This document shows positions 1 to 62,746 of a stretch of DNA of 62,746 bases, one piece after another. The stretch spans positions 1 through 62,746 of the forward strand of contig JAIPHP010000004.1 in NCBI GenBank assembly GCA_021735165.1. The letters are read 5' to 3'. This stretch comes from Candidatus Woesearchaeota archaeon (GTDB lineage: Archaea > Nanobdellota > Nanobdellia > Woesearchaeales > 21-14-0-10-32-9). The stretch's first letter is position 1. Each line of letters begins with the position of its first letter. Both the position numbers and the translations under genes were made by a program. A model generated the notes under the pieces. That model was not told the origin of the DNA, did no database searches, and worked only from the letters and a program-made list of their open reading frames with translations.

Positions 1-123
1 TAAGGCCACACATGGCTCTTAGATTTAATGTTCTGGAAACACCAGAACAAGCCTTTCAACGAAAGTTGAAAGCGGAGGTTTAATAAATGATAAAACGAAA
101 AAAGGTATCGAAGGGAAATACTT
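1..123 (+). ncRNA. Candidate structured RNA, 3' part only (truncated by window start)
   Basis: Four consecutive hairpins: 1-21 (TAAG-GCCA/TGGC-T-CTTA), 30-48 (GTTCTGG/CCAGAAC), 53-72 (CTTTCAAC-GAAA-GTTGAAAG, perfect 8 bp with GNRA loop), 103-123 (AGGTAT/ATACTT). Family not identified. Confidence 0.35.
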
Positions 124-187
124 ACAGGATAACACAAAAAGAAAAAAGAGGAAAAGATTTAAAAATACAGATTCTTAATCTTTTTTA

Positions 188-1177
188 ATGAGTGATTGGA
201 AAAAAATTGAGGCTTTGCTATTTGCTTCTGGAAGATATCTTTCTGAGGATCAAATTATTGAAATGACAGGAATCCCTAAAAATAAATTAAAAAAAGCAAT
301 TAATGATCTTATTAAGCACTATGAATCTATTGATACATCTCTTAAAATTTTTCAAGAGGATGGCTTTTGGAAGATGAATCCTAAGGAAGATTTTTCAGAT
401 ATTGTGCAAAAAGTTGTGAGTGAAGCTGAGCTTCCAAGGCCTGTTATGGAAACTTTGGCGGTTATTGCATATAAGAATCCTATATTGCAATCAGAAGTCA
501 AAGATATTAGAGGAAGCACAAGTTATGATCATATTCATTTATTAGAAGACAAAGGCTATATTGTTAGAGAAAAATATGGCAGAACTTATAAAATTAAGTT
601 GGCTGAGAAGTTTTTTGAATATTTTGACGTTGATGGAGAAAAAGATATTAGAGCCTTGTTTAAGAATGTTAAAAAACCCGACGTAAGTAAGGTCGGTGAT
701 CTTGAAGTTTATAATGCGAATGGTGAAGATAATGAATTTGATTCTCAAATTATGGAAAGAATGAAGAAATTGGAAAGTTCTGTTAATGAAGTTAAAGAAA
801 AAGACGATTTTTTGAACAATTTTGATGAGAAGCTTAGTTTGAAAAAGTCTCTTATTGATAGTGCTGAAAAAGAGCTTGATGATTTAAGGCCCAAAGTTTT
901 GGAAAATGAAAATGGTGTTTTTGACGATTCTGATAATTCTCAATTAGAGAACGATGAAGAATCTAAAAAAAATGATGTGGATGATAATATTGATGGAGAT
1001 TCTAATAAAGATTTTTCTTTAGATAAAATTAATAAGCAAATTAATGAAATTGCAGGGGATGATTCAAAAGAAGATACTGTAGAAAGTTCTTCTAGTGACA
1101 AAGATGAGTTTGAAAATGACTCAGAAGAGGATTCAGATATTTTAGATGAAGCGACTGATGCGGATTCTAAAAATTAA
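188..1177 (+). CDS. scpB: SMC-Scp complex subunit ScpB with long acidic C-terminal tail
   Basis: IEALLFAS start, METLAVIAYKNPILQSEVKDIRG and YGRT-x-K motifs typical of ScpB winged helices; the last ~130 aa are D/E/S/N low complexity. Confidence 0.9.
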   Translation: MSDWKKIEALLFASGRYLSEDQIIEMTGIPKNKLKKAINDLIKHYESIDTSLKIFQEDGFWKMNPKEDFSDIVQKVVSEAELPRPVMETLAVIAYKNPILQSEVKDIRGSTSYDHIHLLEDKGYIVREKYGRTYKIKLAEKFFEYFDVDGEKDIRALFKNVKKPDVSKVGDLEVYNANGEDNEFDSQIMERMKKLESSVNEVKEKDDFLNNFDEKLSLKKSLIDSAEKELDDLRPKVLENENGVFDDSDNSQLENDEESKKNDVDDNIDGDSNKDFSLDKINKQINEIAGDDSKEDTVESSSSDKDEFENDSEEDSDILDEATDADSKN

Positions 1178-1215
1178 ATCGTGATTATGTTCAGGGAGTT
1201 GGACTTGTTGTTGGG

Positions 1216-2085
1216 TTATATTTCTTGTTTGAGTCTACATACTTTACACATCATTCCTGTGCAAGGTGATCCGCATAAATAGCATTTTTCTATTTTTTTT
1301 AGTTCGTTGTGTTGTTGTAAATCTTTCTTTATTGTTAAATAATGTTTTAGTATATTCAATTTTGTTCCAGGATTTTTTGTTTCTTCTTCATTTAGCAGAT
1401 CTCTTACTTTAGCTCTAAAACTTAGTGGAGCATAAGGACATTCTTCAAAATCTACGTTTAGTCCTAGAAGAAATGCGTATATCATTATGTCTTTTTCTTT
1501 TGTGAAGTAAAAGGGTTTTATTTTTTGGGTAAATTCTGTAATTTCTTTAGTTATAGGTCCTTGTCTTGCGAAAAGTTTTTTTTGTGCTTTGTATATATTC
1601 ATAAGTATTGCTTGGGATTCATCGTCTAAGTTGTGCCCTGTTGCTATTTTTTTGTATTTTTTAGAATGTTTGTCTAATAGATGTCTTCTGAATGTTCCAC
1701 ACACAGTACATGCAGGTTTATATTTTTTTGATAATTGGTCTGTTGTTTTTCCTATTTCTTTTTTGTATGTTTTTATTGTTAATTTTATTTTTTTATCTTG
1801 ACAAAATTTTTTTAGAAATTCTAATGATCTATCTCGGTATCCATTTATTCCTTCATCTATTGCTAGTGCTTCTATATTGAATTTATGTTTATGTAATATG
1901 TGTAGCAGTGCTACTGAGTCTTTTCCTCCTGATGCTGCAACGCATATTTTTTCTTTTTTGTTTTTTATTAAAGAATATTTTTTTATTGTTTCAAGGACTT
2001 GATTTTCAAAGTATTCTATGAAGTGTTCTTTGCAGTATTTAGGGTTGTCTGCTACCGCCATTTTTTTGCATTTGTCACAGTTCAT
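1216..2085 (-). CDS. ttuA: TtuA/Ncs6-type tRNA 2-thiolation protein (PP-loop)
   Basis: N-terminal CxxC...CxxH Zn finger, SGGKDS PP-loop, CTVC, GHNLDD, CPY, C-terminal CxxC...CxxC finger. Confidence 0.85.
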   Translation of the reverse strand: MNCDKCKKMAVADNPKYCKEHFIEYFENQVLETIKKYSLIKNKKEKICVAASGGKDSVALLHILHKHKFNIEALAIDEGINGYRDRSLEFLKKFCQDKKIKLTIKTYKKEIGKTTDQLSKKYKPACTVCGTFRRHLLDKHSKKYKKIATGHNLDDESQAILMNIYKAQKKLFARQGPITKEITEFTQKIKPFYFTKEKDIMIYAFLLGLNVDFEECPYAPLSFRAKVRDLLNEEETKNPGTKLNILKHYLTIKKDLQQHNELKKIEKCYLCGSPCTGMMCKVCRLKQEI

Positions 2086-2093
2086 TTGTTTTT

Positions 2094-2288
2094 TTATCCG
2101 CCACTTATAACGCTTAATATTTTTATTTCGTCATTTTCTTCTAGTTTTGTTTCTAGCGTTATGAGTTTTCCGTTTTTTGCTATTATTACTTCTTCTTTGT
2201 TTATTTTTAGTTCTTTTAGAAGTTTTTCTGCTGTTCCAATGAATTCGATGTCTTTTTCTTGTTTTGTTTTTTCTATTATAATTTTCAT
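2094..2288 (-). CDS. ThiS/MoaD/SAMP ubiquitin-like sulfur carrier
   Basis: 64 aa ending in VISGG diglycine; immediately upstream of and co-oriented with ttuA. Confidence 0.9.
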   Translation of the reverse strand: MKIIIEKTKQEKDIEFIGTAEKLLKELKINKEEVIIAKNGKLITLETKLEENDEIKILSVISGG

Positions 2289-2343
2289 ATTGTAATGGTA
2301 GATAAAAGTTGTTTAAAAATTATGTGTATTGTTTGTTTATTTT

Positions 2344-3035
2344 TTAGAAAACAGAGTTTTTATTGAATGCTTGGCTCAAGTAATATTCTGCTAATGCTTT
2401 TGTTGGTTCTTTGAATTCTGATTCGTATGCTTTTGAATAATATTTATTTTGTGGAAGTAGCAAGTCCATTATATTTTTGAAGGAAGCATATGTCTTTGCT
2501 TCTGCATAAGCTATGTTATCATTCATGTTTTTTTTTGAGATTCCTTGACCGTTATAATTTGTTGCATCTAAATTTATTTTGAATTTTTTTGAAGCACTTA
2601 AAGGTAATTTTATATTGTATAAAAAGTTTAGGTATTTTATGTTTTCTTCTGGGTCTGTTCTAAAAAGTGTAAATGATTCCTGATCTTTACCTTTTGAAGA
2701 TATTTTTTCATGTTTTAAGTAATTCGGGACAAATATGGGCTTGTCAAGAAAGTTTAATGAATACGAACGGAAATAATTATTTCTGAATCGTTAACTTCCA
2801 GTTCATAGTTGTGTTTTGCTTTTTCGGGTATATTATCAAATGATTCGAAAAAATTTGCGTTTTGTTCGCTTAGTCCTTTTAGTAGCTCAATAGATAATTT
2901 TATTGTGGCTACAGGTTGTGCCATTTCAAATAAGTGCATCATTTGCATGAATGGTTCGTATTTTTCTATTTTGTCTGAATTAAGAATTTCTTTTTGACTT
3001 TCTGATAAAGTATAAATCATTTGTATGTTCTGCAA
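2344..3035 (-). pseudogene. Probable single hypothetical gene split by a frameshift
   Basis: ORF 2754-3035 stops at ...SVRIH*. A second frame is open from ~2790 (RFRNNYFRSYSLNFLDKPIFVPNY...) continuously into ORF 2344-2526, with no ATG before 2526. Confidence 0.5.
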
Positions 3036-3117
3036 ATGAAACTAACTTTATTAATTCTTCAGTAGCGACTTATTTGTTGACAAAAAGTTTATAAATGCAA
3101 GATTTAGATTTGTTTTA

Positions 3118-3978
3118 ATGGTTTTAGAATCTATCATAGATCCTGTTGTGGCTGAAGATAAAAAGTATAGGCTTCTTTGGATTGGCGCTTTATTTTTGTT
3201 TATTGCAGTTATTTTGAGTTTGATGGTTTTTGAGGCTTATGCATCTATTTTAGTAGTTACATTAACGGCCATTGCTGCTGTTCCACTTATGTATAATATT
3301 ATCAAGTTAGAGGAATCTAAAGATATTAAATTGGATAATGAGCGTTCTATTTTAAAAGAGCATGGTAAAGCTTTAGCTGCATTTATGTTTTTGTTTGTGG
3401 GAATTACTATTGCTACTGCAATAATATATACTGCTTTGCCTTGGGAAACTGCAAAGACTGCTTTTAGTGCTCAGACCGAAACTTTACAAAATATCAGGGG
3501 AAGCGTTACAGGCAATACTATTTTGGAACAACTTGTTATTTTTGAGAAGATTTTTTTTAATAATGTTAAAGTTTTAATTTTTGCGATTTTGTTTAGTTTT
3601 ATTTTTGGCGCGGGTGCTATTTTTGTTTTGACTTGGAATGCTACTGTTATTGGTGTTGCTATTGGAAATTTTGTTAGGGGCAATTTAGCTAGTTATGCGC
3701 ATCTTGTCGGGCTTGATAAAGTTGCTAATTATTTTACAACTATAGGTATTGGGTTGTTTAAGTATGCAATTCATGGAATTCCTGAAATTTTAGCTTATTT
3801 TACTGCTGCGCTAGCTGGAGGAATTATTAGTGTTGCAGTTATTAGGCATGATTTTGGCACGCCTAAATTTGAGAAAGTTATTTTAGATACTGCTAATTTG
3901 TTGTTAATTAGTGTTTGTATTTTATTTATTGCTGCAGTACTAGAAGTTTGGGTTACACCATTAATATTTCCTTTTTAG
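3118..3978 (+). CDS. Stage II sporulation protein M (SpoIIM/DUF95) family membrane protein
   Basis: Multi-TM; IFFNNVKV, NATVIG, HGIPE and AAVLEVWVTP motifs. Confidence 0.85.
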   Translation: MVLESIIDPVVAEDKKYRLLWIGALFLFIAVILSLMVFEAYASILVVTLTAIAAVPLMYNIIKLEESKDIKLDNERSILKEHGKALAAFMFLFVGITIATAIIYTALPWETAKTAFSAQTETLQNIRGSVTGNTILEQLVIFEKIFFNNVKVLIFAILFSFIFGAGAIFVLTWNATVIGVAIGNFVRGNLASYAHLVGLDKVANYFTTIGIGLFKYAIHGIPEILAYFTAALAGGIISVAVIRHDFGTPKFEKVILDTANLLLISVCILFIAAVLEVWVTPLIFPF

Positions 3979-3998
3979 TTAGTATGTAATTAGTTTTT

Positions 3999-4655
3999 TT
4001 ATTCTAAAATTTTTATTTTTCCAGGTCTTGCTTCGAATATTTCTCCTTCGTTTATTAGAAGTGTTATATATTTTTCTGCATCAGAGTTTTTGATTTGATC
4101 TATTACTTGTTCTATTTCTGCTCCATCTCCTTTGTCTAGCTTTCTTATTGTTTCTACTATTTTTTGGGAGATATTTTCAGGTTTCTTTATTTCTATTAAA
4201 GGAGGTATTTGTTTTTTTAATGGTTTTTCTATTAGTTTGTCTTGTGTGTTTTCATTATCATGATGGTTTTTGTTATCTATGTCTAAGTTTAATTCCATTT
4301 TTCTATATTGTATCCATTTTGTATTTTGTATTTTTTTTAGTATTTCTGGGACGATGTATCTTTGGTTGTTGTATTCTCTTGGTTTTCCTATCACAAGTAT
4401 TATGTCTGCTACATCTATGTTTTCTGCTTTTTCATGGTCTGAAAAGAGCATTAGATTTATTTGGCCAGTTCCGTCATCTATAGTTATTGTGTTGTTTTCT
4501 TTGGATACTACCGCGGCTAGTATGTTCACTCTGCTTATTTTTTTGTCATTTTTTTCTAAGTAATTTGGTTCCCAACCTTGCTGTTGTATATATCTTGATG
4601 CTAGAACTGTGTTTATGTTACATTTGTATGCTGTTTGTCTTTGGATATCTGGCAT
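3999..4655 (-). CDS. RPA32-like OB-fold ssDNA-binding protein with C-terminal winged helix
   Basis: RVNILAAVV...IDDGTGQI...VIGKPREY OB fold; C-terminal GEIFEARPGKIKILE wHTH. Confidence 0.8.
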   Translation of the reverse strand: MPDIQRQTAYKCNINTVLASRYIQQQGWEPNYLEKNDKKISRVNILAAVVSKENNTITIDDGTGQINLMLFSDHEKAENIDVADIILVIGKPREYNNQRYIVPEILKKIQNTKWIQYRKMELNLDIDNKNHHDNENTQDKLIEKPLKKQIPPLIEIKKPENISQKIVETIRKLDKGDGAEIEQVIDQIKNSDAEKYITLLINEGEIFEARPGKIKILE

Positions 4656-4769
4656 TTTATCCGGTAATCAGGGGTCATATTTAAATTGTTTCGATATATA
4701 TTTTCCATATAGTTAATAAATGGAGTTTGTACATAATATTTATATACAGAGATTCATTTCCTCAGGTAA

Positions 4770-4915
4770 AGCCCGACACGAGAGTACTCAATGGAGCTTA
4801 AGGCGAAAGTTTGTCAAAAACGAACCACCGAAACTTATGTTTCGTGTGACCGAGCAATGAGCTTGGGAGTTAGTGTTTCGGGCTACAATCATAGTCGTAA
4901 ATTCCCTTAAAGGAA
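4770..4915 (+). ncRNA. Candidate structured ncRNA of unknown family
   Basis: GC-enriched intergenic island. Terminal stem AGCCCGA-CAC (4770-79)/GTG-TT-TCGGGCT (4873-84), ACTC/GAGT and AGCTTA/TGAGCT helices, CGAAAC-TTAT-GTTTCG hairpin (4829-44), small hairpin at 4902-15; AT-rich TATA-like sequence at ~4736-46. Confidence 0.45.
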
Positions 4916-5052
4916 CAAGTCAATATCATTATCATTTATTCACAAATTGTTTTTATGTGGAAAAAAGAAGGTGAAATATCATAAACCGCCAGTAATTTGC
5001 ATGGCTCTACAACTTGTTCTAAAAGGGATGACTAAAATATAGTAACGGAGGA

Positions 5053-6369
5053 TTGAAAGAAATGGCTAAAATAGCACAAGTATCAGCAAAATATATCATA
5101 CACGCAAAAATTTTTATTGAGGGCGTAGTTGATCGTCCGGATGTAATAGGTGCAATCTTTGGACAAACAGAAGGTCTCTTAGGAGCTGATTTAGAACTAA
5201 GAGAATTGCAAAAATCTGGAAGAATTGGTAGAATTGAAGTTAATGTAGATGTGAAAGGCGGTAAGACTTCTGGCGAAATAATAATACCGTCAAGTCTTGA
5301 TAAAGCAGAAACTTCAATTGTTGGAGCAGCAATAGAAATAATCCAAAGAATAGGACCTTGTAATGCGAAATTACAAGTTGATAAAATTGAAGATATTAGA
5401 GTTAGCAAAAGAGCTAAAGTTATTGAAAGAGCAAAAGAGCTTCTTAAAGATCTTATGGACAAATCAATGCCAGATTCTCAAGAATTGAGTGATGAAGTTG
5501 CTCATTCTGTAAGAATGATGGAGATTACAAGTTATGGCAGAGAAAATTTGAGTGCCGGACCCGGTGTTGATGAGAGCGATGAAGTTATTATTGTTGAAGG
5601 AAGAGCGGACGTTTTAAACTTGTTAAAGCATGGTTTTAAGAATGCTATTGCAATGAATGGAACTTCTGTTCCTCAGACAATAATTGAGTTAAGTAAAGAG
5701 AAAACAATCACTGTTTTTGTTGATGGTGATAGAGGTGGTTCTTTAATAACTCAGGAATTAATGGGTGTTGCTGAAATTGATTATGTAACAAGAGCTCCTG
5801 ATGGAAAAGAAGTAGAAGAATTGACTAAGAAGGAAATTCATAAGGCTTTAAGAGCTAAAGTTGCTTCTGAGCAAGCAAAACTTGAAATGACTACTGATTC
5901 TCAAAGAAGCACAAGTAGCTATTCTCAGAGGAGCACAAACAGTAGTTCTGCAAGCAATAGTCAAAGAAGACCTCCACAGTCAAGGCAGAGCAGTTATAGT
6001 TCTCAACGAAGTTCAAGTTCTTCAAGTTCAAACAGTAGCAGTTCATCATCTCAATCAAGAAGCATTAAAAAAGATGCTACTGCAGATGAGAAGAAGAAGT
6101 TTCAGAGTTTAATTGAAGATTTGATAGGCACTAGAGGCGCATATATTTTGGATGAGAAATTAAGTATATTAGGTAAAGTCCCTGTTAGTGAACTTCAAAG
6201 CACTATCAGAAGTCTTGGTTCTGGCATTTACGCAGTTGTGTTTGATGGAGAAGCAGATAAGGATCTTATTAATATAAGCGAAAGAGCAAGTATCAATTTT
6301 ATAGTTGCTATGAGTTCTCAAGTAAAAGATTCGACAAGATTAAAAATATATACTGTAAATGACTTGTAA
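5053..6369 (+). CDS. dnaG: Archaeal DnaG-type primase/exosome-associated TOPRIM protein
   Basis: KYIIHAKI...[48 protein letters not shown]; Ser-rich linker; probable start ATG 5062. Confidence 0.95.
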
Positions 6370-6429
6370 ACTCGAGTGTTTTCATAATTTTTTTATTTTT
6401 TACTATAATTTTATTTTAGGGGGGATTGT

Positions 6430-7044
6430 ATGAAAAAATTTATTGTTATACTAATGATGTTTTTGGTTTTGGTTGTTTTTGGTTGTAGTACTGAAGATAA
6501 ACAAAATGAGTCTGGAGAAATAAATAATTCTGAGGTGAATAATATGAGTAATGTAGTAGTTCTTGAAACCAATAAAGGCAATATTGAGATTGAATTAGAT
6601 AGAGAATCTGCTCCTGATACTGTAGAAAATTTTTTGAGTTATGTTAATGAAGGATTTTATGATGGATTAGTGTTTCATAGAGTAATTAAAGGGTTTATGA
6701 TTCAAGGTGGTGGTTTTACTCAGGAAGGAATTCAAAAAGAAACCAAACAACCAATTAAACTAGAGTCTGACAATGGATTGAAAAACTTAGAAGGAACTAT
6801 TGCTATGGCAAGAACCAGCGTTCCTGATTCTGCGACGAGTCAGTTTTTTATTAACACAGTTGATAATGACTTTTTAAATTATGCTATCGGCCCTGGTAGA
6901 GAAGGATATGCTGTGTTTGGAAAAGTTGTTAAAGGAATGGATGTTGTTAAATCTATTGAACAGGTCTCTACAACAACAAAACAAGGCATGCAAGATTGGC
7001 CAGTGGAAGATGTTGTTATTAACAAAGCATATGTTAAGAATTAA
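6430..7044 (+). CDS. ppiA: Cyclophilin-type peptidyl-prolyl cis-trans isomerase with lipoprotein-like signal
   Basis: [51 protein letters not shown]; hydrophobic N-terminus ending VVFGC. Confidence 0.95.
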
Positions 7045-7080
7045 TTTCTTTCTTTATTTTTTCTTTTAATTTATCTCAGA

Positions 7081-7542
7081 TCAACCATAACCTCCTTTCC
7101 ACGGACGAATATCTGTACTAAAAGAAGTATAAGTAATTTTGATAAAATCAACATCATTATCTTTGAATTTATGAAATTGTAATTCACATTTTTTTGTAGA
7201 TGATTTATAAGATATTTTTTTCCCAACCAATTCTTTAATAATTTGGTCAGCATCCTTTTCTGAGTCCGCCACATTTAATGATAAAATAAGTTCGTTTAAA
7301 GAAGAATAAGGTATCTTTTTTTCAAAGTTAAAAAATCCGATTGTTTTTTTCTTTAAATCATTAAAAGTTGCATATTTCAACTCTTCTCCAGTCATCAATT
7401 TATTTGTATTATTTTCTTTCGCAATCGTGAATTTTTCAATTATTGAATCATCTATGTATTTACTCATACTGAATGGAAATATAAAACAACTTATAAATGT
7501 TGTTATCTTCACTACATGACAGTAGCACATCTTTTCGGGCAA
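7081..7542 (-). CDS. Hypothetical protein (probable start at MSKYIDD)
   Basis: ORF with coding-like composition in line with neighbouring minus-strand genes; no family recognised. Confidence 0.55.
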   Translation of the reverse strand: MPEKMCYCHVVKITTFISCFIFPFSMSKYIDDSIIEKFTIAKENNTNKLMTGEELKYATFNDLKKKTIGFFNFEKKIPYSSLNELILSLNVADSEKDADQIIKELVGKKISYKSSTKKCELQFHKFKDNDVDFIKITYTSFSTDIRPWKGGYG

Positions 7543-7597
7543 ATAGGTTCTTTAATTTTAAACTCGTTTTGTTTTCAACTTTAAATTTAGAAATTGT

Positions 7598-8365
7598 TCA
7601 TTTTGCATGTTTTATTACAAAGTTAGAGATTATTTTTATCATCTCTTCAAATTCTCCCTCATTCTCAAAGTAATGTGTTGCATTTTCCATTATATGAAGC
7701 TCACAGTTCTTGAATATTTTTGATATTTTTTTGCTCTGTTTTACTGGAACATCAACATCTTTTGCTCCGTGAACTATTACTACAGGAATATCTATGTTTT
7801 CTGCTGCTTTGTAACCATCATTAGCATCATAGTCTTCAAAGAACGTGTAGTTAAGTTTTTCTTCATCTTGTGGTCTGCTTGATTTATGAGAAATGTATCC
7901 TTGTTCTTTCCAATTTTTGAGTTCTTCTTTTGATTTTTGTTCCAAGTGCTTATCTTTATAGTTTGATACAGGACATTTTAGTCCGAGAACGAACAAATCG
8001 TTTGTTTTTGAAGCTGCAATTGTGCTGCTTATTCCTCCAAAACTGCTCCCTATTAATCCTATTTTCTTGTATCCTTTTTCTTTCATTAATTCTATAGCTT
8101 TGAGTATCCCATCAGTTGCTTTTGTTATTGTTATTTCCTTGAATTTCCCGCCACTTTCTCCGTGGCCGTAAAGGTCAATTCTAAAAGAGGCAATATTGTG
8201 AATGTCAAATGTTTCTTTTAGAAATGTGTTTGTAGAATTGTTCTTATGAATAATAAAACCATGAACACATATTATTACTGGTTTTTCTTCTTCTGGATTT
8301 GGATCTGATAATATTCCTACAAGCTTTGTTCCAATTGAGTCTTTGAATGTTATTTTTTGTTGCAT
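7598..8365 (-). CDS. Alpha/beta hydrolase
   Basis: VHGF oxyanion motif, RIDLYGHGESGG, GSSFGG nucleophile elbow, HGAKDVDVP, H in NATHYF. Confidence 0.9.
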   Translation of the reverse strand: MQQKITFKDSIGTKLVGILSDPNPEEEKPVIICVHGFIIHKNNSTNTFLKETFDIHNIASFRIDLYGHGESGGKFKEITITKATDGILKAIELMKEKGYKKIGLIGSSFGGISSTIAASKTNDLFVLGLKCPVSNYKDKHLEQKSKEELKNWKEQGYISHKSSRPQDEEKLNYTFFEDYDANDGYKAAENIDIPVVIVHGAKDVDVPVKQSKKISKIFKNCELHIMENATHYFENEGEFEEMIKIISNFVIKHAK

Positions 8366-8374
8366 TTTTTCACC

Positions 8375-9295
8375 TTAATTTGCCATTTCATAATTAGTTA
8401 CATATTCTTCATAGCAAAATTTTACTATTGCTTGTTTCTTTCCTCTTCTTGTGTTGTTGAGTGCAGATATATATTTGTTTCTTCTCTTGCTTCTTATTGC
8501 GATTGGAAGGAACTCTTTATTCATCAGAAACCAAGCCATCAACAATCTCCCAACCCTTCCATTTCCATCTATGAAAGGGTGTATTATTTCAAATTGTGCA
8601 TGACTTTGAAATATCACTTCAAATTCATTCATTTTTTTGAATGCTTTTTTTATCCAAGTAAATAACTGCTTCATTTTTTCATCTACAAATAAGTAAGATG
8701 TTGTGTATTGATTATCAACATAATTTTGAGATTGTTTGTATTTTCCTAATGTTCTATCTTCTTCAATTGTCTTGTTGACTTTTTCATGCAGAATCATTAA
8801 ATCTTTTTCTGTAGGCATTCTCTTTTTGTTTTCTTCGATGTACTCCCATGCTTCTAAAAGATTTTCCGCCATGTTTATTTCTTTCTTTGTACTTCCTGAA
8901 GGAGAAATGTTTTCAAAGAGATATCTGGATGTTTCTTTTACTGTCATTGTTGATCCTTCTATTGCATTGCTGTTTGCTATGAATATGCTTAGGAATCTTT
9001 GTTTTTCTTTTTGTCGCGATATTTTGTCCAAAGATTTAAGATGTTCTTTGTATTCTTCTGAAGCTTTTTTCATTTCTTCGTGTCTCTGATAAGATAATTC
9101 ATCTTTAAAATCTGTAAGTACCCAATCTTTTTTTTCATATGAGAATTTCATGCAATCAAATTCTTCTTTGGGAATAGGTCTTTTTTTTCCTATGTATTTT
9201 ATCGTTTTTTGCTTAACTTTGTTTTTTTCTCGTATAGAGTCAACTAAGTATAAGTATTCGTTTCCTTTAATTTTTTTAGTTACTATACTGGCCAT
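8375..9295 (-). CDS. Fic family protein (predicted AMPylase)
   Basis: Complete Fic motif HPFIDGNGRVGR; SNAIEGST motif; N-terminal beta-rich KKIKGNEYLYL extension. Confidence 0.92.
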   Translation of the reverse strand: MASIVTKKIKGNEYLYLVDSIREKNKVKQKTIKYIGKKRPIPKEEFDCMKFSYEKKDWVLTDFKDELSYQRHEEMKKASEEYKEHLKSLDKISRQKEKQRFLSIFIANSNAIEGSTMTVKETSRYLFENISPSGSTKKEINMAENLLEAWEYIEENKKRMPTEKDLMILHEKVNKTIEEDRTLGKYKQSQNYVDNQYTTSYLFVDEKMKQLFTWIKKAFKKMNEFEVIFQSHAQFEIIHPFIDGNGRVGRLLMAWFLMNKEFLPIAIRSKRRNKYISALNNTRRGKKQAIVKFCYEEYVTNYEMAN

Positions 9296-9380
9296 TTTAG
9301 AAGTTAACCACTACAAATTTATATATTTTTCGACGAGAAACTAATTAGTTTATAAATAAGCAAAGAAGTTAACCACTACA

Positions 9381-10637
9381 TTATTTTGTCTTTAGCCATG
9401 CAACTTCTTCATCTGTTAAGTCTAGGTATTTTGATATTTTGTTTGCTTCTTCTTTGTTTTTCTTAAAGATTGCTTGCAAGAATGGAACTGTGCTGTAAAA
9501 CGCGTCTTTTTGACTTGTGTGCGTTTTTTGTGCTAGTTTTTGTGCTATTCCTTTTTTCTTTGCATTCGCATTATTTATTATCCATATTTTTAATAGTTTA
9601 GAAGATGGTTTGAATTTTGAGATTTTTGTTAGTTTTTCTTTTTTACTTAATGCTATTCCAGCGCTTAGCAGTTGATAGCAATATACGTAGAATCTATAAT
9701 ATTGCCATCTCCTTATTCTTCCAAAGAAAACGTTTGCTAAACTTAAATTTTGAAAAGCATTGTTCATTGTTTCTGGTTCTAAATATTGTTTTGGTATATT
9801 TTCTTCTACCCATAAAAATATTTTATCTAGGTCTTCTTCTATTTCATCGTATGCAGACAATGCAATTTCAGGGTTTGTTGTTTTGAAAATTAGTGTTAAT
9901 GCATCTTCTATTTTTTGCGTGTTTTTTCTTTGAGAAATTTCTTGTAAGTCTTTCATTTCTATTTTTTGTTTTCCTGTGCTTATTGTTTGTAAATCATTTA
10001 TGGCAGCCCTTATATCTCCGTCTGATGTTCTTGCTAGTTGTTTTAGTGCGCAATCTTCATATTTTATTTGCTCTTCTTTGCAAATTTTTTCTAAAACTTG
10101 TTTTATTTCGGATATTTCTGGTGTTTTGTATTCTATTAGTTCGCATTCTTTTCTTAGGGCTTTTACTTTGTCAGAATATGCGTCTTGTCCTATTATTATT
10201 ACGGGAAAGGAAGATTCTTTTATTATTTTGATTATTGATTGTATTCCCCCTCTGTCTTTCATTCCTGAAATTCCTTCTATTTCATCTATAAGTATTATTT
10301 TTTTTGTTCCAAACAGACTCATTTGTTTACTTGCACTTCCAAGTATTGATTCTATTGCGTCTTTATTTCGTGTATCTGATGCATTTAGTTCTATTAATTC
10401 GTAGTTTTCTTGACCCGCTAATGCGTATACTGAAGAGGTTTTTCCGTTTCCTCTACCTCCATATAAAAATATGCCTTTTTTTCCTTTTTTGTGTAGATTT
10501 ATTGCTTGTTTTAATTTATTTATTTGTATCGTTTGGCCTATAACAGAACTTGTTTTATTTGGTAAATATTTTTTTATCCATGGCACGTTTTTGTTCATGA
10601 TGTTAGAGTGTTTCTTGTATTTATATGTTTTATTCAA
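9381..10637 (-). CDS. rfcL: Replication factor C large subunit
   Basis: PWIKKYLP, Walker A GGRGNGKTS, IELNASDTRN, Walker B ILIDEIEG, GDIRAAINDLQ. Confidence 0.93.
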   Translation of the reverse strand: MNKTYKYKKHSNIMNKNVPWIKKYLPNKTSSVIGQTIQINKLKQAINLHKKGKKGIFLYGGRGNGKTSSVYALAGQENYELIELNASDTRNKDAIESILGSASKQMSLFGTKKIILIDEIEGISGMKDRGGIQSIIKIIKESSFPVIIIGQDAYSDKVKALRKECELIEYKTPEISEIKQVLEKICKEEQIKYEDCALKQLARTSDGDIRAAINDLQTISTGKQKIEMKDLQEISQRKNTQKIEDALTLIFKTTNPEIALSAYDEIEEDLDKIFLWVEENIPKQYLEPETMNNAFQNLSLANVFFGRIRRWQYYRFYVYCYQLLSAGIALSKKEKLTKISKFKPSSKLLKIWIINNANAKKKGIAQKLAQKTHTSQKDAFYSTVPFLQAIFKKNKEEANKISKYLDLTDEEVAWLKTK

Positions 10638-11142
10638 AGTTTAATGTCAGTTGTTCTTCTTGTTCTTTTTTTAATAAATTGTATAGATCGTTTGTTTCTA
10701 CTAAAACTTTGTTTAGTTTATTGTATTTTATGTTATGTATTAGTTCTATTTTTTCTTTTTTTATGTTTTTGTATGATTCAAAGTCGGGATTTACTGAGTC
10801 AAATAAGTATTGATTGTATTGTGATAAAGGTTTTTTTGAGAATGTTTCTGTCATGTCTGCTTGTTTTGAAATTAGGTTTAATATTAATAGCTTGTGATAA
10901 AATGTTTCTATCGCGAATTTTTTTAGATCGCTATGTTCAGGACATATTATCGAAGAAATGTTTATTATTTCGTTTATTACTTTCTTTTGATTTAATTGGG
11001 AGCGCGAATAGTATTCTTTTAGTAGCTTTTTTCCATCATTTTTTTTCAGTTGTTCCTCTTTATAAAAGAAGAAGTAATATGGGACTAAATCGACATCAAC
11101 CATCTCGTTTTTTATAATCATCATTGAGTGGGAAAAAGACAA
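10630..11142 (-). CDS. Hypothetical protein ending in clamp-motif-like EQLTLNFE
   Basis: ORF overlapping the annotated start of rfcL and co-oriented with it; probable start ATG 11103; helical and K/E-rich. Confidence 0.6.
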   Translation of the reverse strand: MSFSHSMMIIKNEMVDVDLVPYYFFFYKEEQLKKNDGKKLLKEYYSRSQLNQKKVINEIINISSIICPEHSDLKKFAIETFYHKLLILNLISKQADMTETFSKKPLSQYNQYLFDSVNPDFESYKNIKKEKIELIHNIKYNKLNKVLVETNDLYNLLKKEQEEQLTLNFE

Positions 11143-12755
11143 ATATATTTAAATTTGGCTGTTTTTCTAGGAAAATAATGAGAGATTTTATAGGGGGTTT
11201 GAGGAAATTACAAAAAGAAGGAGTGTTTGAAAATGTTAAAGTTGATGAATTAAGACTTGTTATTTCAAATAAGGGCATCAATATCCCCACAATCTATAAA
11301 GATAATTTAAAAAAAAGTGCGGACTTAGACAAAGACGATAAACCCAATAAAACAAGTTTTTCTAGGATTTTGAAAGATTTATCTGATATTTGTAAAATTT
11401 ATTTTAAAGAAGAATATTCTGGTCTTGTTTCTTCTTTGAATTATAATTCTGAAATTATTTTTGATAGTTCTGGTTTTTTACCTGGAGATTATTTGACTAG
11501 AAATTTTTTATTATCTCAAAATGTGAAAATTGAAGAGCTTTTAAATTATGGATTAGTAAAAAAAGTCGATGATTCTAATTATTTAAAAGATTACCTTTGT
11601 GTTGCAGATAATTCGTTAGTATTTACTGCAAAAAATTTCGAGAACAAAATAACAGGTTTTGTTTTAGAGACTGCAAACAGCGATTTGATCGAAATAAAAA
11701 ATCCTAAAAATGTAAATAATTTGATTTTGGGTCTTGATTTAATTGCGCCAAATGTTGATTCTAAATCTATTTATTTAGCGAGCAGTCCTAGTGACATGCT
11801 TAATTTGCAATCAGAAAAGAAACTGAGTATTTATTCAAAAAAAATTAATAATGACTTGTTAAATTTGTTAGATTCATTGCCTGATTTAAGACGTGTTGTT
11901 ATTAGCTATGACAAAAGAGCCAACAAATATTCAGAAAACGAATTAGGTGACAAAATAAAAAAAATATTGGTGTCAAGTAATAAGATATTAAGATTGAAAA
12001 ATGTAAATGAAAAAAAAGAAGAGTCTTTAGTATCTTTTTATTTGAAAAAAGATAGTTTGTCAAATAAAAGCGATTTGGATGAGTTAAGCTATGAATGGAA
12101 AAAGATCTCTAAATTACTAGTTAATTCTGATATTAGTCTTCAGTTAAGTTATTTAAATGAGTTTTCTAAAAGAACAGGTATTTCAAAAGACATACTTTTA
12201 TCAAGTCAACCAGATATAATTTTTAGTGAAACCGCAAAAGAAGAATCCGCGTGGCTTAATAATCAAGCAAACAAGAGTTATATTTTTGCTAATTATTTAA
12301 GTTTGCTCTTTTGTCAGAGTCAGGACATAGTAAAATCTTATTTGAAAGAAATACCTTCTAAAATGATATTGGAAAACAAACACCTTTTTTCTGAGCAGCA
12401 TACTAAATTATATTCTTTGTTAGAAGAAAATATTGATAATACTCATTTGATAAATTTCTTTCCGTTAAGAAAAATTAAAGGAAAATCTAAATCGTCGTAT
12501 CCTAATAAAGGAGAATATTATCATACATTACAAGGTCAACAGATTTATGAGGAATTATATAAAAATAGGCATGGTTCTAATAGTTTCCCTAGTGATGTCT
12601 TTGATATGTTAACAAAACCAATTAGTGATTTTGAGAAAATTAGTGTTTATGCAAATGAGATAAAAAACATTTTGCATGAAAATAATTATAAACGTAATAT
12701 TAATCAACACATATTATCTGTTTTTTTTGATAAAAAAACTCGTGTTGAAAATTAA
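11124..12755 (+). CDS. Degenerate bacterial-type DnaG primase homolog (catalytic acidic residues lost)
   Basis: Colinear resemblance to bacterial DnaG: GFLPG...EELLNYGLVKK (cf. GYAP...EEL..AGL), LVFTAKNFENKITGF (cf. IMFPI.D..G.VIGF), LILGLD (cf. LYGL), IYLASSPSDML (cf. IVEGYMDV), ISYDKR (cf. CFDGD), YLNEFSKRTGIS helical bundle. Confidence 0.65.
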   Translation: MSGKKTNIFKFGCFSRKIMRDFIGGLRKLQKEGVFENVKVDELRLVISNKGINIPTIYKDNLKKSADLDKDDKPNKTSFSRILKDLSDICKIYFKEEYSGLVSSLNYNSEIIFDSSGFLPGDYLTRNFLLSQNVKIEELLNYGLVKKVDDSNYLKDYLCVADNSLVFTAKNFENKITGFVLETANSDLIEIKNPKNVNNLILGLDLIAPNVDSKSIYLASSPSDMLNLQSEKKLSIYSKKINNDLLNLLDSLPDLRRVVISYDKRANKYSENELGDKIKKILVSSNKILRLKNVNEKKEESLVSFYLKKDSLSNKSDLDELSYEWKKISKLLVNSDISLQLSYLNEFSKRTGISKDILLSSQPDIIFSETAKEESAWLNNQANKSYIFANYLSLLFCQSQDIVKSYLKEIPSKMILENKHLFSEQHTKLYSLLEENIDNTHLINFFPLRKIKGKSKSSYPNKGEYYHTLQGQQIYEELYKNRHGSNSFPSDVFDMLTKPISDFEKISVYANEIKNILHENNYKRNINQHILSVFFDKKTRVEN

Positions 12756-12774
12756 ATTAACAATGTGATAACTT

Positions 12775-15000
12775 ATGAAAGAAAAATTGGTTAAATTTAT
12801 AGAACGTTCGGGAGGTATTGAAGAATTAATTAAAAAAAAAGAAGCTTTTAAGATCCCTTTAAAATCTAATACCACAATTTTTCCTTTTGATGAAGTTAAA
12901 GAAAAATTAAATAATTTTTTTGAAATCTATAAAGATAGTCCTCCTTCTACTTTAGAAGAAACTAAACGTTTGATGAATTTAAACAATAATGGCTTTCATT
13001 TAGCTAGTCAAGTAGAGTTTTGGGCAGAACTTATTGAAGGCAAAAGAACGTTTGGCAAAGGCATGAACATTTTCGGTTATGATTTTGGTTTTAGACTTAG
13101 AGAAGCTGATGTTGTTAAAATTATAAGAGACAACATAAGCATAGATTATTTGATAGAAGTGCATAACAATATTAAGTATCCTTTATCATTTAAAGATTTA
13201 ATAAAAGATGATTCTAAGAAAGCAATTAGAGCAAAAAATTATATTAAAAACAACAACAACATCAATATACGCAGCATTTTAGATAAGTCATTTCCCGAAA
13301 TTGTTGGTTTGACTGGTAAAACTGCTTATGAAATTTTGTATGATTTAGTTTCATTTGATGAAGCTAGAGACGAATTAAAAGACAGATTGTATTCTGGAGA
13401 AAAACTTGATAAGAATCATTTAAGAAACGACATATTTGGCAGGAAGATTTTTAATTTTTTATCTAGAAAAAAAGTTGAAATTTTAAAGAATGGAAAAAAA
13501 GTTGTTTTGACAAGACCAAGTGATTTAATCGCGTACACAATAAGTCCTCTCTTGAGCGGTCACGATATTGTTCCTGACAAACCAGGCACTATAAAGAGTG
13601 CTGCAACTTTACTTGAAAAATTAATAACTTTTTCTTTTTCAATAATTAGTAAATATGACCCTGAGTTGTCAAATTTTTCCGAGCTTAAAAATTTTGGTGG
13701 TTCTTTGAACAAAGTTTTTACTAGTTATGGTAAGCGAGCTTTAAATTTAGGCGTTAAGAAAATTTATCCAAAAAATTTATTTAGTAAAGAATGCAGAGAA
13801 AAAATAGAAAGAGTTGTCCCGGATGGAAGATTGGTTTTTGACGATTCTGAGGATATGTTGGAAATTAAAACTGCGCAGTACATATTTAAAAATGATTTTT
13901 ATGAGTCTGTTTCTAAGTTTAATAATTTTAAATATTGGTCGGATGGAAAAAGCATAGGTAAAAAAATACTTTTTGTTAATAATGCTAATGGAGATAAAGA
14001 AAGCATCATTTATCTTTGTAATAGAAATAATTGGAAGATTATTTTCGGAGATGATTTTCTTGAAACATATAATAAAAGTATTGATTTGCTTTTTGAAAAA
14101 GATGATGACTTTCATAGGATTTCAGTTATGAATGATAAGGAGACATTAAAAAAAGCGTATGACTCTCTTCTGAGCGTTCCTCATATTGAAATGAGAAGAC
14201 CTAATAAGTATAAATTGAAAAAGACAAGTGAACTTATTGAAAAAAACATTAAGTATTTGAAAGGTTTTGAAAAGATTAGCAAAACAAGAATAAAAAGATA
14301 TTGCGAATTAACAAAATTCAAATTGTCAGATTTTTCAAGTTTTTATGACCATGATTTATTTGATGATTCTTTTTCTAGGAAGGATATGAAAGGCGTTGTT
14401 TTTTATGATAGTGAAACAACAGGTTTTTTGAATCAGGGGTCTCTTATTGTGGCGCATTCCATTGCTAAGCTTTATGGAAATGATGTTTTTGCTTATGTTT
14501 ATTTTGTGAAAAATCCATATAATGAAAAGTTAATTCTTAAAAAAACAAATAAAAAATTAAAATCTGCTAAGAAAATTGTAACATTTAATGGGAATGTCTT
14601 TGATGATAAATTATATGCTAAGCGAAATTATATGAATTTGCTTAGAGAAGGAGAGTCAATTTCTAAAAAAGATCATTTAGATCTTAGAAAACTTTATTGG
14701 AAAACCTTTAGCGAACTTAAGGGTTATGCTTCGGGTAGTGTTCAAGATTATGAGCGTGGAATACTCGGGGCGATTAGAAGTACTTTTTTTAAAGAAAATG
14801 AAATGTCTGGCAAAGATGTGCCTTTAAATTATGGTGCGTATTTGCTTGGAGAGAAACATGAGGATTTGAAACATATGTTTTTGCATACTGCTTTGGATGT
14901 TTTTACTTTAGCTTATATGTATAAAGATTTTTTAAATTATGATTCTGATTTAGTTAAGAAAAACAAAATTGTTGAAGAGCAGCTCGAATTAGGTTTATGA
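12775..15000 (+). CDS. Large nuclease: PD-(D/E)xK-like domain plus C-terminal RNase H-like DEDD (YprB/RNase_H_2-type) exonuclease
   Basis: VPDGRLVFDDSEDMLEIKT motif; ExoI FYDSETTG, ExoII TFNGNVFD, HLDL, ExoIII HTALDV; ends EEQLELGL. Confidence 0.75.
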   Translation: MKEKLVKFIERSGGIEELIKKKEAFKIPLKSNTTIFPFDEVKEKLNNFFEIYKDSPPSTLEETKRLMNLNNNGFHLASQVEFWAELIEGKRTFGKGMNIFGYDFGFRLREADVVKIIRDNISIDYLIEVHNNIKYPLSFKDLIKDDSKKAIRAKNYIKNNNNINIRSILDKSFPEIVGLTGKTAYEILYDLVSFDEARDELKDRLYSGEKLDKNHLRNDIFGRKIFNFLSRKKVEILKNGKKVVLTRPSDLIAYTISPLLSGHDIVPDKPGTIKSAATLLEKLITFSFSIISKYDPELSNFSELKNFGGSLNKVFTSYGKRALNLGVKKIYPKNLFSKECREKIERVVPDGRLVFDDSEDMLEIKTAQYIFKNDFYESVSKFNNFKYWSDGKSIGKKILFVNNANGDKESIIYLCNRNNWKIIFGDDFLETYNKSIDLLFEKDDDFHRISVMNDKETLKKAYDSLLSVPHIEMRRPNKYKLKKTSELIEKNIKYLKGFEKISKTRIKRYCELTKFKLSDFSSFYDHDLFDDSFSRKDMKGVVFYDSETTGFLNQGSLIVAHSIAKLYGNDVFAYVYFVKNPYNEKLILKKTNKKLKSAKKIVTFNGNVFDDKLYAKRNYMNLLREGESISKKDHLDLRKLYWKTFSELKGYASGSVQDYERGILGAIRSTFFKENEMSGKDVPLNYGAYLLGEKHEDLKHMFLHTALDVFTLAYMYKDFLNYDSDLVKKNKIVEEQLELGL

Positions 15001-15087
15001 ATGGAATTTTAAAGTTAAATGTGGTGATTTGTTTCATTTCCTTTGTTTTTATCATAAAGAATTATCTTCTATATAGTATTTAATTAA

Positions 15088-16752
15088 ATGATAACCTTTT
15101 TATTTAAACAGAAATTAACACCATTTATGAATGAAGACAAAGAAGATAATCTTCTAAGCATCCGTGTTGATGAAACTAATAAATCCTTAAAAATGCCGCC
15201 TGCGTCCGAAGAAGCTGAAAAAAGACTTCTTGCAGGAATATTGGTTGATAATAAAAATTTAGATGCAATTATTGAAGAAAATATTCTAAAACCTGAACAT
15301 TTTTACAAAAAACAAAACAAAATGGTATATGCTGCTATGCTTGAAATTCATGAACATAATGCTACGGCAATAAAAGAAAAAAAAATTCAAATAGATGAGA
15401 TATCAATCTATGAACTTCTTAATAAAAAACAAAATATTTCAGAAGTAGGCGGCGCAGAATATTTGTCTAAATTATCTGAGATAAGTTTTTCCGGTGCCAA
15501 TACCAATTATTATTCTGCGCTTATTTATGAAAAATGGATTCGCAGACAAACTGTCGTTGCTTGTCTTAAAGCAAGTGAAGAGGCATATGAAAATGTCAAA
15601 GACACATTCGAGATTTTGCAGCAGACAATTAATAGACTTGCAAGATTGGCATCTGTACCTGAAAGAAACACAACATCTATTGATTCTGCCATAAAAGAAG
15701 TTAAAAATATTTACATAAATACAAAAAAAAGAAACGGAAATCCTGCCCTTTTAACAGGGTACCCTAAACTAGACTTATTAACTTATGGTTTAGCAGGAAA
15801 TTATATAACTTTAGTGCCTGCTGCAACAAAAATGGGAAAAACAACGTTTGCTTTAAACGTCGCAAAAAATGTTGCCGAGCTCAACAACAAAAGGGTTTTG
15901 TATATATCGCTTGAAGAAAATAAAAGACAAGACGCAATTAAAATTCTTTCAAGTATTTCAGGAGTTGATTCTTCTAAGTTTCATTTATATGAAGAATTGT
16001 CAAAAGAAGAAGATGAATTGTTATTAGATTCTTTTGAAAAAGGCAGTGATTTAAAAATCGATTTTTATGATGGAGATCCTAATACTGAAAACATATTAAA
16101 CGCGGTTGATCAGGAATTTGCGTTACATGATGATGTCTGTCTTGTTATTATTGATGTATTACAAGGGCATCCTGTAAGTGTAGATAATTTGCATTATAAA
16201 CCCGCTATTTATGGTAATTTTATTAGAAGTATTAAACAAGATATTGCCAAACATTATGACACGCATGTCCTTTTGACGTCTCAAGTAAAAGAGGAAGTTT
16301 CTACAGACATAAGAAAATATCCGGATTTTAGACCTAAAAGTATTTCAGACATCAAAGATGTGGAAGCAGGAATTGCAGATACTGTTAATAATGTTATTTT
16401 TTTATATAGGCCTAATCATTATTTTAAAGAAAAAGTTAATTTAGATGGAAATTATAGGAATCTAATTGATTTTCAATGTGAGTCAATTGATAAAGCAATA
16501 GAACACTATAGGTATTCTAAAAAACAAGATAAGGAAGCTAAAATAGATAATTTAAAAAAATCTAGAATATATAGATATAGAGAGGCTTTGAAAGAAAAAG
16601 AGGACGGTCTTAAAATCCCTCATTATATGTATAAACCTGAATTCAAAGATGCTATTCAGTTAATTCCTGTTCTTTCTAATATAGCCAGTACCGAGACTGC
16701 TTCTTTCATGCTCAAGTTTTATGGCAATACGAGCAGATTGAGTAATCCTTAA
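15088..16752 (+). CDS. Bacterial-type DnaB-like helicase/ATPase, divergent
   Basis: N-domain PPASEEAEKRLLAGIL; TGYPKLD, Walker A ATKMGKTT, ISLEE, Walker B VIIDVLQ, LTSQ, VIFLYR; probable start ATG 15127. Confidence 0.88.
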   Translation: MITFLFKQKLTPFMNEDKEDNLLSIRVDETNKSLKMPPASEEAEKRLLAGILVDNKNLDAIIEENILKPEHFYKKQNKMVYAAMLEIHEHNATAIKEKKIQIDEISIYELLNKKQNISEVGGAEYLSKLSEISFSGANTNYYSALIYEKWIRRQTVVACLKASEEAYENVKDTFEILQQTINRLARLASVPERNTTSIDSAIKEVKNIYINTKKRNGNPALLTGYPKLDLLTYGLAGNYITLVPAATKMGKTTFALNVAKNVAELNNKRVLYISLEENKRQDAIKILSSISGVDSSKFHLYEELSKEEDELLLDSFEKGSDLKIDFYDGDPNTENILNAVDQEFALHDDVCLVIIDVLQGHPVSVDNLHYKPAIYGNFIRSIKQDIAKHYDTHVLLTSQVKEEVSTDIRKYPDFRPKSISDIKDVEAGIADTVNNVIFLYRPNHYFKEKVNLDGNYRNLIDFQCESIDKAIEHYRYSKKQDKEAKIDNLKKSRIYRYREALKEKEDGLKIPHYMYKPEFKDAIQLIPVLSNIASTETASFMLKFYGNTSRLSNP

Positions 16753-18053
16753 TTGTTTTTTATTTCAGAAATTATTTTTTCTATTTCATAAACGCCAAGT
16801 CTTGGAGCGTCTAGGAATCCATTCCATGCTTTTCTAGCATAAAATCCATTGGCGAGTCCTTCTTCTATCCAGTCAGCTGCGAATTCAGGTTTTAATTGAT
16901 CTATTCCTGCACCTATAAAATGCAACCAATTTTTATTGTATATTTCATGGGCACCTATAGGAGGACTTAATAATAAAGGTATTCCTAAAGCGCAGTAAAA
17001 TGATAATTCGGATGGCTTTGTCCACAGGATGTCTGTTTTGTTTAATTGTTCATTAAATTTTTTAAAATAGTCTTTTTTTGTTAATTCAAATATTATGTGA
17101 ACATTTTTATTAAAGGTTTCTGCAAGTCCTATTTCTTTTATTTTTTCTTCAAAGTATTGTTTTACATCCAGATGTGTTCCTGCAACAAGGCATAACTTCA
17201 TTTCTCCTAATAATATTTTGTTTTTCAAGCTTTTTATTATTTTTGTAGCTAGTTTTTTTTGTGCTCCCGCACCACCCACAACGTATGTTATCATTATCGG
17301 TTCTGGTTTTTTTTCTAGGTTAAATTCTTTTCCCAAAACTTTTTTTAATGCGGGTTTATGTGTGTTTAAGAAGTGTTTATTAGGATCTAAGTTTATTAGT
17401 CTTCTGGATAGTGCTTTTTTTGTTATTGGACTTTCAGTTCCTCCAATACATTCTTTTGGCAGAGGAAATCCTGTGAGATAAATGTTTTTTTTGGGAACAC
17501 CATACATTTCTAGTCTTTTGTATGCATGATTGCAGGGCACGAAATATTTTATGCTTGTTTCTTTGCTTTTTAGTGGAACCCATATTCTGTTTAGATCAGT
17601 ATCGCATATTATACAGTATGTATTTGGTAGTTTGTGGTGGTTTGCAGCTATTGCAGTTATGAAAAACGTGTGGATGCTTGGAAGGTTTGATTTTTTTATG
17701 TATTCTATTAATCCTTTTGATAGTCCTTTTTGTATCTTTTTTTGTAGATACCATGTTGGAAACGTTGGCAAGGAATCTTCCCTTAGAGGATAGTACGGAT
17801 TTATTTTTTGTGCTGCTAATAATAATTTCATACTTAATTTGCCTATTATTGGAAGCTGACTCATTTTGCTTATTGATTCATAAAATATTCTTGCTTTTCG
17901 CCAAGATTTTTTTTCTTCTTCACTTATTATTTTATCTGAATTTGCAGTTATGATTCTTTCATTTGCTATGTCTTTTAAGGGGTATGCAGCGCGTTGGTGT
18001 CCATATCCCATGTCCGCAGATATTATCCATGATTTTTTTGTTTGTTTTTTCAT
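16749..18053 (-). CDS. GT-B glycosyltransferase-like protein (MGDG-synthase-like, DUF6938-type)
   Basis: SADMGYGHQRAA N-terminal loop, ICDTD, VGGAGAQ, ILWTKPSEL. Confidence 0.7.
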   Translation of the reverse strand: MKKQTKKSWIISADMGYGHQRAAYPLKDIANERIITANSDKIISEEEKKSWRKARIFYESISKMSQLPIIGKLSMKLLLAAQKINPYYPLREDSLPTFPTWYLQKKIQKGLSKGLIEYIKKSNLPSIHTFFITAIAANHHKLPNTYCIICDTDLNRIWVPLKSKETSIKYFVPCNHAYKRLEMYGVPKKNIYLTGFPLPKECIGGTESPITKKALSRRLINLDPNKHFLNTHKPALKKVLGKEFNLEKKPEPIMITYVVGGAGAQKKLATKIIKSLKNKILLGEMKLCLVAGTHLDVKQYFEEKIKEIGLAETFNKNVHIIFELTKKDYFKKFNEQLNKTDILWTKPSELSFYCALGIPLLLSPPIGAHEIYNKNWLHFIGAGIDQLKPEFAADWIEEGLANGFYARKAWNGFLDAPRLGVYEIEKIISEIKNN

Positions 18054-18067
18054 TTTTTGTTTTATTA

Positions 18068-19147
18068 TTATATTTTGTAATTGTTCGTGTTTTGTTTAGG
18101 GTGTTTTTTTAGTTTTTCTATGGTTTTTTCTATTTCTTGAAATATTTTATCGTTATTCCAATTTTTTATTTTTTCTATTTTTTTATAATATTTATCAAGA
18201 TTTTTTTCGAAGTTTTCAAGATCCTCAAAAGTCAGTTTTTTTGTGCAATTGCCATAGCCTGTTTTTTTTAGAGCGTATCCGTTTATTTCTTGTTCTATTT
18301 GTTTTTTTATAGGTATTGCAAGAATTGGTTTTCCTAAGTATAAAGCTTCACTTATTACTGTGAATCCTCCATTTACAATCACATACTTTGATTTTTTTAG
18401 ATCGTTTATGAACTGTTTTTCGTTGAAGTCAATAAATTGCAGATTTTTTTGTTTTCCTTTTTTCTTCATACCATATATTTTAAATGCGTTTTTTGATTTT
18501 TTTAGTTCTTTTAGCATGTCTTTATTTGTTGGTGTTGTTTGATATACTAATACGTGTTGATGTTTTTTTGGTTTTGTTTGTTTTATTTCGTCTCTTATTA
18601 TGGGGTTTACTAGCTTTACATTTTTATTGTATGATTTAGTTTTGTAATATGTTGGTATTATGTATTTGTCTGATTTGGGAAATAGCAATCTTATTGCAAT
18701 TATTGTTCTTTTTAGTTCTGCTTTTTTTATTTCTGGCAATTTTATTTCACATTCTGATAGAAAATGTATGTTGTCTATTGTTATTATTGGTATTTTTAGT
18801 ATGTGCGCTACTTGGCTTGCTGTAGGTTCAAAATCTGTGATTATTATTTCTGGTTTGAATTCGGGTATTATTTTTTTTAGAATTTTTATGTTTGTTTTTG
18901 TAACATATGGGATGCGTTTGAAGAAGTTCTTTACGGATTTTGTTATTTTTACAGTGTTGTTCTCATAAATCCATTTTAAGCTTTCTATTTTGTGTACGTT
19001 TTGGTGTTTGTTTTTTAGATATTCGTATGCCTTGTCTGAGGCAGTTATTAATATTGTGTGTTTTTTTTTAAGTTCTTGTATTATTGTATGGCTTCTTATC
19101 GCATGTCCTAACCCATCACCTTGAACTGAGTACCAAATTTTTGTCAT
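18068..19147 (-). CDS. MJ1255/VC2554-family GT-B glycosyltransferase
   Basis: YSVQGDGLGHAIRS, ITDFEP, NGGFTVISEALYLGKP, EQEING. Confidence 0.85.
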   Translation of the reverse strand: MTKIWYSVQGDGLGHAIRSHTIIQELKKKHTILITASDKAYEYLKNKHQNVHKIESLKWIYENNTVKITKSVKNFFKRIPYVTKTNIKILKKIIPEFKPEIIITDFEPTASQVAHILKIPIITIDNIHFLSECEIKLPEIKKAELKRTIIAIRLLFPKSDKYIIPTYYKTKSYNKNVKLVNPIIRDEIKQTKPKKHQHVLVYQTTPTNKDMLKELKKSKNAFKIYGMKKKGKQKNLQFIDFNEKQFINDLKKSKYVIVNGGFTVISEALYLGKPILAIPIKKQIEQEINGYALKKTGYGNCTKKLTFEDLENFEKNLDKYYKKIEKIKNWNNDKIFQEIEKTIEKLKKHPKQNTNNYKI

Positions 19148-19252
19148 TTAGATTTATTGATATTTTTTGTTTATAAATTTAGTTATAATAAGCTGTTTTT
19201 TGTATTGTTTTACGTGAATATTTAAAAAAAAGAAAAAAATTTACTGAAACAA

Positions 19253-19284
19253 TCTATTCCCACCCTAAATGGCGGGGCTTTAAC
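19253..19284. repeat. Short imperfect palindrome of the CCCGCCCTAAAGGGCGGGG type (IS200/IS605-end-like or REP-like)
   Basis: TCTATTCCCACCCTAAATGGCGGGGCTTTAAC; similar copies at 51231-51262 and 51297-51328. Confidence 0.5.
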
Positions 19285-19308
19285 AATTGTTCCTTAATCT
19301 CAAATTTT

Positions 19309-19776
19309 TTAGCAGGTTTTATGTTTGAATGTTGTTGCTAAAATTGCTGCTATGTATAACAAGTGTTGTAATAATCCTCTCATAACGTCAAAGAAGTTTC
19401 CTTTGAAAACTGTTAGGATTATAGCAACAATCAGTATAATTATTAGTAGCATGCCCATTTCTACTCTTAGTATTCCTATTGCGAGTAGTAATCCGCCTAT
19501 TACTTCAACTATTGCAACTATCCATGTTAATACCATAGGGATTCCTAGTCCTGCTAAGGGATTTGTTGCTGAAAATAGTGCTATTAATTTGGGCAATCCC
19601 ATAAATAAGAAAAATAATCCTGTTACTATTCTTAGTGTTGTCCAAGTCCATGCTTCGCAACATTTTTTTGGTTGCTTCTCTGATTTTGTTGGTTTTGGTT
19701 GCGGTGTTTTTTTTACAGTTTTTGGTGTCTTTTTCGTTGTTTTTTTTGTTGTTTTTTTCTTTGCCATAAATATCAT
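19309..19776 (-). CDS. DoxX family membrane protein with K/T/P-rich N-terminal tail
   Basis: LRIVTGLFFLFMGLPK and VAIVEVIGGLLLAIG motifs; probable start ATG 19767. Confidence 0.8.
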   Translation of the reverse strand: MIFMAKKKTTKKTTKKTPKTVKKTPQPKPTKSEKQPKKCCEAWTWTTLRIVTGLFFLFMGLPKLIALFSATNPLAGLGIPMVLTWIVAIVEVIGGLLLAIGILRVEMGMLLIIILIVAIILTVFKGNFFDVMRGLLQHLLYIAAILATTFKHKTC

Positions 19777-19859
19777 ACCTCCGAATAATGTATTTGAGGC
19801 TGTAGAATATATAAGGTTTTTGCTAACTTTTATATATAAAATTGTTTTTTCGTTTTTTT

Positions 19860-21056
19860 ATGATAATAGGAGTTGTTGGAAAAGCAAATGTTGGTAAAAG
19901 CACTTTTTTTAAAGCTAGCACTTTGATGGATGTAGAAATCGCTAATTATCCTTTTGCGACTATCAAGCCTAATAGCGGAGTTGGTTTTGTTAGAATTGAT
20001 TGCGTAGATAAATTTTTTGGAAAACAGTGTAATCCTCGGGTTGGATATTGTGTTGATGGACAAAGGTTTGTTGCTATTGACATGATTGATGTTGCAGGAC
20101 TTGTGCCTGGTGCTCATGAAGGCAAAGGTATGGGTTTAGAGTTTTTGAATGATTTAAATCAGGCGGATGCGCTTATTCATGTTATTGATGTTTCTGGTAG
20201 TACTAATGAAAAAGGTGAGCCTGCTCAGCCTAATACTCGTGATCCTGCTCTTGATATTAAGTTTATGGAAGATGAGCTTGATTTTTGGTATTTGAGCATT
20301 TTAAAGAAGACTTGGGAAAAGTTTAGTAGGCAGGTTCAACAGACTAATTCTGATGTTGATAAGGCGTTGCATAAACAGTTTTCTGGGCTTGGTAGTAGTG
20401 AAGATATGATTAGAGGAATTTTGAGCTATTTAGACTTAGATGCTAAAATTTTGGTGGATTGGTCTGAGGATGAGCTTTTTAAGTTTGCTAGGGCTTTGAG
20501 AATTAAGACTAAACCTATGCTTATTGTTGCTAATAAGATTGACGTTCCTGGTGCTATGGATAATTATTTACGTTTAAAAAATGAGTTTCCTAGTCAAATA
20601 ATTGTTCCTTGTAGTGCTGAGAGTGAGTTGGCTTTAAAAGAGGCTCATAAACACAAACTAATTAATTATGTTCCTGGAAATGCTCATTTTGAAGTTATTG
20701 GCGCATTATCTGATAAACAAAAGGTTGGTTTAGATTTTATTAAAAATGATGTTCTTGATAAGAATACTGAAGGTACAGGCGTTCAGGCCTCTTTGAATGC
20801 AACTGTTTTTTCTCTTTTAAAGTATATTCCTGTGTTTCCTGGAGGGGTTAATAAATTGGAGGATCAGCACGGTAATGTTTTGCCTGATTGTTTTTTGCTT
20901 CCTGAAAAAAGCACTGCTTTAGATTTTGCGTTTAAGATCCATACTGATTTGGGCAAGGGTTTTATTCGTGCTATTGATGTTAAGACTAAGAGAACTGTTG
21001 GTAAGGATCATGTCCTTAATTTTGGGGATGTTGTTGAAATTATTAGTGATAAATAG
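19860..21056 (+). CDS. ychF: OBG-family YchF-like ATPase/GTPase with TGS domain
   Basis: GKANVGKSTFF, NYPFATI, DVAGLVPGA, NKID, C-terminal TALDFAFKIHTDL TGS domain. Confidence 0.93.
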   Translation: MIIGVVGKANVGKSTFFKASTLMDVEIANYPFATIKPNSGVGFVRIDCVDKFFGKQCNPRVGYCVDGQRFVAIDMIDVAGLVPGAHEGKGMGLEFLNDLNQADALIHVIDVSGSTNEKGEPAQPNTRDPALDIKFMEDELDFWYLSILKKTWEKFSRQVQQTNSDVDKALHKQFSGLGSSEDMIRGILSYLDLDAKILVDWSEDELFKFARALRIKTKPMLIVANKIDVPGAMDNYLRLKNEFPSQIIVPCSAESELALKEAHKHKLINYVPGNAHFEVIGALSDKQKVGLDFIKNDVLDKNTEGTGVQASLNATVFSLLKYIPVFPGGVNKLEDQHGNVLPDCFLLPEKSTALDFAFKIHTDLGKGFIRAIDVKTKRTVGKDHVLNFGDVVEIISDK

Positions 21057-21113
21057 TTGTTTTAACTTTTAGCAAAAATCTTTATAAACGAATTAGTTTC
21101 TCTTGTTAATGAT

Positions 21114-21256
21114 GGGGACATAGTATAACCTGGCTAGAATGGCTGGCTCCAGTACTTTTATTGGAGCGATGAGACTTGTTTGTCGATGATTAGCGTTTTA
21201 GCGCGTTTTAAAGTGAGAGATACCAGCAGATTTGGGTTCGAATCCCAATGTCCCCA
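21114..21256 (+). tRNA. tRNA-Trp (CCA) with 69-nt intron at position 37/38 (21153-21221)
   Basis: Acceptor GGGGACA/TGTCCCC-A, anticodon stem GCTGG/CCAGC, CCA at 21149-51, T arm TTGGG-TTCGAAT-CCCAA; TTTATAAA TATA box at 21081. Confidence 0.93.
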
Positions 21257-21354
21257 TTTTTTTCTTTTATTATACATTTTTATAATTTTTTTGTTATGGA
21301 AACTTTTAAATAGTAATGATTATCAATTGATATGATTATTATGTCGAGTTTAGG

Positions 21355-21864
21355 GTGGTTAAGATAGATAAAGGTGAATTTAACAGAGATATGGATGATT
21401 ATTTGAATAGTAGGAAGGGTGAATCTCAAAGTTCTATGCGAAGTGGGGCTTTGAAGCTTTTTAGTTTTTTTCAGCGCAGGATCCCAAATGATGAGGAAAT
21501 AGAAATGAGAGCTCGGGAAAGAGAGGTTGAAAACGTTAGGGAGTTGGAAAACATGCAAGATGATGTTGAGGATATTCAGGCTGCTGAGGACGCTATGGAA
21601 TTAGAGCGTGAAGGTATTTTTAAGAGGTTTCTTAAGCTTCTTAGGCTTGGTGGTCGTTCTGATTTTCCTGAGGAAGAAGAAGTTTTAGAGAGTGTTGCAG
21701 AACAAAAAGCTTTAGAGTTAGAGGAGTCTTTTAAGGATACTGTTAAGATGCTTCATAAGTGGTTGGAGATGTTACCTGCTGAGAAGATGGATCAGTTTAA
21801 GAGAAGTGATGATTTTCAGAGATATAAAGAGGTTTTAAAGAAGCTTGGCATGATTAAGAATTAG
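21355..21864 (+). CDS. Hypothetical acidic coiled-coil protein
   Basis: 169-aa ORF with protein-like composition on the G/T-rich strand. Confidence 0.75.
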   Translation: MVKIDKGEFNRDMDDYLNSRKGESQSSMRSGALKLFSFFQRRIPNDEEIEMRAREREVENVRELENMQDDVEDIQAAEDAMELEREGIFKRFLKLLRLGGRSDFPEEEEVLESVAEQKALELEESFKDTVKMLHKWLEMLPAEKMDQFKRSDDFQRYKEVLKKLGMIKN

Positions 21865-22184
21865 TTATTTATTATGTCGCATATGAATGATTTTTGTTCT
21901 ATTGCTTTTTTTAGTTGATTTATTTTTTTGTTTTTTAGCATGCTTTTTGATTGTAAGATTATTTTTCCCTTCGGTCTGATTGTTATGTTGGTTTTGTTTG
22001 ATCTTATTCCTTTTGAGTATACTTCAAGGGTTGTGAAATTATACGTAAATGGTATGAATGATTTCCCCCATCCTAATCCTGCGTATTTTGGGTCTGGAAG
22101 AATTGTTGCATTTTTTCCATAGGATTCTTTTATAGCGTTTATTACTGCTTTTTCTCGTTTTTCCAGATCTGTTTTGTATGTCAT
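21861..22184 (-). CDS. Hypothetical protein
   Basis: ORF in a tightly packed minus-strand run. Confidence 0.6.
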   Translation of the reverse strand: MTYKTDLEKREKAVINAIKESYGKNATILPDPKYAGLGWGKSFIPFTYNFTTLEVYSKGIRSNKTNITIRPKGKIILQSKSMLKNKKINQLKKAIEQKSFICDIINN

Positions 22185-22188
22185 TTTT

Positions 22189-22692
22189 TTATTTAATGTA
22201 TTGATTTAGTTTTTCTCTGAGTTCTTTTGATAGATTTTGAGAGGGTTTTTGTATTGTGTTATAATTTTTTCCTGATTTTAGATTGTATTTTCTTTTTAGT
22301 AAATTTTCATCGAATTCTCCATGTATTATTATTGGCGTTTTGAGTATGAGTTTTTCTGTTATATCTGTTAATTCTTGAATTTTTGATTTTTCTTTGTTTA
22401 CTTGAGGTTCTATTATTACAAAAGAATATTTTTCTTGTTCTGTGAAATCTTTGAGATCTTCATTGGAATATGCTGTTTTTAAGTTTATTTCGAGTTCTTT
22501 TTGAAGATATGTTTCTAGTATTGATGCGTATGAATAGGTACTTGCTAAGTATATCGCTGTTTCTTTTTTTCTATGACTCAGTGAGTTTTTTCTTCCATGA
22601 GGTCCTAGTTTGTAGTTACTTGGTATTTTGTCACTTAATTCTTGGCGTGTTATTGTTGTTCTTCCTTGTCCTGGTTTATTTCTTAGTTTCAT
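22189..22692 (-). CDS. Hypothetical protein, possible degenerate receiver-like fold
   Basis: AIYLAS...YSFVIIEP...PIIIHG spacing resembles CheY-like beta strands, without the phospho-acceptor Asp. Confidence 0.5.
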   Translation of the reverse strand: MKLRNKPGQGRTTITRQELSDKIPSNYKLGPHGRKNSLSHRKKETAIYLASTYSYASILETYLQKELEINLKTAYSNEDLKDFTEQEKYSFVIIEPQVNKEKSKIQELTDITEKLILKTPIIIHGEFDENLLKRKYNLKSGKNYNTIQKPSQNLSKELREKLNQYIK

Positions 22693-22760
22693 TTATTTTA
22701 CTTCTCTTAAGTCTTCATCTTTTATCTCTGAGTATGAATCTTGTGTGTTAAATTCTGTTC

Positions 22761-25106
22761 TCATTTTCTTTTAGAATTTTTCTTTTTGGTTGTTGGTTTC
22801 TTTTGTATTATTGGTTCTGGTTGTTTTTGTTGTTTTTTTTTAAAGTATGGCGTGAATAGTATTATTATTAGCAGAATTATTATTAGTGCGTTGTTTATGA
22901 ATGAACAGTTTTGTTCATAGAAGTCTAGCGGCTTTATTTCTGCGGTGTCTATTACTTCTAGTCTTATTCTTGGACTTTTTATTTCTTCCTCTGCAGGATC
23001 TTTTGCTATTATTTTAATTTCGTCTTTGCCGTACCAGTCTTTAGTTGGTTTTAGTGTTGCTTTGTTATCTTTGAATGTTATTTGTATGTTTTCTAGTGGT
23101 TTTTCTAGTTCGTACGATAAGGTGTCATTGTCTGGATCTTGGAAGTATTTTGTTAGATCTAATTCGTATTTTGTGTCTTCGTACCATATTAAGTAAAATT
23201 TATCGTTTACTTTTTCTTGGTCAAGTTCTGGTAAGTCGTATTTTGGTATGTTGTTTACTAACACATTTATTATAATTATTAGTATTATGATTATTGTTGT
23301 TATTAGTATGAATGTTGTGTTGTGTTTTGATTTTTTTATTGAGTATCTTATTATGAGCATTATTGTTGCTATGATTATTAGTATTAGTAGGATTGCAGTT
23401 ATTTTTTTGCAGGTTGTTTGTGTGAAGTATTTGTATAGTGTTTCTTGTATTGGTTCTGAGACCATTTTTAATTTGAATTGTTGTGTGTATTCTTGTTTTG
23501 TTTCGTCTGAGGTTATTTTCAGTGTGAAGTATTGTGTTTCTTGTGGCGCTTCTGTTTCTTGGTTTGCGTATAGTTTTATTTGTATGTATTCTGTTTCTTG
23601 ACTTTTTATTTCTATTTCTTCTGTTTGTAGTTCTATGAATTTTGGTCCTTCATATTTTATATTGTAATTTGTTTCTAGTATACCTATGTTTTTTATAGGT
23701 ATTGTTGCGTAGTTTTCTTCATATCTTACTTTTAAGGATTTTTCCGGAAATTCTAGTTGTGTGCATTGGTAGTTGTCTTTTATGATTATTTTTTGCGAAT
23801 CTTTGAATATTTGGTTTACATCTTTTTCGTGTATTGTCGCGGAAACATATATTGTGAATTCTTCTGTTCTTTCGTATTTTTCTATTAGGAGTTTTGTTTG
23901 TTCTGTTTCTCCTGCTGATATTTCTAGTTCTTGGTCTTCTAGTTGTGTTATTTCTGTTGGGTCGTAGAGCCATAGTTTTATTTTTTCGTCATTTAGTCCG
24001 TTGTTGTGTATTTTTATTGGTATTTCGTGCTTGCCTGTGCATAGTTCTTGTGGTTTTGGTCCTTGTATTTCTACTTGCATATCAAAGCAGTTTAGTGTTT
24101 TTATTGTTGTGTTTTGGCTTGTTTTTAGATCTCCTTTTTTAGATTCTGTGTTTATTGTTATTGTGTGTTCTCCTTCTGCTGTTGGTTGTATTTCTAGATA
24201 TGTTTGTTTTTCTTTTCCTTTTTCTATGCTTATTGTGTTTTCTGTGGTTTTTATGAAACTTGGCGTATTTTGTAAGTTTATTGTGTATTCATTGTCTACT
24301 TTTCCGTTGTTTTTTATGTCTATTGGAATTCTTGTTTTTTCGTTAACACAGTAGTATGCTTCTTGATGTATTTGTACGTCGTAATTGTATGCTCTGTTTA
24401 TTTCTATTTGGTGTTCTAATAGAGATATTAGTTGGTTGTTTATTGATTCTATTATGAATTGATTTGTTTTGTTGCCATAGTCTTCACAAGATGCTTGGTA
24501 TGTGAAGTTTTGTGTTCCTGTTTGATTTGAGTTTAGTGTTAGTTCGTATGTTTGATTTTGAAATTTTAGTAAATATTGTTCTTGGAATGGGCTTGGGTTT
24601 GTTAGGTATATTGTGTATGTTGTTGATTGGCAAGGATCTATTTTTTCTTTCGCAGTATATAATTGTGCATCTATTGTTTGGCATCTTATTGTTTGTAGAT
24701 TTCGTGTTATTGTTTTTGTATTGCCATAGTTGTTAGTTATGTATACTTCATAGTTTTTTGTGTGTTCTTCTTGGCAATTTGCTTGTAAGAATAAGTCTAC
24801 GTATATTTTTTCTCCAGGTTCTAGGTGTATTTGTCCAGGAGGCGATGCTACGTTTTGTAGGTTTGATGTTACTTTGTAGTCTGCTCCGAAGCTACCTGTG
24901 TTTTCTATGTATATTTTGTCGTATTGTGTTGCACAAGAACAAATTGTTGGCGTTGGTGTGATTGCTCCTGCCATAAAGTCGTAGCTTATTTTGTATAGAT
25001 TAACGTCAAAATTTGTTGCTGCTGATGTTGTTTGCAGTATTAGTATAAACATTAAAGTAACTACACCTAAGAATTTTGTGATTTTTGTAGTTTGGTGCAG
25101 TTTCAT
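22761..25106 (-). CDS. Membrane-anchored surface protein with tandem Ig-like (CARDB/NEW3-like) and cadherin-like domains
   Basis: Signal peptide; repeated IKNNG/IHNNG/IKNIG strands; two internal TM helices; DLTKYFQDPDNDTLSY; C-terminal TM and basic tail. Confidence 0.75.
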   Translation of the reverse strand: MKLHQTTKITKFLGVVTLMFILILQTTSAATNFDVNLYKISYDFMAGAITPTPTICSCATQYDKIYIENTGSFGADYKVTSNLQNVASPPGQIHLEPGEKIYVDLFLQANCQEEHTKNYEVYITNNYGNTKTITRNLQTIRCQTIDAQLYTAKEKIDPCQSTTYTIYLTNPSPFQEQYLLKFQNQTYELTLNSNQTGTQNFTYQASCEDYGNKTNQFIIESINNQLISLLEHQIEINRAYNYDVQIHQEAYYCVNEKTRIPIDIKNNGKVDNEYTINLQNTPSFIKTTENTISIEKGKEKQTYLEIQPTAEGEHTITINTESKKGDLKTSQNTTIKTLNCFDMQVEIQGPKPQELCTGKHEIPIKIHNNGLNDEKIKLWLYDPTEITQLEDQELEISAGETEQTKLLIEKYERTEEFTIYVSATIHEKDVNQIFKDSQKIIIKDNYQCTQLEFPEKSLKVRYEENYATIPIKNIGILETNYNIKYEGPKFIELQTEEIEIKSQETEYIQIKLYANQETEAPQETQYFTLKITSDETKQEYTQQFKLKMVSEPIQETLYKYFTQTTCKKITAILLILIIIATIMLIIRYSIKKSKHNTTFILITTIIIILIIIINVLVNNIPKYDLPELDQEKVNDKFYLIWYEDTKYELDLTKYFQDPDNDTLSYELEKPLENIQITFKDNKATLKPTKDWYGKDEIKIIAKDPAEEEIKSPRIRLEVIDTAEIKPLDFYEQNCSFINNALIIILLIIILFTPYFKKKQQKQPEPIIQKKPTTKKKNSKRK

Positions 25107-25181
25107 TTTTAATATTCACACTAGTTTTGAACTGTTTTTTTATTTATTTTAAAAAATTAAGAAAAAAAAGTTAAGGAAGTT

Positions 25182-26483
25182 TCAGTAGTAAGTTTCTGAA
25201 TCTTCGTCTTCTTCCTTGTCTCCTTTTTTTACTTTTGCTATTAGAACTATAAGTCCTAGCAAAATCAGGATTATTACAAGGATTACTAATGCCCATTCAA
25301 GTACGCTTCTTAGGTTGTTTGATGTTTCTTCTCCTGCTTTTACTGTTGCCAGTACGTTTGTTGAGCTTACTTCATCTCCTGCGGTTACTTTTACTTGGAA
25401 CACTTTATCTCCAGCTTCTGCATCTGCAGTTGCTTGAAGGTTTACGTATACGGTTTGTGTTTGCCCTGCTTTTAGTAAAACTACGGAAGATGGTTGAATT
25501 TGCATTGTTGCCCAATCATTTGTTCCTTCAACATTCACAATGTATGTTTTTGATGTTGCTCCTGTGTTTTCTATTAGTACTGGGTATACAGCAGTTGTTC
25601 CTTTTATTATTTCTACTGATTGTGGCATCGTTATTATTGTTGTATCGTCTTCTTCACTGCCTGGTGTTTCTTCTCTTCCTGTTACAGTTATGGTTTTTGT
25701 TTCTGATTGTGCTTGGTATTTATCAAAGCTAACTGTTGCTACAACATCATAATCTTTTACTTCTGCGTCTAGAGGAATTCTTAATAATAGTGCTTCAAAG
25801 CTTTCTACTTCTTCTTCTAGTATTGTGTCTATTGTTTCATAGGTTGTTAGGCCTAGTTCTGGTATGCTTATTTCTACACTTACATCATCTAGGTCTTTTT
25901 CTCCCATATTTTTTACTTGTACTTTGAAACTTAGTGCTCTTCCTGCTTCTATTTCTGAGGATGGACTAATGTAGAATTTTCTTATTTGTACTGCTTTGTC
26001 TTTTGCAAGACCGTCGATTTCCATTGGAAACATGTATTCAAGTGAAGGTACATCATTTCTTGCGGATACAAAGACTCTTAAGAACATTTCATCTATTTTT
26101 TCTATGTCTTCTGGAACTTTTAAGTGCAATGTGTATGTGTCTGAAGATCCTTCACTTAGATCGAATACTTCTGAGTATGCTACTACATCTTCATTTTCGT
26201 AATCTGCATATTCATATCCTACTATTTCTGCTCTTATTCTTGCGTTTTCAACGTCTCCATTCATTGCTTTTACTGCAACGACTACTTTTATTTCTTCTCC
26301 TCTTTCAAGTCTTACTCTTGATGGGAAATCATCGAAATCATTTATATCTACGTCTGTAACGTTTAGAAACAGACTTGTTGGATCTACAACACCTGGTTCG
26401 TAATTAAAACTTTGTGCTGATACTTGAACTACTAGCACTGCTAGGAGCACTATCATAATTGTTGTTATTTGACTAATCTTCAT
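25182..26483 (-). CDS. S-layer-like Ig-domain surface protein with C-terminal anchor
   Basis: Signal peptide, VQVKNMG and LIENTG CARDB-type strands, C-terminal TM; TTTATAAA promoter upstream. Confidence 0.75.
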   Translation of the reverse strand: MKISQITTIMIVLLAVLVVQVSAQSFNYEPGVVDPTSLFLNVTDVDINDFDDFPSRVRLERGEEIKVVVAVKAMNGDVENARIRAEIVGYEYADYENEDVVAYSEVFDLSEGSSDTYTLHLKVPEDIEKIDEMFLRVFVSARNDVPSLEYMFPMEIDGLAKDKAVQIRKFYISPSSEIEAGRALSFKVQVKNMGEKDLDDVSVEISIPELGLTTYETIDTILEEEVESFEALLLRIPLDAEVKDYDVVATVSFDKYQAQSETKTITVTGREETPGSEEDDTTIITMPQSVEIIKGTTAVYPVLIENTGATSKTYIVNVEGTNDWATMQIQPSSVVLLKAGQTQTVYVNLQATADAEAGDKVFQVKVTAGDEVSSTNVLATVKAGEETSNNLRSVLEWALVILVIILILLGLIVLIAKVKKGDKEEDEDSETYY

Positions 26484-26613
26484 TTGTACTGACCTCCGTA
26501 GTAATTTTTTCCCCTACGATTTTTGTAGGATAAACTTTGATATTTATAAATGTTTTGTGTATGTTCTCATTTTTTAGTGAATAACTTTTGTTATTTCTCA
26601 AGGATTGTTATAA

Positions 26614-29562
26614 CTACTCAATTACTAATGGGTAGTATTTTGTTCTTAAGATATCTTCTGCATTCACTGTTATGAGTGCTATGTATTCTCCTGGCGGCAC
26701 CTCCTGCTCTGTAAATGGTAAATATCCCATGAAAGATATTGTTTCGTAGTCTCCGTTATCTTTTAGGTCAAACTTGTGACTTTTGATTTGAAAACCTAGT
26801 TCTGGCAAGCTAAAAGAAACTGTAGCGCCTCTTATGTCATCTTTTCTTTCATTTCTAACTCTTGCAGATATTGAAAATTCGTCTTCATAAGTTATTGTTC
26901 CGTAGTTAGTTCCATATATATCAAAGTAGTCAACCCAAATTCCGTCTTCTTCTCCCATAGGCATTATTTGTTCTGGTTGTTTGTAAATATTTTTAACATT
27001 TACAGTAAGTGCTGTATAAGCTGTGTTTCCTTGATTGTCTGTAACAAATAGTTTTACGCTGTAAGTTCCTTTTGATGGGAACACATACTCTATTTTTAGC
27101 ATATGCACTCCTTGTTCTTCGTGAAGTGTTGTTCCCTCTTTTATTATTTGCCATCTGTAGTTTACAAGTTTTCCATCAGGGTCATACGAACCAGATCCGT
27201 CATAAGTTATTGTTTTTTCTGTTCTCACGGATTTTGGACCAGTTATTATTGCTTTTGGATCAATTACTGTGTTTGGTATTTCTGGTTCAAAGACTATATT
27301 TCTTGTTACTTTTGATCCGTCTGTGTCATCTGCTGTGAATTCTACATTTGTTTTTTTATTGAAGTTTTCTGAGGATTCTATCAGGAATGTTGTATTTGAT
27401 ATTTTTGTTATAGAAAGCAAAGGGTTGATTTTGTAAGTTGTTAATATTTCATTTTTCTGCGTTTCTATATCTGATAAGTAACTTGCTAAGTTAAGAGTTG
27501 TTGTTGATCCAGGATGTATTTTGATCTTTGGTGGTTGGTTGAAGATTAATTCGTTGTTTAGTACGTTTACATCTCTTGTTTCTTGACCAGCAGTATTGTC
27601 TATGAAATTTATTGTGAAAGCAAATACTTTTCCTTGACCTAAAAAGTCGTCTGTTATTGGTATTTCATTTAAATGAAATTTGTATAACCCCGTATTTTTT
27701 ATTCCAAATGTTTTTAGTAGTTTATTTTTGAGAACTGTGAATAATCCATCTTGATTTACTTTTGATAGTTTAATAGGTGTTGTCCATTCTTCTAGTTCTG
27801 CAGAACCCGTGTTCACCTTTAGGTATGCACTATTTATTACGTCGGCATCATTAGTTCCTGGCACTAGTTGTTCGTCATTTATAGTGTCGTATATGTCAAA
27901 TGCTATAAACATTGGTTCTTTTCTAAAAAAAGAGTAACTCTCTGTGCTGAATTCATCTTCATATATTTTTAGATTTCTTATTTCATATCTTTGAGTCCAT
28001 ACTTGAACTGATATTGGTCCAATTGTTGTGCTTTCATATCCTTGTTTTGTTGCTGTTGCGTAGACTGTGTATGTTCCAGGCATATCATTCACAGTTATGT
28101 CTGAAGCGCAGTTACCTTTAAAATCTGTGTAACAAATAGGGAAATTTTCCAAACCTGAAAAATCAAATTCTATTCTTACATCTTGTATATCTCCTTTGAC
28201 GTGAACTGCACATCTTAATTCTTCTCCATATACTACGTCTGAAATGTTATCTCCATTTATGTCTGGATTGCAGTCGAAATTATCTATTTGTAGAGCGGGT
28301 ATTATATTTTCAGTTACATTTATTGTGAAAAATTGGTTTATAGCGGGGTTTATTCCATCACTAACATACAATACAACGCTAAATTCTCCCTTTGTTGTCG
28401 GTGTCCATGTTATTAATCCTGTGTCTTCATTTATTGTCATACCGTTTGGAGCTTGTGATAGACCAAATTCTAAAACATCATTTTCATCATCTATTGCATT
28501 TGCATCATAAATATATTCTTCACCTACAATTCCTTCTGTAACTGGAGAAGATGTGAAATAAGGCGCTGAATTTGCATTTATTACATTTATAGTTTTTGTT
28601 TTTGTATCTGTCAAAGCATCATCATCTGTGACTGTTAGAGATACTTGGTGTGATCCTGCTGATGCAAATGTGTGCGTCATTGTTTTTGAAGTTCCTACGA
28701 TATCGCCATCTATTTTCCAGGCATAAAAAACTATTGAGCCATCAGAATCTGTTGAGTTACTTGTAAAAGACATCACAGTACCAACTTGAGGATTGAATGG
28801 TGCATAATAGAAATCAGCAATAGGACTTGTTGCAACAGACACGACATTAACTGTTTTTGTTTTTGTATCTGTCAGACCATCATTATCTGTTACTTTAAGC
28901 TCAACATTATGTGAACCTGTATTTGTAAATGTGTAAGATAATGTATTTCCAGCGCCTACAACTGTTCCATCAACTTTCCATTCATAGTTTGTTATTGTTC
29001 CATCTGCATCTGTTGATGTGCTTGTGAATGTAACAGCTTCATTTACTTCCGGACTTGAAGGACTGTACGTAAAATCAGCTGTAGGATTTTGTAGAATTAC
29101 TGGTGAAGTTACAAGCAGATTTAATCTCATGCTTCTTGTTGTTGTTTCTGTTGTTCCGTCTATTTTTTGTGTTGCTTGAATGTGTATTCTGTAATCTCCT
29201 TCTGTTAAGTAATAATCAGGAGTTACTAATAGATTTCTTTCTGTAAATATCAGGTCAGCTAATGAACCTGTATCTGGTGTGAATCTTTTATTATATATTT
29301 CTTGTAAAAAATTTTGGTCTCCGACTTTTAGTAAAAAAACTTTTATGTCCGAGTATTCTGTTCCGTAATCGTGTACTATTTTGAATGAGTAATCTGTTGT
29401 GTCTCCAAAGTTTATTTCTTGTTCATAATCATCAACGTTTGTTATATCTCCAAATGTTGCAATTATCATTGGAGCTGCGTTTGCTAATGGTGAAGTTATA
29501 AAAAATAAAAGTAGTGCAATCATTATTGTTTTGTGTTTTTTTTGTATCATTTTTTTATGCAC
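26614..29562 (-). CDS. Secreted PKD/Ig-repeat surface protein
   Basis: Signal peptide; PKD repeats (PTADFTYSP...WKVDG...VTDNDG; FDGS-like YDGSGSYDPDG...W); Ig-like APYFTSSP...DDENDVL...GMTI. Confidence 0.85.
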   Translation of the reverse strand: MHKKMIQKKHKTIMIALLLFFITSPLANAAPMIIATFGDITNVDDYEQEINFGDTTDYSFKIVHDYGTEYSDIKVFLLKVGDQNFLQEIYNKRFTPDTGSLADLIFTERNLLVTPDYYLTEGDYRIHIQATQKIDGTTETTTRSMRLNLLVTSPVILQNPTADFTYSPSSPEVNEAVTFTSTSTDADGTITNYEWKVDGTVVGAGNTLSYTFTNTGSHNVELKVTDNDGLTDTKTKTVNVVSVATSPIADFYYAPFNPQVGTVMSFTSNSTDSDGSIVFYAWKIDGDIVGTSKTMTHTFASAGSHQVSLTVTDDDALTDTKTKTINVINANSAPYFTSSPVTEGIVGEEYIYDANAIDDENDVLEFGLSQAPNGMTINEDTGLITWTPTTKGEFSVVLYVSDGINPAINQFFTINVTENIIPALQIDNFDCNPDINGDNISDVVYGEELRCAVHVKGDIQDVRIEFDFSGLENFPICYTDFKGNCASDITVNDMPGTYTVYATATKQGYESTTIGPISVQVWTQRYEIRNLKIYEDEFSTESYSFFRKEPMFIAFDIYDTINDEQLVPGTNDADVINSAYLKVNTGSAELEEWTTPIKLSKVNQDGLFTVLKNKLLKTFGIKNTGLYKFHLNEIPITDDFLGQGKVFAFTINFIDNTAGQETRDVNVLNNELIFNQPPKIKIHPGSTTTLNLASYLSDIETQKNEILTTYKINPLLSITKISNTTFLIESSENFNKKTNVEFTADDTDGSKVTRNIVFEPEIPNTVIDPKAIITGPKSVRTEKTITYDGSGSYDPDGKLVNYRWQIIKEGTTLHEEQGVHMLKIEYVFPSKGTYSVKLFVTDNQGNTAYTALTVNVKNIYKQPEQIMPMGEEDGIWVDYFDIYGTNYGTITYEDEFSISARVRNERKDDIRGATVSFSLPELGFQIKSHKFDLKDNGDYETISFMGYLPFTEQEVPPGEYIALITVNAEDILRTKYYPLVIE

Positions 29563-29575
29563 CTTATTCCAAAAT

Positions 29576-31333
29576 TTATTTGAAAACTTTGTATGGATTT
29601 ATTCCTACGCCGATGTATGCTTTAGGGTTCTTGAATTTTGTATCTGTTTTTGCTCCTGCAAGAAGTTTGTATGCCTCTGACACTTTTGCTTGTAATTGAG
29701 CGCCTAATTCAAGTTTTTTATCTTCATTTATCAGTTTTGATTGCCCTGCTATTATTCCTGCAGACAAATTTTTGTGAACGTCATAATTAAGTCCACCTCC
29801 TAAGAAATTCTCTTCTCCTGGAACATACATCCCTGTTATTGAGAACTTATCATATCCCAGATTTATTCCTGCACCGGGTCCTTCGTTTGTATAGATCGCC
29901 ATGAGTTCTGGTTTTATTTGCTTTGCAGTGTTTAAAACAGCATCCAAAGCTTCATTGTATGGAATTTTTGGAAGTCTTTTTTCTAGATCTCCGAAATTAG
30001 CTCCAAGAGTTGCGCTGAATTCTGGGTTGTCAGATACGCTCCAGTTCGCTGCTAATTTTATTGCTAAATAATCTGTTGGATTTACTAAAACCCCGGCTCC
30101 GAATCTTAGTGCATGAAATTTATTTTCATAAATTTTCATATCTGGGTCATCTTGAGATATTGCTTCTGGTCCTCCAAAGCTAGCTGATTTTTTGGAAGAC
30201 ATATGTAGTGAAGATGTTTTTATTTTATCTCCTATTGTTAAGAAAGGAGTTAAATTATTCATTATTCTGTATCCTGCTAAGATATCCCATGCCAAATTTT
30301 CTTTTTGATTAAATTCGTATTTTGTCTCGTTATTTATTGTAAATCCATCTTCGTCTGTGTAAGGCTCTGAGAATGGTTGGGAATTTTGTGATGAAGTACC
30401 TTCTGTAACACTCAATCCTAACATGATGTTTTCTAGTTCTGCTGATAAATATCCTGTTAGGTTTCCTTTCGTAGTTAATCCTACGCCGCCTGTTGCTCTA
30501 AATATCCCTTCGTTAATTGTTTGACTTAAAGAATCATTTTTTGCTTTAAGTTTGTTATTTCTATCTCTTAGTTCTCCGTTAATTCCTTGCAGTCTTGTGT
30601 TTGATGAATAATAATCGCTTAGTTGTTTTTCTAATTCTGTTAAGTCTTTGCCATCACTATTTAGTATCATTTCAACTATAGGCTTGTAGACTGACTCGTT
30701 CAAATAAAATTTTGTTCCTGGTTCTTGAACATCAGGATTTGAAGAAACAGAATTACCTAATTTATCCTGATTTAAATAATTCAATACGAACAGTTTTGTA
30801 GGATTATTCATATTTTCTTTTTCTTCTTTAGAAATATCCTTCCAGTCAAATTCTTCAAAAGATAATTTTGAGTATTTATTTACAACATTTGGAGTTATTT
30901 CATTTTTTTGAAAGTATTCCGGTGTGAAGTCTTGATTTTGTGTGCTTTGCGCTCTTGCCGGATCCATTAAGCTTTCTAGGGTTGTTGTTATGTTATTCAC
31001 ATATTTCCATTCATTCCAGGACTTCATGAATTTATTTGCATTAACATTTGAGAAGTCTTTTTTTGTTTGTTCAACCGATTTTAGTTGAACATAAACACCT
31101 TGATCGTCTTTTCCTACATATCCTAATTCTTTTAACATTTGTATTTCGTTTTCAAATACTTTATTTTGTTGTGTCTTTGTTGTGTCTTGTATTTGTTCTA
31201 TTTGCAGTGGATTGTTTAGTTGTTCTAGTGCTTTTTGATTTATTTCCTCAGGAGTCATTGAACCATCAGATCCTAGTAATCCTGTGTATCCCCTTACAAT
31301 GTCAAACCCATTTTTTATGAAATTTAATACCAT
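29576..31333 (-). CDS. Hypothetical protein with coiled coil and amphipathic beta-strand-rich C-terminal half
   Basis: 585-aa ORF; alternating hydrophobic/Gly strands such as FGAGVLVN, GGGLNYDV, YIGVGIN. Confidence 0.75.
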   Translation of the reverse strand: MVLNFIKNGFDIVRGYTGLLGSDGSMTPEEINQKALEQLNNPLQIEQIQDTTKTQQNKVFENEIQMLKELGYVGKDDQGVYVQLKSVEQTKKDFSNVNANKFMKSWNEWKYVNNITTTLESLMDPARAQSTQNQDFTPEYFQKNEITPNVVNKYSKLSFEEFDWKDISKEEKENMNNPTKLFVLNYLNQDKLGNSVSSNPDVQEPGTKFYLNESVYKPIVEMILNSDGKDLTELEKQLSDYYSSNTRLQGINGELRDRNNKLKAKNDSLSQTINEGIFRATGGVGLTTKGNLTGYLSAELENIMLGLSVTEGTSSQNSQPFSEPYTDEDGFTINNETKYEFNQKENLAWDILAGYRIMNNLTPFLTIGDKIKTSSLHMSSKKSASFGGPEAISQDDPDMKIYENKFHALRFGAGVLVNPTDYLAIKLAANWSVSDNPEFSATLGANFGDLEKRLPKIPYNEALDAVLNTAKQIKPELMAIYTNEGPGAGINLGYDKFSITGMYVPGEENFLGGGLNYDVHKNLSAGIIAGQSKLINEDKKLELGAQLQAKVSEAYKLLAGAKTDTKFKNPKAYIGVGINPYKVFK

Positions 31334-31385
31334 TTTTTCAACCTCGCCGTTTAATAAGTACCAATCAGTAGTGCTTCTTTCCTAT

Positions 31386-31433
31386 CTGGTAGTGAAACAC
31401 TATATATAAATCTTTCGTAGTATTCACTACTAG
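31386..31433. promoter_or_regulatory. 11-bp inverted repeat flanking a TATA box between divergent genes
   Basis: CTGGTAGTGAA (31386-96) and TTCACTACTAG (31423-33) enclose TATATATAAA; nested palindromes TAGTG-AAA-CACTA and GTAGT-ATTC-ACTAC. Confidence 0.5.
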
Positions 31434-31499
31434 AAAATTGAAACAAAAACAAAGCATTAATTTAATAATCTTTAAAATAAAAACAAAAATAACAATGAA

Positions 31500-32594
31500 A
31501 TGACATTAATAATAGGTGGAGGAGGAGCAGGACTGCACTATGCTAAACTTCTAAAAGAAAAACATCCAGAAATAAACACAACAATAATAGAAGAACATAA
31601 AGACATAGGAAAACCAATTCAATGCACAGGCATATTAACAGACGAAATAACTAAAATTCTGCCAAAACAAGAAATAGAAAAATTCACGTTAAACAAAATA
31701 ACAAAAACAAGAGTCTACTCTCAAAACAACCACGTAGACATACCAATAAATACAAACTACATAATCTGCAACATTACATTCATAAAATACCTCCATGAAC
31801 AAGCAGAAAAACAAGGCGTGAATATAAAACTAGGAAAAAGATATTTAAAAAACGAAGGAAAAATAACAACATATAGAGATACAGAAACAAAAAAAATAGA
31901 AGAAATAAAATTTGAAAATTTAATTGGCGCAGATGGCCCCGCATCAGCAGTGGCAAGAAATAACAATTTAATGCAAAAAAGAAAATACTTAACAGGAGTT
32001 CAAGCAAGAATTAAATTAAAAGATTTTGACAAAGAAAAAATAGACTTTTATCCTTACATCGGAGAATATGCTTGGTTTACCCCAGAATCTGATGAAATTG
32101 CCAGAATAGGCGTTGCCGCAGAAACAAACGCAAAAAAAATATTTGATGATTTCATAAAAAAATATCCTGGACAAATAATAGAAATGCAAGGAGGACCAAT
32201 ACCAATGCACAAACCAAAAACGCCGGTGCAAAACAAAAAACAAACAATAAGCCTCCTAGGAGACGCAGCACTTCAAATAAAAAACACGACAGGAGGAGGA
32301 ATAATACCAGGACTAAAAGCAGCTGAAAAATTATCAGAATCAACAGAAAAATATCAAAAAAACCTAAAAACACTAAACCTAGAACTATATGCGCACTACA
32401 AAATAAACAAAATACTAAAACAATACAACCAAAGAGAATGGGATACACTCATAAAAAAAGTAAATACTCCAAAAATAAAAGAGATACTTCAAAAAACAAA
32501 CAGAGACAAACCAATAAAAATGCTCTTAAAATTAGCAACACAACCAAAAATAATCATGCAAGGTTTAAAAGATATGCCGAAAATACTAAAATAA
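31500..32594 (+). CDS. Geranylgeranyl reductase family FAD oxidoreductase
   Basis: IIGGGGAG dinucleotide motif, PIQCTG, IGADGPAS, YAWFTP, GDAA...TGGGI. Confidence 0.9.
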   Translation: MTLIIGGGGAGLHYAKLLKEKHPEINTTIIEEHKDIGKPIQCTGILTDEITKILPKQEIEKFTLNKITKTRVYSQNNHVDIPINTNYIICNITFIKYLHEQAEKQGVNIKLGKRYLKNEGKITTYRDTETKKIEEIKFENLIGADGPASAVARNNNLMQKRKYLTGVQARIKLKDFDKEKIDFYPYIGEYAWFTPESDEIARIGVAAETNAKKIFDDFIKKYPGQIIEMQGGPIPMHKPKTPVQNKKQTISLLGDAALQIKNTTGGGIIPGLKAAEKLSESTEKYQKNLKTLNLELYAHYKINKILKQYNQREWDTLIKKVNTPKIKEILQKTNRDKPIKMLLKLATQPKIIMQGLKDMPKILK

Positions 32595-32719
32595 GACACA
32601 ACAATACCCAGCAAAACTGAAAGAAAAATCAAAATAAAACCATAAAACAAAAACATGCTACAATACTCAAAAAAATACACAAAACAAAGATATAAAATAC
32701 AAACGTTCCACAAACAACA

Positions 32720-32851
32720 GTATTGCCTTGGAGAGCAATTGAGAGAAACACAACGCAACACGCGTTGAAATTACGTGTTTCTCGGTAAAAACTTTAGACT
32801 GCAAAGTAGCTAACAAAAATCCGCAACACGAAAAAAAAGACTTAGGACACA
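32720..32851 (+). ncRNA. Dispersed structured element, copy 1
   Basis: 86/111 ungapped identities (manual count) with 61517-61627; GAGAAACAC/GTGTTTCTC stem and TTAG-A-CTGC-AAA-GTAG-CTAA hairpin. Confidence 0.6.
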
Positions 32852-32926
32852 ACCACAAAACACAAAACATTAAAAAACAAACAACAAAACTAAAACACAA
32901 AAACACAAAAAAATAGGGGGATAAAC

Positions 32927-35719
32927 TTGGAAGACAAAGAAAATCAGGAAGAAGAGCTAAACATTGACTTTGAATCAATAAAGAAAAAAACACAAAAAAT
33001 AACTCGCAGCATCTCAAATTTATTCAAAGCAAAATACGCACAAACAGCACTCATAATAATCTTCTTAATATTAATAATAACAATATCTGCATTCTACAGA
33101 CTATACCCTGCAACTCTTCCAGTAACAGATATTTGGGCAAAAGACACTGTTGCAAACAATATAAAAAACCAAATAGCTTCCCAAATTCAACAAACTAATC
33201 CAGGAATAACACAAGACCAACTAATAGCGCAAGCAAACCAGCAATACGCTTCTTATTATACTCAAAACAAAGAATCATTAGATTCTCAAATACAAACACT
33301 ATCACAACAATATAAATCGCAACTTCAAAACGAAAACGGACAAACATACCTATTAGCAATAGACCCATACTTGTGGTATAGCTACGCAAAATGGTATGAA
33401 AAAACAGGATTCTACGGAAATGAAATAGTAGACGGAATAGAAAAATTCACACTAAGAAACGGAAGAATAGGAGAAATAGCAGGAGTAATATACCCTTCTG
33501 CAGCAATAGTATTTTTCCACAAAATAATACAAATACTTAATCCATCACAAGACATACTAGCAACGAGCTTTCTAATGCCTGTAATATTGATAGGACTAGC
33601 AATAATACCCGCATTTTTCTTAGGAAAAAAAATAGGGGGCCTGGGAGGAGGCATCTTTGCAGCAACACTATTTGCATTATCATCTCCAATACTTGGAAGA
33701 ACCGCAGCAGGATTCTCAGACACAGACGCATACACATTCATATTTCCATTCCTAATACTTTGGGTATTAATAGAAGCAATAGATGCAAAAACACAAAGAA
33801 ACAAAATAATACTCTCCGCGCTAACAGGACTTCTAATAGCACTATTCATGTTTTTCTGGTCAGGATGGTGGTTTACCTTTGACTTCATGATAGGCGTAAC
33901 AATAATATACATTGCTTTCCAAATAATAAAACATCTAATAAAACACAAGAAAAAACCAAGTTTAAAAGAAACATACAAAATAACTAAACCAGGCCTAACA
34001 ATACTTGCAATTCTTATAATTTCAACAATAGTTTTTTCATTTATGTTTGCAACAATAAGCGGACGAACTGGAACAAAATCAGTCATGACCGTTTTAAACG
34101 CACCAATAGAACCTCTAAACTTCATACTAGGATTCAAAGGAGCAGCAGAAGGCGTAAGTGTTGGTTCAGGACTAAACTATCCCTTATGGCCAAATGTGTT
34201 CACAACAGTAGCAGAACTAAACCCTGGAAGCCCGCAGCAAATAATAAACGGGGGAGGAGGAAAAACACTAGTCTACGCTGCAATTTTAGGAATAATCCTT
34301 TTATTATTTAGAAAAAAAGATGGACACTACGAACCATTACTTGGAATAATACTAATAGCTTGGTTTGCAAGCACATACTACGCAGGACTAATAGGAATAA
34401 GATTCATAGCACTGTTTGCACCAGTAGTAGCATTTGGAATCGCAGGACTAATAGGCTCATTAACAGGAGAAAGAATGAAAAACATAGCTAAAAAAACAAA
34501 TATTCCTCTAAATCTGACAAGAGCAATAATACTAATAGCTGCATTCTTTATAATAGTATACCCGCAATTCGCGATAGCACACCAAACATCAATAAATGAA
34601 ATACCAAGCTATGACGACGTATGGGATTCTGCTATGAAAACCATTCAAAATACATCAGAAAAAGCAATAATAAGCAGTTGGTGGGACTTTGGACACTGGT
34701 TTGAAGCAATGAGCGAACGATCAGTAACATTTGACGGAGGAGACCAAGGAAAAAGAATACACTGGATAGGAAATACCCTGCTAAACCCAAACGAAAAAGA
34801 AGCAATAGAAACACTAAAAATGCTAAACTGCGGACAAGAAGAAAGCTATAATCTACTAGAAATTGCATTAAAAGACAAATACCAAGCAACAAAAACGCTC
34901 AAAAAAATAATATTGCAAAACAAAGAGGAAGCAAGAAAAACCTTGATAGCACTAAACATCAACGAAGAAAACATAAGCCAAATACTAGAATACACACACT
35001 GCTCAGATCTCTATGACATGTACTACATAACAAGCGGAGACATGGTAGGAAAAGCAGGAGTTTGGGGACACTTTGGATCATGGGACTTTGACAAAGCATA
35101 CATGTACTACAAACTAAAAAACATGCCAATAGATAAAGCAATACAAGAAGCCCAAGACACGCTAGGACTAACACAAGAAGAAGCGAAAAGTACATACATA
35201 GAAATGCAATCTATAACAAACGAAAACCAAGCAGCAGCATGGATAAGCCCTTGGCCAAACTACGTAACAACAAACCCAATAACTTGCCAAGAACAAAACA
35301 ATTCGATAGTATGCGACTACAACCTAAACATAGGGAATCAAAACGGAGCAATAATAAGCCTATACAGAGGAGTCTACTATGAAGACAAACCAGAAGAATC
35401 ATTCATAATATTAAGAGCAATAAACCCGAATACTGGAACAACACTATCACAAAACATGATAAAACCACAAGGACTAGCATTCTCAACAAAAGACGAAATA
35501 AAAAAAACAGAGTTTGAAACACCAGGAATAGGATACGACGTGCTAATATATGAAGAAAACAGTATAAAGAAAAGCCTGATAATGCACCCACTACTAACAG
35601 AATCATTATTCACAAAACTGTTCTACCTAGACGGAAAACACACAGAACACTTCGAAAAAATATTCGACCAACAAGCAATGGGAGAAGGCAGAGTAATTGT
35701 TTGGAAGGTAAATCCTTAA
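32927..35719 (+). CDS. aglB: Oligosaccharyltransferase AglB (STT3)
   Basis: AIDPYLWY, GFSDTD, TVAEL, WWDFG, DMVGK (DK motif); multi-TM N-terminal half; GGGGG RBS before the TTG start. Confidence 0.95.
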   Translation: MEDKENQEEELNIDFESIKKKTQKITRSISNLFKAKYAQTALIIIFLILIITISAFYRLYPATLPVTDIWAKDTVANNIKNQIASQIQQTNPGITQDQLIAQANQQYASYYTQNKESLDSQIQTLSQQYKSQLQNENGQTYLLAIDPYLWYSYAKWYEKTGFYGNEIVDGIEKFTLRNGRIGEIAGVIYPSAAIVFFHKIIQILNPSQDILATSFLMPVILIGLAIIPAFFLGKKIGGLGGGIFAATLFALSSPILGRTAAGFSDTDAYTFIFPFLILWVLIEAIDAKTQRNKIILSALTGLLIALFMFFWSGWWFTFDFMIGVTIIYIAFQIIKHLIKHKKKPSLKETYKITKPGLTILAILIISTIVFSFMFATISGRTGTKSVMTVLNAPIEPLNFILGFKGAAEGVSVGSGLNYPLWPNVFTTVAELNPGSPQQIINGGGGKTLVYAAILGIILLLFRKKDGHYEPLLGIILIAWFASTYYAGLIGIRFIALFAPVVAFGIAGLIGSLTGERMKNIAKKTNIPLNLTRAIILIAAFFIIVYPQFAIAHQTSINEIPSYDDVWDSAMKTIQNTSEKAIISSWWDFGHWFEAMSERSVTFDGGDQGKRIHWIGNTLLNPNEKEAIETLKMLNCGQEESYNLLEIALKDKYQATKTLKKIILQNKEEARKTLIALNINEENISQILEYTHCSDLYDMYYITSGDMVGKAGVWGHFGSWDFDKAYMYYKLKNMPIDKAIQEAQDTLGLTQEEAKSTYIEMQSITNENQAAAWISPWPNYVTTNPITCQEQNNSIVCDYNLNIGNQNGAIISLYRGVYYEDKPEESFIILRAINPNTGTTLSQNMIKPQGLAFSTKDEIKKTEFETPGIGYDVLIYEENSIKKSLIMHPLLTESLFTKLFYLDGKHTEHFEKIFDQQAMGEGRVIVWKVNP

Positions 35720-35720
35720 A

Positions 35721-36071
35721 ATGAAAAATAACTTAAAACCTATTTTTCTTGTAATTGTGGTTACACTCATGATCGCAATTGGACAATACTTTCTAAAACT
35801 ATCTACCAATGAAAGTGGAGAACTTACAATTTTGATAACTAACTGGCACTTATGGCTCGGCCTCATATTGTATGGTGTTGGAGCCATATTTCTTGTGCTC
35901 GCGCTAAGAAAACTTAATGTCAGCACAGCATATCCTATGATGTCTCTAAGTTATATCTGGGTCCTTATAATTGCTGTAATATACTTTGAAGAAATAGTTT
36001 CATTTTGGAACATATTAGGAATGCTTTTTATAATTTCAGGAATTATTGTGCTGGGAGGAAAGAATGAATAA
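35721..36071 (+). CDS. EamA/SMR-like small transporter (ArnE/ArnF-like)
   Basis: Four TMs; AIGQYFLK, STAYPMMSLSYIWV. Confidence 0.8.
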   Translation: MKNNLKPIFLVIVVTLMIAIGQYFLKLSTNESGELTILITNWHLWLGLILYGVGAIFLVLALRKLNVSTAYPMMSLSYIWVLIIAVIYFEEIVSFWNILGMLFIISGIIVLGGKNE

Positions 36072-36405
36072 TTTGTTTATTGTGATAATTGGAATGATAA
36101 TAGTTTCTTTTCTTGGAGCTTCAGGAATAACACTTATAAAGAAAGGAATACCTAGCAAGTTTAGTCTTAAAGGATTTATTAATGAATGGATAATTTATGG
36201 AGTTGCTTGTTATGGTATTTCAACAATAATATTCATACTAATAATAAAAATGGCTGACCTTTCAGTTGTTTATCCTTTAACATCATTAAGTTACATTTTT
36301 GTCATATTACTAGCAGCCAAATTCCTTGGAGAAAAAATAAATAAACATAAGTGGATAGCAATAATGCTGATAATTATAGGTAATGCCTTAATAAGTTTCG
36401 GATAA
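36064..36405 (+). CDS. EamA/SMR-like small transporter, partner subunit
   Basis: LSVVYPLTSLSYIFV...FLGEKI; tandem paralog of the preceding gene. Confidence 0.8.
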   Translation: MNNLFIVIIGMIIVSFLGASGITLIKKGIPSKFSLKGFINEWIIYGVACYGISTIIFILIIKMADLSVVYPLTSLSYIFVILLAAKFLGEKINKHKWIAIMLIIIGNALISFG

Positions 36406-36407
36406 AA

Positions 36408-37076
36408 ATGGAAAAAATATGTATAATAATACCAGGTTTTAATGAAGAAAGACACATTGGAGAAGTTATAAAAAGAACTAAAAATAAAGGTTTTAAAAAT
36501 ATCATATTTGTTGATGATGGAAGTGATGATAAAAGTGCCAAAATCGCAGAAAAATGTGGTGCAATTGTGCTAAAACACATAATAAATCTTGGCAAAGGCG
36601 CAGCTGCTAGAACAGGATGCGAATATGCAATAGAACACAATTTTGATATCATAATATTAATGGATGCAGACGGGCAACATAAACCTGAAGACATCCCAAG
36701 ATTTTTGAATGCACTAAAAGAAAAGGATATTGTTTTTGGATATAGAAAACTTGATAAAAAAATGCCTCCGATAATGAGATTTGGAAACTGGTTTATTAAC
36801 AAAGTTTCTGAAATAGTTACGGGATTAAAGATTAAGGACACACAGTCAGGATTCAGATGTTTTTATACAAAAAAATACAAAAAAATACAATGGAACGCAA
36901 CAAATTACAGCATGGAAAGTGAAATGATTGTTAAAGTTGCAAAGAATAAACTAAAATATACAGAAATCCCTATAGATACAATATATTTGGATACATTTAA
37001 AGGAACTACTATTTTCGACGGAATCAAAGTGGTCTTAAACATTTTAAAATTTAAAATATTAGGAGGGAGAGAATGA
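36408..37076 (+). CDS. GT2 polyprenyl-phosphate glycosyltransferase (DPM1-like)
   Basis: IIPGFNEE, VDDGSDD, NLGKGAA, MDADGQH, DTQSGFR. Confidence 0.92.
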   Translation: MEKICIIIPGFNEERHIGEVIKRTKNKGFKNIIFVDDGSDDKSAKIAEKCGAIVLKHIINLGKGAAARTGCEYAIEHNFDIIILMDADGQHKPEDIPRFLNALKEKDIVFGYRKLDKKMPPIMRFGNWFINKVSEIVTGLKIKDTQSGFRCFYTKKYKKIQWNATNYSMESEMIVKVAKNKLKYTEIPIDTIYLDTFKGTTIFDGIKVVLNILKFKILGGRE

Positions 37077-37408
37077 TACCAGGAATTCAAATTATTGGAA
37101 TAATATTTGCATTAATCATGCTTTATTTTACATATGTTTATTATAAAAGAAAAAATTACGGCTACAGAAGCCTTATACTTTGGGGTATTGTGTGGCTTGG
37201 AGTCTTATTTTTAGTTACATTTCCTCAGATAGTATATGGAATAATGGGAACATTACAAATACAAAGAACTGCTGATTTCTTCGTCATGGCAGGATTTGTG
37301 TTTTTTTCCATAATAATTTTTCATCTTTATATAACTGTAAAAAAGAATAATGAGAAAATGGAAAAACTTGTAAAAAATATTGCTAAAAAAGAAAAGAAAA
37401 AATACTGA
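37073..37408 (+). CDS. DUF2304-like small membrane protein
   Basis: Three TMs followed by KMEKLVKNIA; typical partner position after a GT2 gene. Confidence 0.75.
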   Translation: MIPGIQIIGIIFALIMLYFTYVYYKRKNYGYRSLILWGIVWLGVLFLVTFPQIVYGIMGTLQIQRTADFFVMAGFVFFSIIIFHLYITVKKNNEKMEKLVKNIAKKEKKKY

Positions 37409-37423
37409 GAGGAATATTGAAAA

Positions 37424-38371
37424 ATGAAAATTTTAATTACGGGAGGAGCTGGTTTCATAGGAAGTCATTTATGTGATGTGTTTCTTTCCAAAGGGCATGA
37501 AGTTATAGCCATAGATGATCTTAGTCTCGGAAGAGAAAACAATCTACTCAACGCAAAAAAAGACCATAAATTTAGATTTATAAAGATGAATATTTTAGAA
37601 AAAAATGTCTTAGATAAATTATTCAAAGATAATAGGTTTGATATGGTCATTCATTTGGCAGCAAATTCAGATATTTTAGCAGGAACCAGCGATCTTAGAA
37701 GAGATTTGAATCTTAATTTTTTAACAACAATAAACATTCTAGAGTGTATGAAAGATAATAATGTTAAACAAATATGGTTTGCATCTACTTCAGCAATATA
37801 CGGAGAACACGAACAAAAGCTTTCTGAAAACTCAGGACCGTTGTTTCCTATTTCTTTTTATGGCGCAAGTAAGTTAAGTGCTGAAGGATACATAACTGCA
37901 TATTCACACAACTTTAATATTCAAGCATGGATATTCAGATTTCCTAATGTTGTTGGTTCTAGAGCAACACATGGTGTCATCTATAATTTATTTCATCAAC
38001 TCAAAAAAAACGATTCGGTGCTGGAACTTTTAGGAAATGGTATGCAAGAAAAACCATATCTTCACGTATCCGAGTTAATAGAAGCTATGAACATTTGTTT
38101 TGAAAAATCAAAAGAGTCATTAAATTGTTTCAATATAGGTTGTAACTCATCAACTACAGTTACAAAAATAGGTGAATTGGTAATTGATAGATACGGAAAA
38201 CATATTCCAATTAAATATGCAGGAGGAACAAGAGGTTGGAAGGGAGATGTAAAAAAATATCTTTTTGACCTTTCAAAGATAGAGACTTTAGGATGGAAAG
38301 CTAAACTAACATCAGAAGATGCAATAAAAAAAGCAGTAGACGAAATATATGAAGAGATAATAGGACTGTAA
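37424..38371 (+). CDS. NAD-dependent nucleotide-sugar epimerase/dehydratase
   Basis: TGGAGFIGS, HLAA, ASTSAIYG, YGASK, GWKGD. Confidence 0.92.
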   Translation: MKILITGGAGFIGSHLCDVFLSKGHEVIAIDDLSLGRENNLLNAKKDHKFRFIKMNILEKNVLDKLFKDNRFDMVIHLAANSDILAGTSDLRRDLNLNFLTTINILECMKDNNVKQIWFASTSAIYGEHEQKLSENSGPLFPISFYGASKLSAEGYITAYSHNFNIQAWIFRFPNVVGSRATHGVIYNLFHQLKKNDSVLELLGNGMQEKPYLHVSELIEAMNICFEKSKESLNCFNIGCNSSTTVTKIGELVIDRYGKHIPIKYAGGTRGWKGDVKKYLFDLSKIETLGWKAKLTSEDAIKKAVDEIYEEIIGL

Positions 38372-38372
38372 A

Positions 38373-40124
38373 ATGCTAGTTGAAGACGAATTAAGTCAAA
38401 AAGTTTCCGATATTAAAACAGTGGTTCTCGCTGAAGGACTGGGAACAAGACTCGGAAAGAGGACTAAAAAAGTTCCTAAACCCCTGATAAAAATAAAAGG
38501 AAAGCCTCTGCTAGAACACATTATAAACAACAGTAAACGACAAGGATTCTCAAATTTTATAATAAAAGTAGCCTATCTATCAGAAAAAATAGAAAATTAT
38601 TTTGAGAGAGGGAAAAAATGGAATTGTAAAATAAGATATATAAACAGCCCAGAGCCTACAGGCACAGCAGGAAAACTAAACTTTTTGAAAAAAGAAAAAC
38701 TTCCTGTTGTAATACTTTATGGAGACGTTCTTCTGAATTTTAACATAAAAAAAATGCTACGATTTCACATAGAAAAAGGTGCATCTGCCACACTCGCAGT
38801 ACACACATCTAAACATCCTGAAGATAGTGATGTTGTCTCACTTGACAAAAGTGGAAGAATAAAAAAAATGATTCATAAACCGGGAAACACAAAATATGGA
38901 AATATTACTAATGCAGGATTATACATACTTAATCCTGAATGCTTTAAAAACATTCCAAACAAAGACCTACCTGATTTTGGAAAGACAATTCTACCTGAAT
39001 TGATAAAAAAAGATTTCAAAGTATTTGGATATTTTTCTGATGAATACATGAAGGATGTTGGAACCGAAGAAAGATTGAAGGAAGCAGTAAAGCACATATT
39101 AGAAACATTAAAGCGAAACAATATTAGCGGAGAAGTAATAGTTGTGGACAATGATTCTAGTGATAGAACTGGAGAATTTGCCAAAAAAAGTGGTGCTAAA
39201 GTTATACTTCAAAAAAAAAGGGGTTATGGAAACGCCATAAGAAAAGGATTCGAAGAATGCAATGGAGAATATGCTCTGTGTATGGATCCTGATGAAAGCT
39301 ACGACATAAAAACAATACCCCTTATGCTAAAAACATTGAAAAAGGGATATGGTTATGTTAATGCAAACAGGTTTGCTAATATGCAAGAAGGATCAATGCA
39401 TAAAAGCCACATAATAGGAAACAAAATAATAAATTTTTTGGGAAATTTTTTCTTTAGAACAAAAGGAAAAGATATGCTTAGCGGATTTAAAGGCTTTGAA
39501 AATAAAACTCTAAAAAAAATGAATTTGAAGGCGCCAAGATGGGATTTAAATATAGAGATACAATCAAAGCTTAGAAAGAACAATATAAAATATACAGAAA
39601 TACCCACCAAGTACTACAAAAGAGGAGGAGAATCAAAATTATCAGGAATACGTGCAGGCTGGAACAACTTAAGATATATGCTATTATATTCTCCGAGAGC
39701 AATATTTTTTCTTCCATCACTTATTTTAATAATACTGAGTGGGACTGGAATGATTTTGTCAATTATCGGTTTTTTTGGTATGGTTGCGATGATATTATTT
39801 TCTCTACTTTACTATTTAGGCGTCCAGACACTATTATTAAGCAACATATCCCAACTTCAGTTACATAAAAGAGAAAAATTAGAACTGAAAGGTGTAATTA
39901 GAACTATCGCGGGTAAAAGTCTTGAGAAAATACTAGCGGTAGCAGGCGGATTCTTTATCATAAGCGTAATAGGATTTTTGACTATATTTATCAAATGGAT
40001 ACATACAGGAGTACTAAGCCCTGAATATGTAGTACTTGGACTGTTATTTTTTGATATATTTATAACCGGATTCTCTTTAGGAATATACAGTCTCATTCAA
40101 GAACAAATACTAATAGGTGATTAA
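38373..40124 (+). CDS. Fusion: sugar-phosphate nucleotidyltransferase plus GT2 glycosyltransferase with TM C-terminus
   Basis: LAEGLGTRL...PKPL, GTAG, YGD, KDVGT then EVIVVDNDSSD, RGYG, MDPDESY, DMLSGF. Confidence 0.85.
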   Translation: MLVEDELSQKVSDIKTVVLAEGLGTRLGKRTKKVPKPLIKIKGKPLLEHIINNSKRQGFSNFIIKVAYLSEKIENYFERGKKWNCKIRYINSPEPTGTAGKLNFLKKEKLPVVILYGDVLLNFNIKKMLRFHIEKGASATLAVHTSKHPEDSDVVSLDKSGRIKKMIHKPGNTKYGNITNAGLYILNPECFKNIPNKDLPDFGKTILPELIKKDFKVFGYFSDEYMKDVGTEERLKEAVKHILETLKRNNISGEVIVVDNDSSDRTGEFAKKSGAKVILQKKRGYGNAIRKGFEECNGEYALCMDPDESYDIKTIPLMLKTLKKGYGYVNANRFANMQEGSMHKSHIIGNKIINFLGNFFFRTKGKDMLSGFKGFENKTLKKMNLKAPRWDLNIEIQSKLRKNNIKYTEIPTKYYKRGGESKLSGIRAGWNNLRYMLLYSPRAIFFLPSLILIILSGTGMILSIIGFFGMVAMILFSLLYYLGVQTLLLSNISQLQLHKREKLELKGVIRTIAGKSLEKILAVAGGFFIISVIGFLTIFIKWIHTGVLSPEYVVLGLLFFDIFITGFSLGIYSLIQEQILIGD

Positions 40125-40128
40125 TAAT

Positions 40129-40770
40129 ATGGAAACCAAGAAAATAATAGATACATGCCCAGAATACGAAAATAAAAATCCGATTATAAGAAAGCTTTTT
40201 TGGAATAGGATTAATTATGCTGTTGAACTTAGCAAACTAGAGGAAAATGCCCAAAAAAATCTCAAGATATTGGATGTTGGCTGTGGAAGAGCAAAATTGT
40301 TTGAAAGAATTAACAAAAAAAGAAATAAATTTTCATTTAATGGAATTGATATGAACGAAGATATATCTAAACTTAAAATAAAAAATGCCAAGTTTAAAGT
40401 AATAAAACCTGAATCTTCTAAGTATCCATTTAGCAAAAACACGTTTGATGCCGCCTTTGCGCTTGATTGTTTTGAACACATAAAAGACTTAAGGAAAGAA
40501 ATAAAAAAAATGAAAGACGTACTGAAGCCTGAAGGAATATTTATAATAAGTGGACCCACTGAAACAGTTTTCTATAGACTTTCAAGACTTATAATGAAAG
40601 GAACCTGGCTAGAAGTATACGAGGGGGAAATACACCACCATACAATATATCAGATTAGAGACGCATTAAAAGATGAAGGATTCAAACTACTGGAAAGAAA
40701 AACTCTTCCCTTCAAGTTGCTTCCCTTTTTTGAAATATATTCATTCAGGCTAGGAGGTAAAAATGAGTGA
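40129..40770 (+). CDS. Class I SAM-dependent methyltransferase
   Basis: ILDVGCG, FDAAFALDCFEH, LKPEG. Confidence 0.9.
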   Translation: METKKIIDTCPEYENKNPIIRKLFWNRINYAVELSKLEENAQKNLKILDVGCGRAKLFERINKKRNKFSFNGIDMNEDISKLKIKNAKFKVIKPESSKYPFSKNTFDAAFALDCFEHIKDLRKEIKKMKDVLKPEGIFIISGPTETVFYRLSRLIMKGTWLEVYEGEIHHHTIYQIRDALKDEGFKLLERKTLPFKLLPFFEIYSFRLGGKNE

Positions 40771-42625
40771 AGCACTCAGCATAATATACTTTTTTGCAAC
40801 CATTTATTTGTATGGCTTTGCAGCAAACAAAATATTTTCATTCAGTAATTTAATTGATAAACAAATATATGTGGAACTAGCTAAACTTTGTGTTGGATTC
40901 GGATTATACAACTTGTTTATATTTGTGTTTGGATTACTCAACATTCCTTTAATGCCTCTTCTTATACTAATTCCTCCTGTTCTAGTTATGCTGGTATATT
41001 TAATCATAGCTCAAAAAGGAAAAATAAATTTGTCGTTAGAATCTCTAAACATATTAAAGAGCGAGAAAAAAACAATTCCCCTAATTCTGATTGTGTGTTC
41101 AGTTGTTGCATTTGTTTTGTTATTGACGGGTTCTTTTTCATATCCATATCTGGAAGATGGTGACCCTTGGGCATATGCTTCTGGAGCAGAATATGTGTCC
41201 CAATTCCACACATATAAAACTGAGGATCCTGCCTTATCATATAATTTTTATCTATTTCCGCACAGTACCCCGACTTTAACAGCACATTATGGCCTGATAT
41301 TCCAGATAACTTCGAACAATTATTGGGCAATGAAATTTTTCATAAATGTATACATCTGGATTGCGTTTATATCTGTATTCCTGTTCGTATATATTCTTAC
41401 AAAAAAGGAGCTTCAAGCACTCATATCTTCATTAATACTGATGATTGTTCCTTCATTCATAGGTCATTTTATTTTTAATTATACTCTGGCAATATCTTTG
41501 TTGTGTGTGATGTTAATAGGACTAGCACTAGCTAAAACATCAAAAAAGCAAACTGTATTGGCTGCTCTGTTGCTCGCTTCTGTTCTTATGAGCCATCAAA
41601 TAGTTGCGATACAAGCAGGAATAATAACAATATTATTCTTTTTGGTTATACTATATGAAGAATTTGTTGTTGAAAAGAAAAAAGAAATTTTTAAAACAAA
41701 AGCAGCAACCATTTTTCTCGTAGGAATTCTTGCAATAATGCTGTGTTTAATATATTATGGAGATTTTATAGGGAGTGTTGATGTGAATTCATGGTATCAA
41801 GACAGAGCTAGTTCTTTTATAAGTTTTAGTGAAGGATCTATAACATACGATCTAGAACCCAATCCTTTGTCTGAGTTTTTTATTGCAAAAAATGTTTCGA
41901 GGATGGACCAACAAGAAGGTATTGGTTTGCTGCTATTCTCAATATGTTTACTTGCAATACCATTTATGTATTTTTACAGAAAACAAAAAAATAAGAACCA
42001 CACATTCTATGCTTTAATGTTTTTATTCTATCTTGTGTTTCTTTGGATCCTTACCGGAGGAATATTTAAATTTAGTGTTCAAAACTATAGATGGTGGTCT
42101 GTTATGGCTATAGGCGTTGCATTAATAGCGGGTTGGTTTTTGTATTCTCTGTGGACTCAACTTAGAAAGAAACCTGCAGCACTTATAACTCTATTCGTTC
42201 TAATTGCAATAGGACTCATAGTTACATCTGCAATACCGAGATATACTGTACAAAGATCTTACTGGGGGCCTGGAGTTCAATGGACATCTAATGAAGAGCT
42301 TGTAGGCTATGTTGAATTAAAAACTCTTCCTGATGAAACTCCTGTTTATAGTGCTTGTCAGGAACAAAAAACGGTCATCGCAATGAACAAGGAAAGTTAT
42401 CCTTGGATACAAGAAGTGAGAGATTATGATGCGATAAACAAAAGCACCGAAAATACATACAACTTCCTAAGAAAGTATGAATATGAATATATTATATTCA
42501 GCTCTAAATGTGCAGCAGATTATGGACCAGATGCAACAAACAGCAAACTACAAGAAGTGTCTAAAGACAGTAGATTCCAATTAATAAGAAGGAATAACGG
42601 TTTTTTACTTTTTAAGATACTATGA
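40763..42625 (+). CDS. Polytopic membrane protein, probable GT-C glycosyltransferase
   Basis: More than 10 TMs; first luminal loop EDGDPWAY acidic motif; soluble C-terminal domain; located in the glycan locus. Confidence 0.65.
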   Translation: MSEALSIIYFFATIYLYGFAANKIFSFSNLIDKQIYVELAKLCVGFGLYNLFIFVFGLLNIPLMPLLILIPPVLVMLVYLIIAQKGKINLSLESLNILKSEKKTIPLILIVCSVVAFVLLLTGSFSYPYLEDGDPWAYASGAEYVSQFHTYKTEDPALSYNFYLFPHSTPTLTAHYGLIFQITSNNYWAMKFFINVYIWIAFISVFLFVYILTKKELQALISSLILMIVPSFIGHFIFNYTLAISLLCVMLIGLALAKTSKKQTVLAALLLASVLMSHQIVAIQAGIITILFFLVILYEEFVVEKKKEIFKTKAATIFLVGILAIMLCLIYYGDFIGSVDVNSWYQDRASSFISFSEGSITYDLEPNPLSEFFIAKNVSRMDQQEGIGLLLFSICLLAIPFMYFYRKQKNKNHTFYALMFLFYLVFLWILTGGIFKFSVQNYRWWSVMAIGVALIAGWFLYSLWTQLRKKPAALITLFVLIAIGLIVTSAIPRYTVQRSYWGPGVQWTSNEELVGYVELKTLPDETPVYSACQEQKTVIAMNKESYPWIQEVRDYDAINKSTENTYNFLRKYEYEYIIFSSKCAADYGPDATNSKLQEVSKDSRFQLIRRNNGFLLFKIL

Positions 42626-43764
42626 ACAAAAAAATCCTTATTTACGCGACGCATTTCCATCCATATAAAGGCGGTTTGGAAAACTTTGCATTAAGCCTTG
42701 CAACTAGATTTGCAAAGAGAGGGCATTCTGTCAATATTTTTACATACAATCTGGACAATCTTAAGGAAATAGAAAAATATAAAGGTGTAAACATATACAG
42801 ATTGCCATGCATAACTATTCTTGGAAGAACTTACACTTTGCCTAAATTTGGAAAAACTTATTCAGAATTGTTAGAAAATGTTTTGAATCAAAAATATGAT
42901 GCAGTATTTACTAATACTCGTTTTTTTACCACATCCTGGCTTGGCGCAGCGTATATGAAAAGAGTTAGGAACACCAATAAATCAGCAAAATTCTATCACA
43001 TAGAACATGGAAATGTTCATGTTATTCACAAGAATCCTATTGTAACTGCTCTAGCTTGGATTTATGATCAGAGTGTTGGCAGGTATATTTTCAGAAAGGC
43101 TGACAAAGTTATTGGGATATCTACTCCTTGTGCTGACTTTGCCAAAAAATTAGGCGCCAAAAAAACAACAGTTATCTACAATTCCATAGATACTAAGCAA
43201 TTCAAACAAGTAAACACTAATCTAAAACAAAAATTAAATATAAAAAAAGAAGATTTTGTTGTAATAAATGGTATTGGTCGCTTAATCTATGCAAAAGGAT
43301 TACAAGACACTTATGAAGCAGTAAAAAATATGAAAAATGTTTTTGTTATAACAATAGGAGAAGGTCCATTTGAAGAAAATCTTAAAGATTTAGCGAAAAA
43401 GCTTGATGTAAAAACAAAATTTACAGGAAGACTTAATACAAAAGAAATAATAGAATATTTAAGTATAGCAGATATTTTCATAAATCCATCTTATTCTGAA
43501 GGACTACCAACATGTGTTCTTGAAGCAGGAGCGATGGGTTTACCAGTAATTGCAACTGATGTTGGAGGAACAAAAGAGATAATAAAAAACAAAAAAAATG
43601 GTTGGCTTATAAATCCTAAAGACATACAAACAATAAAGAATCTTGTAGACGAAATAATAAAAAATAGAGCGGATGCTAAAAAGAAAGGTGAAAATTTAAA
43701 AAAGCACATAAAAACAAATTTTGACTGGAATAAGAACATAAAAAGATTTGAGGAACTGTTATGA
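42622..43764 (+). CDS. GT4 glycosyltransferase
   Basis: GGLEN, GIGRLIYAKG, SEGLPTCVLEAGAMG (E-x7-E), TDVGG. Confidence 0.92.
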   Translation: MNKKILIYATHFHPYKGGLENFALSLATRFAKRGHSVNIFTYNLDNLKEIEKYKGVNIYRLPCITILGRTYTLPKFGKTYSELLENVLNQKYDAVFTNTRFFTTSWLGAAYMKRVRNTNKSAKFYHIEHGNVHVIHKNPIVTALAWIYDQSVGRYIFRKADKVIGISTPCADFAKKLGAKKTTVIYNSIDTKQFKQVNTNLKQKLNIKKEDFVVINGIGRLIYAKGLQDTYEAVKNMKNVFVITIGEGPFEENLKDLAKKLDVKTKFTGRLNTKEIIEYLSIADIFINPSYSEGLPTCVLEAGAMGLPVIATDVGGTKEIIKNKKNGWLINPKDIQTIKNLVDEIIKNRADAKKKGENLKKHIKTNFDWNKNIKRFEELL

Positions 43765-44840
43765 AAAAAATTTTTTTCTTGATAAACTCGCTTGAAATGG
43801 GTGGTGCAGAAAGAGTTATAACGAACATATTTCCAGAACTAAGTAAAAAATTTGACGTTACAATTATAACTCTTAAAGAAGGCAAATTCTACGATTTTGA
43901 TGAAGTCAAAATAGAGAGTCTTTCAAAATCAAATAGCAACAAATCTATGTTTTTGAACTTTCCAAAATATGTCTATAAAATCAAAAAAATTAAGAAATTA
44001 TATCCTGAAGCAAAAGTTGTAAGTTTCTTAGAAATTGCGAACTTTGTAAATATTTTGGGAAATAAGGAAGCTGTTATATCGTTCAGAACAAATCTTGATT
44101 TTTTTAAGAAAAGTACATTAAAAAATAGTATTTACAAATTTCTTATAAGAAAGCTTTATCCTAAAGCGAAGAAAATTATTGTGAATTCCGAGGAAAATAG
44201 ATTGAAGTTTTCAAAAGAATTAGCTATGGATAAAAACAAAATATTTACAATTTACAATCCATTCATAAAAGACGATGTTAAGCTTGATGATGATATTTTA
44301 AAAATTATCAATAACAAAATAGTTTATGTTACAGTGGGCAGGCTGATTCCTTCTAAAAATCCTAAGTTATTAATTAGTAACTTTTTACAAAACTGCAAAC
44401 CTAAAGATATATTGCTTATAGTTGGCGATGGCCCTGAAAAGGAAAAACTCGAATATGTTTTTAACTCAGATAAAATTGCGTTTTTAGGAAAAAGAAAGTG
44501 CGTTCAAGCAATTCTTTCAAAATCAGATTATTTTATTTATGCATCAGAAGTAGAAGGTTTTCCAAATACTTTAATTGAAGCAATGTTTGCAGGACTTCCT
44601 ATAATAACAACAGATTTTAAGACAGGTGCTAGGGAAATCATAGATCCTGAACTTAGCTTTACAAAGAAAATAAAATATCCTTATTTCGGACCTAATGGGT
44701 GTCTTGTCAGTCTGAAAAACTATGGACAAGATATGGTCAAAGCTTTTAAAAATTTAGATAAAATAAAACAGGAACAAAAAAGCAAATACCTATTTGAGAA
44801 AAAAGAGACAATTAAAAAATGGAGTCTTTTACTTAAGTGA
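43761..44840 (+). CDS. GT4 glycosyltransferase
   Basis: GGAERV, VGRL..SKN, EGFPNTLIEAMFAG. Confidence 0.92.
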   Translation: MKKIFFLINSLEMGGAERVITNIFPELSKKFDVTIITLKEGKFYDFDEVKIESLSKSNSNKSMFLNFPKYVYKIKKIKKLYPEAKVVSFLEIANFVNILGNKEAVISFRTNLDFFKKSTLKNSIYKFLIRKLYPKAKKIIVNSEENRLKFSKELAMDKNKIFTIYNPFIKDDVKLDDDILKIINNKIVYVTVGRLIPSKNPKLLISNFLQNCKPKDILLIVGDGPEKEKLEYVFNSDKIAFLGKRKCVQAILSKSDYFIYASEVEGFPNTLIEAMFAGLPIITTDFKTGAREIIDPELSFTKKIKYPYFGPNGCLVSLKNYGQDMVKAFKNLDKIKQEQKSKYLFEKKETIKKWSLLLK

Positions 44841-44844
44841 TATT

Positions 44845-46719
44845 ATGTGTGGAATTAACGGATTTAATTGGAAAGATGAAAAACTTGTTAGTGCAATGAA
44901 TACTACAATAAAACACAGAGGCCCTGATGACTCTGGTAAATTCATTTCAGATACAGTTACTTTAGGACATGTAAGGCTGTCAATTCTTGATTTAAGCGAG
45001 AAAGGACACCAGCCAATGGGTATTAATAAGGATTTGTTAATATATAAAGACAATAAACTCGAAACTGCAGATTATGTTGTTGTATACAACGGAGAAATTT
45101 ATAATTTTGAAGAAATTAATAAAAGACTCAATTGTAAATTAGAATCGAGCTGCGATACAGAAACTCTTCTTAGAGCATATGAAAAATGGGGTGTTGATTG
45201 TGTTAAAGAATTCAATGGAATGTGGGCGTTTTGTATTTATGACAAAAAAAAGAACATTTTATTTTGTTCAAGAGATCGTCTAGGACAGAAGCCTTTTCAT
45301 TATTATTATAATAAAAATAATTTTGCTTTTAGTTCAGAACTAAAAGGCTTACTTAAGATTCCTCAAAATTTTAAAACAGCTGTTTCCAAAGAAGCGTTGG
45401 AACTATATTTTACTCTTGGCTTCATACCCTCGCCTTTGACGATATATGAAAACAATTTCAAATTAGAAGCAGGACACAATTTAATTTTTGATTTGAAAAA
45501 AAATACTTTGAAAAAAATAACATACTATGAACCGTCAAAGTTCAAACCTGAACATAATAAAAAGAAGCTTATTTTAGAGGGCAGAAAAATATTTTCTGAA
45601 GCGACAAGACTGCGAATGATTGCAGATGTACCTGTAGGTGCCTTCCTTTCAGGAGGACTTGATTCTAGCGCTGTTGTGGGAGAAATGAGAAAGAATACTA
45701 AGGCCAAGAATCTTAATACATTTAGCATTGGCTTTGATAAGGAGTATGATGAAACAAAATATATTGATCTAGTTAAGAGGTTCTACAAAACCAAACACCA
45801 TCACCACTATTTCAAAAGAAAAGACTTTGAAAATCTTATTGAAACATATTCAGAAAGCTATGATGAACCCTTCGCGGATTATTCTGGATTTCCAACACTA
45901 AAAGTCTCAGAAATGGCTAGAAAGCACGTAACTGTTGCACTATCAGGAGATGGTGGAGATGAAATTTTTGGCGGTTACAATATGCATAAAATGGGAGCTC
46001 AGATGGATCTGCTTAGTAAATTACCCAGATTTGTAAGAAAGATTATTGCAAAACTTCCAATAAAGGAAAATATTGGCTCTATGGCTTCATTTTATCTACT
46101 AAAAGAAGCAGCATCATTATCCCTTTATCCAAAAGAAGAATTCTATGCTAAGGCTCTAGCAAAAAATAAGTTAAAGAGTAAAGCATTTGATGAATGGACC
46201 AAAAGAACTCTTAAAGAGTCTTTAACAAAAACAGATGGCTCATACGCTGAAATGCTCAGATATCATGATTTGATGTATAATACGCTAGGAGATAAATTCC
46301 TCGTCAAGGTAGATAGAGCCTCGATGCAATACGCTTTAGAAGTAAGAAGTCCCTTTTTAGACTACAGATTTGTGGAATTTGCTCAGAAAATACCTGTAAA
46401 ATGGAAAGCTACTGTATTTAAAACCAAGATACTTATGAGAGACATTATAAAAGACAATGTTCCGAAGGAAATACTTAATAGAGGAAAACAAGGATTTACC
46501 CCGCCACTAGATAAATGGATTCTTGACAAGAAATATGAACCAGTCCTAAAAAGCGGTTTAAAATCGCTTGAAACAATACATCCTGAAATTGCTAAATACT
46601 ATAAAGAAAAGGTTTTTAAAGAATATAAAAAGAACACAAAACAACAAGAAAAAAACAGAATAGTCATAAACAATAAAATAAAACTATTCATCTTTCAAAA
46701 ATGGCTCAAACAAAATTAA
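44845..46719 (+). CDS. asnB: Asparagine synthase-family glutamine amidotransferase (likely glycan amidation)
   Basis: MCGI N-terminal nucleophile, HRGPD, YNGEIYN, RDRLGQKP, LSGGLDSS, SGDGGDE. Confidence 0.93.
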   Translation: MCGINGFNWKDEKLVSAMNTTIKHRGPDDSGKFISDTVTLGHVRLSILDLSEKGHQPMGINKDLLIYKDNKLETADYVVVYNGEIYNFEEINKRLNCKLESSCDTETLLRAYEKWGVDCVKEFNGMWAFCIYDKKKNILFCSRDRLGQKPFHYYYNKNNFAFSSELKGLLKIPQNFKTAVSKEALELYFTLGFIPSPLTIYENNFKLEAGHNLIFDLKKNTLKKITYYEPSKFKPEHNKKKLILEGRKIFSEATRLRMIADVPVGAFLSGGLDSSAVVGEMRKNTKAKNLNTFSIGFDKEYDETKYIDLVKRFYKTKHHHHYFKRKDFENLIETYSESYDEPFADYSGFPTLKVSEMARKHVTVALSGDGGDEIFGGYNMHKMGAQMDLLSKLPRFVRKIIAKLPIKENIGSMASFYLLKEAASLSLYPKEEFYAKALAKNKLKSKAFDEWTKRTLKESLTKTDGSYAEMLRYHDLMYNTLGDKFLVKVDRASMQYALEVRSPFLDYRFVEFAQKIPVKWKATVFKTKILMRDIIKDNVPKEILNRGKQGFTPPLDKWILDKKYEPVLKSGLKSLETIHPEIAKYYKEKVFKEYKKNTKQQEKNRIVINNKIKLFIFQKWLKQN

Positions 46720-47552
46720 AATACTTATACGAAGAAACCTACTTATCTGACAAACATTTTAGTTTTGGAGAAAACTGGAAAATCTATCTTAAAAATTTGA
46801 ACAACAAAAAAATAAAATTAGCAGAGAAATCATTAATTGACTTCTTAAAAAATAAGGATGCAATAAAAAACAAAACTTTTTTGGACCTTGGCTGCGGAAG
46901 CGGGCTTTTTTCACTTGCATCAATTAATCTGGGTGCTAAAAAAGTTGTCAGTGTAGATGTAGACAAAGATTCTGTGGCTTGCGCTCAATTCTTAAAGAAA
47001 AAATATTGTAAAAATAATAATTCATGGAAAATAATCTATGGTTCTGCACTAAATGACTCTCTTTTGAAAAAATTAGGCAAATTCGATATAATTTACAGTT
47101 GGGGTGTTTTACACCACACAGGCGATATGTATAAAGCTTTTAAAAATATTGACTATGTTGCCAAAAAAGGTTCTTTTATATATCTTGCAATATATAATGA
47201 CAATAGAAAAGTTCTGGAAGGTAAATCTGTTTTTTGGCATAAAATAAAAAAAATTTACAATAAGTCAGGAACATTTGTAAAACAACTGATGTATCAAACG
47301 TACAAAACATACCTTATATTGGGAATAACTACATCTGGAAAAAATCCTGCAAAGTATATCCGTGAATACGAAACATTAAGAGGTATGAATTTTTATACAG
47401 ATATAAAAGATTGGTTAGGAGGATATCCATATCAATACGCGAGTGTGGAAACATTGACAAAATATTTTAGAAATAGGAATTATTCAATAGAAAAAATAAT
47501 AAAGGCTAGATCTATTGGTTGTAACGAACTGTTACTTAAACGGAAAAAATGA
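46701..47552 (+). CDS. Class I SAM-dependent methyltransferase
   Basis: HFSFGENW, FLDLGCGSG, YSWGVLHHTG, DWLGGYPY. Confidence 0.9.
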   Translation: MAQTKLKYLYEETYLSDKHFSFGENWKIYLKNLNNKKIKLAEKSLIDFLKNKDAIKNKTFLDLGCGSGLFSLASINLGAKKVVSVDVDKDSVACAQFLKKKYCKNNNSWKIIYGSALNDSLLKKLGKFDIIYSWGVLHHTGDMYKAFKNIDYVAKKGSFIYLAIYNDNRKVLEGKSVFWHKIKKIYNKSGTFVKQLMYQTYKTYLILGITTSGKNPAKYIREYETLRGMNFYTDIKDWLGGYPYQYASVETLTKYFRNRNYSIEKIIKARSIGCNELLLKRKK

Positions 47553-48334
47553 AAAAACTGACTAATAAAAAATATTGGAACAAAAACTATGATGGTACAA
47601 TAAATGTATTTATACAAAAGGCCACAAAGTTATCCTCTAAAAGCTTCTATTTTTACGATTTGAGAAAAAAAATAGAGAAGTATTTAAAGAAAAAATCTAA
47701 AATAATGGAAATAGGTTGCGCCCCCGGAAATATATTAATATCTCTTTCAAAAAAATATGACTTGATACCTCACGGCGTAGAATACTCTAAAGAAGGAGCA
47801 GAAATTACAAAAAGAAATTTTGAAAAAGAAAATTTTGAAACAAAAAATGTTCTGTTGGCAGATTTTTTTTCAGAAAAATTTCAAAATAAAAACAAGGAAA
47901 AATACGATGTGGTGTGCTCTTTTGGGTTTATAGAACATTTCAAAGATGTGAAAAACGTTGTTAAATTACATCTAGATTTACTAAAAAAAGAAGGCACACT
48001 AATAATAGGAATACCTAATCTTTCTAAACAAAGCAACATTTTCTTAGAAAAAGAAATCATAGACAAACACAACCTAAATATAATGGATATAAAAAAATTA
48101 AAACAAATAATGCCGAAGAATGTTCAAATAAAAAAATGCTGTTACTACGGAGGCCCTTTTAACATAGGTCATTATAAATATGAAAATAAAATTCTCGAGA
48201 TTCTGAAAACAATCTTTTTTATTTTTCAAAGAGCGATATTAGATCCTTTATTTTACCTACTGAGTTTGATAAAAATATATTTAAATAACAAATATTTTTC
48301 TCCAGGAATAGTGCTTGTGTGTGTGAAAAAATGA
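47549..48334 (+). CDS. Class I SAM-dependent methyltransferase
   Basis: MEIGCAPG, GVEYS, SFGFIEHF, IGIPN. Confidence 0.9.
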   Translation: MKKLTNKKYWNKNYDGTINVFIQKATKLSSKSFYFYDLRKKIEKYLKKKSKIMEIGCAPGNILISLSKKYDLIPHGVEYSKEGAEITKRNFEKENFETKNVLLADFFSEKFQNKNKEKYDVVCSFGFIEHFKDVKNVVKLHLDLLKKEGTLIIGIPNLSKQSNIFLEKEIIDKHNLNIMDIKKLKQIMPKNVQIKKCCYYGGPFNIGHYKYENKILEILKTIFFIFQRAILDPLFYLLSLIKIYLNNKYFSPGIVLVCVKK

Positions 48335-49509
48335 AAATAGGATTTGGAATAATACTGTATGACAAATTTGAAGAAACTAAAATACTAGCAGACATCATAA
48401 AAAGTTTCGACAAAAATTTTTATGTGTTAGCATGTACAAATAAATCTGATTCTGAGCACAAATTAAAGTATGAAAATATAGATAGACTGGTTATTGGCGA
48501 AGATTTGCCTTTCGATACAAACAAATGGTCTACAGAAAGACACAATATTAACTTGATAATGAGGGTCACGAGAAACATACAACAGTGCAATCAGGAACTT
48601 ATAAAAAATAAAGATTTAGATTATTGTGTTTTTCTACATTCTGACTCTTGGATGTTAGACCCTAAAAAAATTTATGAGCTGATAAATACTTTAAAAAAGA
48701 AGGAAAAAATATTTGCCGTTATGGGTGTCGGATTCGGAATGATGACAAAAAATGCTCCTCTTGGTAACATATTAGATATGCTCTGGATTTATGATAGGAA
48801 AGAGATAGAAACCAGAAGATTGTTTGAATTTGATGTTGTAGAAATGATGCCGCATCAATTTGATTCTCATGGCATAATTGCAAACAACCTAGTAACAAAA
48901 GTAGGTTTTAGTAATATCTATTATTATGCAAATACAGGAAATGCATATTTCTGGAAAAATAAATATTCTACGCAAAGCAATTCAAAATATAAATATACTA
49001 CCAATGCGACGCCAGCCTTAATAATTCCAGAATATAATTTTATACACATACATACAGGTGCATTTCCAGAAGACTTAGGCTTAGAACTTCAAGCATATTA
49101 TCTTCGTGAAAATAATATACTTAAAGGTAAAACAATAGAACCATTTTTGAATAAATATACGATGAGTCCAAAAAAACTGTTTGAGAAAATAGAAGAAACC
49201 GACAGGAAAACAAAAAGAAGATTGTTTTGGCATGGTTTAAGCTATGAATCTTTAAGATGGGGTAAAAATTATGAAAAAATAAATCGTTTTTTAAATAGGA
49301 AAATACACAAAAAAATAAAAACGATTTTTTGGTGCTGGGCATTAACTATATTTACAACAATAGTGAAGAGAGAAGCTTATTATCAATATTTTTATGGTTC
49401 AAAAATAAAAGAACCGCTTAATGTATTTTATTCAAAAAATTTATTCAAAAAAGAAATAATTGAAAAACAAGGCCATAGTAAATGGTATTATGATAAAAAT
49501 TTAAAATGA
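48331..49509 (+). CDS. Hypothetical protein, possibly a divergent GT-A glycosyltransferase
   Basis: Operonic; VFLHSDSW resembles a DxD-type motif; family not recognised. Confidence 0.6.
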   Translation: MKIGFGIILYDKFEETKILADIIKSFDKNFYVLACTNKSDSEHKLKYENIDRLVIGEDLPFDTNKWSTERHNINLIMRVTRNIQQCNQELIKNKDLDYCVFLHSDSWMLDPKKIYELINTLKKKEKIFAVMGVGFGMMTKNAPLGNILDMLWIYDRKEIETRRLFEFDVVEMMPHQFDSHGIIANNLVTKVGFSNIYYYANTGNAYFWKNKYSTQSNSKYKYTTNATPALIIPEYNFIHIHTGAFPEDLGLELQAYYLRENNILKGKTIEPFLNKYTMSPKKLFEKIEETDRKTKRRLFWHGLSYESLRWGKNYEKINRFLNRKIHKKIKTIFWCWALTIFTTIVKREAYYQYFYGSKIKEPLNVFYSKNLFKKEIIEKQGHSKWYYDKNLK

Positions 49510-50351
49510 ATGCACTCAATAAGATTACCAACATATTAACATACATATACTTATTAAAAGAAGAAAAAGAAGAACCTAGAAAGCTTTTTTTTTCTTTTAT
49601 AAAACTAGGAATTTTAAGATTGATAAAAACAAAAAGAAAAAAAATCAAGGTCTTTGATTATAAAATATTATTTTATGACTTTAAAACATTTCACGAAATT
49701 TTTCTGGCCCTGTTTGTAAATAAAGAATACTATTTTAAATCAGACAAAAAAAAACCTAAAATAATAGACTGTGGCTCAAATATAGGTTTGTCGATTCTGT
49801 TTTTCAAAAAAAAATATCCTGGCTGCAGTATCTTAAGTTTTGAACCGGACAAAGACACATTTAAAATACTCAAAAAAAATCTTGATATAAATAAAATAGA
49901 AAATGTTGTTTTGGTTAATAAAGCAGTAAGTTCTAAAATCGAGAAAAAAAGTTTTTATATAGATTCTAAAATAAGATTTTCGCCTGGTATGAGTCTTTTC
50001 TCAAGATTGGAAAAACAAACGAAAACAACAAAGAAAACTACAATACACACAACAAAATTGTCTAAATATATAACTGAATGGATAGATTTTATGAAAATAG
50101 ATATAGAAGGAAGTGAAATCGATGTTCTATTAGATTTAGATAAGACAAAAAAAATAAGCATAGTTAATGAAATGGTTATAGAATATCATCACAATACACA
50201 TGACAACAATAAATTATCAAAAATTTTAGAAATTTTGGAAAGTAACAATTTTGATTATGAAATTCAGTCTTTGACAAAAACACCATTTAAAGGGGAAAAA
50301 AGCAAATTCTATAATTTGCTAATACACGCTTTTAGAAAAGATGCTGAGTAA
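49506..50351 (+). CDS. FkbM family methyltransferase
   Basis: IIDCGSNIG, SFEPD, KIDIEGSE, IEYH. Confidence 0.92.
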   Translation: MNALNKITNILTYIYLLKEEKEEPRKLFFSFIKLGILRLIKTKRKKIKVFDYKILFYDFKTFHEIFLALFVNKEYYFKSDKKKPKIIDCGSNIGLSILFFKKKYPGCSILSFEPDKDTFKILKKNLDINKIENVVLVNKAVSSKIEKKSFYIDSKIRFSPGMSLFSRLEKQTKTTKKTTIHTTKLSKYITEWIDFMKIDIEGSEIDVLLDLDKTKKISIVNEMVIEYHHNTHDNNKLSKILEILESNNFDYEIQSLTKTPFKGEKSKFYNLLIHAFRKDAE

Positions 50352-50365
50352 ATACTCTTAATAAT

Positions 50366-51200
50366 TTATTTTTTCTTTACTGAATAAAATATTAAATAAA
50401 ACAGCATTTCCTTTTTCAAAATCTTTTTTCGAGTAAACAGGCATATTTTGAGATAGTGTATTTTTTAAAATATTTTCATAATAATAATGATTAAAACTGT
50501 GTTTGCTAAGCCGTTTTTGAATATTATCAAATTTTTTTGAGCTAGTCTCAATTCATAAATATTTAATGTGCTTGAGATTTCTTTTCATACCTTCTAACAC
50601 TTCTTCTTCATGCCCTTCAACATTTATCTTCGCAAAGTCTACTTTAGACTTGAAAAAAGAGTTACATCTTTTCACAGCGATATTTCGAAAAGAAGTATAA
50701 TTATATCCCTGATTAAATTTTGAAAACTGCTTGTCTAATGTGTGCGCACCGTCGTTATCTTCACAAACCCACAATTTTAAAATAGTTTCATTATTATAAA
50801 GAGCGTATGACTTCACAACAACATTATTCAAATTATTTAATTGTATATTTTTCTTCAATTTTAAAGGATTTTTTGTTCTGGTTCAAAACAAAAGATTTTT
50901 ACACTTAGTGGCTACGGCAATAACCACAACGCCATTATTAGCACAAACATCTACAAAAACTGTGTTTTTTGTCAATTTTTTTGAAGTAAAATCATAAATG
51001 ATGTTAAATTCATCCAAAAAAATCTCGTCTATCAACATAATATTTTATGTTTATCATTAAAACAAATTGTATATCCCGATGTTTAATTTCTTTTAGAATT
51101 TTTATTGATTTCTTTTGATTTTTTAAATATCCATCAAAAAAATAATGTCCTACTTTTCTTGTTGTTTCTGAACCTTTTTGAAACATTTTTGCTAAACCCG
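50366..51200 (-). pseudogene. Decayed FkbM family methyltransferase
   Basis: VDVCANNG, then a frameshift to KIFCFEP, a second shift to LKKNIQLNNL, KINVEGHE, and an in-frame TGA (KYL*IETS); 5' end lies next to the palindromic element. Confidence 0.75.
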
Positions 51201-51227
51201 CCTTAAAATAATGAAAATCTCTGTTCC

Positions 51228-51328
51228 GAGTCTATCCGCGCCCTAAAAGATGCGGCATTACGATTCAGTCGCCTAGACGGAATTTTCAGATTGCGTACTA
51301 TCGACCTAAAGGTGGGTGTATTAAACCC
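51228..51328. mobile_element. Degenerate non-autonomous remnant with two tandem IS200/IS605-end-like hairpins
   Basis: GAGTCTATCCGCGCCCTAAAAGATGCGGCATT and TATCGACCTAAAGGTGGGTGTATTAAACCC; GC-rich island resembling 19253-19284; no transposase in the window. Confidence 0.5.
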
Positions 51329-51425
51329 CCTTCACTAGCGCGCAATAATAATCACCGAACAAAGAAAAAATAAGCTAAAAATCTTCAAAACATTAAATGA
51401 AATAAATTTTATATTCATAAAAAAA

Positions 51426-51896
51426 CTACTCAAAATTGAGGCCCCCCAAAAATTTTTCGATTATGTGTAAACACGCATCAAGCACAGCGCCTTCTCCAGA
51501 ATTGTGCTCAGTAACATAATCTGCCTTATCTCTTGTCAATTTAAACGCATTCTTTGGAGCAATACTATACCCTACTTCATCAAAAATTTTAGCATCGTGA
51601 ATTCCATCACCCACATATATCGTTGTTTTCAAATCAAAATTTTCTTTCAGCCAATCAAGTCTTTCTTTTTCGGATATAAGTGTTAATTTTATGCCCATGT
51701 CGTCCTGAATCCTTCTTTTAGTTATTTCAAATCCCCTTTTATCAGCAGAAATGGCTTGAATTTTTATTTTATTTTTTAGCAATTTTATACCATCTGCATC
51801 GTGAGCGCCAAACATCTTTCCTATTTTACCATCTTTTGTATAGAGAAATTGTCCTGTTGTAAATACCCCATCCACATCAAAAATAACACAGTTCAT
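51426..51896 (-). CDS. HAD phosphatase, KdsC/YrbI-like
   Basis: VIFDVDGVFT motif I, DADGIK, YVGDGIHD motif IV, GEGAV. Confidence 0.9.
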   Translation of the reverse strand: MNCVIFDVDGVFTTGQFLYTKDGKIGKMFGAHDADGIKLLKNKIKIQAISADKRGFEITKRRIQDDMGIKLTLISEKERLDWLKENFDLKTTIYVGDGIHDAKIFDEVGYSIAPKNAFKLTRDKADYVTEHNSGEGAVLDACLHIIEKFLGGLNFE

Positions 51897-53464
51897 TTTT
51901 CTAAATTTTCGTACAACATCAATTTTCCAAAGTAATATAAAAACTTATCGTATGGATGATGATGAAGTGGAGCAATATTTAGATAAATTAGCGCGGTTAA
52001 AACTTTTACTTTCTTAATATCGTAATTGTTTTCCTCTAAAAAATCAAGATAGATTTTTTCACATTCTACTAACTGCTGAGGTCTTAAAATGTCACATTTT
52101 ACCCCATTTGAAGTGTTTTCGATTGTATAAAGATCTTTTTTTACAATCCCATGATTAACAATCATTCCGTGGTACAATTTGGCCAAATCATAATATAAAT
52201 CTCCGCAATCAAATAACCCTCCAAAATTTTGTCTCCAGTCTAGCAATAAAAATGAATCTTTTGTGATTAAAGTATTTTCAAAATGTAAATCGCCATGAAA
52301 TTTTATGGGCACTCCTTGATTGAGCCATCCCGAGAAATCTATTTTGGACAAAATATTTTTTAAAGGAGGGGTATATATACCATTAATAACATCCGTTTCG
52401 TCTTTAAATTTGTGTTTTTCATAGAATTTTATTATTCTTTCATTTGTTTTTATTCTATAAAATTTGTCGCAGACATCCACGAATTTTCCGTTTTCTTTGT
52501 AGTCTATATCAACGAATAAATTTTTCTGCAACCAATGCAGATATTTTTTAAACACTTGCGTATCTATGAATTCTGCAAGAACATCGCCTTCTATGAATTC
52601 ATATGAATAAAAATGTTCGCCTGCATCTATAATCTTAGGAACTAAATTTCCCAAGATCTTTGCACGCTTAAGTCTGCCAGAAACTATTTTTTTGTCATAA
52701 AAAAATTTTATTACTTTGTCATCAAATATGAATAGGGTCTCGTCTATTTTTTCTAGAATTTCAAATTTGTCCGGAAATTCATCTCTTGCCTTATTTAAAG
52801 CTTTAATATTGCCTATATCGTACCATTTGTTTATTGATTTGTATTTAAATTTTGCACCTTTTGAGATCATGTCTTCTATACCTGATATGTCATTCAACGA
52901 AGAATCCTCGGGGTTATTTTTATACACAGATTCCAAAGATTTCCAAAAAGTGGAAAAATCGCTAATGCCTACTAAACCTATATGAATGTAATCGTAATCT
53001 GAGGCTCCTTTTTTTAAAAATTCGGTAACATTTTCTTTTTGGGTTACAAAACTAGCATATTGACTACTATCGTCCAGTTTGTAGCCTGCAACCCAATTAT
53101 CTGTTTCTGGATTTGGAAGTTCTTCGTCTATAATTGTATCTGCTGCATGAAAAATAAATGGGCATTGTAACTCATTTTTTGCCTGAAGCATGGAATATGC
53201 TAAACTCGTTCCCGGACCTTCATATTTATCTACAGTTACAAAAGTTATGTCCCTATCTGGGTAAGCTAACTTACAAAATTCTTCTACTTGATTTGCGTAG
53301 TAACCTACCGTAATAACTAAAGGCGTTGACTTAGGATAATTTTCAATTATGTACGACAACGCGGGTTTTTTACCTATTCTTACTAAGGCTTTATTTGTAT
53401 ACTTTGTCAATTCTCCTAGTCTACTACCAATTCCTGAAGTTGTTATCAAAACTTTGTATGTCAT
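51893..53464 (-). CDS. Fusion: nucleotidyltransferase plus APH/choline-kinase-like phosphotransferase
   Basis: TSGIGSRL...NKAL, HAAD, WYDIG; C-terminal FHGDLHFEN (Brenner-like motif), LLDWR, YDLAKL. Confidence 0.85.
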   Translation of the reverse strand: MTYKVLITTSGIGSRLGELTKYTNKALVRIGKKPALSYIIENYPKSTPLVITVGYYANQVEEFCKLAYPDRDITFVTVDKYEGPGTSLAYSMLQAKNELQCPFIFHAADTIIDEELPNPETDNWVAGYKLDDSSQYASFVTQKENVTEFLKKGASDYDYIHIGLVGISDFSTFWKSLESVYKNNPEDSSLNDISGIEDMISKGAKFKYKSINKWYDIGNIKALNKARDEFPDKFEILEKIDETLFIFDDKVIKFFYDKKIVSGRLKRAKILGNLVPKIIDAGEHFYSYEFIEGDVLAEFIDTQVFKKYLHWLQKNLFVDIDYKENGKFVDVCDKFYRIKTNERIIKFYEKHKFKDETDVINGIYTPPLKNILSKIDFSGWLNQGVPIKFHGDLHFENTLITKDSFLLLDWRQNFGGLFDCGDLYYDLAKLYHGMIVNHGIVKKDLYTIENTSNGVKCDILRPQQLVECEKIYLDFLEENNYDIKKVKVLTALIYLNIAPLHHHPYDKFLYYFGKLMLYENLEK

Positions 53465-53465
53465 T

Positions 53466-54143
53466 TTAATTATCTAAGTTTTTATCTATTTTTTCTCTAA
53501 ACTTTTTTGTGGTTTGAATTAAAGTGCCTTCTTTAGGTCTAAAAAGAGATGACGTTCCACCCACCAAAATATCAGCACCACTTTTTATCATTAAATGTGC
53601 TGTTTCTGGATTAACACCACCATCAATCATTATTTTTATATTTGTGCCCTTTATTTTTTCTTTGACAGCTCTAATTTTATCATATATTTTAAGGATAATC
53701 TTGTGTCCTACAATGCCCGGATTAATTGCCATTAACATGATATACTCTATTTCCTCCAATATATAATCCAAGGACGATAAAGGTGTTGCAATATTTAGTA
53801 CAACTCCTGCTTTAACATTATTTTCTTTTATAATTTTTAATGTTCTATGCAAATGTAAATTATTTTCTACATGAACATAAATTATGTCCGCTCCAGCATT
53901 TGAAAATATAGGTATGTACTCCTCCGGGTTTGAAATCATGAGGTGAACATCTATTGGTTTCTTTGTCAATTTTCTTATTCCAGATAGCATTTCTGGAAAT
54001 ACACCTAGTCTTGGCACAAAATGACCATCCATAACATCAAAATGAATATACTCTATTTTGGATTCATTTATATTCTTTACTTCATTTTCAAGATTCATTA
54101 AATCTGCACAAATTAAAGACGCACTTAATTCGTATTTTTTCAT
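53466..54143 (-). CDS. Ribulose-phosphate 3-epimerase family protein (Rpe/AlsE-like)
   Basis: SASLICAD, HFDVMDGHFVP, DVHLM, MIDGGV, VGGT. Confidence 0.92.
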   Translation of the reverse strand: MKKYELSASLICADLMNLENEVKNINESKIEYIHFDVMDGHFVPRLGVFPEMLSGIRKLTKKPIDVHLMISNPEEYIPIFSNAGADIIYVHVENNLHLHRTLKIIKENNVKAGVVLNIATPLSSLDYILEEIEYIMLMAINPGIVGHKIILKIYDKIRAVKEKIKGTNIKIMIDGGVNPETAHLMIKSGADILVGGTSSLFRPKEGTLIQTTKKFREKIDKNLDN

Positions 54144-54145
54144 TT

Positions 54146-54706
54146 TTACTCCAAATTTGAATGTCTTTCCCACATAGTTTCGTGAGATTCATTAAGCTTT
54201 TCCATTAATAACAAAACAACAGCGTCAAAAAACAAACCTAAACATTGCTCATTTAGCGAAGTCATAGGTTGGACCGATATTAGACCCTCAACGTCCTTGA
54301 TTTTTGAAGGCGCTTTAAGCAACAAAACAACATCTGCTAATTTCGCCATTCTTGATTCCTCATTTCCCGTTATCAAACAAACCACAGCTCTGTTTTTTTT
54401 GGCAATTTCAACAACATCAAAAATCGTTTGAGTTTCACCTGAACCAGAACTTACTAGTAATAAATCATTTTCAGATATGTTAGGCACATTACTATCTCCC
54501 AACATATAACTATCTAATCCTAAATGTTTTAACCTCATAGCAAAACCTCTTGTAGCATAACCAACCCTACCTGCTCCGATACAAACAATTTTTTTAGATT
54601 TTAAAATTTTGTCGATAAACTCAGAGATATTAGAAAAATCAGAATGTGAAAAAACGTGGCTTATTTCATTTATAATAACATTAACTTTTTCATTAATTTC
54701 TACCAT
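54146..54706 (-). CDS. SIS-domain sugar-phosphate isomerase (HxlB/Phi-like)
   Basis: GAGRVG, FAMRLKHLG, SGSGET, SRMAKLAD, HSNLE C-terminus; start placed at MVEINEK (ATG 54706). Confidence 0.9.
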   Translation of the reverse strand: MVEINEKVNVIINEISHVFSHSDFSNISEFIDKILKSKKIVCIGAGRVGYATRGFAMRLKHLGLDSYMLGDSNVPNISENDLLLVSSGSGETQTIFDVVEIAKKNRAVVCLITGNEESRMAKLADVVLLLKAPSKIKDVEGLISVQPMTSLNEQCLGLFFDAVVLLLMEKLNESHETMWERHSNLE

Positions 54707-54829
54707 GCATAAAAAAAAAACTGATGTTTTATATATTTTTGCAATATCAAAACACAGAAAAAAAAAGAGTAAAGTTGCCACTGAATAATAGTTAAAAAGC
54801 GAAAAATTTATATATCCAAATGAATTATA

Positions 54830-55477
54830 ATGAGCATGAAGAAAATAAATCATGAAAAAATTAAAGAAATATACGATTACATGATCTCAGAAACTGTACC
54901 CCTAGAGAAAGCAGAACCGACAGATTTAGCGTTTGTTTTTGGACGCTTCGATCCAAAAATAGCAGAGAAAACAGCGGAAGCATATAAATCAGGCAAAATC
55001 AAACGAATATTAATTACAGGAGGAATAGGAAAAGACTCCGGAATACTTGCAGAATATGGCATTTCAGAAGCAGATTTTCAAAAATCTTTATTAATATACG
55101 AACACAAAATACCCGAAAATGAAATAATTACAGAAGAAACAGCAAAAAATGCTGGAGAAAACAGCAGAAAAGGAATAGAAACAATACTGCAAAAGGAAAT
55201 ACCTCACAAATCTATGATTATGATTATGCATCCCTTGTCAGCAAAAAGAGTCTACTCCGTGTTTAAACTAGAAGCTGAAAAAAAAGGATTCACGTCTGAA
55301 ATACAACAAACAACATCAGACTATGCATTTGATATCAATAACGAACAAGACGTGAATGAACTGATGACTGAAATGATAAAATTGTACGAATGGCCTAAAA
55401 ATGATTGGTGTGTAAAACAAAAAAAAATACCCTCAAAGCTAGTAGACTACGCAAAAAACAATCTTGCACGAGGTTGA
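54830..55477 (+). CDS. YdcF/DUF218 (ElyC/SanA-like) family protein
   Basis: AFVFG, ILITGGIG, SEA, ITEETAKNAGEN. Confidence 0.8.
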   Translation: MSMKKINHEKIKEIYDYMISETVPLEKAEPTDLAFVFGRFDPKIAEKTAEAYKSGKIKRILITGGIGKDSGILAEYGISEADFQKSLLIYEHKIPENEIITEETAKNAGENSRKGIETILQKEIPHKSMIMIMHPLSAKRVYSVFKLEAEKKGFTSEIQQTTSDYAFDINNEQDVNELMTEMIKLYEWPKNDWCVKQKKIPSKLVDYAKNNLARG

Positions 55478-55533
55478 GAATCTTAAAAAATGTTTCAGAC
55501 AAAATTTATAAATTACCCGGAATTATTTAACAT

Positions 55534-56610
55534 ATGAAGAAAATACTTTGGTTAGCTTATGGACCCAACACGATATATCTTGAATTAGCTAAAGAATTGG
55601 GCAAAAATGCTGAACTTAAACTAATATTTGTAGAAAAGTTCAAAGCATTTGACATAAAGGATAAAAATTACGAAATAATTATTAAAAAACACAAAACAAA
55701 CTATGTTTATTCTACAAAAAAGTTTTTTGAAAAAAGAGATATAGCTTATTTGATATATTTTCCCGGATTAGAGAAAACTATAAGCGCTATTAATCCAGAT
55801 ATAATTATTTCTAACCTTTGGTACATGCCGGCCACATGGCAGGCAGCAAAAATAGCCAAAAAACTTAACACTCCTTTTTATCTTCAAACAGAAATGCAGT
55901 TATTTCCAGGAGGCATTTCTGGAATAATTAGTAAAATCTTATTCAAATTCAAAAAGAACATGTTTTATCAGGCAGAAAAAATATTGCCGTGGACAAATAG
56001 ATCTAAAGATTTTTTGATTAAACAAATGCCTGAATTAAAAAACAAAATAGAGGTTGTTCCTGCAGGAATAGACAACAAAATGTTTTATCCTGTAAAAAGA
56101 AAAAAAAGCAAAACTTTGCGTCTGCTTTTTGTGGGTAGAATGGTTCCTTATAAGAGTCTTCATCTTCTTTTAGAAGCAATAAAACAATTAAAAGAAAAAA
56201 ACATAACTTTGTCTGTATATGGTGAAGGTCCACTAAAAGAGGAATATGTTAAGTTTGTAAAAACGAACAAGTTAAAAAATTGTGTGTTCTTCGAAAAGCC
56301 ATATAAGCGAGAAGCTTTCAAAAAGATCTGTGCTGAGCATGACGCTTTAGTTCTTCCAAGCTACAACGAAGCAATCGGCATGGTCGTTCCAGAAGCATTA
56401 GCGTGCGGTCTACCTGTAATTGTCTCTGATACTGCAGGAGCAACAACGTATGTCGAGCATGGAAAAAACGGTTTGATATTCAAGACAGGAAACCTGAAAG
56501 ATTTAATAAATAAAATTAAGATTATTAAAAAAGACAAATTAAAAGGTTATTTGAACAAAAAATATTTTTTACAAAATACCGGGCTAAAATCACTTATAAC
56601 CCAAGTTTGA
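55534..56610 (+). CDS. GT4 glycosyltransferase
   Basis: FVGRMVPYK, EAIGMVVPEALACG, SDTAG. Confidence 0.92.
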   Translation: MKKILWLAYGPNTIYLELAKELGKNAELKLIFVEKFKAFDIKDKNYEIIIKKHKTNYVYSTKKFFEKRDIAYLIYFPGLEKTISAINPDIIISNLWYMPATWQAAKIAKKLNTPFYLQTEMQLFPGGISGIISKILFKFKKNMFYQAEKILPWTNRSKDFLIKQMPELKNKIEVVPAGIDNKMFYPVKRKKSKTLRLLFVGRMVPYKSLHLLLEAIKQLKEKNITLSVYGEGPLKEEYVKFVKTNKLKNCVFFEKPYKREAFKKICAEHDALVLPSYNEAIGMVVPEALACGLPVIVSDTAGATTYVEHGKNGLIFKTGNLKDLINKIKIIKKDKLKGYLNKKYFLQNTGLKSLITQV

Positions 56611-56798
56611 CAGTTTGCTAATTATTTTGTTTCTGAAAAAGTGTCCGTTTTTTATTAAAAAAGCGTACTTTTGTAAGTGAAATGTGAACAAATCCACAGT
56701 ATTATAGAACCAACCCTCTCTTTTTGTTTTGTTTATTAAATATCTTTTTAACGATTTCATCTAAAAAAAGAAGAGCAATAATTTAAATAATTTTTCAT

Positions 56799-58349
56799 TC
56801 ACAAAAACTTTCTTAATACTTTCCTAGGTTTACTTAAGTCCAAACCTATTTTCTTTTCAATAACAAGCATCAAGTCGAAGTCGTCTTGAGAAAATGTTTT
56901 CGTTGCAAATAACAAAAATACAAAGAAAGCAGAATATATTATTCCTGCGATAATAAGCTGCGCAATTAAGTGAATCGGAGTTAATGCAAACAACAGGAAC
57001 ACACCTTTAGTAATTACTCCTGAAATTATTCCTGAAAAAAGAATTTTCAGTACAGACCCAAATTCAAATTTAACCATAATAAGTTTTTGAGAATAAACAT
57101 ATTCAGAAATTCTTAGCAGAAGAAGACTTAGCCCTGAAGCTAGAGCAACACCAATAATTCCAAAGATATTTACAAAAAATAAATTTAAACATAAATTGAA
57201 TATTGCCCACATAAGATTATTATAAAACAGGAATTTTGACTTTTTCTTTATAAGAACAGGAATATAATAAAAGGCGAATATGTTAACAATGCTAAAAAAC
57301 ACAGACAAGATTATCAAAGACATAGAGCCACTCAAAAATTCTTCTCCAAACAAAATAAAAATTATTTGATTTGAAAATAATACCAGAAGAACAGAACCAA
57401 AAATTGTCGCGCCAAAAACCCATATCGTTGTTCTTGAAAATATTTTCTTATAGTCTGCAGAAGACTTGTAATACGTCTTAGTTAAAGTTGGCATAAGTAA
57501 GCTTCCAAACAAACTTGGAATAAATAGAAGAAATGCAGCTAACGAGTAAGCTATACCATAAATTCCTACAGCTGAAGAATCGATGAATCCTGCAAGAACG
57601 AAGTTGTCTGTCCAGCTCAAAACATAAGCCATCAATCCCATTAGCATAAGGGGAAGGGAAAAAAACAACCATTCTTTTGTTTTAAAAATAGGTTTACTTA
57701 TTATTCGCTTATAATCCTTAATATAAAATAGCAAGTAAAGCAGGAAACTTAAAGAAATAGAAAATACTAAACCTACAACCATAAAAATCAGTTCTAAATT
57801 CAGAAGAATTATTATTCCTATTGTTGCAAGCAGAATTATTCTTTCTAGAACATTGTAGGAAAATACCGCTTTAAATGGGTTGTTTGTAGAGAAAAAATAG
57901 TATGTAAAAAACGAGTTTATAGTTCTAAAAGGTATTGCAATAACAAGAATCTTCAAAAGAAAACTAAATTCTGAAGGAAGATTAAAAATTTCACCTATAC
58001 CTTGTGCAAGCAAAAAGAGAATCGCAGACACCACAATCGAAACAACAAGAGGCCAACCTATTGCAAATATTCTGTAGCCTTTAAGTTCTCTGAACTTCTT
58101 CTGTGAAATATAATAAGAAATATACCTTTGAACGCCGAACCCTATCCCCATATCTGCAAAAACAACAGCCAAGCCAAGTATCGTCATCAATATTTCAAAT
58201 ATTCCAAAATCTTCGGGTCCGAAGTATCTTGCTGCAAATAATTTAAAAAAAAACATCAGAACATAACCCATCATACCCAGTATAAAAGTTATTCCTGCAC
58301 CATACAATACTTGTTTTAATGCAGACATGTGTGTTGCTTCTTTAGTCAT
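56799..58349 (-). CDS. Wzx-like polysaccharide/oligosaccharide flippase
   Basis: About 12-14 TMs; ARYFGPEDFG, DNFVLAGF, VGIYGIAY. Confidence 0.9.
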   Translation of the reverse strand: MTKEATHMSALKQVLYGAGITFILGMMGYVLMFFFKLFAARYFGPEDFGIFEILMTILGLAVVFADMGIGFGVQRYISYYISQKKFRELKGYRIFAIGWPLVVSIVVSAILFLLAQGIGEIFNLPSEFSFLLKILVIAIPFRTINSFFTYYFFSTNNPFKAVFSYNVLERIILLATIGIIILLNLELIFMVVGLVFSISLSFLLYLLFYIKDYKRIISKPIFKTKEWLFFSLPLMLMGLMAYVLSWTDNFVLAGFIDSSAVGIYGIAYSLAAFLLFIPSLFGSLLMPTLTKTYYKSSADYKKIFSRTTIWVFGATIFGSVLLVLFSNQIIFILFGEEFLSGSMSLIILSVFFSIVNIFAFYYIPVLIKKKSKFLFYNNLMWAIFNLCLNLFFVNIFGIIGVALASGLSLLLLRISEYVYSQKLIMVKFEFGSVLKILFSGIISGVITKGVFLLFALTPIHLIAQLIIAGIIYSAFFVFLLFATKTFSQDDFDLMLVIEKKIGLDLSKPRKVLRKFL

Positions 58350-58355
58350 TTTAAC

Positions 58356-59630
58356 CTATAGAGAAAAATAGTTTATATTTTCTTTGTTTATCTTATCAAA
58401 AGCGCCTTTGATATCAAAGAACAGGAGTTTATCAGAGTCTTTTATGACTAACAGTTTTTCGATATCTTTTAAGTATTCTTTATGAGGAACTGTCATAATA
58501 ACACAATCAACGCCAAAAATTTCATTCAGTGGCGTGTTTTTTACACCAAATTTCTCTTCATCAATTTGCTCTTGTGTTAAAAGAGGATCATTTGCAATAA
58601 CCTGCAAACCATATTCTTTGAGTTCTTTAATCAAATCTTTTGCCTTACTATTACGAGGATCATTCACATTTTCCTTAAATGAAAGACCCAACACTAAGAC
58701 TTTACATACAGATATATTTTTTTGCTTTTTAATAAGCTCTTTTACTATTCTGTCCACAACATTTTTTGCCATCGAGTCATTTATTTCTCTTCCCGCAAGA
58801 ATCACTCGTGGAGTATGCCCTAGTTCTAAGGCTTTATATGTTAGATAATAGGGATCTACACCTATACAATGACCACCCACCAAGCCAGGAGTATACTTGT
58901 GAAAATTCCATTTTGTTCCTGCAGCTTCAATTACGTCCTTTGTGTTAATTCCGAGTTTTTCGAATATTATGGATAATTCATTCATTAAAGCAATATTCAA
59001 ATCTCTTTGGACATTTTCTATAACTTTGGCTGCTTCTGCAACTTTTATAGAAGGTGCTTTGTGTATTCCTGCAGGTATAACAGATGAATAAACTTCAGAT
59101 ATTGTATCAAGAGCTTCAGAATCGCTTCCCGAAACAACTTTCATAATCTTATCAGGTGTGTGTTCTTTGTCACCAGGATTTATTCTTTCTGGAGAGAATC
59201 CTATTTTGAAATCTATTCCAAGTTTCAGACTGGATTCTTTTTCTAAAATAGGCACACATATATCTTCTGTGACTCCTGGATATACTGTGCTTTCGTATAC
59301 AACAATTGAGCCGGGAGACAGGTTTCTTCCGACTAGTTTGGAAGCTTTTTCTACACAAGACATGTCTGGTTTTTTGTGTTCATCGACAGGTGTTGGTACT
59401 GCAATTATAATAAAATCAGATTTTTTTATATTTGCAGGATTATCTGTAAAAAAGATGTTTGCTTTTTTTATTTCATCTCCGACTTCCCTTGTGGGATCCA
59501 TACCTTTTTGAAAGGATTCAATCTTGGCTTTGTTTATGTCAAAACCTGTTATCCTTTGCTTCTTTCCAAATAAAACTGCTAGTGGCAAACCAACATAGCC
59601 CAGACCCACAACACATATTTTACGAGACAT
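58356..59630 (-). CDS. UDP-N-acetylhexosamine 6-dehydrogenase (WbpO/TviB-like)
   Basis: GLGYVG, VPTP, ESTVYPG, SPERINPG, AKVIEN, GHCIGVDPYY, FKENVND. Confidence 0.93.
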   Translation of the reverse strand: MSRKICVVGLGYVGLPLAVLFGKKQRITGFDINKAKIESFQKGMDPTREVGDEIKKANIFFTDNPANIKKSDFIIIAVPTPVDEHKKPDMSCVEKASKLVGRNLSPGSIVVYESTVYPGVTEDICVPILEKESSLKLGIDFKIGFSPERINPGDKEHTPDKIMKVVSGSDSEALDTISEVYSSVIPAGIHKAPSIKVAEAAKVIENVQRDLNIALMNELSIIFEKLGINTKDVIEAAGTKWNFHKYTPGLVGGHCIGVDPYYLTYKALELGHTPRVILAGREINDSMAKNVVDRIVKELIKKQKNISVCKVLVLGLSFKENVNDPRNSKAKDLIKELKEYGLQVIANDPLLTQEQIDEEKFGVKNTPLNEIFGVDCVIMTVPHKEYLKDIEKLLVIKDSDKLLFFDIKGAFDKINKENINYFSL

Positions 59631-60546
59631 AGTAATTCACCGTTTTTTCTAAACCTTTTGAAAAAGAATACTTAGGAGAATAACCAATAAGCATTTTTGC
59701 TTTTGAAATGTCCGCGAGGCTGTGTTTTATGTCGCCAACACGTTCATCAACATAAGTTGTTTCAACAGTTTTACTGAGAATTTTCTTAATATGATCTACT
59801 AACTCATTTAGAGTTATCCTATTGCCACAAGCAATATTAATGATTTCTCCTGAAACATTTTCAGCTTTGGTTGCGAGCATTATTGCTTCAACCACATTAC
59901 CCACATAGGTAAAGTCTCTGGACGTTAATCCATCACCATATATTGTAGGAGATTTGTCTTCAGAAATCAGTTTAATAAATTTTGGAATAACCGCTGAATA
60001 CTCTGAATGTGGATCTTGTCTAGGTCCGAACACATTAAAAAATCTCAGTCCAATAATATTCATATTAAATAATTTACAATAAAGCTTTGCATATTGTTCA
60101 TCAGTATATTTTTGAACAGCATATAATGATAATGGATTAGGAGCCATAGTTTCTTCTTTAGGCAGTTTGGGAGAATCTCCATATACCGAACTTGAGCTTG
60201 CAAAAATAATTCGTTTCACACCTGCCAGTCTAGCCGCCTCAAAAACAGAAAGAGTTCCGGTAATATTATTTTTATTTGAACCTAAAGGATCTTTTATGCT
60301 TCTTGGAACAGAAGGCAAAGCTGCTAAATGCACAACACAGTCAACATTCTCAAATAGGGAAACTAATTCTTCCGTATCAATAATGTCTTGTTCATAAAAA
60401 GAAATTTTATCTTCAAAAGCAAAAATATTCTCTTTTTTTCCAGTTAATAAATTGTCAACGACTTTGACATCTAAACCAACAAAAACCAAGTGTTCAACTA
60501 CATGACTTCCTATGAATCCAGCTCCACCAGTAACTAAAAATTTCAT
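59620..60546 (-). CDS. UDP-GlcNAc 4-epimerase (WbpP/TviC-like)
   Basis: TGGAGFIGS, AALPSVPRS, ASSSSVYG, YAVQK, RFFNVFGPRQDP. Confidence 0.9.
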   Translation of the reverse strand: MKFLVTGGAGFIGSHVVEHLVFVGLDVKVVDNLLTGKKENIFAFEDKISFYEQDIIDTEELVSLFENVDCVVHLAALPSVPRSIKDPLGSNKNNITGTLSVFEAARLAGVKRIIFASSSSVYGDSPKLPKEETMAPNPLSLYAVQKYTDEQYAKLYCKLFNMNIIGLRFFNVFGPRQDPHSEYSAVIPKFIKLISEDKSPTIYGDGLTSRDFTYVGNVVEAIMLATKAENVSGEIINIACGNRITLNELVDHIKKILSKTVETTYVDERVGDIKHSLADISKAKMLIGYSPKYSFSKGLEKTVNYYVS

Positions 60547-60851
60547 TAATACAAAAACAGAAGAGGACTATATAAAAGTTTTTAGTAAATTTCTATTTAT
60601 ATTCCATATTGTAATTAATTATTCTGTTCTGTAGTCATAATTAATAAACAAAAAAACAAAAAAAACATGTGCTTACATACTTCAGTTCAAATATAAACAA
60701 CATTTAGTGATAGAAAGGAAATAAGACCATTAAAATGATCAATAAAGATTATTTCAAACCTTAAATTTCAAAAAAAATATTATTTTACCAAAGAAAAAAA
60801 CGAAAATATCCACAAAAACATTTATAAACCAATATTGATTCCTAGATATTA

Positions 60852-60961
60852 GACGGTCAAAGCGACGTGGTTCCACCTGTTCCCATTTCGAACACAGAAG
60901 TTAAGCACGTCTACGTTCTGGTGCGTACTGCCCTTACGTGCGGGAGAGCCAGAAAGCTGTC
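60852..60961 (+). rRNA. rrf: 5S rRNA (stand-alone)
   Basis: Helix I GACGGT/GCTGTC, CCCATTTCGAACACAGAAGTTAAG, GTACTG...GGGAGA; TTTATAAA ~30 nt upstream and a T-run downstream. Confidence 0.95.
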
Positions 60962-61074
60962 ACCTTTTTTCTAATTTTTCTAATAATATAAAAAAAGTAT
61001 AAAAAATGTGTACTGCAACAAATTTAGTTGTGCAGCACACAATTCATGGTTTTAGGGGTTTGAACTGAGAAATA

Positions 61075-61287
61075 CTAGTTTTCTTCTACGAATTTTTCGA
61101 GTTCTTCATCAGCTTCCGATCTGACTTCCTCTTTGTTTGCAAGAACCGCTTCGTAGTATGCTAAAGGTCTTATTGTTACTATCTCGGTTCTATGTATCAG
61201 GTATTTTCCTGTTTTGCTCTTTGTAATAGTTGTTTTTATTACAGGCATCTGTTTTAGTTGTTCTTCTTTTTTATTACTTAATCCCAT
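61075..61287 (-). CDS. Small hypothetical protein
   Basis: Protein-like 70 aa (MPVIKTTITKSKTGKYLIHRTEIVTIRPLAYYEAVL); GGTGA RBS-like sequence upstream. Confidence 0.7.
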   Translation of the reverse strand: MGLSNKKEEQLKQMPVIKTTITKSKTGKYLIHRTEIVTIRPLAYYEAVLANKEEVRSEADEELEKFVEEN

Positions 61288-61516
61288 TTTTTATCACCTT
61301 ATTTTTGTATTTTGTTTTGTTAAAAATGTGTTTTGTTAGAAATTTCGGAAAATTCTATAGTTTTCAGGTTCAAAATCGGCTTTTTTTGAATATTTGCAAG
61401 AGCAAACAATTAAAATCACTCCTCAAAGTCCGTTTAGAAACGCAAGAATGCATCTAGCACATCCAGATACAAAAAATGTTAATTTTGTATTTTCATCAAG
61501 TGCATCCCGAATATCT

Positions 61517-61650
61517 GTATTACCTTGGAGCTCAATTACGAGGAACACAACGTGGAACGCGTTAAAGATCTGTGTTTCTTAGTAAAAAACTTAGACTGCA
61601 AAGCAACTAACAATACTCCGCAATACAAAAAAGAAAGACCTAAGGACACA
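61517..61650 (+). ncRNA. Dispersed structured element, copy 2
   Basis: Homologous to 32720-32851; stem GAGGAACAC/GTGTTTCTT, apical AACGTG-GAA-CGCGTT, hairpin TTAG-AC-TGC-AAA-GCA-A-CTAA. Confidence 0.6.
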
Positions 61651-61750
61651 CCCATTTTCATCCTAATCATCTCAAAAACAACAATAGTCACTTTTGAGTG
61701 GTATAAAATCGTAAAGTATTTAAAGTCTGTTCAATAATCTGTTAAAGACT

Positions 61751-62746
61751 ATGAGGAAAAAGAGTTTCTTTAGGAAAGGACTGGAAAAAATAATCTTAAC
61801 AGCATCAGGATTATTATTGCTAAACAGCATAAATACTTCTCAAACTACTAATTTAACGTTTTCAGGTGAAGTAAAGACTAAAACTGAAATGGAGAGGCCT
61901 TTGCAAGTACCAATAAACATAGAACAATTAGTCAGCGGCTCATGGCAACCAAGAACCAACACAACAAGCAACGAACAAGGCGAGTATGAAGTAAGTACTG
62001 TTATAACAGGCATGAAAGAACACCAAGCATTAACGCCAATGAACTACATAACTTTAGATAACAAGGGTTTTTTGTCTGCAACAGACAACACACAACTAAC
62101 ACACGCCGTGTACACATTACCTTTAATGCAAGAAATACTAAAAGAACAAATAAATCTAAAGCAAGGCAATAACGATTTGCCAAAAAACAATTTTCACGGA
62201 TTAGCCAACACCCATTATTTTGAAACATACAGCAACAAACACGGCATAATAAGCAGGCTCATAACAATCCAAAACAGCCAAATTACTCATGAAAGCGTAA
62301 AAGGAAACAGAACTATAAAAATGCCTGTGACCAACAGCAGAAATAATAATGATGATTTTGAGAAAGCACAAAAAACACAAGCCTCACAAGCTTCGCAGAA
62401 TTTTCAAAACTCCGATTCATTATACTTCAGAATAATAACAAACCCCAAAAACTTAGAAGGAAACCTAAAACAATACAAAGCAGACACCACGATAGCAAGC
62501 ACACCAAAAGATGCACCTACAAACATAACGAATCAAAAGCACAAACTAAACTTAAAAGACAACTACATATCAGTACAACTTTGGTACGTTACCAGCCTAG
62601 GAGAAATAAACGCAAACAAAGAACTACCAACAAACATTTCAGGCGTATTAGACACAACATTTTACTCCAACACAAACGGACTAATAGACATAACATTCAA
62701 AAAACCAAATACAGAAAACCAAGAAATAACAATCACATTCCCAAAC
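61751..62746 (+). CDS. Secreted/surface protein, truncated by window end (absent from the ORF track)
   Basis: ATG at 61751 opens a stop-free frame to the end of the window: MRKKSFFRKGLEKIILTASGLLLLNS signal-like start, then T/N-rich beta-type sequence; TTTAAA at ~61719. Confidence 0.8.
   Translation, partial: MRKKSFFRKGLEKIILTASGLLLLNSINTSQTTNLTFSGEVKTKTEMERPLQVPINIEQLVSGSWQPRTNTTSNEQGEYEVSTVITGMKEHQALTPMNYITLDNKGFLSATDNTQLTHAVYTLPLMQEILKEQINLKQGNNDLPKNNFHGLANTHYFETYSNKHGIISRLITIQNSQITHESVKGNRTIKMPVTNSRNNNDDFEKAQKTQASQASQNFQNSDSLYFRIITNPKNLEGNLKQYKADTTIASTPKDAPTNITNQKHKLNLKDNYISVQLWYVTSLGEINANKELPTNISGVLDTTFYSNTNGLIDITFKKPNTENQEITITFPN

What the first reader, a model, noticed from the sequence alone, without database searches (positions are those of the whole stretch)
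10630..16752. Bacterial replisome-derived cassette in an archaeon: dead DnaG, double nuclease and divergent DnaB
Seen: three co-oriented genes (DnaG-like 11124-12755, PD-(D/E)xK plus DEDD nuclease 12775-15000, DnaB-like 15088-16752) and a divergent small ORF, between rfcL and a glycosyltransferase. No integrase, capsid or terminase gene lies nearby. Established: archaea replicate with MCM and PriSL, and DnaB and DnaG are interacting partners in bacteria. Inference: the primase has lost its catalytic residues while the nuclease keeps its own, and all ORFs are long and intact. That fits a repurposed machine better than a decaying phage replication module. Candidate roles are a replisome-mimic or ssDNA-sensing complex that licenses a nuclease (anti-virus or anti-plasmid defence), or a fork-processing complex. 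I do not recognise this combination among described defence systems.
Basis: partly seen in the sequence, partly recalled or inferred. Interest (0 to 1): 0.88.

Follow-up and report, generated by a model that had tools for sequence, protein, structure and literature searches.

The report
Foreign helicase–exonuclease cassette in a Woesearchaeon
A small DPANN archaeon carries a 6.1-kb foreign four-gene insert with a badly eroded bacterial-type DnaB helicase, a large protein ending in an intact 3'-5' exonuclease and two genes with no relatives anywhere; the claimed "dead DnaG primase" has no support, so this is an interesting one-off, not a demonstrated new system.

Summary
The four ORFs are at the stated coordinates. 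The host is a Woesearchaeota (DPANN) chromosome. In the two closest genomes, rfcL and the glycosyltransferase sit about 60-70 bp apart. The whole 6.1-kb block, including the small divergent ORF, is therefore a lineage-specific insertion.

- **ORF3** is a two-domain DnaB-family protein. It keeps Walker A, Walker B and the catalytic Glu. It has lost 29 of 59 near-invariant DnaB positions, including Arg finger R to K and most of motif H4.
- **ORF2** has a C-terminal PF13482 / MrfB-like DEDDh exonuclease with its catalytic residues intact. Its "PD-(D/E)xK" is only a motif (p about 0.06).
- **ORF1** ("dead DnaG") has no CHC2 zinc finger. It scores at shuffle level against DnaG and TOPRIM profiles that do detect the host's own archaeal DnaG. 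It has no homolog among 1.84 billion representative proteins.

AlphaFold2 failed on ORF1 and ORF2, so the fold question stays open. No related cassette, PADLOC hit, integrase or att site was found.

My best reading is a mobile-element-derived helicase-exonuclease module that is still under selection. A defence role is possible but untested.

The parts
10630..16752 (.). Whole inserted block (about 6.1 kb, about 97% coding), absent from the closest relatives
   Evidence: In L001 and L002 the rfcL and DUF6938-glycosyltransferase homologs are 59 and 68 nt apart, with an otherwise collinear gene order. There are no terminal direct or inverted repeats beyond chance. GC3 and codon usage fall within the host range.
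10630..11124 (-). Small ORFan (165 aa from ATG 11124; 170 aa from TTG 11142). It is divergent from ORF1 and co-oriented with rfcL.
   Evidence: ORF listed. No hit in Pfam, PHROG, PADLOC or NCBIfam. No tblastn match in 130 loci. The K/E/N-rich product is typical of this genome, whereas the opposite-strand ORF is an F/L-rich shadow.
11141..11156 (.). Palindromic TATA-like element AAATATATTTAAATTT in the 53-bp gap between the divergent ATGs
   Evidence: Read directly from the sequence. It lies about 25-30 nt from each ATG (11124 on the minus strand, 11178 on the plus strand). It is inferred to be a bidirectional archaeal promoter for leaderless transcripts; this was not tested.
11124..12755 (+). 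ORF1, a 543-aa ORFan (525 aa from ATG 11178, as in the database gene call). Function unknown; a DnaG relationship is not detectable.
   Evidence: Only a self-hit in the 5.8-billion word search and in the exhaustive phmmer of 1.84 billion representatives. No family or PDB hit even at E <= 10. DnaG HMM 1.9 bits, within its own shuffles. TOPRIM HMM -0.6 bits. hhalign probability 0.08%. AF2 pLDDT 39.
12775..15000 (+). ORF2, a 741-aa multidomain protein. The N-terminal 540 aa are uncharacterised.
   Evidence: Only a self-hit in the word search. No relatives in viral or metagenome contigs. AF2 pLDDT 33.
13819..13869 (+). PD-(D/E)xK-like motif PDGRLVFDDSEDMLEIK (ORF2 residues 349-365). Candidate only.
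   Evidence: The pattern occurs once, and 6.2% of 2000 shuffles carry at least one such match. No PD-(D/E)xK profile or PDB hit. No Cas4-type Cys cluster: Cys only at residues 340, 415 and 510.
14398..14925 (+). DEDDh 3'-5' exonuclease domain of ORF2 (residues 542-717; PF13482 / MrfB-like)
   Evidence: PF13482 6.8e-17, 62.3 bits against a cutoff of 22, profile positions 1-162 of 165. MrfB 8un9 at E 4e-4, with the DxE, NGxxFD and HxxxD motifs aligned. phrog_403 'DNA polymerase exonuclease subunit' at 2.5e-3.
15088..16752 (+). ORF3, a divergent DnaB-family (SF4) ATPase/helicase (554 aa; 541 aa from ATG 15127). Its stop codon overlaps the convergent glycosyltransferase stop by 4 nt.
   Evidence: PF00772 and PF03796. 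phrog_19 4.3e-45. The best NCBIfam hits score about 160 bits, all far below their equivalog cutoffs. Only 30 of 59 columns conserved at >=85% are retained. GKT, SLE Glu, Walker B Asp, Q346 and Q386 are kept. RP before the P-loop, the R of SQLNR (now E), the Arg finger (now K) and ESGxIEQDAD (now DVEAGIADTVN) are changed.

Best explanation
The block is a horizontally acquired cassette, most likely from a mobile element. It inserted just upstream of the rfcL promoter in one Woesearchaeota lineage.

It encodes a helicase-nuclease DNA-processing module with four parts:
- a DnaB-family (SF4) ring ATPase;
- a large protein whose C-terminal DEDDh domain degrades DNA 3'->5';
- a lineage-specific partner protein, ORF1, which may act as loader or adaptor;
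- a small divergently transcribed ORFan.

Proposed mechanism (inferred). The DnaB-like ATPase loads on single-stranded DNA and translocates or unwinds. This exposes 3' ends or flaps that ORF2 trims. ORF1 tethers or loads the ATPase. The most likely original role is replication or recombination of a virus or plasmid of these archaea. The element's other genes are gone, and the four remaining ORFs are still kept open by selection.

Shown: the insertion, the DnaB-family membership with eroded trans-acting and DNA-binding motifs, and the intact exonuclease site. Inferred: the physical coupling, the role of ORF1, and the mobile-element origin.
For: - The insertion is shown by collinear synteny in L001 and L002.
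- SF4/DnaB helicases outside bacterial chromosomes are overwhelmingly replication proteins of phages and other mobile elements, and are almost absent from archaeal viruses and cells (PMC4889955).
- ORF3's best family hits are phage/bacterial replicative DnaB. Its nearest homologs sit in rplI-dnaB loci or in prophage initiator-DnaB modules.
- The exonuclease belongs to PF13482. That family includes phage clusters, is related to the PolB exonuclease domain, and is known to work with a helicase partner, as in MrfA/MrfB (PMC3985635; abstract of PMC11194089).
- The DEDDh residues are intact.
- ORFans with no homolog among 1.84 billion representatives are typical of the undersampled DPANN mobilome.
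- Four open frames fill about 97% of 6.1 kb at 27% GC, which argues against neutral decay.
- The tight operon spacing (19 and 87 nt) and a shared TATA-like element fit co-expression.
Against: - No integrase, att repeats, tRNA target, origin-like iterons, polymerase, recognisable primase or structural genes.
- Composition is indistinguishable from the host.
- A genuine replicative helicase would be expected to keep the Arg finger and motif H4. The 40 bacterial and prophage homologs keep these at 90-100%, and this protein does not.
- No related cassette was found next to any of 80 viral DnaB genes or in any collection, so nothing shows that these genes travel together.
- The coupling of helicase and nuclease is an inference from adjacency only.
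Confidence: 0.4

Rival explanations
1. The block is a domesticated helicase-nuclease defence or anti-plasmid cassette. The eroded DnaB-like ATPase senses or tracks foreign or replicating DNA and licenses ORF2 to degrade it. ORF1 and the small ORF act as sensor or regulator.
For: - It is a compact four-gene block inserted in a variable spot with no mobility genes, as defence cassettes often are.
- The other flank of rfcL carries a second window-specific insertion that includes a Fic-domain gene.
- Helicase plus nuclease is the commonest defence-system pairing, and MrfB-type exonucleases and inactivated RNase H folds occur in the defence-related YprA helicase family.
- Loss of conserved DnaB motifs while the ORF stays intact suggests a new function rather than replication.
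Against: - No PADLOC model matches, apart from a P-loop-only mad8 hit at 9e-4.
- There is no recurrence anywhere. ORF1 has no homolog in an exhaustive search. That is unusual for defence genes, which spread widely by horizontal transfer.
- No known defence genes are adjacent other than a Fic-domain gene.
- No experimental or comparative evidence of any kind exists.
Confidence: 0.25
2. ORF1 is a DnaG primase that lost its catalytic residues. Together with DnaB it forms a replisome-mimic that controls the nuclease.
For: - By eye, ORF1 residues 216-265 can be put in a TOPRIM-like register: IYLASSPSDMLNL, then 43 aa, then VVISYDKRANK, against E. coli LLVVEGYMDVVAL, then 44 aa, then VICCYDGDRAGR (my reading). 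The TOPRIM HMM placed the second element in the same register.
- The low-confidence AF2 model shows a beta-alpha-beta pattern at residues 204-275 and a helical C-terminal third.
- ORF1 residues 414-449 and 511-533 weakly resemble the DnaB N-domain / DnaG C-domain helix: 5.2 bits, 10 of 1000 shuffles as good, hhalign E 0.053.
- A dead TOPRIM would lose most of its profile score, so the negative sequence tests are not decisive.
Against: - No CHC2 zinc finger: Cys only at residues 13, 90, 159 and 397, and no zf-CHC2 hit.
- The full-length DnaG HMM gives 1.9 bits, ranking ninth among ORF1 and its 200 shuffles. The TOPRIM HMM gives -0.6 bits, with 254 of 762 reported shuffles as good or better. hhalign probability is 0.08%.
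- The same profiles detect the host's archaeal DnaG at 39.7 bits, 35.3 bits and 95%.
- BLASTP against E. coli DnaG, a primase-helicase fusion and the archaeal DnaG finds nothing.
- No Toprim family appears even at E <= 10.
- No homologs exist that would link ORF1 to any primase.
Confidence: 0.07
3. The block is a non-functional remnant of an integrated virus or plasmid that has not yet accumulated stop codons. The eroded DnaB motifs reflect relaxed selection.
For: - 29 of 59 near-invariant DnaB positions are lost.
- The block lacks the rest of any element.
- It is a singleton with no relatives.
Against: - Four ORFs of 165-741 codons remain fully open in a 27% GC background where stops arise easily.
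- The ATP-site core of the helicase and all DEDDh residues of the exonuclease are retained.
- Codon usage is host-like, which implies long residence or co-adaptation.
- DPANN genomes are streamlined (established knowledge).
Confidence: 0.15
4. The block is an assembly chimera: bacterial or phage DNA wrongly joined into an archaeal contig.
For: The cassette is bacterial-like in its gene families and unique to this contig.
Against: - GC, GC3 and codon usage match the flanking archaeal genes.
- Both junctions are seamless. There is a 4-nt stop overlap with the glycosyltransferase, and a TATA-like motif like the one conserved upstream of rfcL in L001 and L002 also lies upstream of the window's rfcL start.
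- Host synteny resumes exactly on both sides.
Confidence: 0.02

Closest known systems
Bacterial/phage replicative helicase DnaB (SF4; PF00772 + PF03796; TIGR00665 / TIGR03600)
   Same: ORF3 has the two-domain architecture: the N-terminal helical domain with hairpin, the linker and the RecA-like C-domain. It keeps Walker A GKT, the catalytic Glu of SLE, the Walker B Asp and the motif H3 Gln.
   Different: - It is only 24-30% identical to any homolog and scores below every NCBIfam cutoff (about 160 bits against 385-898).
- The Arg finger is Lys, and ESGxIEQDAD (motif H4, implicated in DNA binding; PMC1950529) is replaced.
- The RP before the P-loop and the R of SQLNR are lost.
- The C-terminus is extended and divergent by about 100 aa.
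- It is encoded in an archaeon, next to a nuclease rather than next to rplI or a phage initiator.
MrfB/YprB-type DEDDh exonuclease (PF13482, COG3359), partner of the MrfA helicase
   Same: The ORF2 C-terminal domain matches PF13482 over its full length and aligns to MrfB with the catalytic residues conserved. It is also encoded beside a helicase.
   Different: - The partner helicase is SF4 DnaB-like, not SF2 YprA/MrfA.
- ORF2 carries a 540-aa uncharacterised N-terminal region.
- The similarity to MrfB itself is weak (E 4e-4).
COG2251 / TM0106-type 'RecB family nuclease' (DUF83 PD-(D/E)xK + PF13482)
   Same: If the ORF2 motif at residues 349-365 is a real PD-(D/E)xK site, the order nuclease then PF13482 exonuclease matches this described architecture (PMC3985635).
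   Different: No NCBIfam hit of any kind, hence none to the TM0106-family model, at E <= 10. No DUF83, Cas4 or PDDEXK Pfam hit. No Cas4-type Cys cluster. Membership is not established.
Bacterial DnaG primase (zf-CHC2 + TOPRIM core + DnaB-binding C-domain)
   Same: ORF1 has a similar length and is encoded upstream of a DnaB-like gene, as in many phages (PMC4889955). There is a weak, non-significant resemblance between the ORF1 C-terminus and the DnaB-N / DnaG-C helix.
   Different: No zinc finger, no detectable TOPRIM and no homologs. Controls with the host's own DnaG were positive.
Helicase-nuclease anti-phage systems (e.g. Hachiman, Gabija, DISARM/Druantia YprA-family systems)
   Same: It is a compact operon that pairs an ATP-driven DNA motor with a nuclease, inserted in a variable locus.
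   Different: None of these systems uses an SF4/DnaB motor. No PADLOC model matches. No recurrence or defence-island context has been shown.

Membership tests
Bacterial DnaG primase (ORF1) | N-terminal CHC2 zinc-binding domain | tested here: not met
   No zf-CHC2 hit at E <= 10. Cys occurs only at residues 13, 90, 159 and 397, and no His lies before residue 420. The upstream frame is closed by a stop, so no missing N-terminus exists.
Bacterial DnaG primase (ORF1) | TOPRIM catalytic core (conserved Glu, DxD) detectable by profile | tested here: not met
   The 8-sequence DnaG HMM run with --max gives 1.9 bits, inside ORF1's own shuffles. The TOPRIM-only HMM gives -0.6 bits, with 254 of 762 shuffles as good or better. 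hhalign probability is 0.08%. The same profiles give 39.7 bits, 35.3 bits and probability 95% for the window's archaeal DnaG.
Bacterial DnaG primase (ORF1) | DnaG RNA-polymerase-domain fold | not testable with these tools
   Single-sequence AF2 gave pLDDT 39 and pTM 0.23. No homologs exist to build an alignment. A fold search on such a model would be meaningless.
Bacterial DnaG primase (ORF1) | C-terminal DnaB-binding helical domain (DnaB-N-like fold) | tested here: inconclusive
   The DnaB-NTD HMM gives 5.2 bits, and 10 of 1000 shuffles do as well. hhalign E 0.053, probability 1%. BLASTP against the window's own DnaB NTD finds nothing.
DnaB / SF4 replicative helicase (ORF3) | DnaB N-terminal domain plus RecA-like C-terminal domain | tested here: met
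   PF00772 1.1e-19 (residues 37-148) and PF03796 1.3e-23 (residues 221-448), both above the gathering scores.
DnaB / SF4 replicative helicase (ORF3) | ATP-site core: Walker A GKT, catalytic Glu, Walker B Asp, H3 Gln | tested here: met
   G237, K238, T239, E263, D343, Q346 and Q386 are retained (P0003 numbering).
DnaB / SF4 replicative helicase (ORF3) | Trans-acting Arg finger and motif H4 (RESGxIEQDAD); R of SQLNR | tested here: not met
   R410K, E411D, S413E, G414A, E417A, Q418D, D419T, D421N and R389E. These positions are 88-100% conserved in 40 homologs. The functional assignment of the Arg finger is from established knowledge of DnaB structures. The role of H4 in DNA binding is from PMC1950529.
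DnaB / SF4 replicative helicase (ORF3) | Score above the curated equivalog cutoff (TIGR00665, PRK05748) | tested here: not met
   160.7 bits against cutoffs of 385 and 525. The phage_DnaB model TIGR03600 gives 163.6 bits against 498.65.
PF13482 / MrfB-like DEDDh exonuclease (ORF2 C-terminus) | Pfam gathering score and full-length domain match | tested here: met
   62.3 bits against a cutoff of 22, profile positions 1-162 of 165.
PF13482 / MrfB-like DEDDh exonuclease (ORF2 C-terminus) | DEDDh catalytic residues | tested here: met
   FYDSETTG (residue 543), TFNGNVFDD (residue 603) and HTALDVF (residue 704) align with MrfB FFDTETTG, TYNGKAFD and HNEMDV.
COG2251 / TM0106-type PD-(D/E)xK + PF13482 nuclease (ORF2) | DUF83 / Cas4-like PD-(D/E)xK domain N-terminal to PF13482 | tested here: inconclusive
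   There is one motif match at residues 349-365, and 6.2% of shuffles match. No Pfam, NCBIfam or PDB hit for the region. AF2 failed with pLDDT 33.
Described anti-phage defence systems (PADLOC-DB v2) | Match of component proteins to system models | tested here: not met
   ORF1, ORF2 and the small ORF have no hits. ORF3 has only a P-loop-local mad8 hit, 9.4e-4 and 16.8 bits.
Described anti-phage defence systems (PADLOC-DB v2) | Recurrent co-occurrence of the genes across genomes or defence islands | tested here: not met
   No relative of ORF1 or ORF2 was found in 33 related archaeal loci, 80 viral DnaB loci, IMG/VR or JGI metagenome contigs. The exhaustive protein search for ORF1 returned only itself.
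Integrated provirus / plasmid | Presence/absence polymorphism against a syntenic backbone | tested here: met
   The block is absent from L001 and L002, where the flanking genes abut.
Integrated provirus / plasmid | Integrase, att direct repeats or tRNA target, structural or packaging genes | tested here: not met
   No such Pfam families occur in the neighbours. No boundary repeats beyond chance. The nearest tRNA is 4.4 kb away.

The most novel reading that the evidence does not exclude
The cassette is a so far undescribed archaeal immune or genome-surveillance system built on a domesticated SF4 (DnaB-family) ring ATPase. Its inter-subunit and DNA-binding motifs have been remodelled. It works with an active DEDDh (and perhaps PD-(D/E)xK) nuclease and with a partner protein, ORF1, that binds it through a DnaB-N / DnaG-C-like helical domain.
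Probability: 0.1. Interest if true: 0.75.

Novelty: new variant of a known kind. Interest (0 to 1): 0.4.

Why it matters
- DnaB-type helicases are the hallmark of bacterial replication. They are almost unknown in archaea and their viruses (PMC4889955). An intact but heavily remodelled copy in a DPANN archaeon, in an operon with an active exonuclease, is a concrete case of inter-domain transfer followed by divergence.
- If it proved to be a working system, for defence or for replication of an unknown Woesearchaeota mobile element, it would show a replicative-helicase scaffold reused outside replication, or reveal part of the unsampled DPANN mobilome.
- As it stands it is a single occurrence without relatives. 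Its value is as a candidate for structure prediction and biochemistry, not as evidence for a new class.

Tried and rejected
- **Homolog searches.** ORF1 and ORF2 returned only themselves in the word-index search. The exhaustive phmmer search for ORF1 also returned only itself.
- **Close-relative scans.** Scans of viral and metagenome contigs for ORF1, ORF2 and ORF3 found nothing. The single exception was a 25% GC bacterial rpsF-rplI-dnaB locus.
- **Structure prediction.** Single-sequence AF2 for ORF1 and ORF2 gave pLDDT 39 and 33. No fold search was run, because it would be meaningless on such models.
- **DnaG tests.** I ran BLASTP, a custom 8-sequence HMM, a TOPRIM-only HMM and hhalign. All were at noise level, with a positive control on the host's archaeal DnaG.
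- **hhalign shuffle control.** It timed out and was replaced by an hmmsearch shuffle control.
- **Genomic context of seven DnaB homologs.** These were bacterial chromosomes or Firmicutes prophages. None had an adjacent ORF2-like or ORF1-like gene.
- **80 viral DnaB loci.** Scanned by tblastn for ORF1, ORF2 and the small ORF; no hits.
- **Mobility and origin signals.** att sites, terminal inverted repeats, iterons, terminators and sigma-70-like signals showed nothing above shuffles.
- **Paralogs in the window.** None.
- **AEP primase idea.** I considered by eye an archaeo-eukaryotic primase reading of the ORF2 N-terminus (NGFHLAS). I rejected it because there is no DxD/DxE motif in register and no Pfam support.
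- **P-loop idea.** A P-loop in ORF1 (KGKS) or ORF2 (GLTGKT) was rejected because neither fits GxxxxGK[ST] and there are no AAA hits.

Full report
**Observation**

- 11124-12755 (+, 543 aa), here ORF1;
- 12775-15000 (+, 741 aa), here ORF2;
- 15088-16752 (+, 554 aa), here ORF3;
- 10630-11142 (-, 170 aa), the small ORF.

At about 27% GC roughly 8.5% of random codons are stops. Open frames of this length therefore cannot arise by chance: about 1e-21 for 543 codons, by my arithmetic.

The database gene calls start ORF1 at ATG 11178 (525 aa) and ORF3 at ATG 15127 (541 aa). The small ORF most likely starts at ATG 11124.

Between the two divergent ATGs lie 53 bp that contain a palindromic TATA-like element, AAATATATTTAAATTT, at 11141-11156. 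It sits about 25-30 nt from each start. That fits leaderless divergent transcription in an archaeon, but this is inference only.

**Host and context**

The window is archaeal chromosome. The evidence:
- RFC large subunit at 9381-10637;
- an archaeal-type DnaG with Toprim at 5053-6369, and STT3/AglB;
- ScpB and an Obg-like GTPase;
- an intron-containing tRNA and a 5S rRNA.

The GTPase finds Woesearchaeota / Nanoarchaeota MAGs at up to 75% identity.

The two closest genomes, L001 and L002, are collinear with the window: aDnaG, cyclophilin, rfcL, DUF6938-glycosyltransferase, GT1_3, a membrane protein, the GTPase, then orf169, Big-domain, orf433 and PKD genes. In both, the rfcL and glycosyltransferase matches are only 59 and 68 nt apart.

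The window therefore carries a 6.1-kb insertion (about 10630-16750) made of the small ORF, ORF1, ORF2 and ORF3. A TATA-like motif like the one conserved upstream of rfcL in L001 and L002 also lies upstream of the window's rfcL start (my reading).

A second window-specific insertion lies on the other side of rfcL at 7081-9295: orf153, an alpha/beta hydrolase and a Fic-domain gene. At that position L002 has a different gene and L001 has none. Both flanks of rfcL are therefore variable spots.

The following signs of mobility or foreign origin are absent:
- Integrase, capsid or terminase genes.
- A tRNA at the borders.
- Boundary repeats.
- Iterons.
- A compositional anomaly: GC3 is 0.20-0.27 and the codon-usage distance is 0.14-0.16, both inside the host range.

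This also makes an assembly chimera unlikely.

**ORF3: a DnaB-family protein with eroded motifs**

ORF3 is a DnaB-family protein. It matches PF00772 and PF03796, phrog_19 at 4e-45, and TIGR03600, TIGR00665 and PRK05748 at about 160 bits. Those scores are far below every curated cutoff.

Its best non-self homologs are only 24-30% identical. They are ordinary bacterial chromosomal dnaB genes next to rplI, or prophage dnaB genes preceded by DnaD-like or Phage_rep_org initiators. Phage DnaBs are equally distant.

I aligned ORF3 with 40 homologs. Of 59 columns conserved at 85% or more, ORF3 keeps 30.

| Retained | Changed |
|---|---|
| Walker A GKT | RP before the P-loop (100% conserved in homologs) |
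| Glu of SLE | R of SQLNR, now E (100% conserved) |
| Walker B Asp | Arg of the LRESG segment, now K (the Arg finger, from established DnaB structural knowledge) |
| Q346 and Q386 | Nearly all of ESGxIEQDAD, now DVEAGIADTVN (motif H4, implicated in DNA binding in SF4 helicases; PMC1950529) |

The C-terminal 100 residues are also divergent and extended.

So 'divergent DnaB' is confirmed. The documented loss of conserved functional residues is in this protein. It may still bind and hydrolyse ATP. Whether it is a processive ring helicase cannot be said.

**ORF2: an intact exonuclease and an unproven second nuclease**

Residues 542-717 match PF13482 (RNase_H_2) at 6.8e-17 over the full profile. 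They align with the DEDDh exonuclease MrfB (PDB 8un9), and the DxE, NGxxFD and HxxxD motifs are conserved.

PF13482 is a predicted 3'-5' exonuclease family related to the PolB exonuclease domain. It has several branches:
- COG3359 (YprB/MrfB);
- COG2251, a 'RecB family' branch that also carries a DUF83 PD-(D/E)xK domain;
- a phage cluster (PMC3985635).

A PD-(D/E)xK plus PF13482 'double nuclease' is therefore a described architecture.

In ORF2, however, the PD-(D/E)xK claim rests on one motif, PDGRLVFDDSEDMLEIK at residues 349-365. About 6% of composition-matched shuffles also carry such a motif. No profile or PDB hit covers the N-terminal 540 residues even at E <= 10. There is no Cas4-type cysteine cluster. 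AF2 failed with pLDDT 33. I treat the second nuclease as unproven.

**ORF1: no detectable DnaG relationship**

Searches of existing libraries and databases found nothing:
- No hit in Pfam, PHROGs, PADLOC, NCBIfam or PDB sequences, even at E <= 10.
- Only a self-hit in the word-index search of 5.8 billion proteins.
- Only a self-hit in the exhaustive phmmer search of 1.84 billion representatives.
- BLASTP against E. coli DnaG, a DnaG-DnaB fusion (P0064) and the window's own archaeal DnaG gives only noise.

I then built DnaG profiles from E. coli DnaG and phage primases and compared ORF1 with a positive control, the window's own archaeal DnaG:

| Test | ORF1 | Host's archaeal DnaG (control) |
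|---|---|---|
| Full-length DnaG HMM, filters off | 1.9 bits, ninth among ORF1 and its 200 shuffles | 39.7 bits |
| TOPRIM-only HMM | -0.6 bits, 254 of 762 reported shuffles as good or better | 35.3 bits |
| hhalign against the DnaG profile | probability 0.08% | probability 95% |

ORF1 also has no CHC2 zinc finger.

By eye, a TOPRIM-like register can be drawn, with Ser in place of the Glu and YDKR in place of YDGD at the right spacing. This is what a dead TOPRIM would look like. It was a post-hoc reading and is statistically indistinguishable from noise.

One weak lead remains. Two C-terminal segments (residues 414-449 and 511-533) resemble the signature helix of the DnaB N-domain, a fold shared with the DnaG C-domain. 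The score is 5.2 bits, matched by 10 of 1000 shuffles, and hhalign gives E 0.053. This is compatible with a DnaB-binding partner but is not evidence for one.

AF2 without an alignment failed (pLDDT 39).

**Recurrence**

I found no relative of ORF1, ORF2 or the small ORF in any of these:
- 33 related archaeal loci;
- IMG/VR;
- JGI metagenome contigs;
- within 8 kb of 80 viral DnaB genes.

PADLOC has nothing beyond a P-loop-local hit. As far as these collections show, the cassette is a singleton. The lineage is undersampled, though, and the ORF2 search was not exhaustive.

**Interpretation**

What is shown:
- A foreign four-gene block lies in a Woesearchaeota chromosome.
- It carries an SF4/DnaB-family ATPase with an intact ATP-site core and eroded trans-acting and DNA-binding motifs.
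- It carries an apparently active DEDDh exonuclease on a large unknown protein.
- It carries two ORFans.
- All four genes are open and tightly packed.

What is inferred is that these genes act together as a helicase-nuclease DNA-processing module.

I favour a mobile-element origin (confidence 0.4), with the module serving replication or recombination of an unsampled Woesearchaeota virus or plasmid. Two reasons support this. SF4 helicases outside bacterial chromosomes are overwhelmingly replication genes of mobile elements (PMC4889955). ORFans are also typical of that gene pool.

The main rival (0.25) is a domesticated defence or surveillance cassette. It would better explain the discrete cassette-like insertion without mobility genes, the neighbouring Fic insertion and the remodelled helicase. 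It is weakened by the complete lack of relatives and of PADLOC matches.

The other readings are less likely: an inert remnant (0.15), the specific dead-DnaG replisome-mimic (0.07) and a chimera (0.02).

**Novelty and score**

The component families are known: DnaB/SF4, and PF13482 exonucleases that work with a helicase partner, as in MrfAB. The combination, the archaeal host and the degree of DnaB remodelling make this a new variant of a known kind.

A bacterial-type DnaB in a DPANN archaeon is moderately surprising. The headline claim is unsupported, and a singleton cannot be analysed comparatively. I score interest at 0.4. The most novel reading not excluded is a defence system built on a repurposed SF4 ring with a DnaG-C-like adaptor. 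I give it a probability of about 0.1.

Noticed in passing
window 7081-9295: A second window-specific insertion lies between cyclophilin and rfcL. It holds orf153 (no family), an alpha/beta hydrolase and a Fic/DOC-domain protein (PF02661, 8.5e-16). L001 has nothing at that junction, and L002 has a different 298-aa lipoprotein-like gene with an HExxH motif. Both flanks of rfcL are therefore variable spots.
   Followed up: partly
window 5053-6369: This is the host's own archaeal-type DnaG (Toprim domains, 71% identical to L001). It lies 5 kb upstream of the cassette and served as the positive control for the DnaG and TOPRIM profiles.
   Followed up: yes
window 21114-21256: A 143-nt tRNA match in Rfam (42.8 bits), presumably intron-containing. 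ARAGORN reported no tRNA in the whole window.
   Followed up: no
window 9335-9356 and 21081-21102: A 22-nt inverted pair (95% complementary) that contains TTTATAAA. One copy lies upstream of the Fic gene and the other upstream of the tRNA. It looks like a shared archaeal promoter (TATA/BRE) motif.
   Followed up: no
window 11141-11156: A palindromic TATA-like element, AAATATATTTAAATTT, sits in the 53-bp gap between the divergent starts of the small ORF and ORF1, about 25-30 nt from each ATG. This suggests a bidirectional promoter with leaderless transcripts.
   Followed up: partly
window 11124-12755 (ORF1 residues 414-449 and 511-533): [quoted passage not shown] This is a lead for a DnaB-binding domain and is not significant.
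   Followed up: partly
window 22761-29562 and 32927-50351: There are large surface and glycosylation clusters. They include Big/PKD-domain proteins of 781 and 982 aa, STT3/AglB (930 aa), and a roughly 13-kb co-oriented operon of nucleotidyl-transferase, glycosyltransferase and asparagine-synthase genes. GC is lowest (about 25-27%) around 48-51 kb.
   Followed up: no
L001, L009, L011, L017, L027 (record titles): Several of the closest MAG records are titled 'uncultured Methanosarcinales archaeon'. They are nonetheless collinear with, and most similar to, Woesearchaeota / Nanoarchaeota MAGs. The public records are probably taxonomically mislabelled.
   Followed up: no
window 60849-60965: A 5S rRNA gene (63 bits) lies near the end of the window, which confirms a chromosomal context.
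   Followed up: no

What the first reader, a model, noticed from the sequence alone, without database searches (positions are those of the whole stretch)
32720..32851. Novel two-copy structured non-coding element with covariation (partner at 61517-61650)
Seen: two intergenic copies 29 kb apart in the same orientation, 86/111 nt identical without gaps, then an A-tract and a shared GAC(C)T(T/A)AGGACACA end. Substitutions keep pairing on the + strand: outer 9-bp stem A-U/G-U and G-C/G-U, apical stem C-G/U-G, second hairpin G-U/G-C. Changes cluster in loops and in an 8-nt bulge. A possible long-range CCUUGG/CUAAGG closing helix exists. Both copies lie ~75-100 nt upstream of + strand cell-envelope genes (aglB; a secreted protein), and flanks are unrelated. 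Inference: an undescribed cis-regulatory RNA or riboswitch-like leader, a small RNA family, or a structured MITE. It matches no riboswitch or ribozyme consensus I can recognise.
Basis: partly seen in the sequence, partly recalled or inferred. Interest (0 to 1): 0.72.

Follow-up and report, generated by a model that had tools for sequence, protein, structure and literature searches.

The report
Small mobile DNA repeat (MITE)
The two look-alike intergenic stretches are worn copies of a roughly 155-bp non-coding mobile DNA repeat (a MITE) that occurs about 10-25 times in this lake Woesearchaeota-like archaeon, so they are an ordinary genome parasite and probably not a new regulatory RNA.

Summary
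The two copies are real: 86/111 nt identical without gaps, blastn E 2e-27. First, the element is not two-copy. In the source metagenome the core has a word depth of about 470-575 against 22.7 for the contig, and many contigs of genome-like depth break inside it. Second, there is no covariation: 0 compensatory pairs, 4 one-sided G-U changes and 1 broken pair.

The ends of other copies show a perfect 13-bp terminal inverted repeat, GGGTGTGTCCCAA...TTGGGACACACCC, followed by unrelated AT-rich flanks. With the ends set by that repeat, copy B is 61498-61653 and sits between a perfect 9-bp direct repeat, ATTTTCATC. Copy A is 32701-32854 and sits between a 7/9 repeat. Relatives that keep the same two flanking genes next to each other have spacers of only 27-64 nt, or a small ORF or other inserted genes, and no element.

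There is no Rfam match, no conserved ORF, and no further covariance-model hit in the window or in about 250 kb of relatives' DNA.

Verdict: this is a miniature inverted-repeat transposable element (MITE), a new member of a known kind. Both window copies have decayed left arms and are probably immobile fossils. The matching transposase was not found. A secondary RNA or regulatory role is not excluded but has no support. No RNA data were available.

The parts
61498..61653 (+). Copy B of the MITE (156 bp), with ends set by the family's terminal inverted repeat
   Evidence: Aligns with copy A. Similarity to other copies in run X1 starts at about 61504 and stops at 61650-61653. Core word depth is 470-575 against 22.7.
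61489..61497 (.). Left copy of the 9-bp target-site duplication ATTTTCATC of copy B
   Evidence: the repeat finder family D2, 100% identical, spacing 165. It directly abuts the inferred first base of the element. Chance of 9/9 at this spacing: 1.6e-4 measured in the window, 1.2e-5 from local composition.
61654..61662 (.). Right copy of the 9-bp target-site duplication ATTTTCATC of copy B
   Evidence: It starts immediately after ...GGACACACCC.
61498..61510 (+). Decayed left inverted-repeat arm of copy B (AAGTGCATCCCGA, 8/13 to GGGTGTGTCCCAA)
   Evidence: Compared by eye with the left-arm consensus from other copies' loose ends. Sequence printed.
61641..61653 (+). Right inverted-repeat arm of copy B (TAAGGACACACCC, 11/13 to TTGGGACACACCC)
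   Evidence: the DNA search finds it with 2 mismatches to the left-arm consensus on the - strand.
32701..32854 (+). Copy A of the MITE (154 bp), more diverged from the family than copy B
   Evidence: Alignment with B. Word depth rises to about 150 over 32724-32750 and is lower over the rest. Contigs of other copies join at 32720 with ...GGGTGTGTCCCAAATATCT before it.
32692..32700 (.). Left flank 9-mer ATAAAATAC of copy A (probable decayed target-site duplication)
   Evidence: 7/9 identical to the right flank 9-mer, with two T/C transitions. Chance about 0.01 in this A-rich context.
32855..32863 (.). Right flank 9-mer ACAAAACAC of copy A
32842..32854 (+). Right inverted-repeat arm of copy A (TTAGGACACAACC, 11/13)
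   Evidence: 2 mismatches.
32743..32783 (+). Internal hairpin 1 of copy A (9-bp + 5-bp stem, 8-nt 3' bulge). Equivalent in B: 61540-61580
   Evidence: inverted repeat I1: GAGAAACAC/GTGTTTCTC.
32794..32813 (+). Internal hairpin 2 of copy A (UUAG-A-CUGC AAA GUAG-CUAA). Equivalent in B: 61591-61610
   Evidence: The family majority has G at 61606, which restores the pair broken in B.

Best explanation
The two stretches are copies of a non-autonomous DNA transposon, a miniature inverted-repeat transposable element (MITE). It is about 155 bp long, codes for nothing, and carries 13-bp terminal inverted repeats (GGGTGTGTCCCAA ... TTGGGACACACCC).

How it most likely works (inferred from how such elements behave): a transposase encoded elsewhere in the genome binds the two arms, cuts the element out or copies it, and inserts it at staggered cuts 9 bp apart in AT-rich intergenic DNA. 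Repair of the staggered cuts leaves a 9-bp direct repeat on each side.

The family has spread to roughly 10-25 sites in this Woesearchaeota-like genome. The two window copies are old insertions. Their right arms are 11/13 intact, and their left arms are 8/13 and 6/13 intact, so they are probably no longer mobile. The internal hairpins and the 'closing helix' are features of the element itself. An intact copy folds as one long branched hairpin because its ends are complementary.

Shown here: multi-copy status, the inverted repeat, sharp boundaries with unrelated flanks, the duplication around copy B, and absence from the orthologous site in relatives.

Inferred: the transposition mechanism, and the existence of a partner transposase, which was not found.
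For: 1. Multi-copy status. Over 61544-61607 the summed word depth of Logan contigs from the source run is 470-575, against 22.7 for the host contig. The host contig itself breaks at 61589, inside the element. Contigs of 1.9-22 kb with depth 17-23, the same as this genome, start or end inside the element.

2. Inverted repeat. Other copies read ...GGGTGTGTCCCAAATATCT just before the shared core and GAC-TTGGGACACACCC at its end. These arms are exact reverse complements over 13 nt.

3. Sharp boundaries. At least seven individual 3' junctions continue into different AT-rich sequences right after ...CACAC(C/T)CC, and the 5' junctions behave the same way.

4. Target-site duplication. A perfect ATTTTCATC abuts both ends of copy B (chance 1e-4 to 1e-5). 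Copy A has a 7/9 match.

5. Lineage-specific insertion. Six groups of relatives' loci keep the order GGR-like oxidoreductase then AglB. Their spacers are 27-64 nt, or hold a 74-77 aa ORF, or hold other inserted genes. None holds the element.

6. No coding capacity. The only frame open in copy B has a stop in copy A and in the family majority (61539 C>A gives TAA). The protein search with that ORF found only the window's own ORF call.

7. Folding. The reconstructed intact element folds far better than shuffles: RNA z -6.2, DNA z -4.9. The decayed window copies do not.

8. Literature. A census of prokaryotic MITEs reports DPANN genomes, including a Woesearchaeal one, among the archaea with the highest MITE density (PMC11602168).
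Against: - No autonomous element or transposase with matching ends was found. None of the window ORFs scanned against Pfam hits a transposase or recombinase family, and the arm sequence occurs in the window only at the two copies.
- No complete third copy could be read, because the assemblies break inside the element. The inverted repeat is therefore reconstructed from left and right junctions of different contigs, and duplications could be checked only for the two window copies.
- No polymorphic empty site was seen in the contig data.
- The relatives used for the empty-site argument are distant, at 52-57% AglB identity.
- Some downstream junctions share short motifs, such as AACAATAG and ...AAAGTC before 61684. 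This hints that several copies sit just upstream of paralogues of the same secreted-protein gene. That could reflect target preference or segmental duplication.
- Four of five stem substitutions keep pairing on the + strand only.
Confidence: 0.8

Rival explanations
1. A family of structured non-coding RNAs. This is either a small RNA gene with its own promoter or a 5' leader acting in cis on the downstream cell-envelope genes. The RNA would be made from the + strand starting near GTATT.
For: - All four stem changes between A and B are G-U compatible on the + strand only, against one that breaks a pair.
- The family majority itself has a G-U pair at 61540/61580.
- Paired columns carry fewer substitutions: 5/44 against 20/67, p = 0.035.
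- Both copies point the same way as the downstream gene.
- An A/T-rich TATA-like stretch lies about 23-30 nt upstream of GTATT in copy A and in some other copies (read by eye).
- The intact consensus folds with z -6.2.
Against: - No Rfam family matches, even at E <= 10.
- Zero compensatory changes.
- Among the variant sites listed for other copies, about half fall in stems and several break pairs: 61551 C>A, 61552 G>A, 61603 G>A.
- The element is absent upstream of aglB in all relatives, whose spacers are too short to hold it.
- The inverted-repeat arms, the 9-bp duplication and the dispersed copies are not expected of a leader.
- If transcription starts at GTATT, the left arm is not in the RNA, so the strongest helix could not form.
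- Both downstream genes have their own promoter-like A/T boxes between the element and the start codon (by eye).
- No RNA runs exist to test transcription.
Confidence: 0.1
2. An invertible DNA switch (inverton): a roughly 130-bp segment between inverted repeats that a site-specific recombinase flips to turn neighbouring surface or glycosylation genes on and off. Many loci would share the same repeat, as in Bacteroides.
For: - A short segment bounded by 13-bp inverted repeats.
- Many copies with the same arms.
- The two window copies lie just upstream of a glycosylation cluster and of a secreted-protein gene whose 5' region is itself repeated about 20 times.
Against: - No contig shows the segment in the opposite orientation between the same flanks, and no strand-changing joints were reported. 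Only contigs, not raw reads, were available.
- The perfect 9-bp direct repeat around copy B is not explained by inversion.
- No recombinase was found among the scanned window ORFs.
- The left arms of both window copies are decayed.
- No convincing promoter was recognised inside the element.
Confidence: 0.04
3. Not mobile at all: the element is part of a larger upstream block that was copied along with a family of secreted-protein genes by segmental duplication or gene conversion.
For: - The 5' region of the gene downstream of copy B (61684-61950) has about the same copy number (word depth 200-450) as the element.
- Some junction consensus sequences suggest that, at a few loci, the element lies about 20-25 nt before that block.
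Against: - The spacer 61656-61683 is unique, at depth 23-38.
- Individual 3' flanks of other copies differ from each other.
- Copy A sits upstream of an unrelated gene (aglB).
- Similarity stops exactly at the inverted-repeat ends.
- Copy B has its own flanking duplication.
Confidence: 0.05

Closest known systems
Prokaryotic MITEs in general, including archaeal ones (for example the Sulfolobus SM1-SM4 elements, recalled from my own knowledge, and the archaeal MITEs catalogued in PMC11602168)
   Same: - Size, about 155 bp against a reported range of 50-800 bp.
- No coding capacity.
- Terminal inverted repeats of at least 10 bp.
- A flanking duplication within the reported 2-10 bp range.
- Intergenic AT-rich location.
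- Many copies per genome with unrelated flanks.
- The whole element folds as a hairpin.
The census paper already reports a high MITE load for DPANN and Woesearchaeal genomes.
   Different: The sequence matches nothing in the collections searched. The partner insertion sequence is unknown, so the element cannot be assigned to an IS family. A 9-bp duplication is typical of several families (IS1, IS4, IS256, the IS903 group of IS5; from my own knowledge of ISfinder, not tested here).
Correia elements of Neisseria, and the ERIC and RUP repeats of bacteria
   Same: These are dispersed intergenic repeats of about 100-150 bp with inverted ends. When co-transcribed they fold into stable RNA hairpins and can change expression of neighbouring genes. 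They are the best models for a possible secondary effect of this element.
   Different: They are bacterial, unrelated in sequence, and have a different duplication (TA for Correia elements). No effect on transcription or processing has been shown here.
Riboswitches and other cis-regulatory leaders in Rfam
   Same: Intergenic position, same strand as the downstream gene, and two conserved hairpins.
   Different: No Rfam match, not conserved upstream of orthologous genes, no covariation, and features of mobile DNA (multi-copy, inverted ends, flanking duplication).
Invertible promoters (invertons) of Bacteroides and other bacteria
   Same: A short segment between inverted repeats, with many loci sharing the repeat, lying upstream of surface and polysaccharide genes.
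   Different: No evidence of two orientations, no recombinase found, and direct repeats outside the inverted repeats.

Membership tests
MITE (non-autonomous class II transposable element) | Short (about 50-800 bp) with no transposase or other conserved ORF | tested here: met
   The copies are 154 and 156 bp. The only frame open in B is interrupted in A and in the family majority. The protein search found nothing but the window's own ORF call.
MITE (non-autonomous class II transposable element) | Terminal inverted repeats of at least about 10 bp | tested here: met
   A 13/13 complementary GGGTGTGTCCCAA / TTGGGACACACCC pair is seen in the junction sequences of other copies. Caveat: left and right junctions come from different contigs. 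In the window copies the right arms are 11/13 and the left arms 8/13 and 6/13.
MITE (non-autonomous class II transposable element) | Target-site duplication (2-10 bp direct repeat) directly outside the inverted repeats | tested here: met
   Copy B has ATTTTCATC 9/9 on both sides. Copy A has 7/9. This could not be checked for other copies.
MITE (non-autonomous class II transposable element) | Several copies in one genome with unrelated flanks | tested here: met
   The depth ratio indicates about 10-25 copies. At least seven different 3' flanks and several different 5' flanks lie on contigs of genome-like depth.
MITE (non-autonomous class II transposable element) | A partner insertion sequence or transposase with the same ends in the genome or population | tested here: inconclusive
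   None found in the 62.7-kb window. The rest of the genome could not be read. The high-copy repeat at window 1-140 has different ends.
MITE (non-autonomous class II transposable element) | Empty (unoccupied) sites at orthologous or allelic positions | tested here: inconclusive
   Relatives lack the element at the GGR-aglB junction, with spacers of 27-64 nt. They are too distant for a base-by-base empty-site comparison. No allelic empty site appears in the contig data.
Riboswitch / cis-regulatory leader RNA | Conserved upstream of orthologous genes in related genomes | tested here: not met
   Absent upstream of aglB in all eleven relatives' loci. There is also no covariance-model hit anywhere in the loci searched, about 250 kb including unrelated pattern hits.
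Riboswitch / cis-regulatory leader RNA | Base pairs supported by compensatory changes | tested here: not met
   0 of 22 pairs change on both sides, 4 change on one side, and 1 is broken. With two sequences the power is minimal.
Riboswitch / cis-regulatory leader RNA | Match to a described RNA family | tested here: not met
   No Rfam 15 hit at gathering scores. At E <= 10 only chance snoRNA-like hits far below their thresholds were reported.
Riboswitch / cis-regulatory leader RNA | Transcribed as part of the downstream mRNA | not testable with these tools
   No RNA run holds the sequence.
Inverton (invertible promoter) | Both orientations of the segment present between the same flanks | tested here: inconclusive
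   No strand-changing joints were seen. Only assembled contigs were available, and contigs drop minor forms.
Inverton (invertible promoter) | A site-specific recombinase that acts on the repeats | tested here: inconclusive
   None among the scanned window ORFs. The rest of the genome was not seen.

The most novel reading that the evidence does not exclude
The MITE family may have been put to use by the host. Intact copies would fold into a very stable 155-nt branched RNA (z -6.2). The two readable copies both point the same way as a downstream cell-envelope gene, and some junctions hint at others lying just upstream of a roughly 20-member secreted-protein gene family. The elements could therefore act as shared cis-regulatory modules for surface-protein expression in a DPANN archaeon, for example as transcript-stabilising or processing hairpins, as insulators, or as recombination or inversion sites that drive surface variation.
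Probability: 0.1. Interest if true: 0.55.

Novelty: new member of a known kind. Interest (0 to 1): 0.2.

Why it matters
Mostly as a correction. A repeat that looked like a new structured regulatory RNA is a mobile-element fossil, and 'covariation' made only of G-U wobble changes between two paralogous copies is not evidence for an RNA structure.

It also has some modest value of its own:
- It adds a defined MITE family, with its ends, size and 9-bp duplication, to a small-genome DPANN archaeon.
- It explains why assemblies of this genome break at these sites.
- Together with two other high-copy repeats seen at the contig ends, it shows that this reduced genome carries a notable repeat load near its surface-protein and glycosylation genes.

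Tried and rejected
**Searches for other copies that found nothing**
- Exact-pattern scan of GTDB species genomes with TTAGACTGCAAAGNNNCTAAC gave 8 hits. The two archaeal ones were read and are chance matches inside unrelated sequence.
- The same core with R at the loop, scanned against JGI metagenomes, gave 11 hits. None extends beyond the pattern by blastn or nhmmer.
- Scans of viral contigs with the core pattern and with the inverted-repeat pattern gave 0 hits.
- blastn of the reconstructed consensus against phage and plasmid collections gave no match.

**Attempts to reach other copies through proteins**
- Paralogues of the downstream secreted protein gave two partial proteins of a Ca. Woesearchaeota MAG at 84-90% identity. 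Their contigs are not on record.
- A search with the spurious ORF that spans copy B returned only the window's own ORF call.
- The left-end gene of the window lies on a Logan contig that does not extend beyond the window.

**Other readings considered by eye and set aside**
- H/ACA guide RNA, because a helix followed by ACA lies at the 3' end. There is no pseudouridylation pocket (the 5' strand of hairpin 1 has no unpaired bases), no K-turn and no Rfam hit.
- C/D box RNA. There are no box motifs, and the Rfam snoRNA hits have E values of 2-10, far below their thresholds.
- tRNA-like or split tRNA, because of the ...ACCA/CCCA ends. ARAGORN and Rfam find nothing here.
- Template and variable repeats of a diversity-generating retroelement. 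The substitutions are not adenine-specific (16 transitions and 9 transversions of all kinds), and the copies are intergenic.
- Replication-origin recognition boxes. The GTTCCAC motif occurs near copy A only.

**A claim I dropped**
An extended subterminal inverted repeat (GTATT.C..GGAG) beyond the 13-bp arms is not better than shuffled sequence, so I do not claim it.

Full report
**1. What is in the window**

The two stretches exist as described. They are 86/111 nt identical without gaps, and blastn gives 79% identity over 138 nt with E 2e-27.

- No third copy is found in the window by blastn or by a covariance model built from A and B and run with filters off.
- The window is a complete 62,746-nt contig from a lake-water metagenome.
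- The organism is an AT-rich archaeon. Its closest named proteins come from Candidatus Woesearchaeota MAGs.
- Copy A lies between a geranylgeranyl-reductase-like FAD oxidoreductase (31500-32594) and AglB/STT3 (32927-35719), the first gene of a long glycosylation cluster.
- Copy B lies between a 5S rRNA gene (60849-60965) and an ORF with a signal-peptide-like N-terminus that runs off the contig (61751 to the end).

**2. The structural claims**

Both copies form hairpin 1 (9-bp + 5-bp stem with an 8-nt 3' bulge) and hairpin 2.

- No pair changes on both sides, and one pair of hairpin 2 is broken in B. This is compatibility, not covariation, and two sequences give no statistical power.
- The folding energies of the window copies are ordinary, with z-scores of -1.4 and -1.5 on the + strand and -0.9 and -1.2 on the - strand.
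- Paired columns carry fewer changes than unpaired ones (5/44 against 20/67, p = 0.035). The helices were selected for pairing in both copies, which biases this comparison.
- Rfam 15 has no match at gathering scores. At E <= 10 it gives only chance snoRNA-like hits.

**3. The element is not two-copy**

I laid the Logan contigs of the source run (X1) on the window. The host contig has a word depth of 22.7, but the summed depth over the core of copy B is 470-575, and 72 contigs match in that region.

- The Logan version of this contig ends at 61589, inside the element.
- Contigs of 1.9, 2.1, 3.1, 3.2, 4.2, 4.8, 10 and 22 kb, all at depth 17-23 like this genome, begin or end inside it.
- The depth ratio is 21-25 at the core and 5-13 towards the ends, so I estimate roughly 10-25 copies in this genome.
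- Copy B is close to the family majority. Copy A is more diverged.

**4. Ends of the family**

The parts of those contigs that run beyond the shared sequence give the ends.

- Upstream of the shared core they read ...GGGTGTGTCCCAAATATCT, with one variant GGGTTTGTTCCA.
- At the other end they read GAC-TTGGGACACACCC.
- The two arms are exact reverse complements over 13 nt.
- Beyond the arms the sequences differ from copy to copy and are AT-rich. Examples on the right are TAAAGAAAAAAC, GTTTAGTCAAAAAC, AAAAAACAATAGTT and TTAAAAATCC. Examples on the left are ...CATAAAAATA and ...TTAAAAGTTA.
- The family therefore has sharp boundaries at a terminal inverted repeat.
- In the window copies the right arms are 11/13 intact. 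The left arms are 8/13 (B) and 6/13 (A).

**5. Target-site duplication**

With the ends fixed by the family arms, copy B is 61498-61653. The nine bases before it (61489-61497) and the nine after it (61654-61662) are both ATTTTCATC. The repeat finder reports this pair independently.

- At this spacing a 9/9 match occurs at 10 of 62,572 window positions (1.6e-4). Local base composition gives 1.2e-5.
- Copy A is 32701-32854, flanked by ATAAAATAC and ACAAAACAC. That is a 7/9 match with two transitions, and the chance is about 0.01 in this A-rich context.

**6. Relatives**

The nearest AglB homologues are 52-57% identical. Eleven loci from six proteins were fetched.

- All keep the oxidoreductase upstream of AglB, adjacent in all but one (L025, where three genes are inserted).
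- The spacer is 50 nt (L024), 64 nt (L027, L028) and 34 nt (L031, L032).
- In L021-L023 and L029-L030 a 74-77 aa ORF fills the gap. In L025 three unrelated genes are inserted.
- None contains the element by nhmmer or by the covariance model. The loci searched total about 250 kb and include unrelated pattern hits.
- The element is therefore a lineage-specific insertion at this junction, not a conserved aglB leader.

**7. Coding capacity and partners**

- The one frame open through copy B has a stop in copy A. It also has a stop in the family majority, because 61539 C>A makes TAA.
- The protein search with that ORF returned only the window's own ORF call.
- None of the 38 window ORFs scanned against Pfam hits a transposase or recombinase family, and for most of the glycosylation cluster between them the precomputed Pfam labels show none either.
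- The arm sequence occurs in the window only at the two copies.
- The partner transposase is therefore unknown.

**8. Interpretation**

Small size, no ORF, a 13-bp terminal inverted repeat, a 9-bp flanking duplication, many copies with unrelated flanks, and absence from the orthologous site together meet the usual definition of a MITE. That definition is TIRs of at least 10-15 bp, TSDs of 2-10 bp and a size of 50-800 bp (PMC11602168).

- The same paper reports DPANN genomes, including a Woesearchaeal one, among the archaea with the highest MITE density. The kind is known, and this family appears to be undescribed.
- The reconstructed intact element folds as one long branched hairpin: RNA -49.3 kcal/mol with z -6.2, and DNA z -4.9. 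This is what complementary ends produce.
- The reconstruction combines junctions from different contigs and is an inference.
- The mechanism is also inferred: a transposase acting in trans on the arms and making staggered cuts 9 bp apart.
- Both window copies have lost their left arm and are probably immobile.

**9. What remains open**

- The + strand bias of the wobble changes (4 against 1), the shared orientation with the downstream genes, and a TATA-like A/T stretch about 23-30 nt before GTATT in some copies leave room for a secondary RNA or promoter-related role.
- Some junction sequences suggest that several copies lie about 20-25 nt upstream of paralogues of the secreted-protein gene, whose 5' region (61684-61950) is itself present about 20 times.
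- I could not read complete further copies, raw reads or RNA data. The inverton and regulatory readings are therefore unlikely but not excluded.

**10. Limits of the searches**

The two large collection scans used exact patterns from hairpin 2 and returned only chance matches. Diverged relatives of the family would have been missed. The source genome is evidently not in those collections in a form that matches the pattern.

Noticed in passing
window 1-141: The left end of the contig is another high-copy repeat. Window 1-136 matches the end of a 935-nt contig with word depth 317, about 14 times the genome depth. The last 30 nt or so (107-140) reach depth 926, about 40 times, and several contigs branch into different sequences after 136-141. 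The stretch holds two perfect hairpins (GTTCTGG-AAACA-CCAGAAC at 30-48; CTTTCAAC-GAAA-GTTGAAAG at 53-72) and the last 21 codons of an ORF cut off by the contig end. It is possibly the end of an insertion sequence. Its ends do not resemble the MITE arms, and Rfam has no hit.
   Followed up: partly
window 61684-61950: The promoter region, signal peptide and first residues of the ORF with a signal-peptide-like N-terminus are repeated about 15-20 times in the source genome (word depth 200-450 against 22.7). The contig ends inside this gene. This suggests a multigene family with a conserved 5' end. Two partial homologues at 84-90% identity occur in a Ca. Woesearchaeota MAG (K9L97), both at contig ends.
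   Followed up: partly
window 21114-21256 (+): Rfam finds a full-length tRNA match (42.8 bits) spread over 143 nt, which implies an intron or insertion of about 70 nt. ARAGORN finds no tRNA anywhere in the window.
   Followed up: no
window 5053-6369 and 12775-16752: A Toprim-domain protein, a 741-aa protein with an RNase_H_2 (PF13482) domain, and a bacterial-type DnaB-like helicase lie within about 12 kb of one another. A DnaB-type helicase is unusual for an archaeal chromosome and may mark an integrated element.
   Followed up: no
window 8375-9295 (-): A Fic/DOC-family protein (PF02661, E 8.5e-16) lies next to an RFC-like AAA+ ATPase.
   Followed up: no
L021 9699-9932; L029 9749-9973: In two relatives a small ORF of 74-77 aa with no Pfam hit fills the gap between the oxidoreductase and AglB. 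This is the gap where the window carries the MITE.
   Followed up: no
L025 7997-9804: In the K9M18 Woesearchaeota MAG the same junction holds three inserted - strand genes: a Bro-N domain protein, a nucleotidyltransferase and a small ORF. The site seems to accept insertions repeatedly.
   Followed up: no
window 32829-32841 and 61626-61639, - strand: On the - strand the element carries a T-run (T8 in copy A, T3CT6 in copy B; TTTCTTTTT in the family consensus). It could act as an archaeal oligo-T terminator for transcription entering from the right. This is untested.
   Followed up: no
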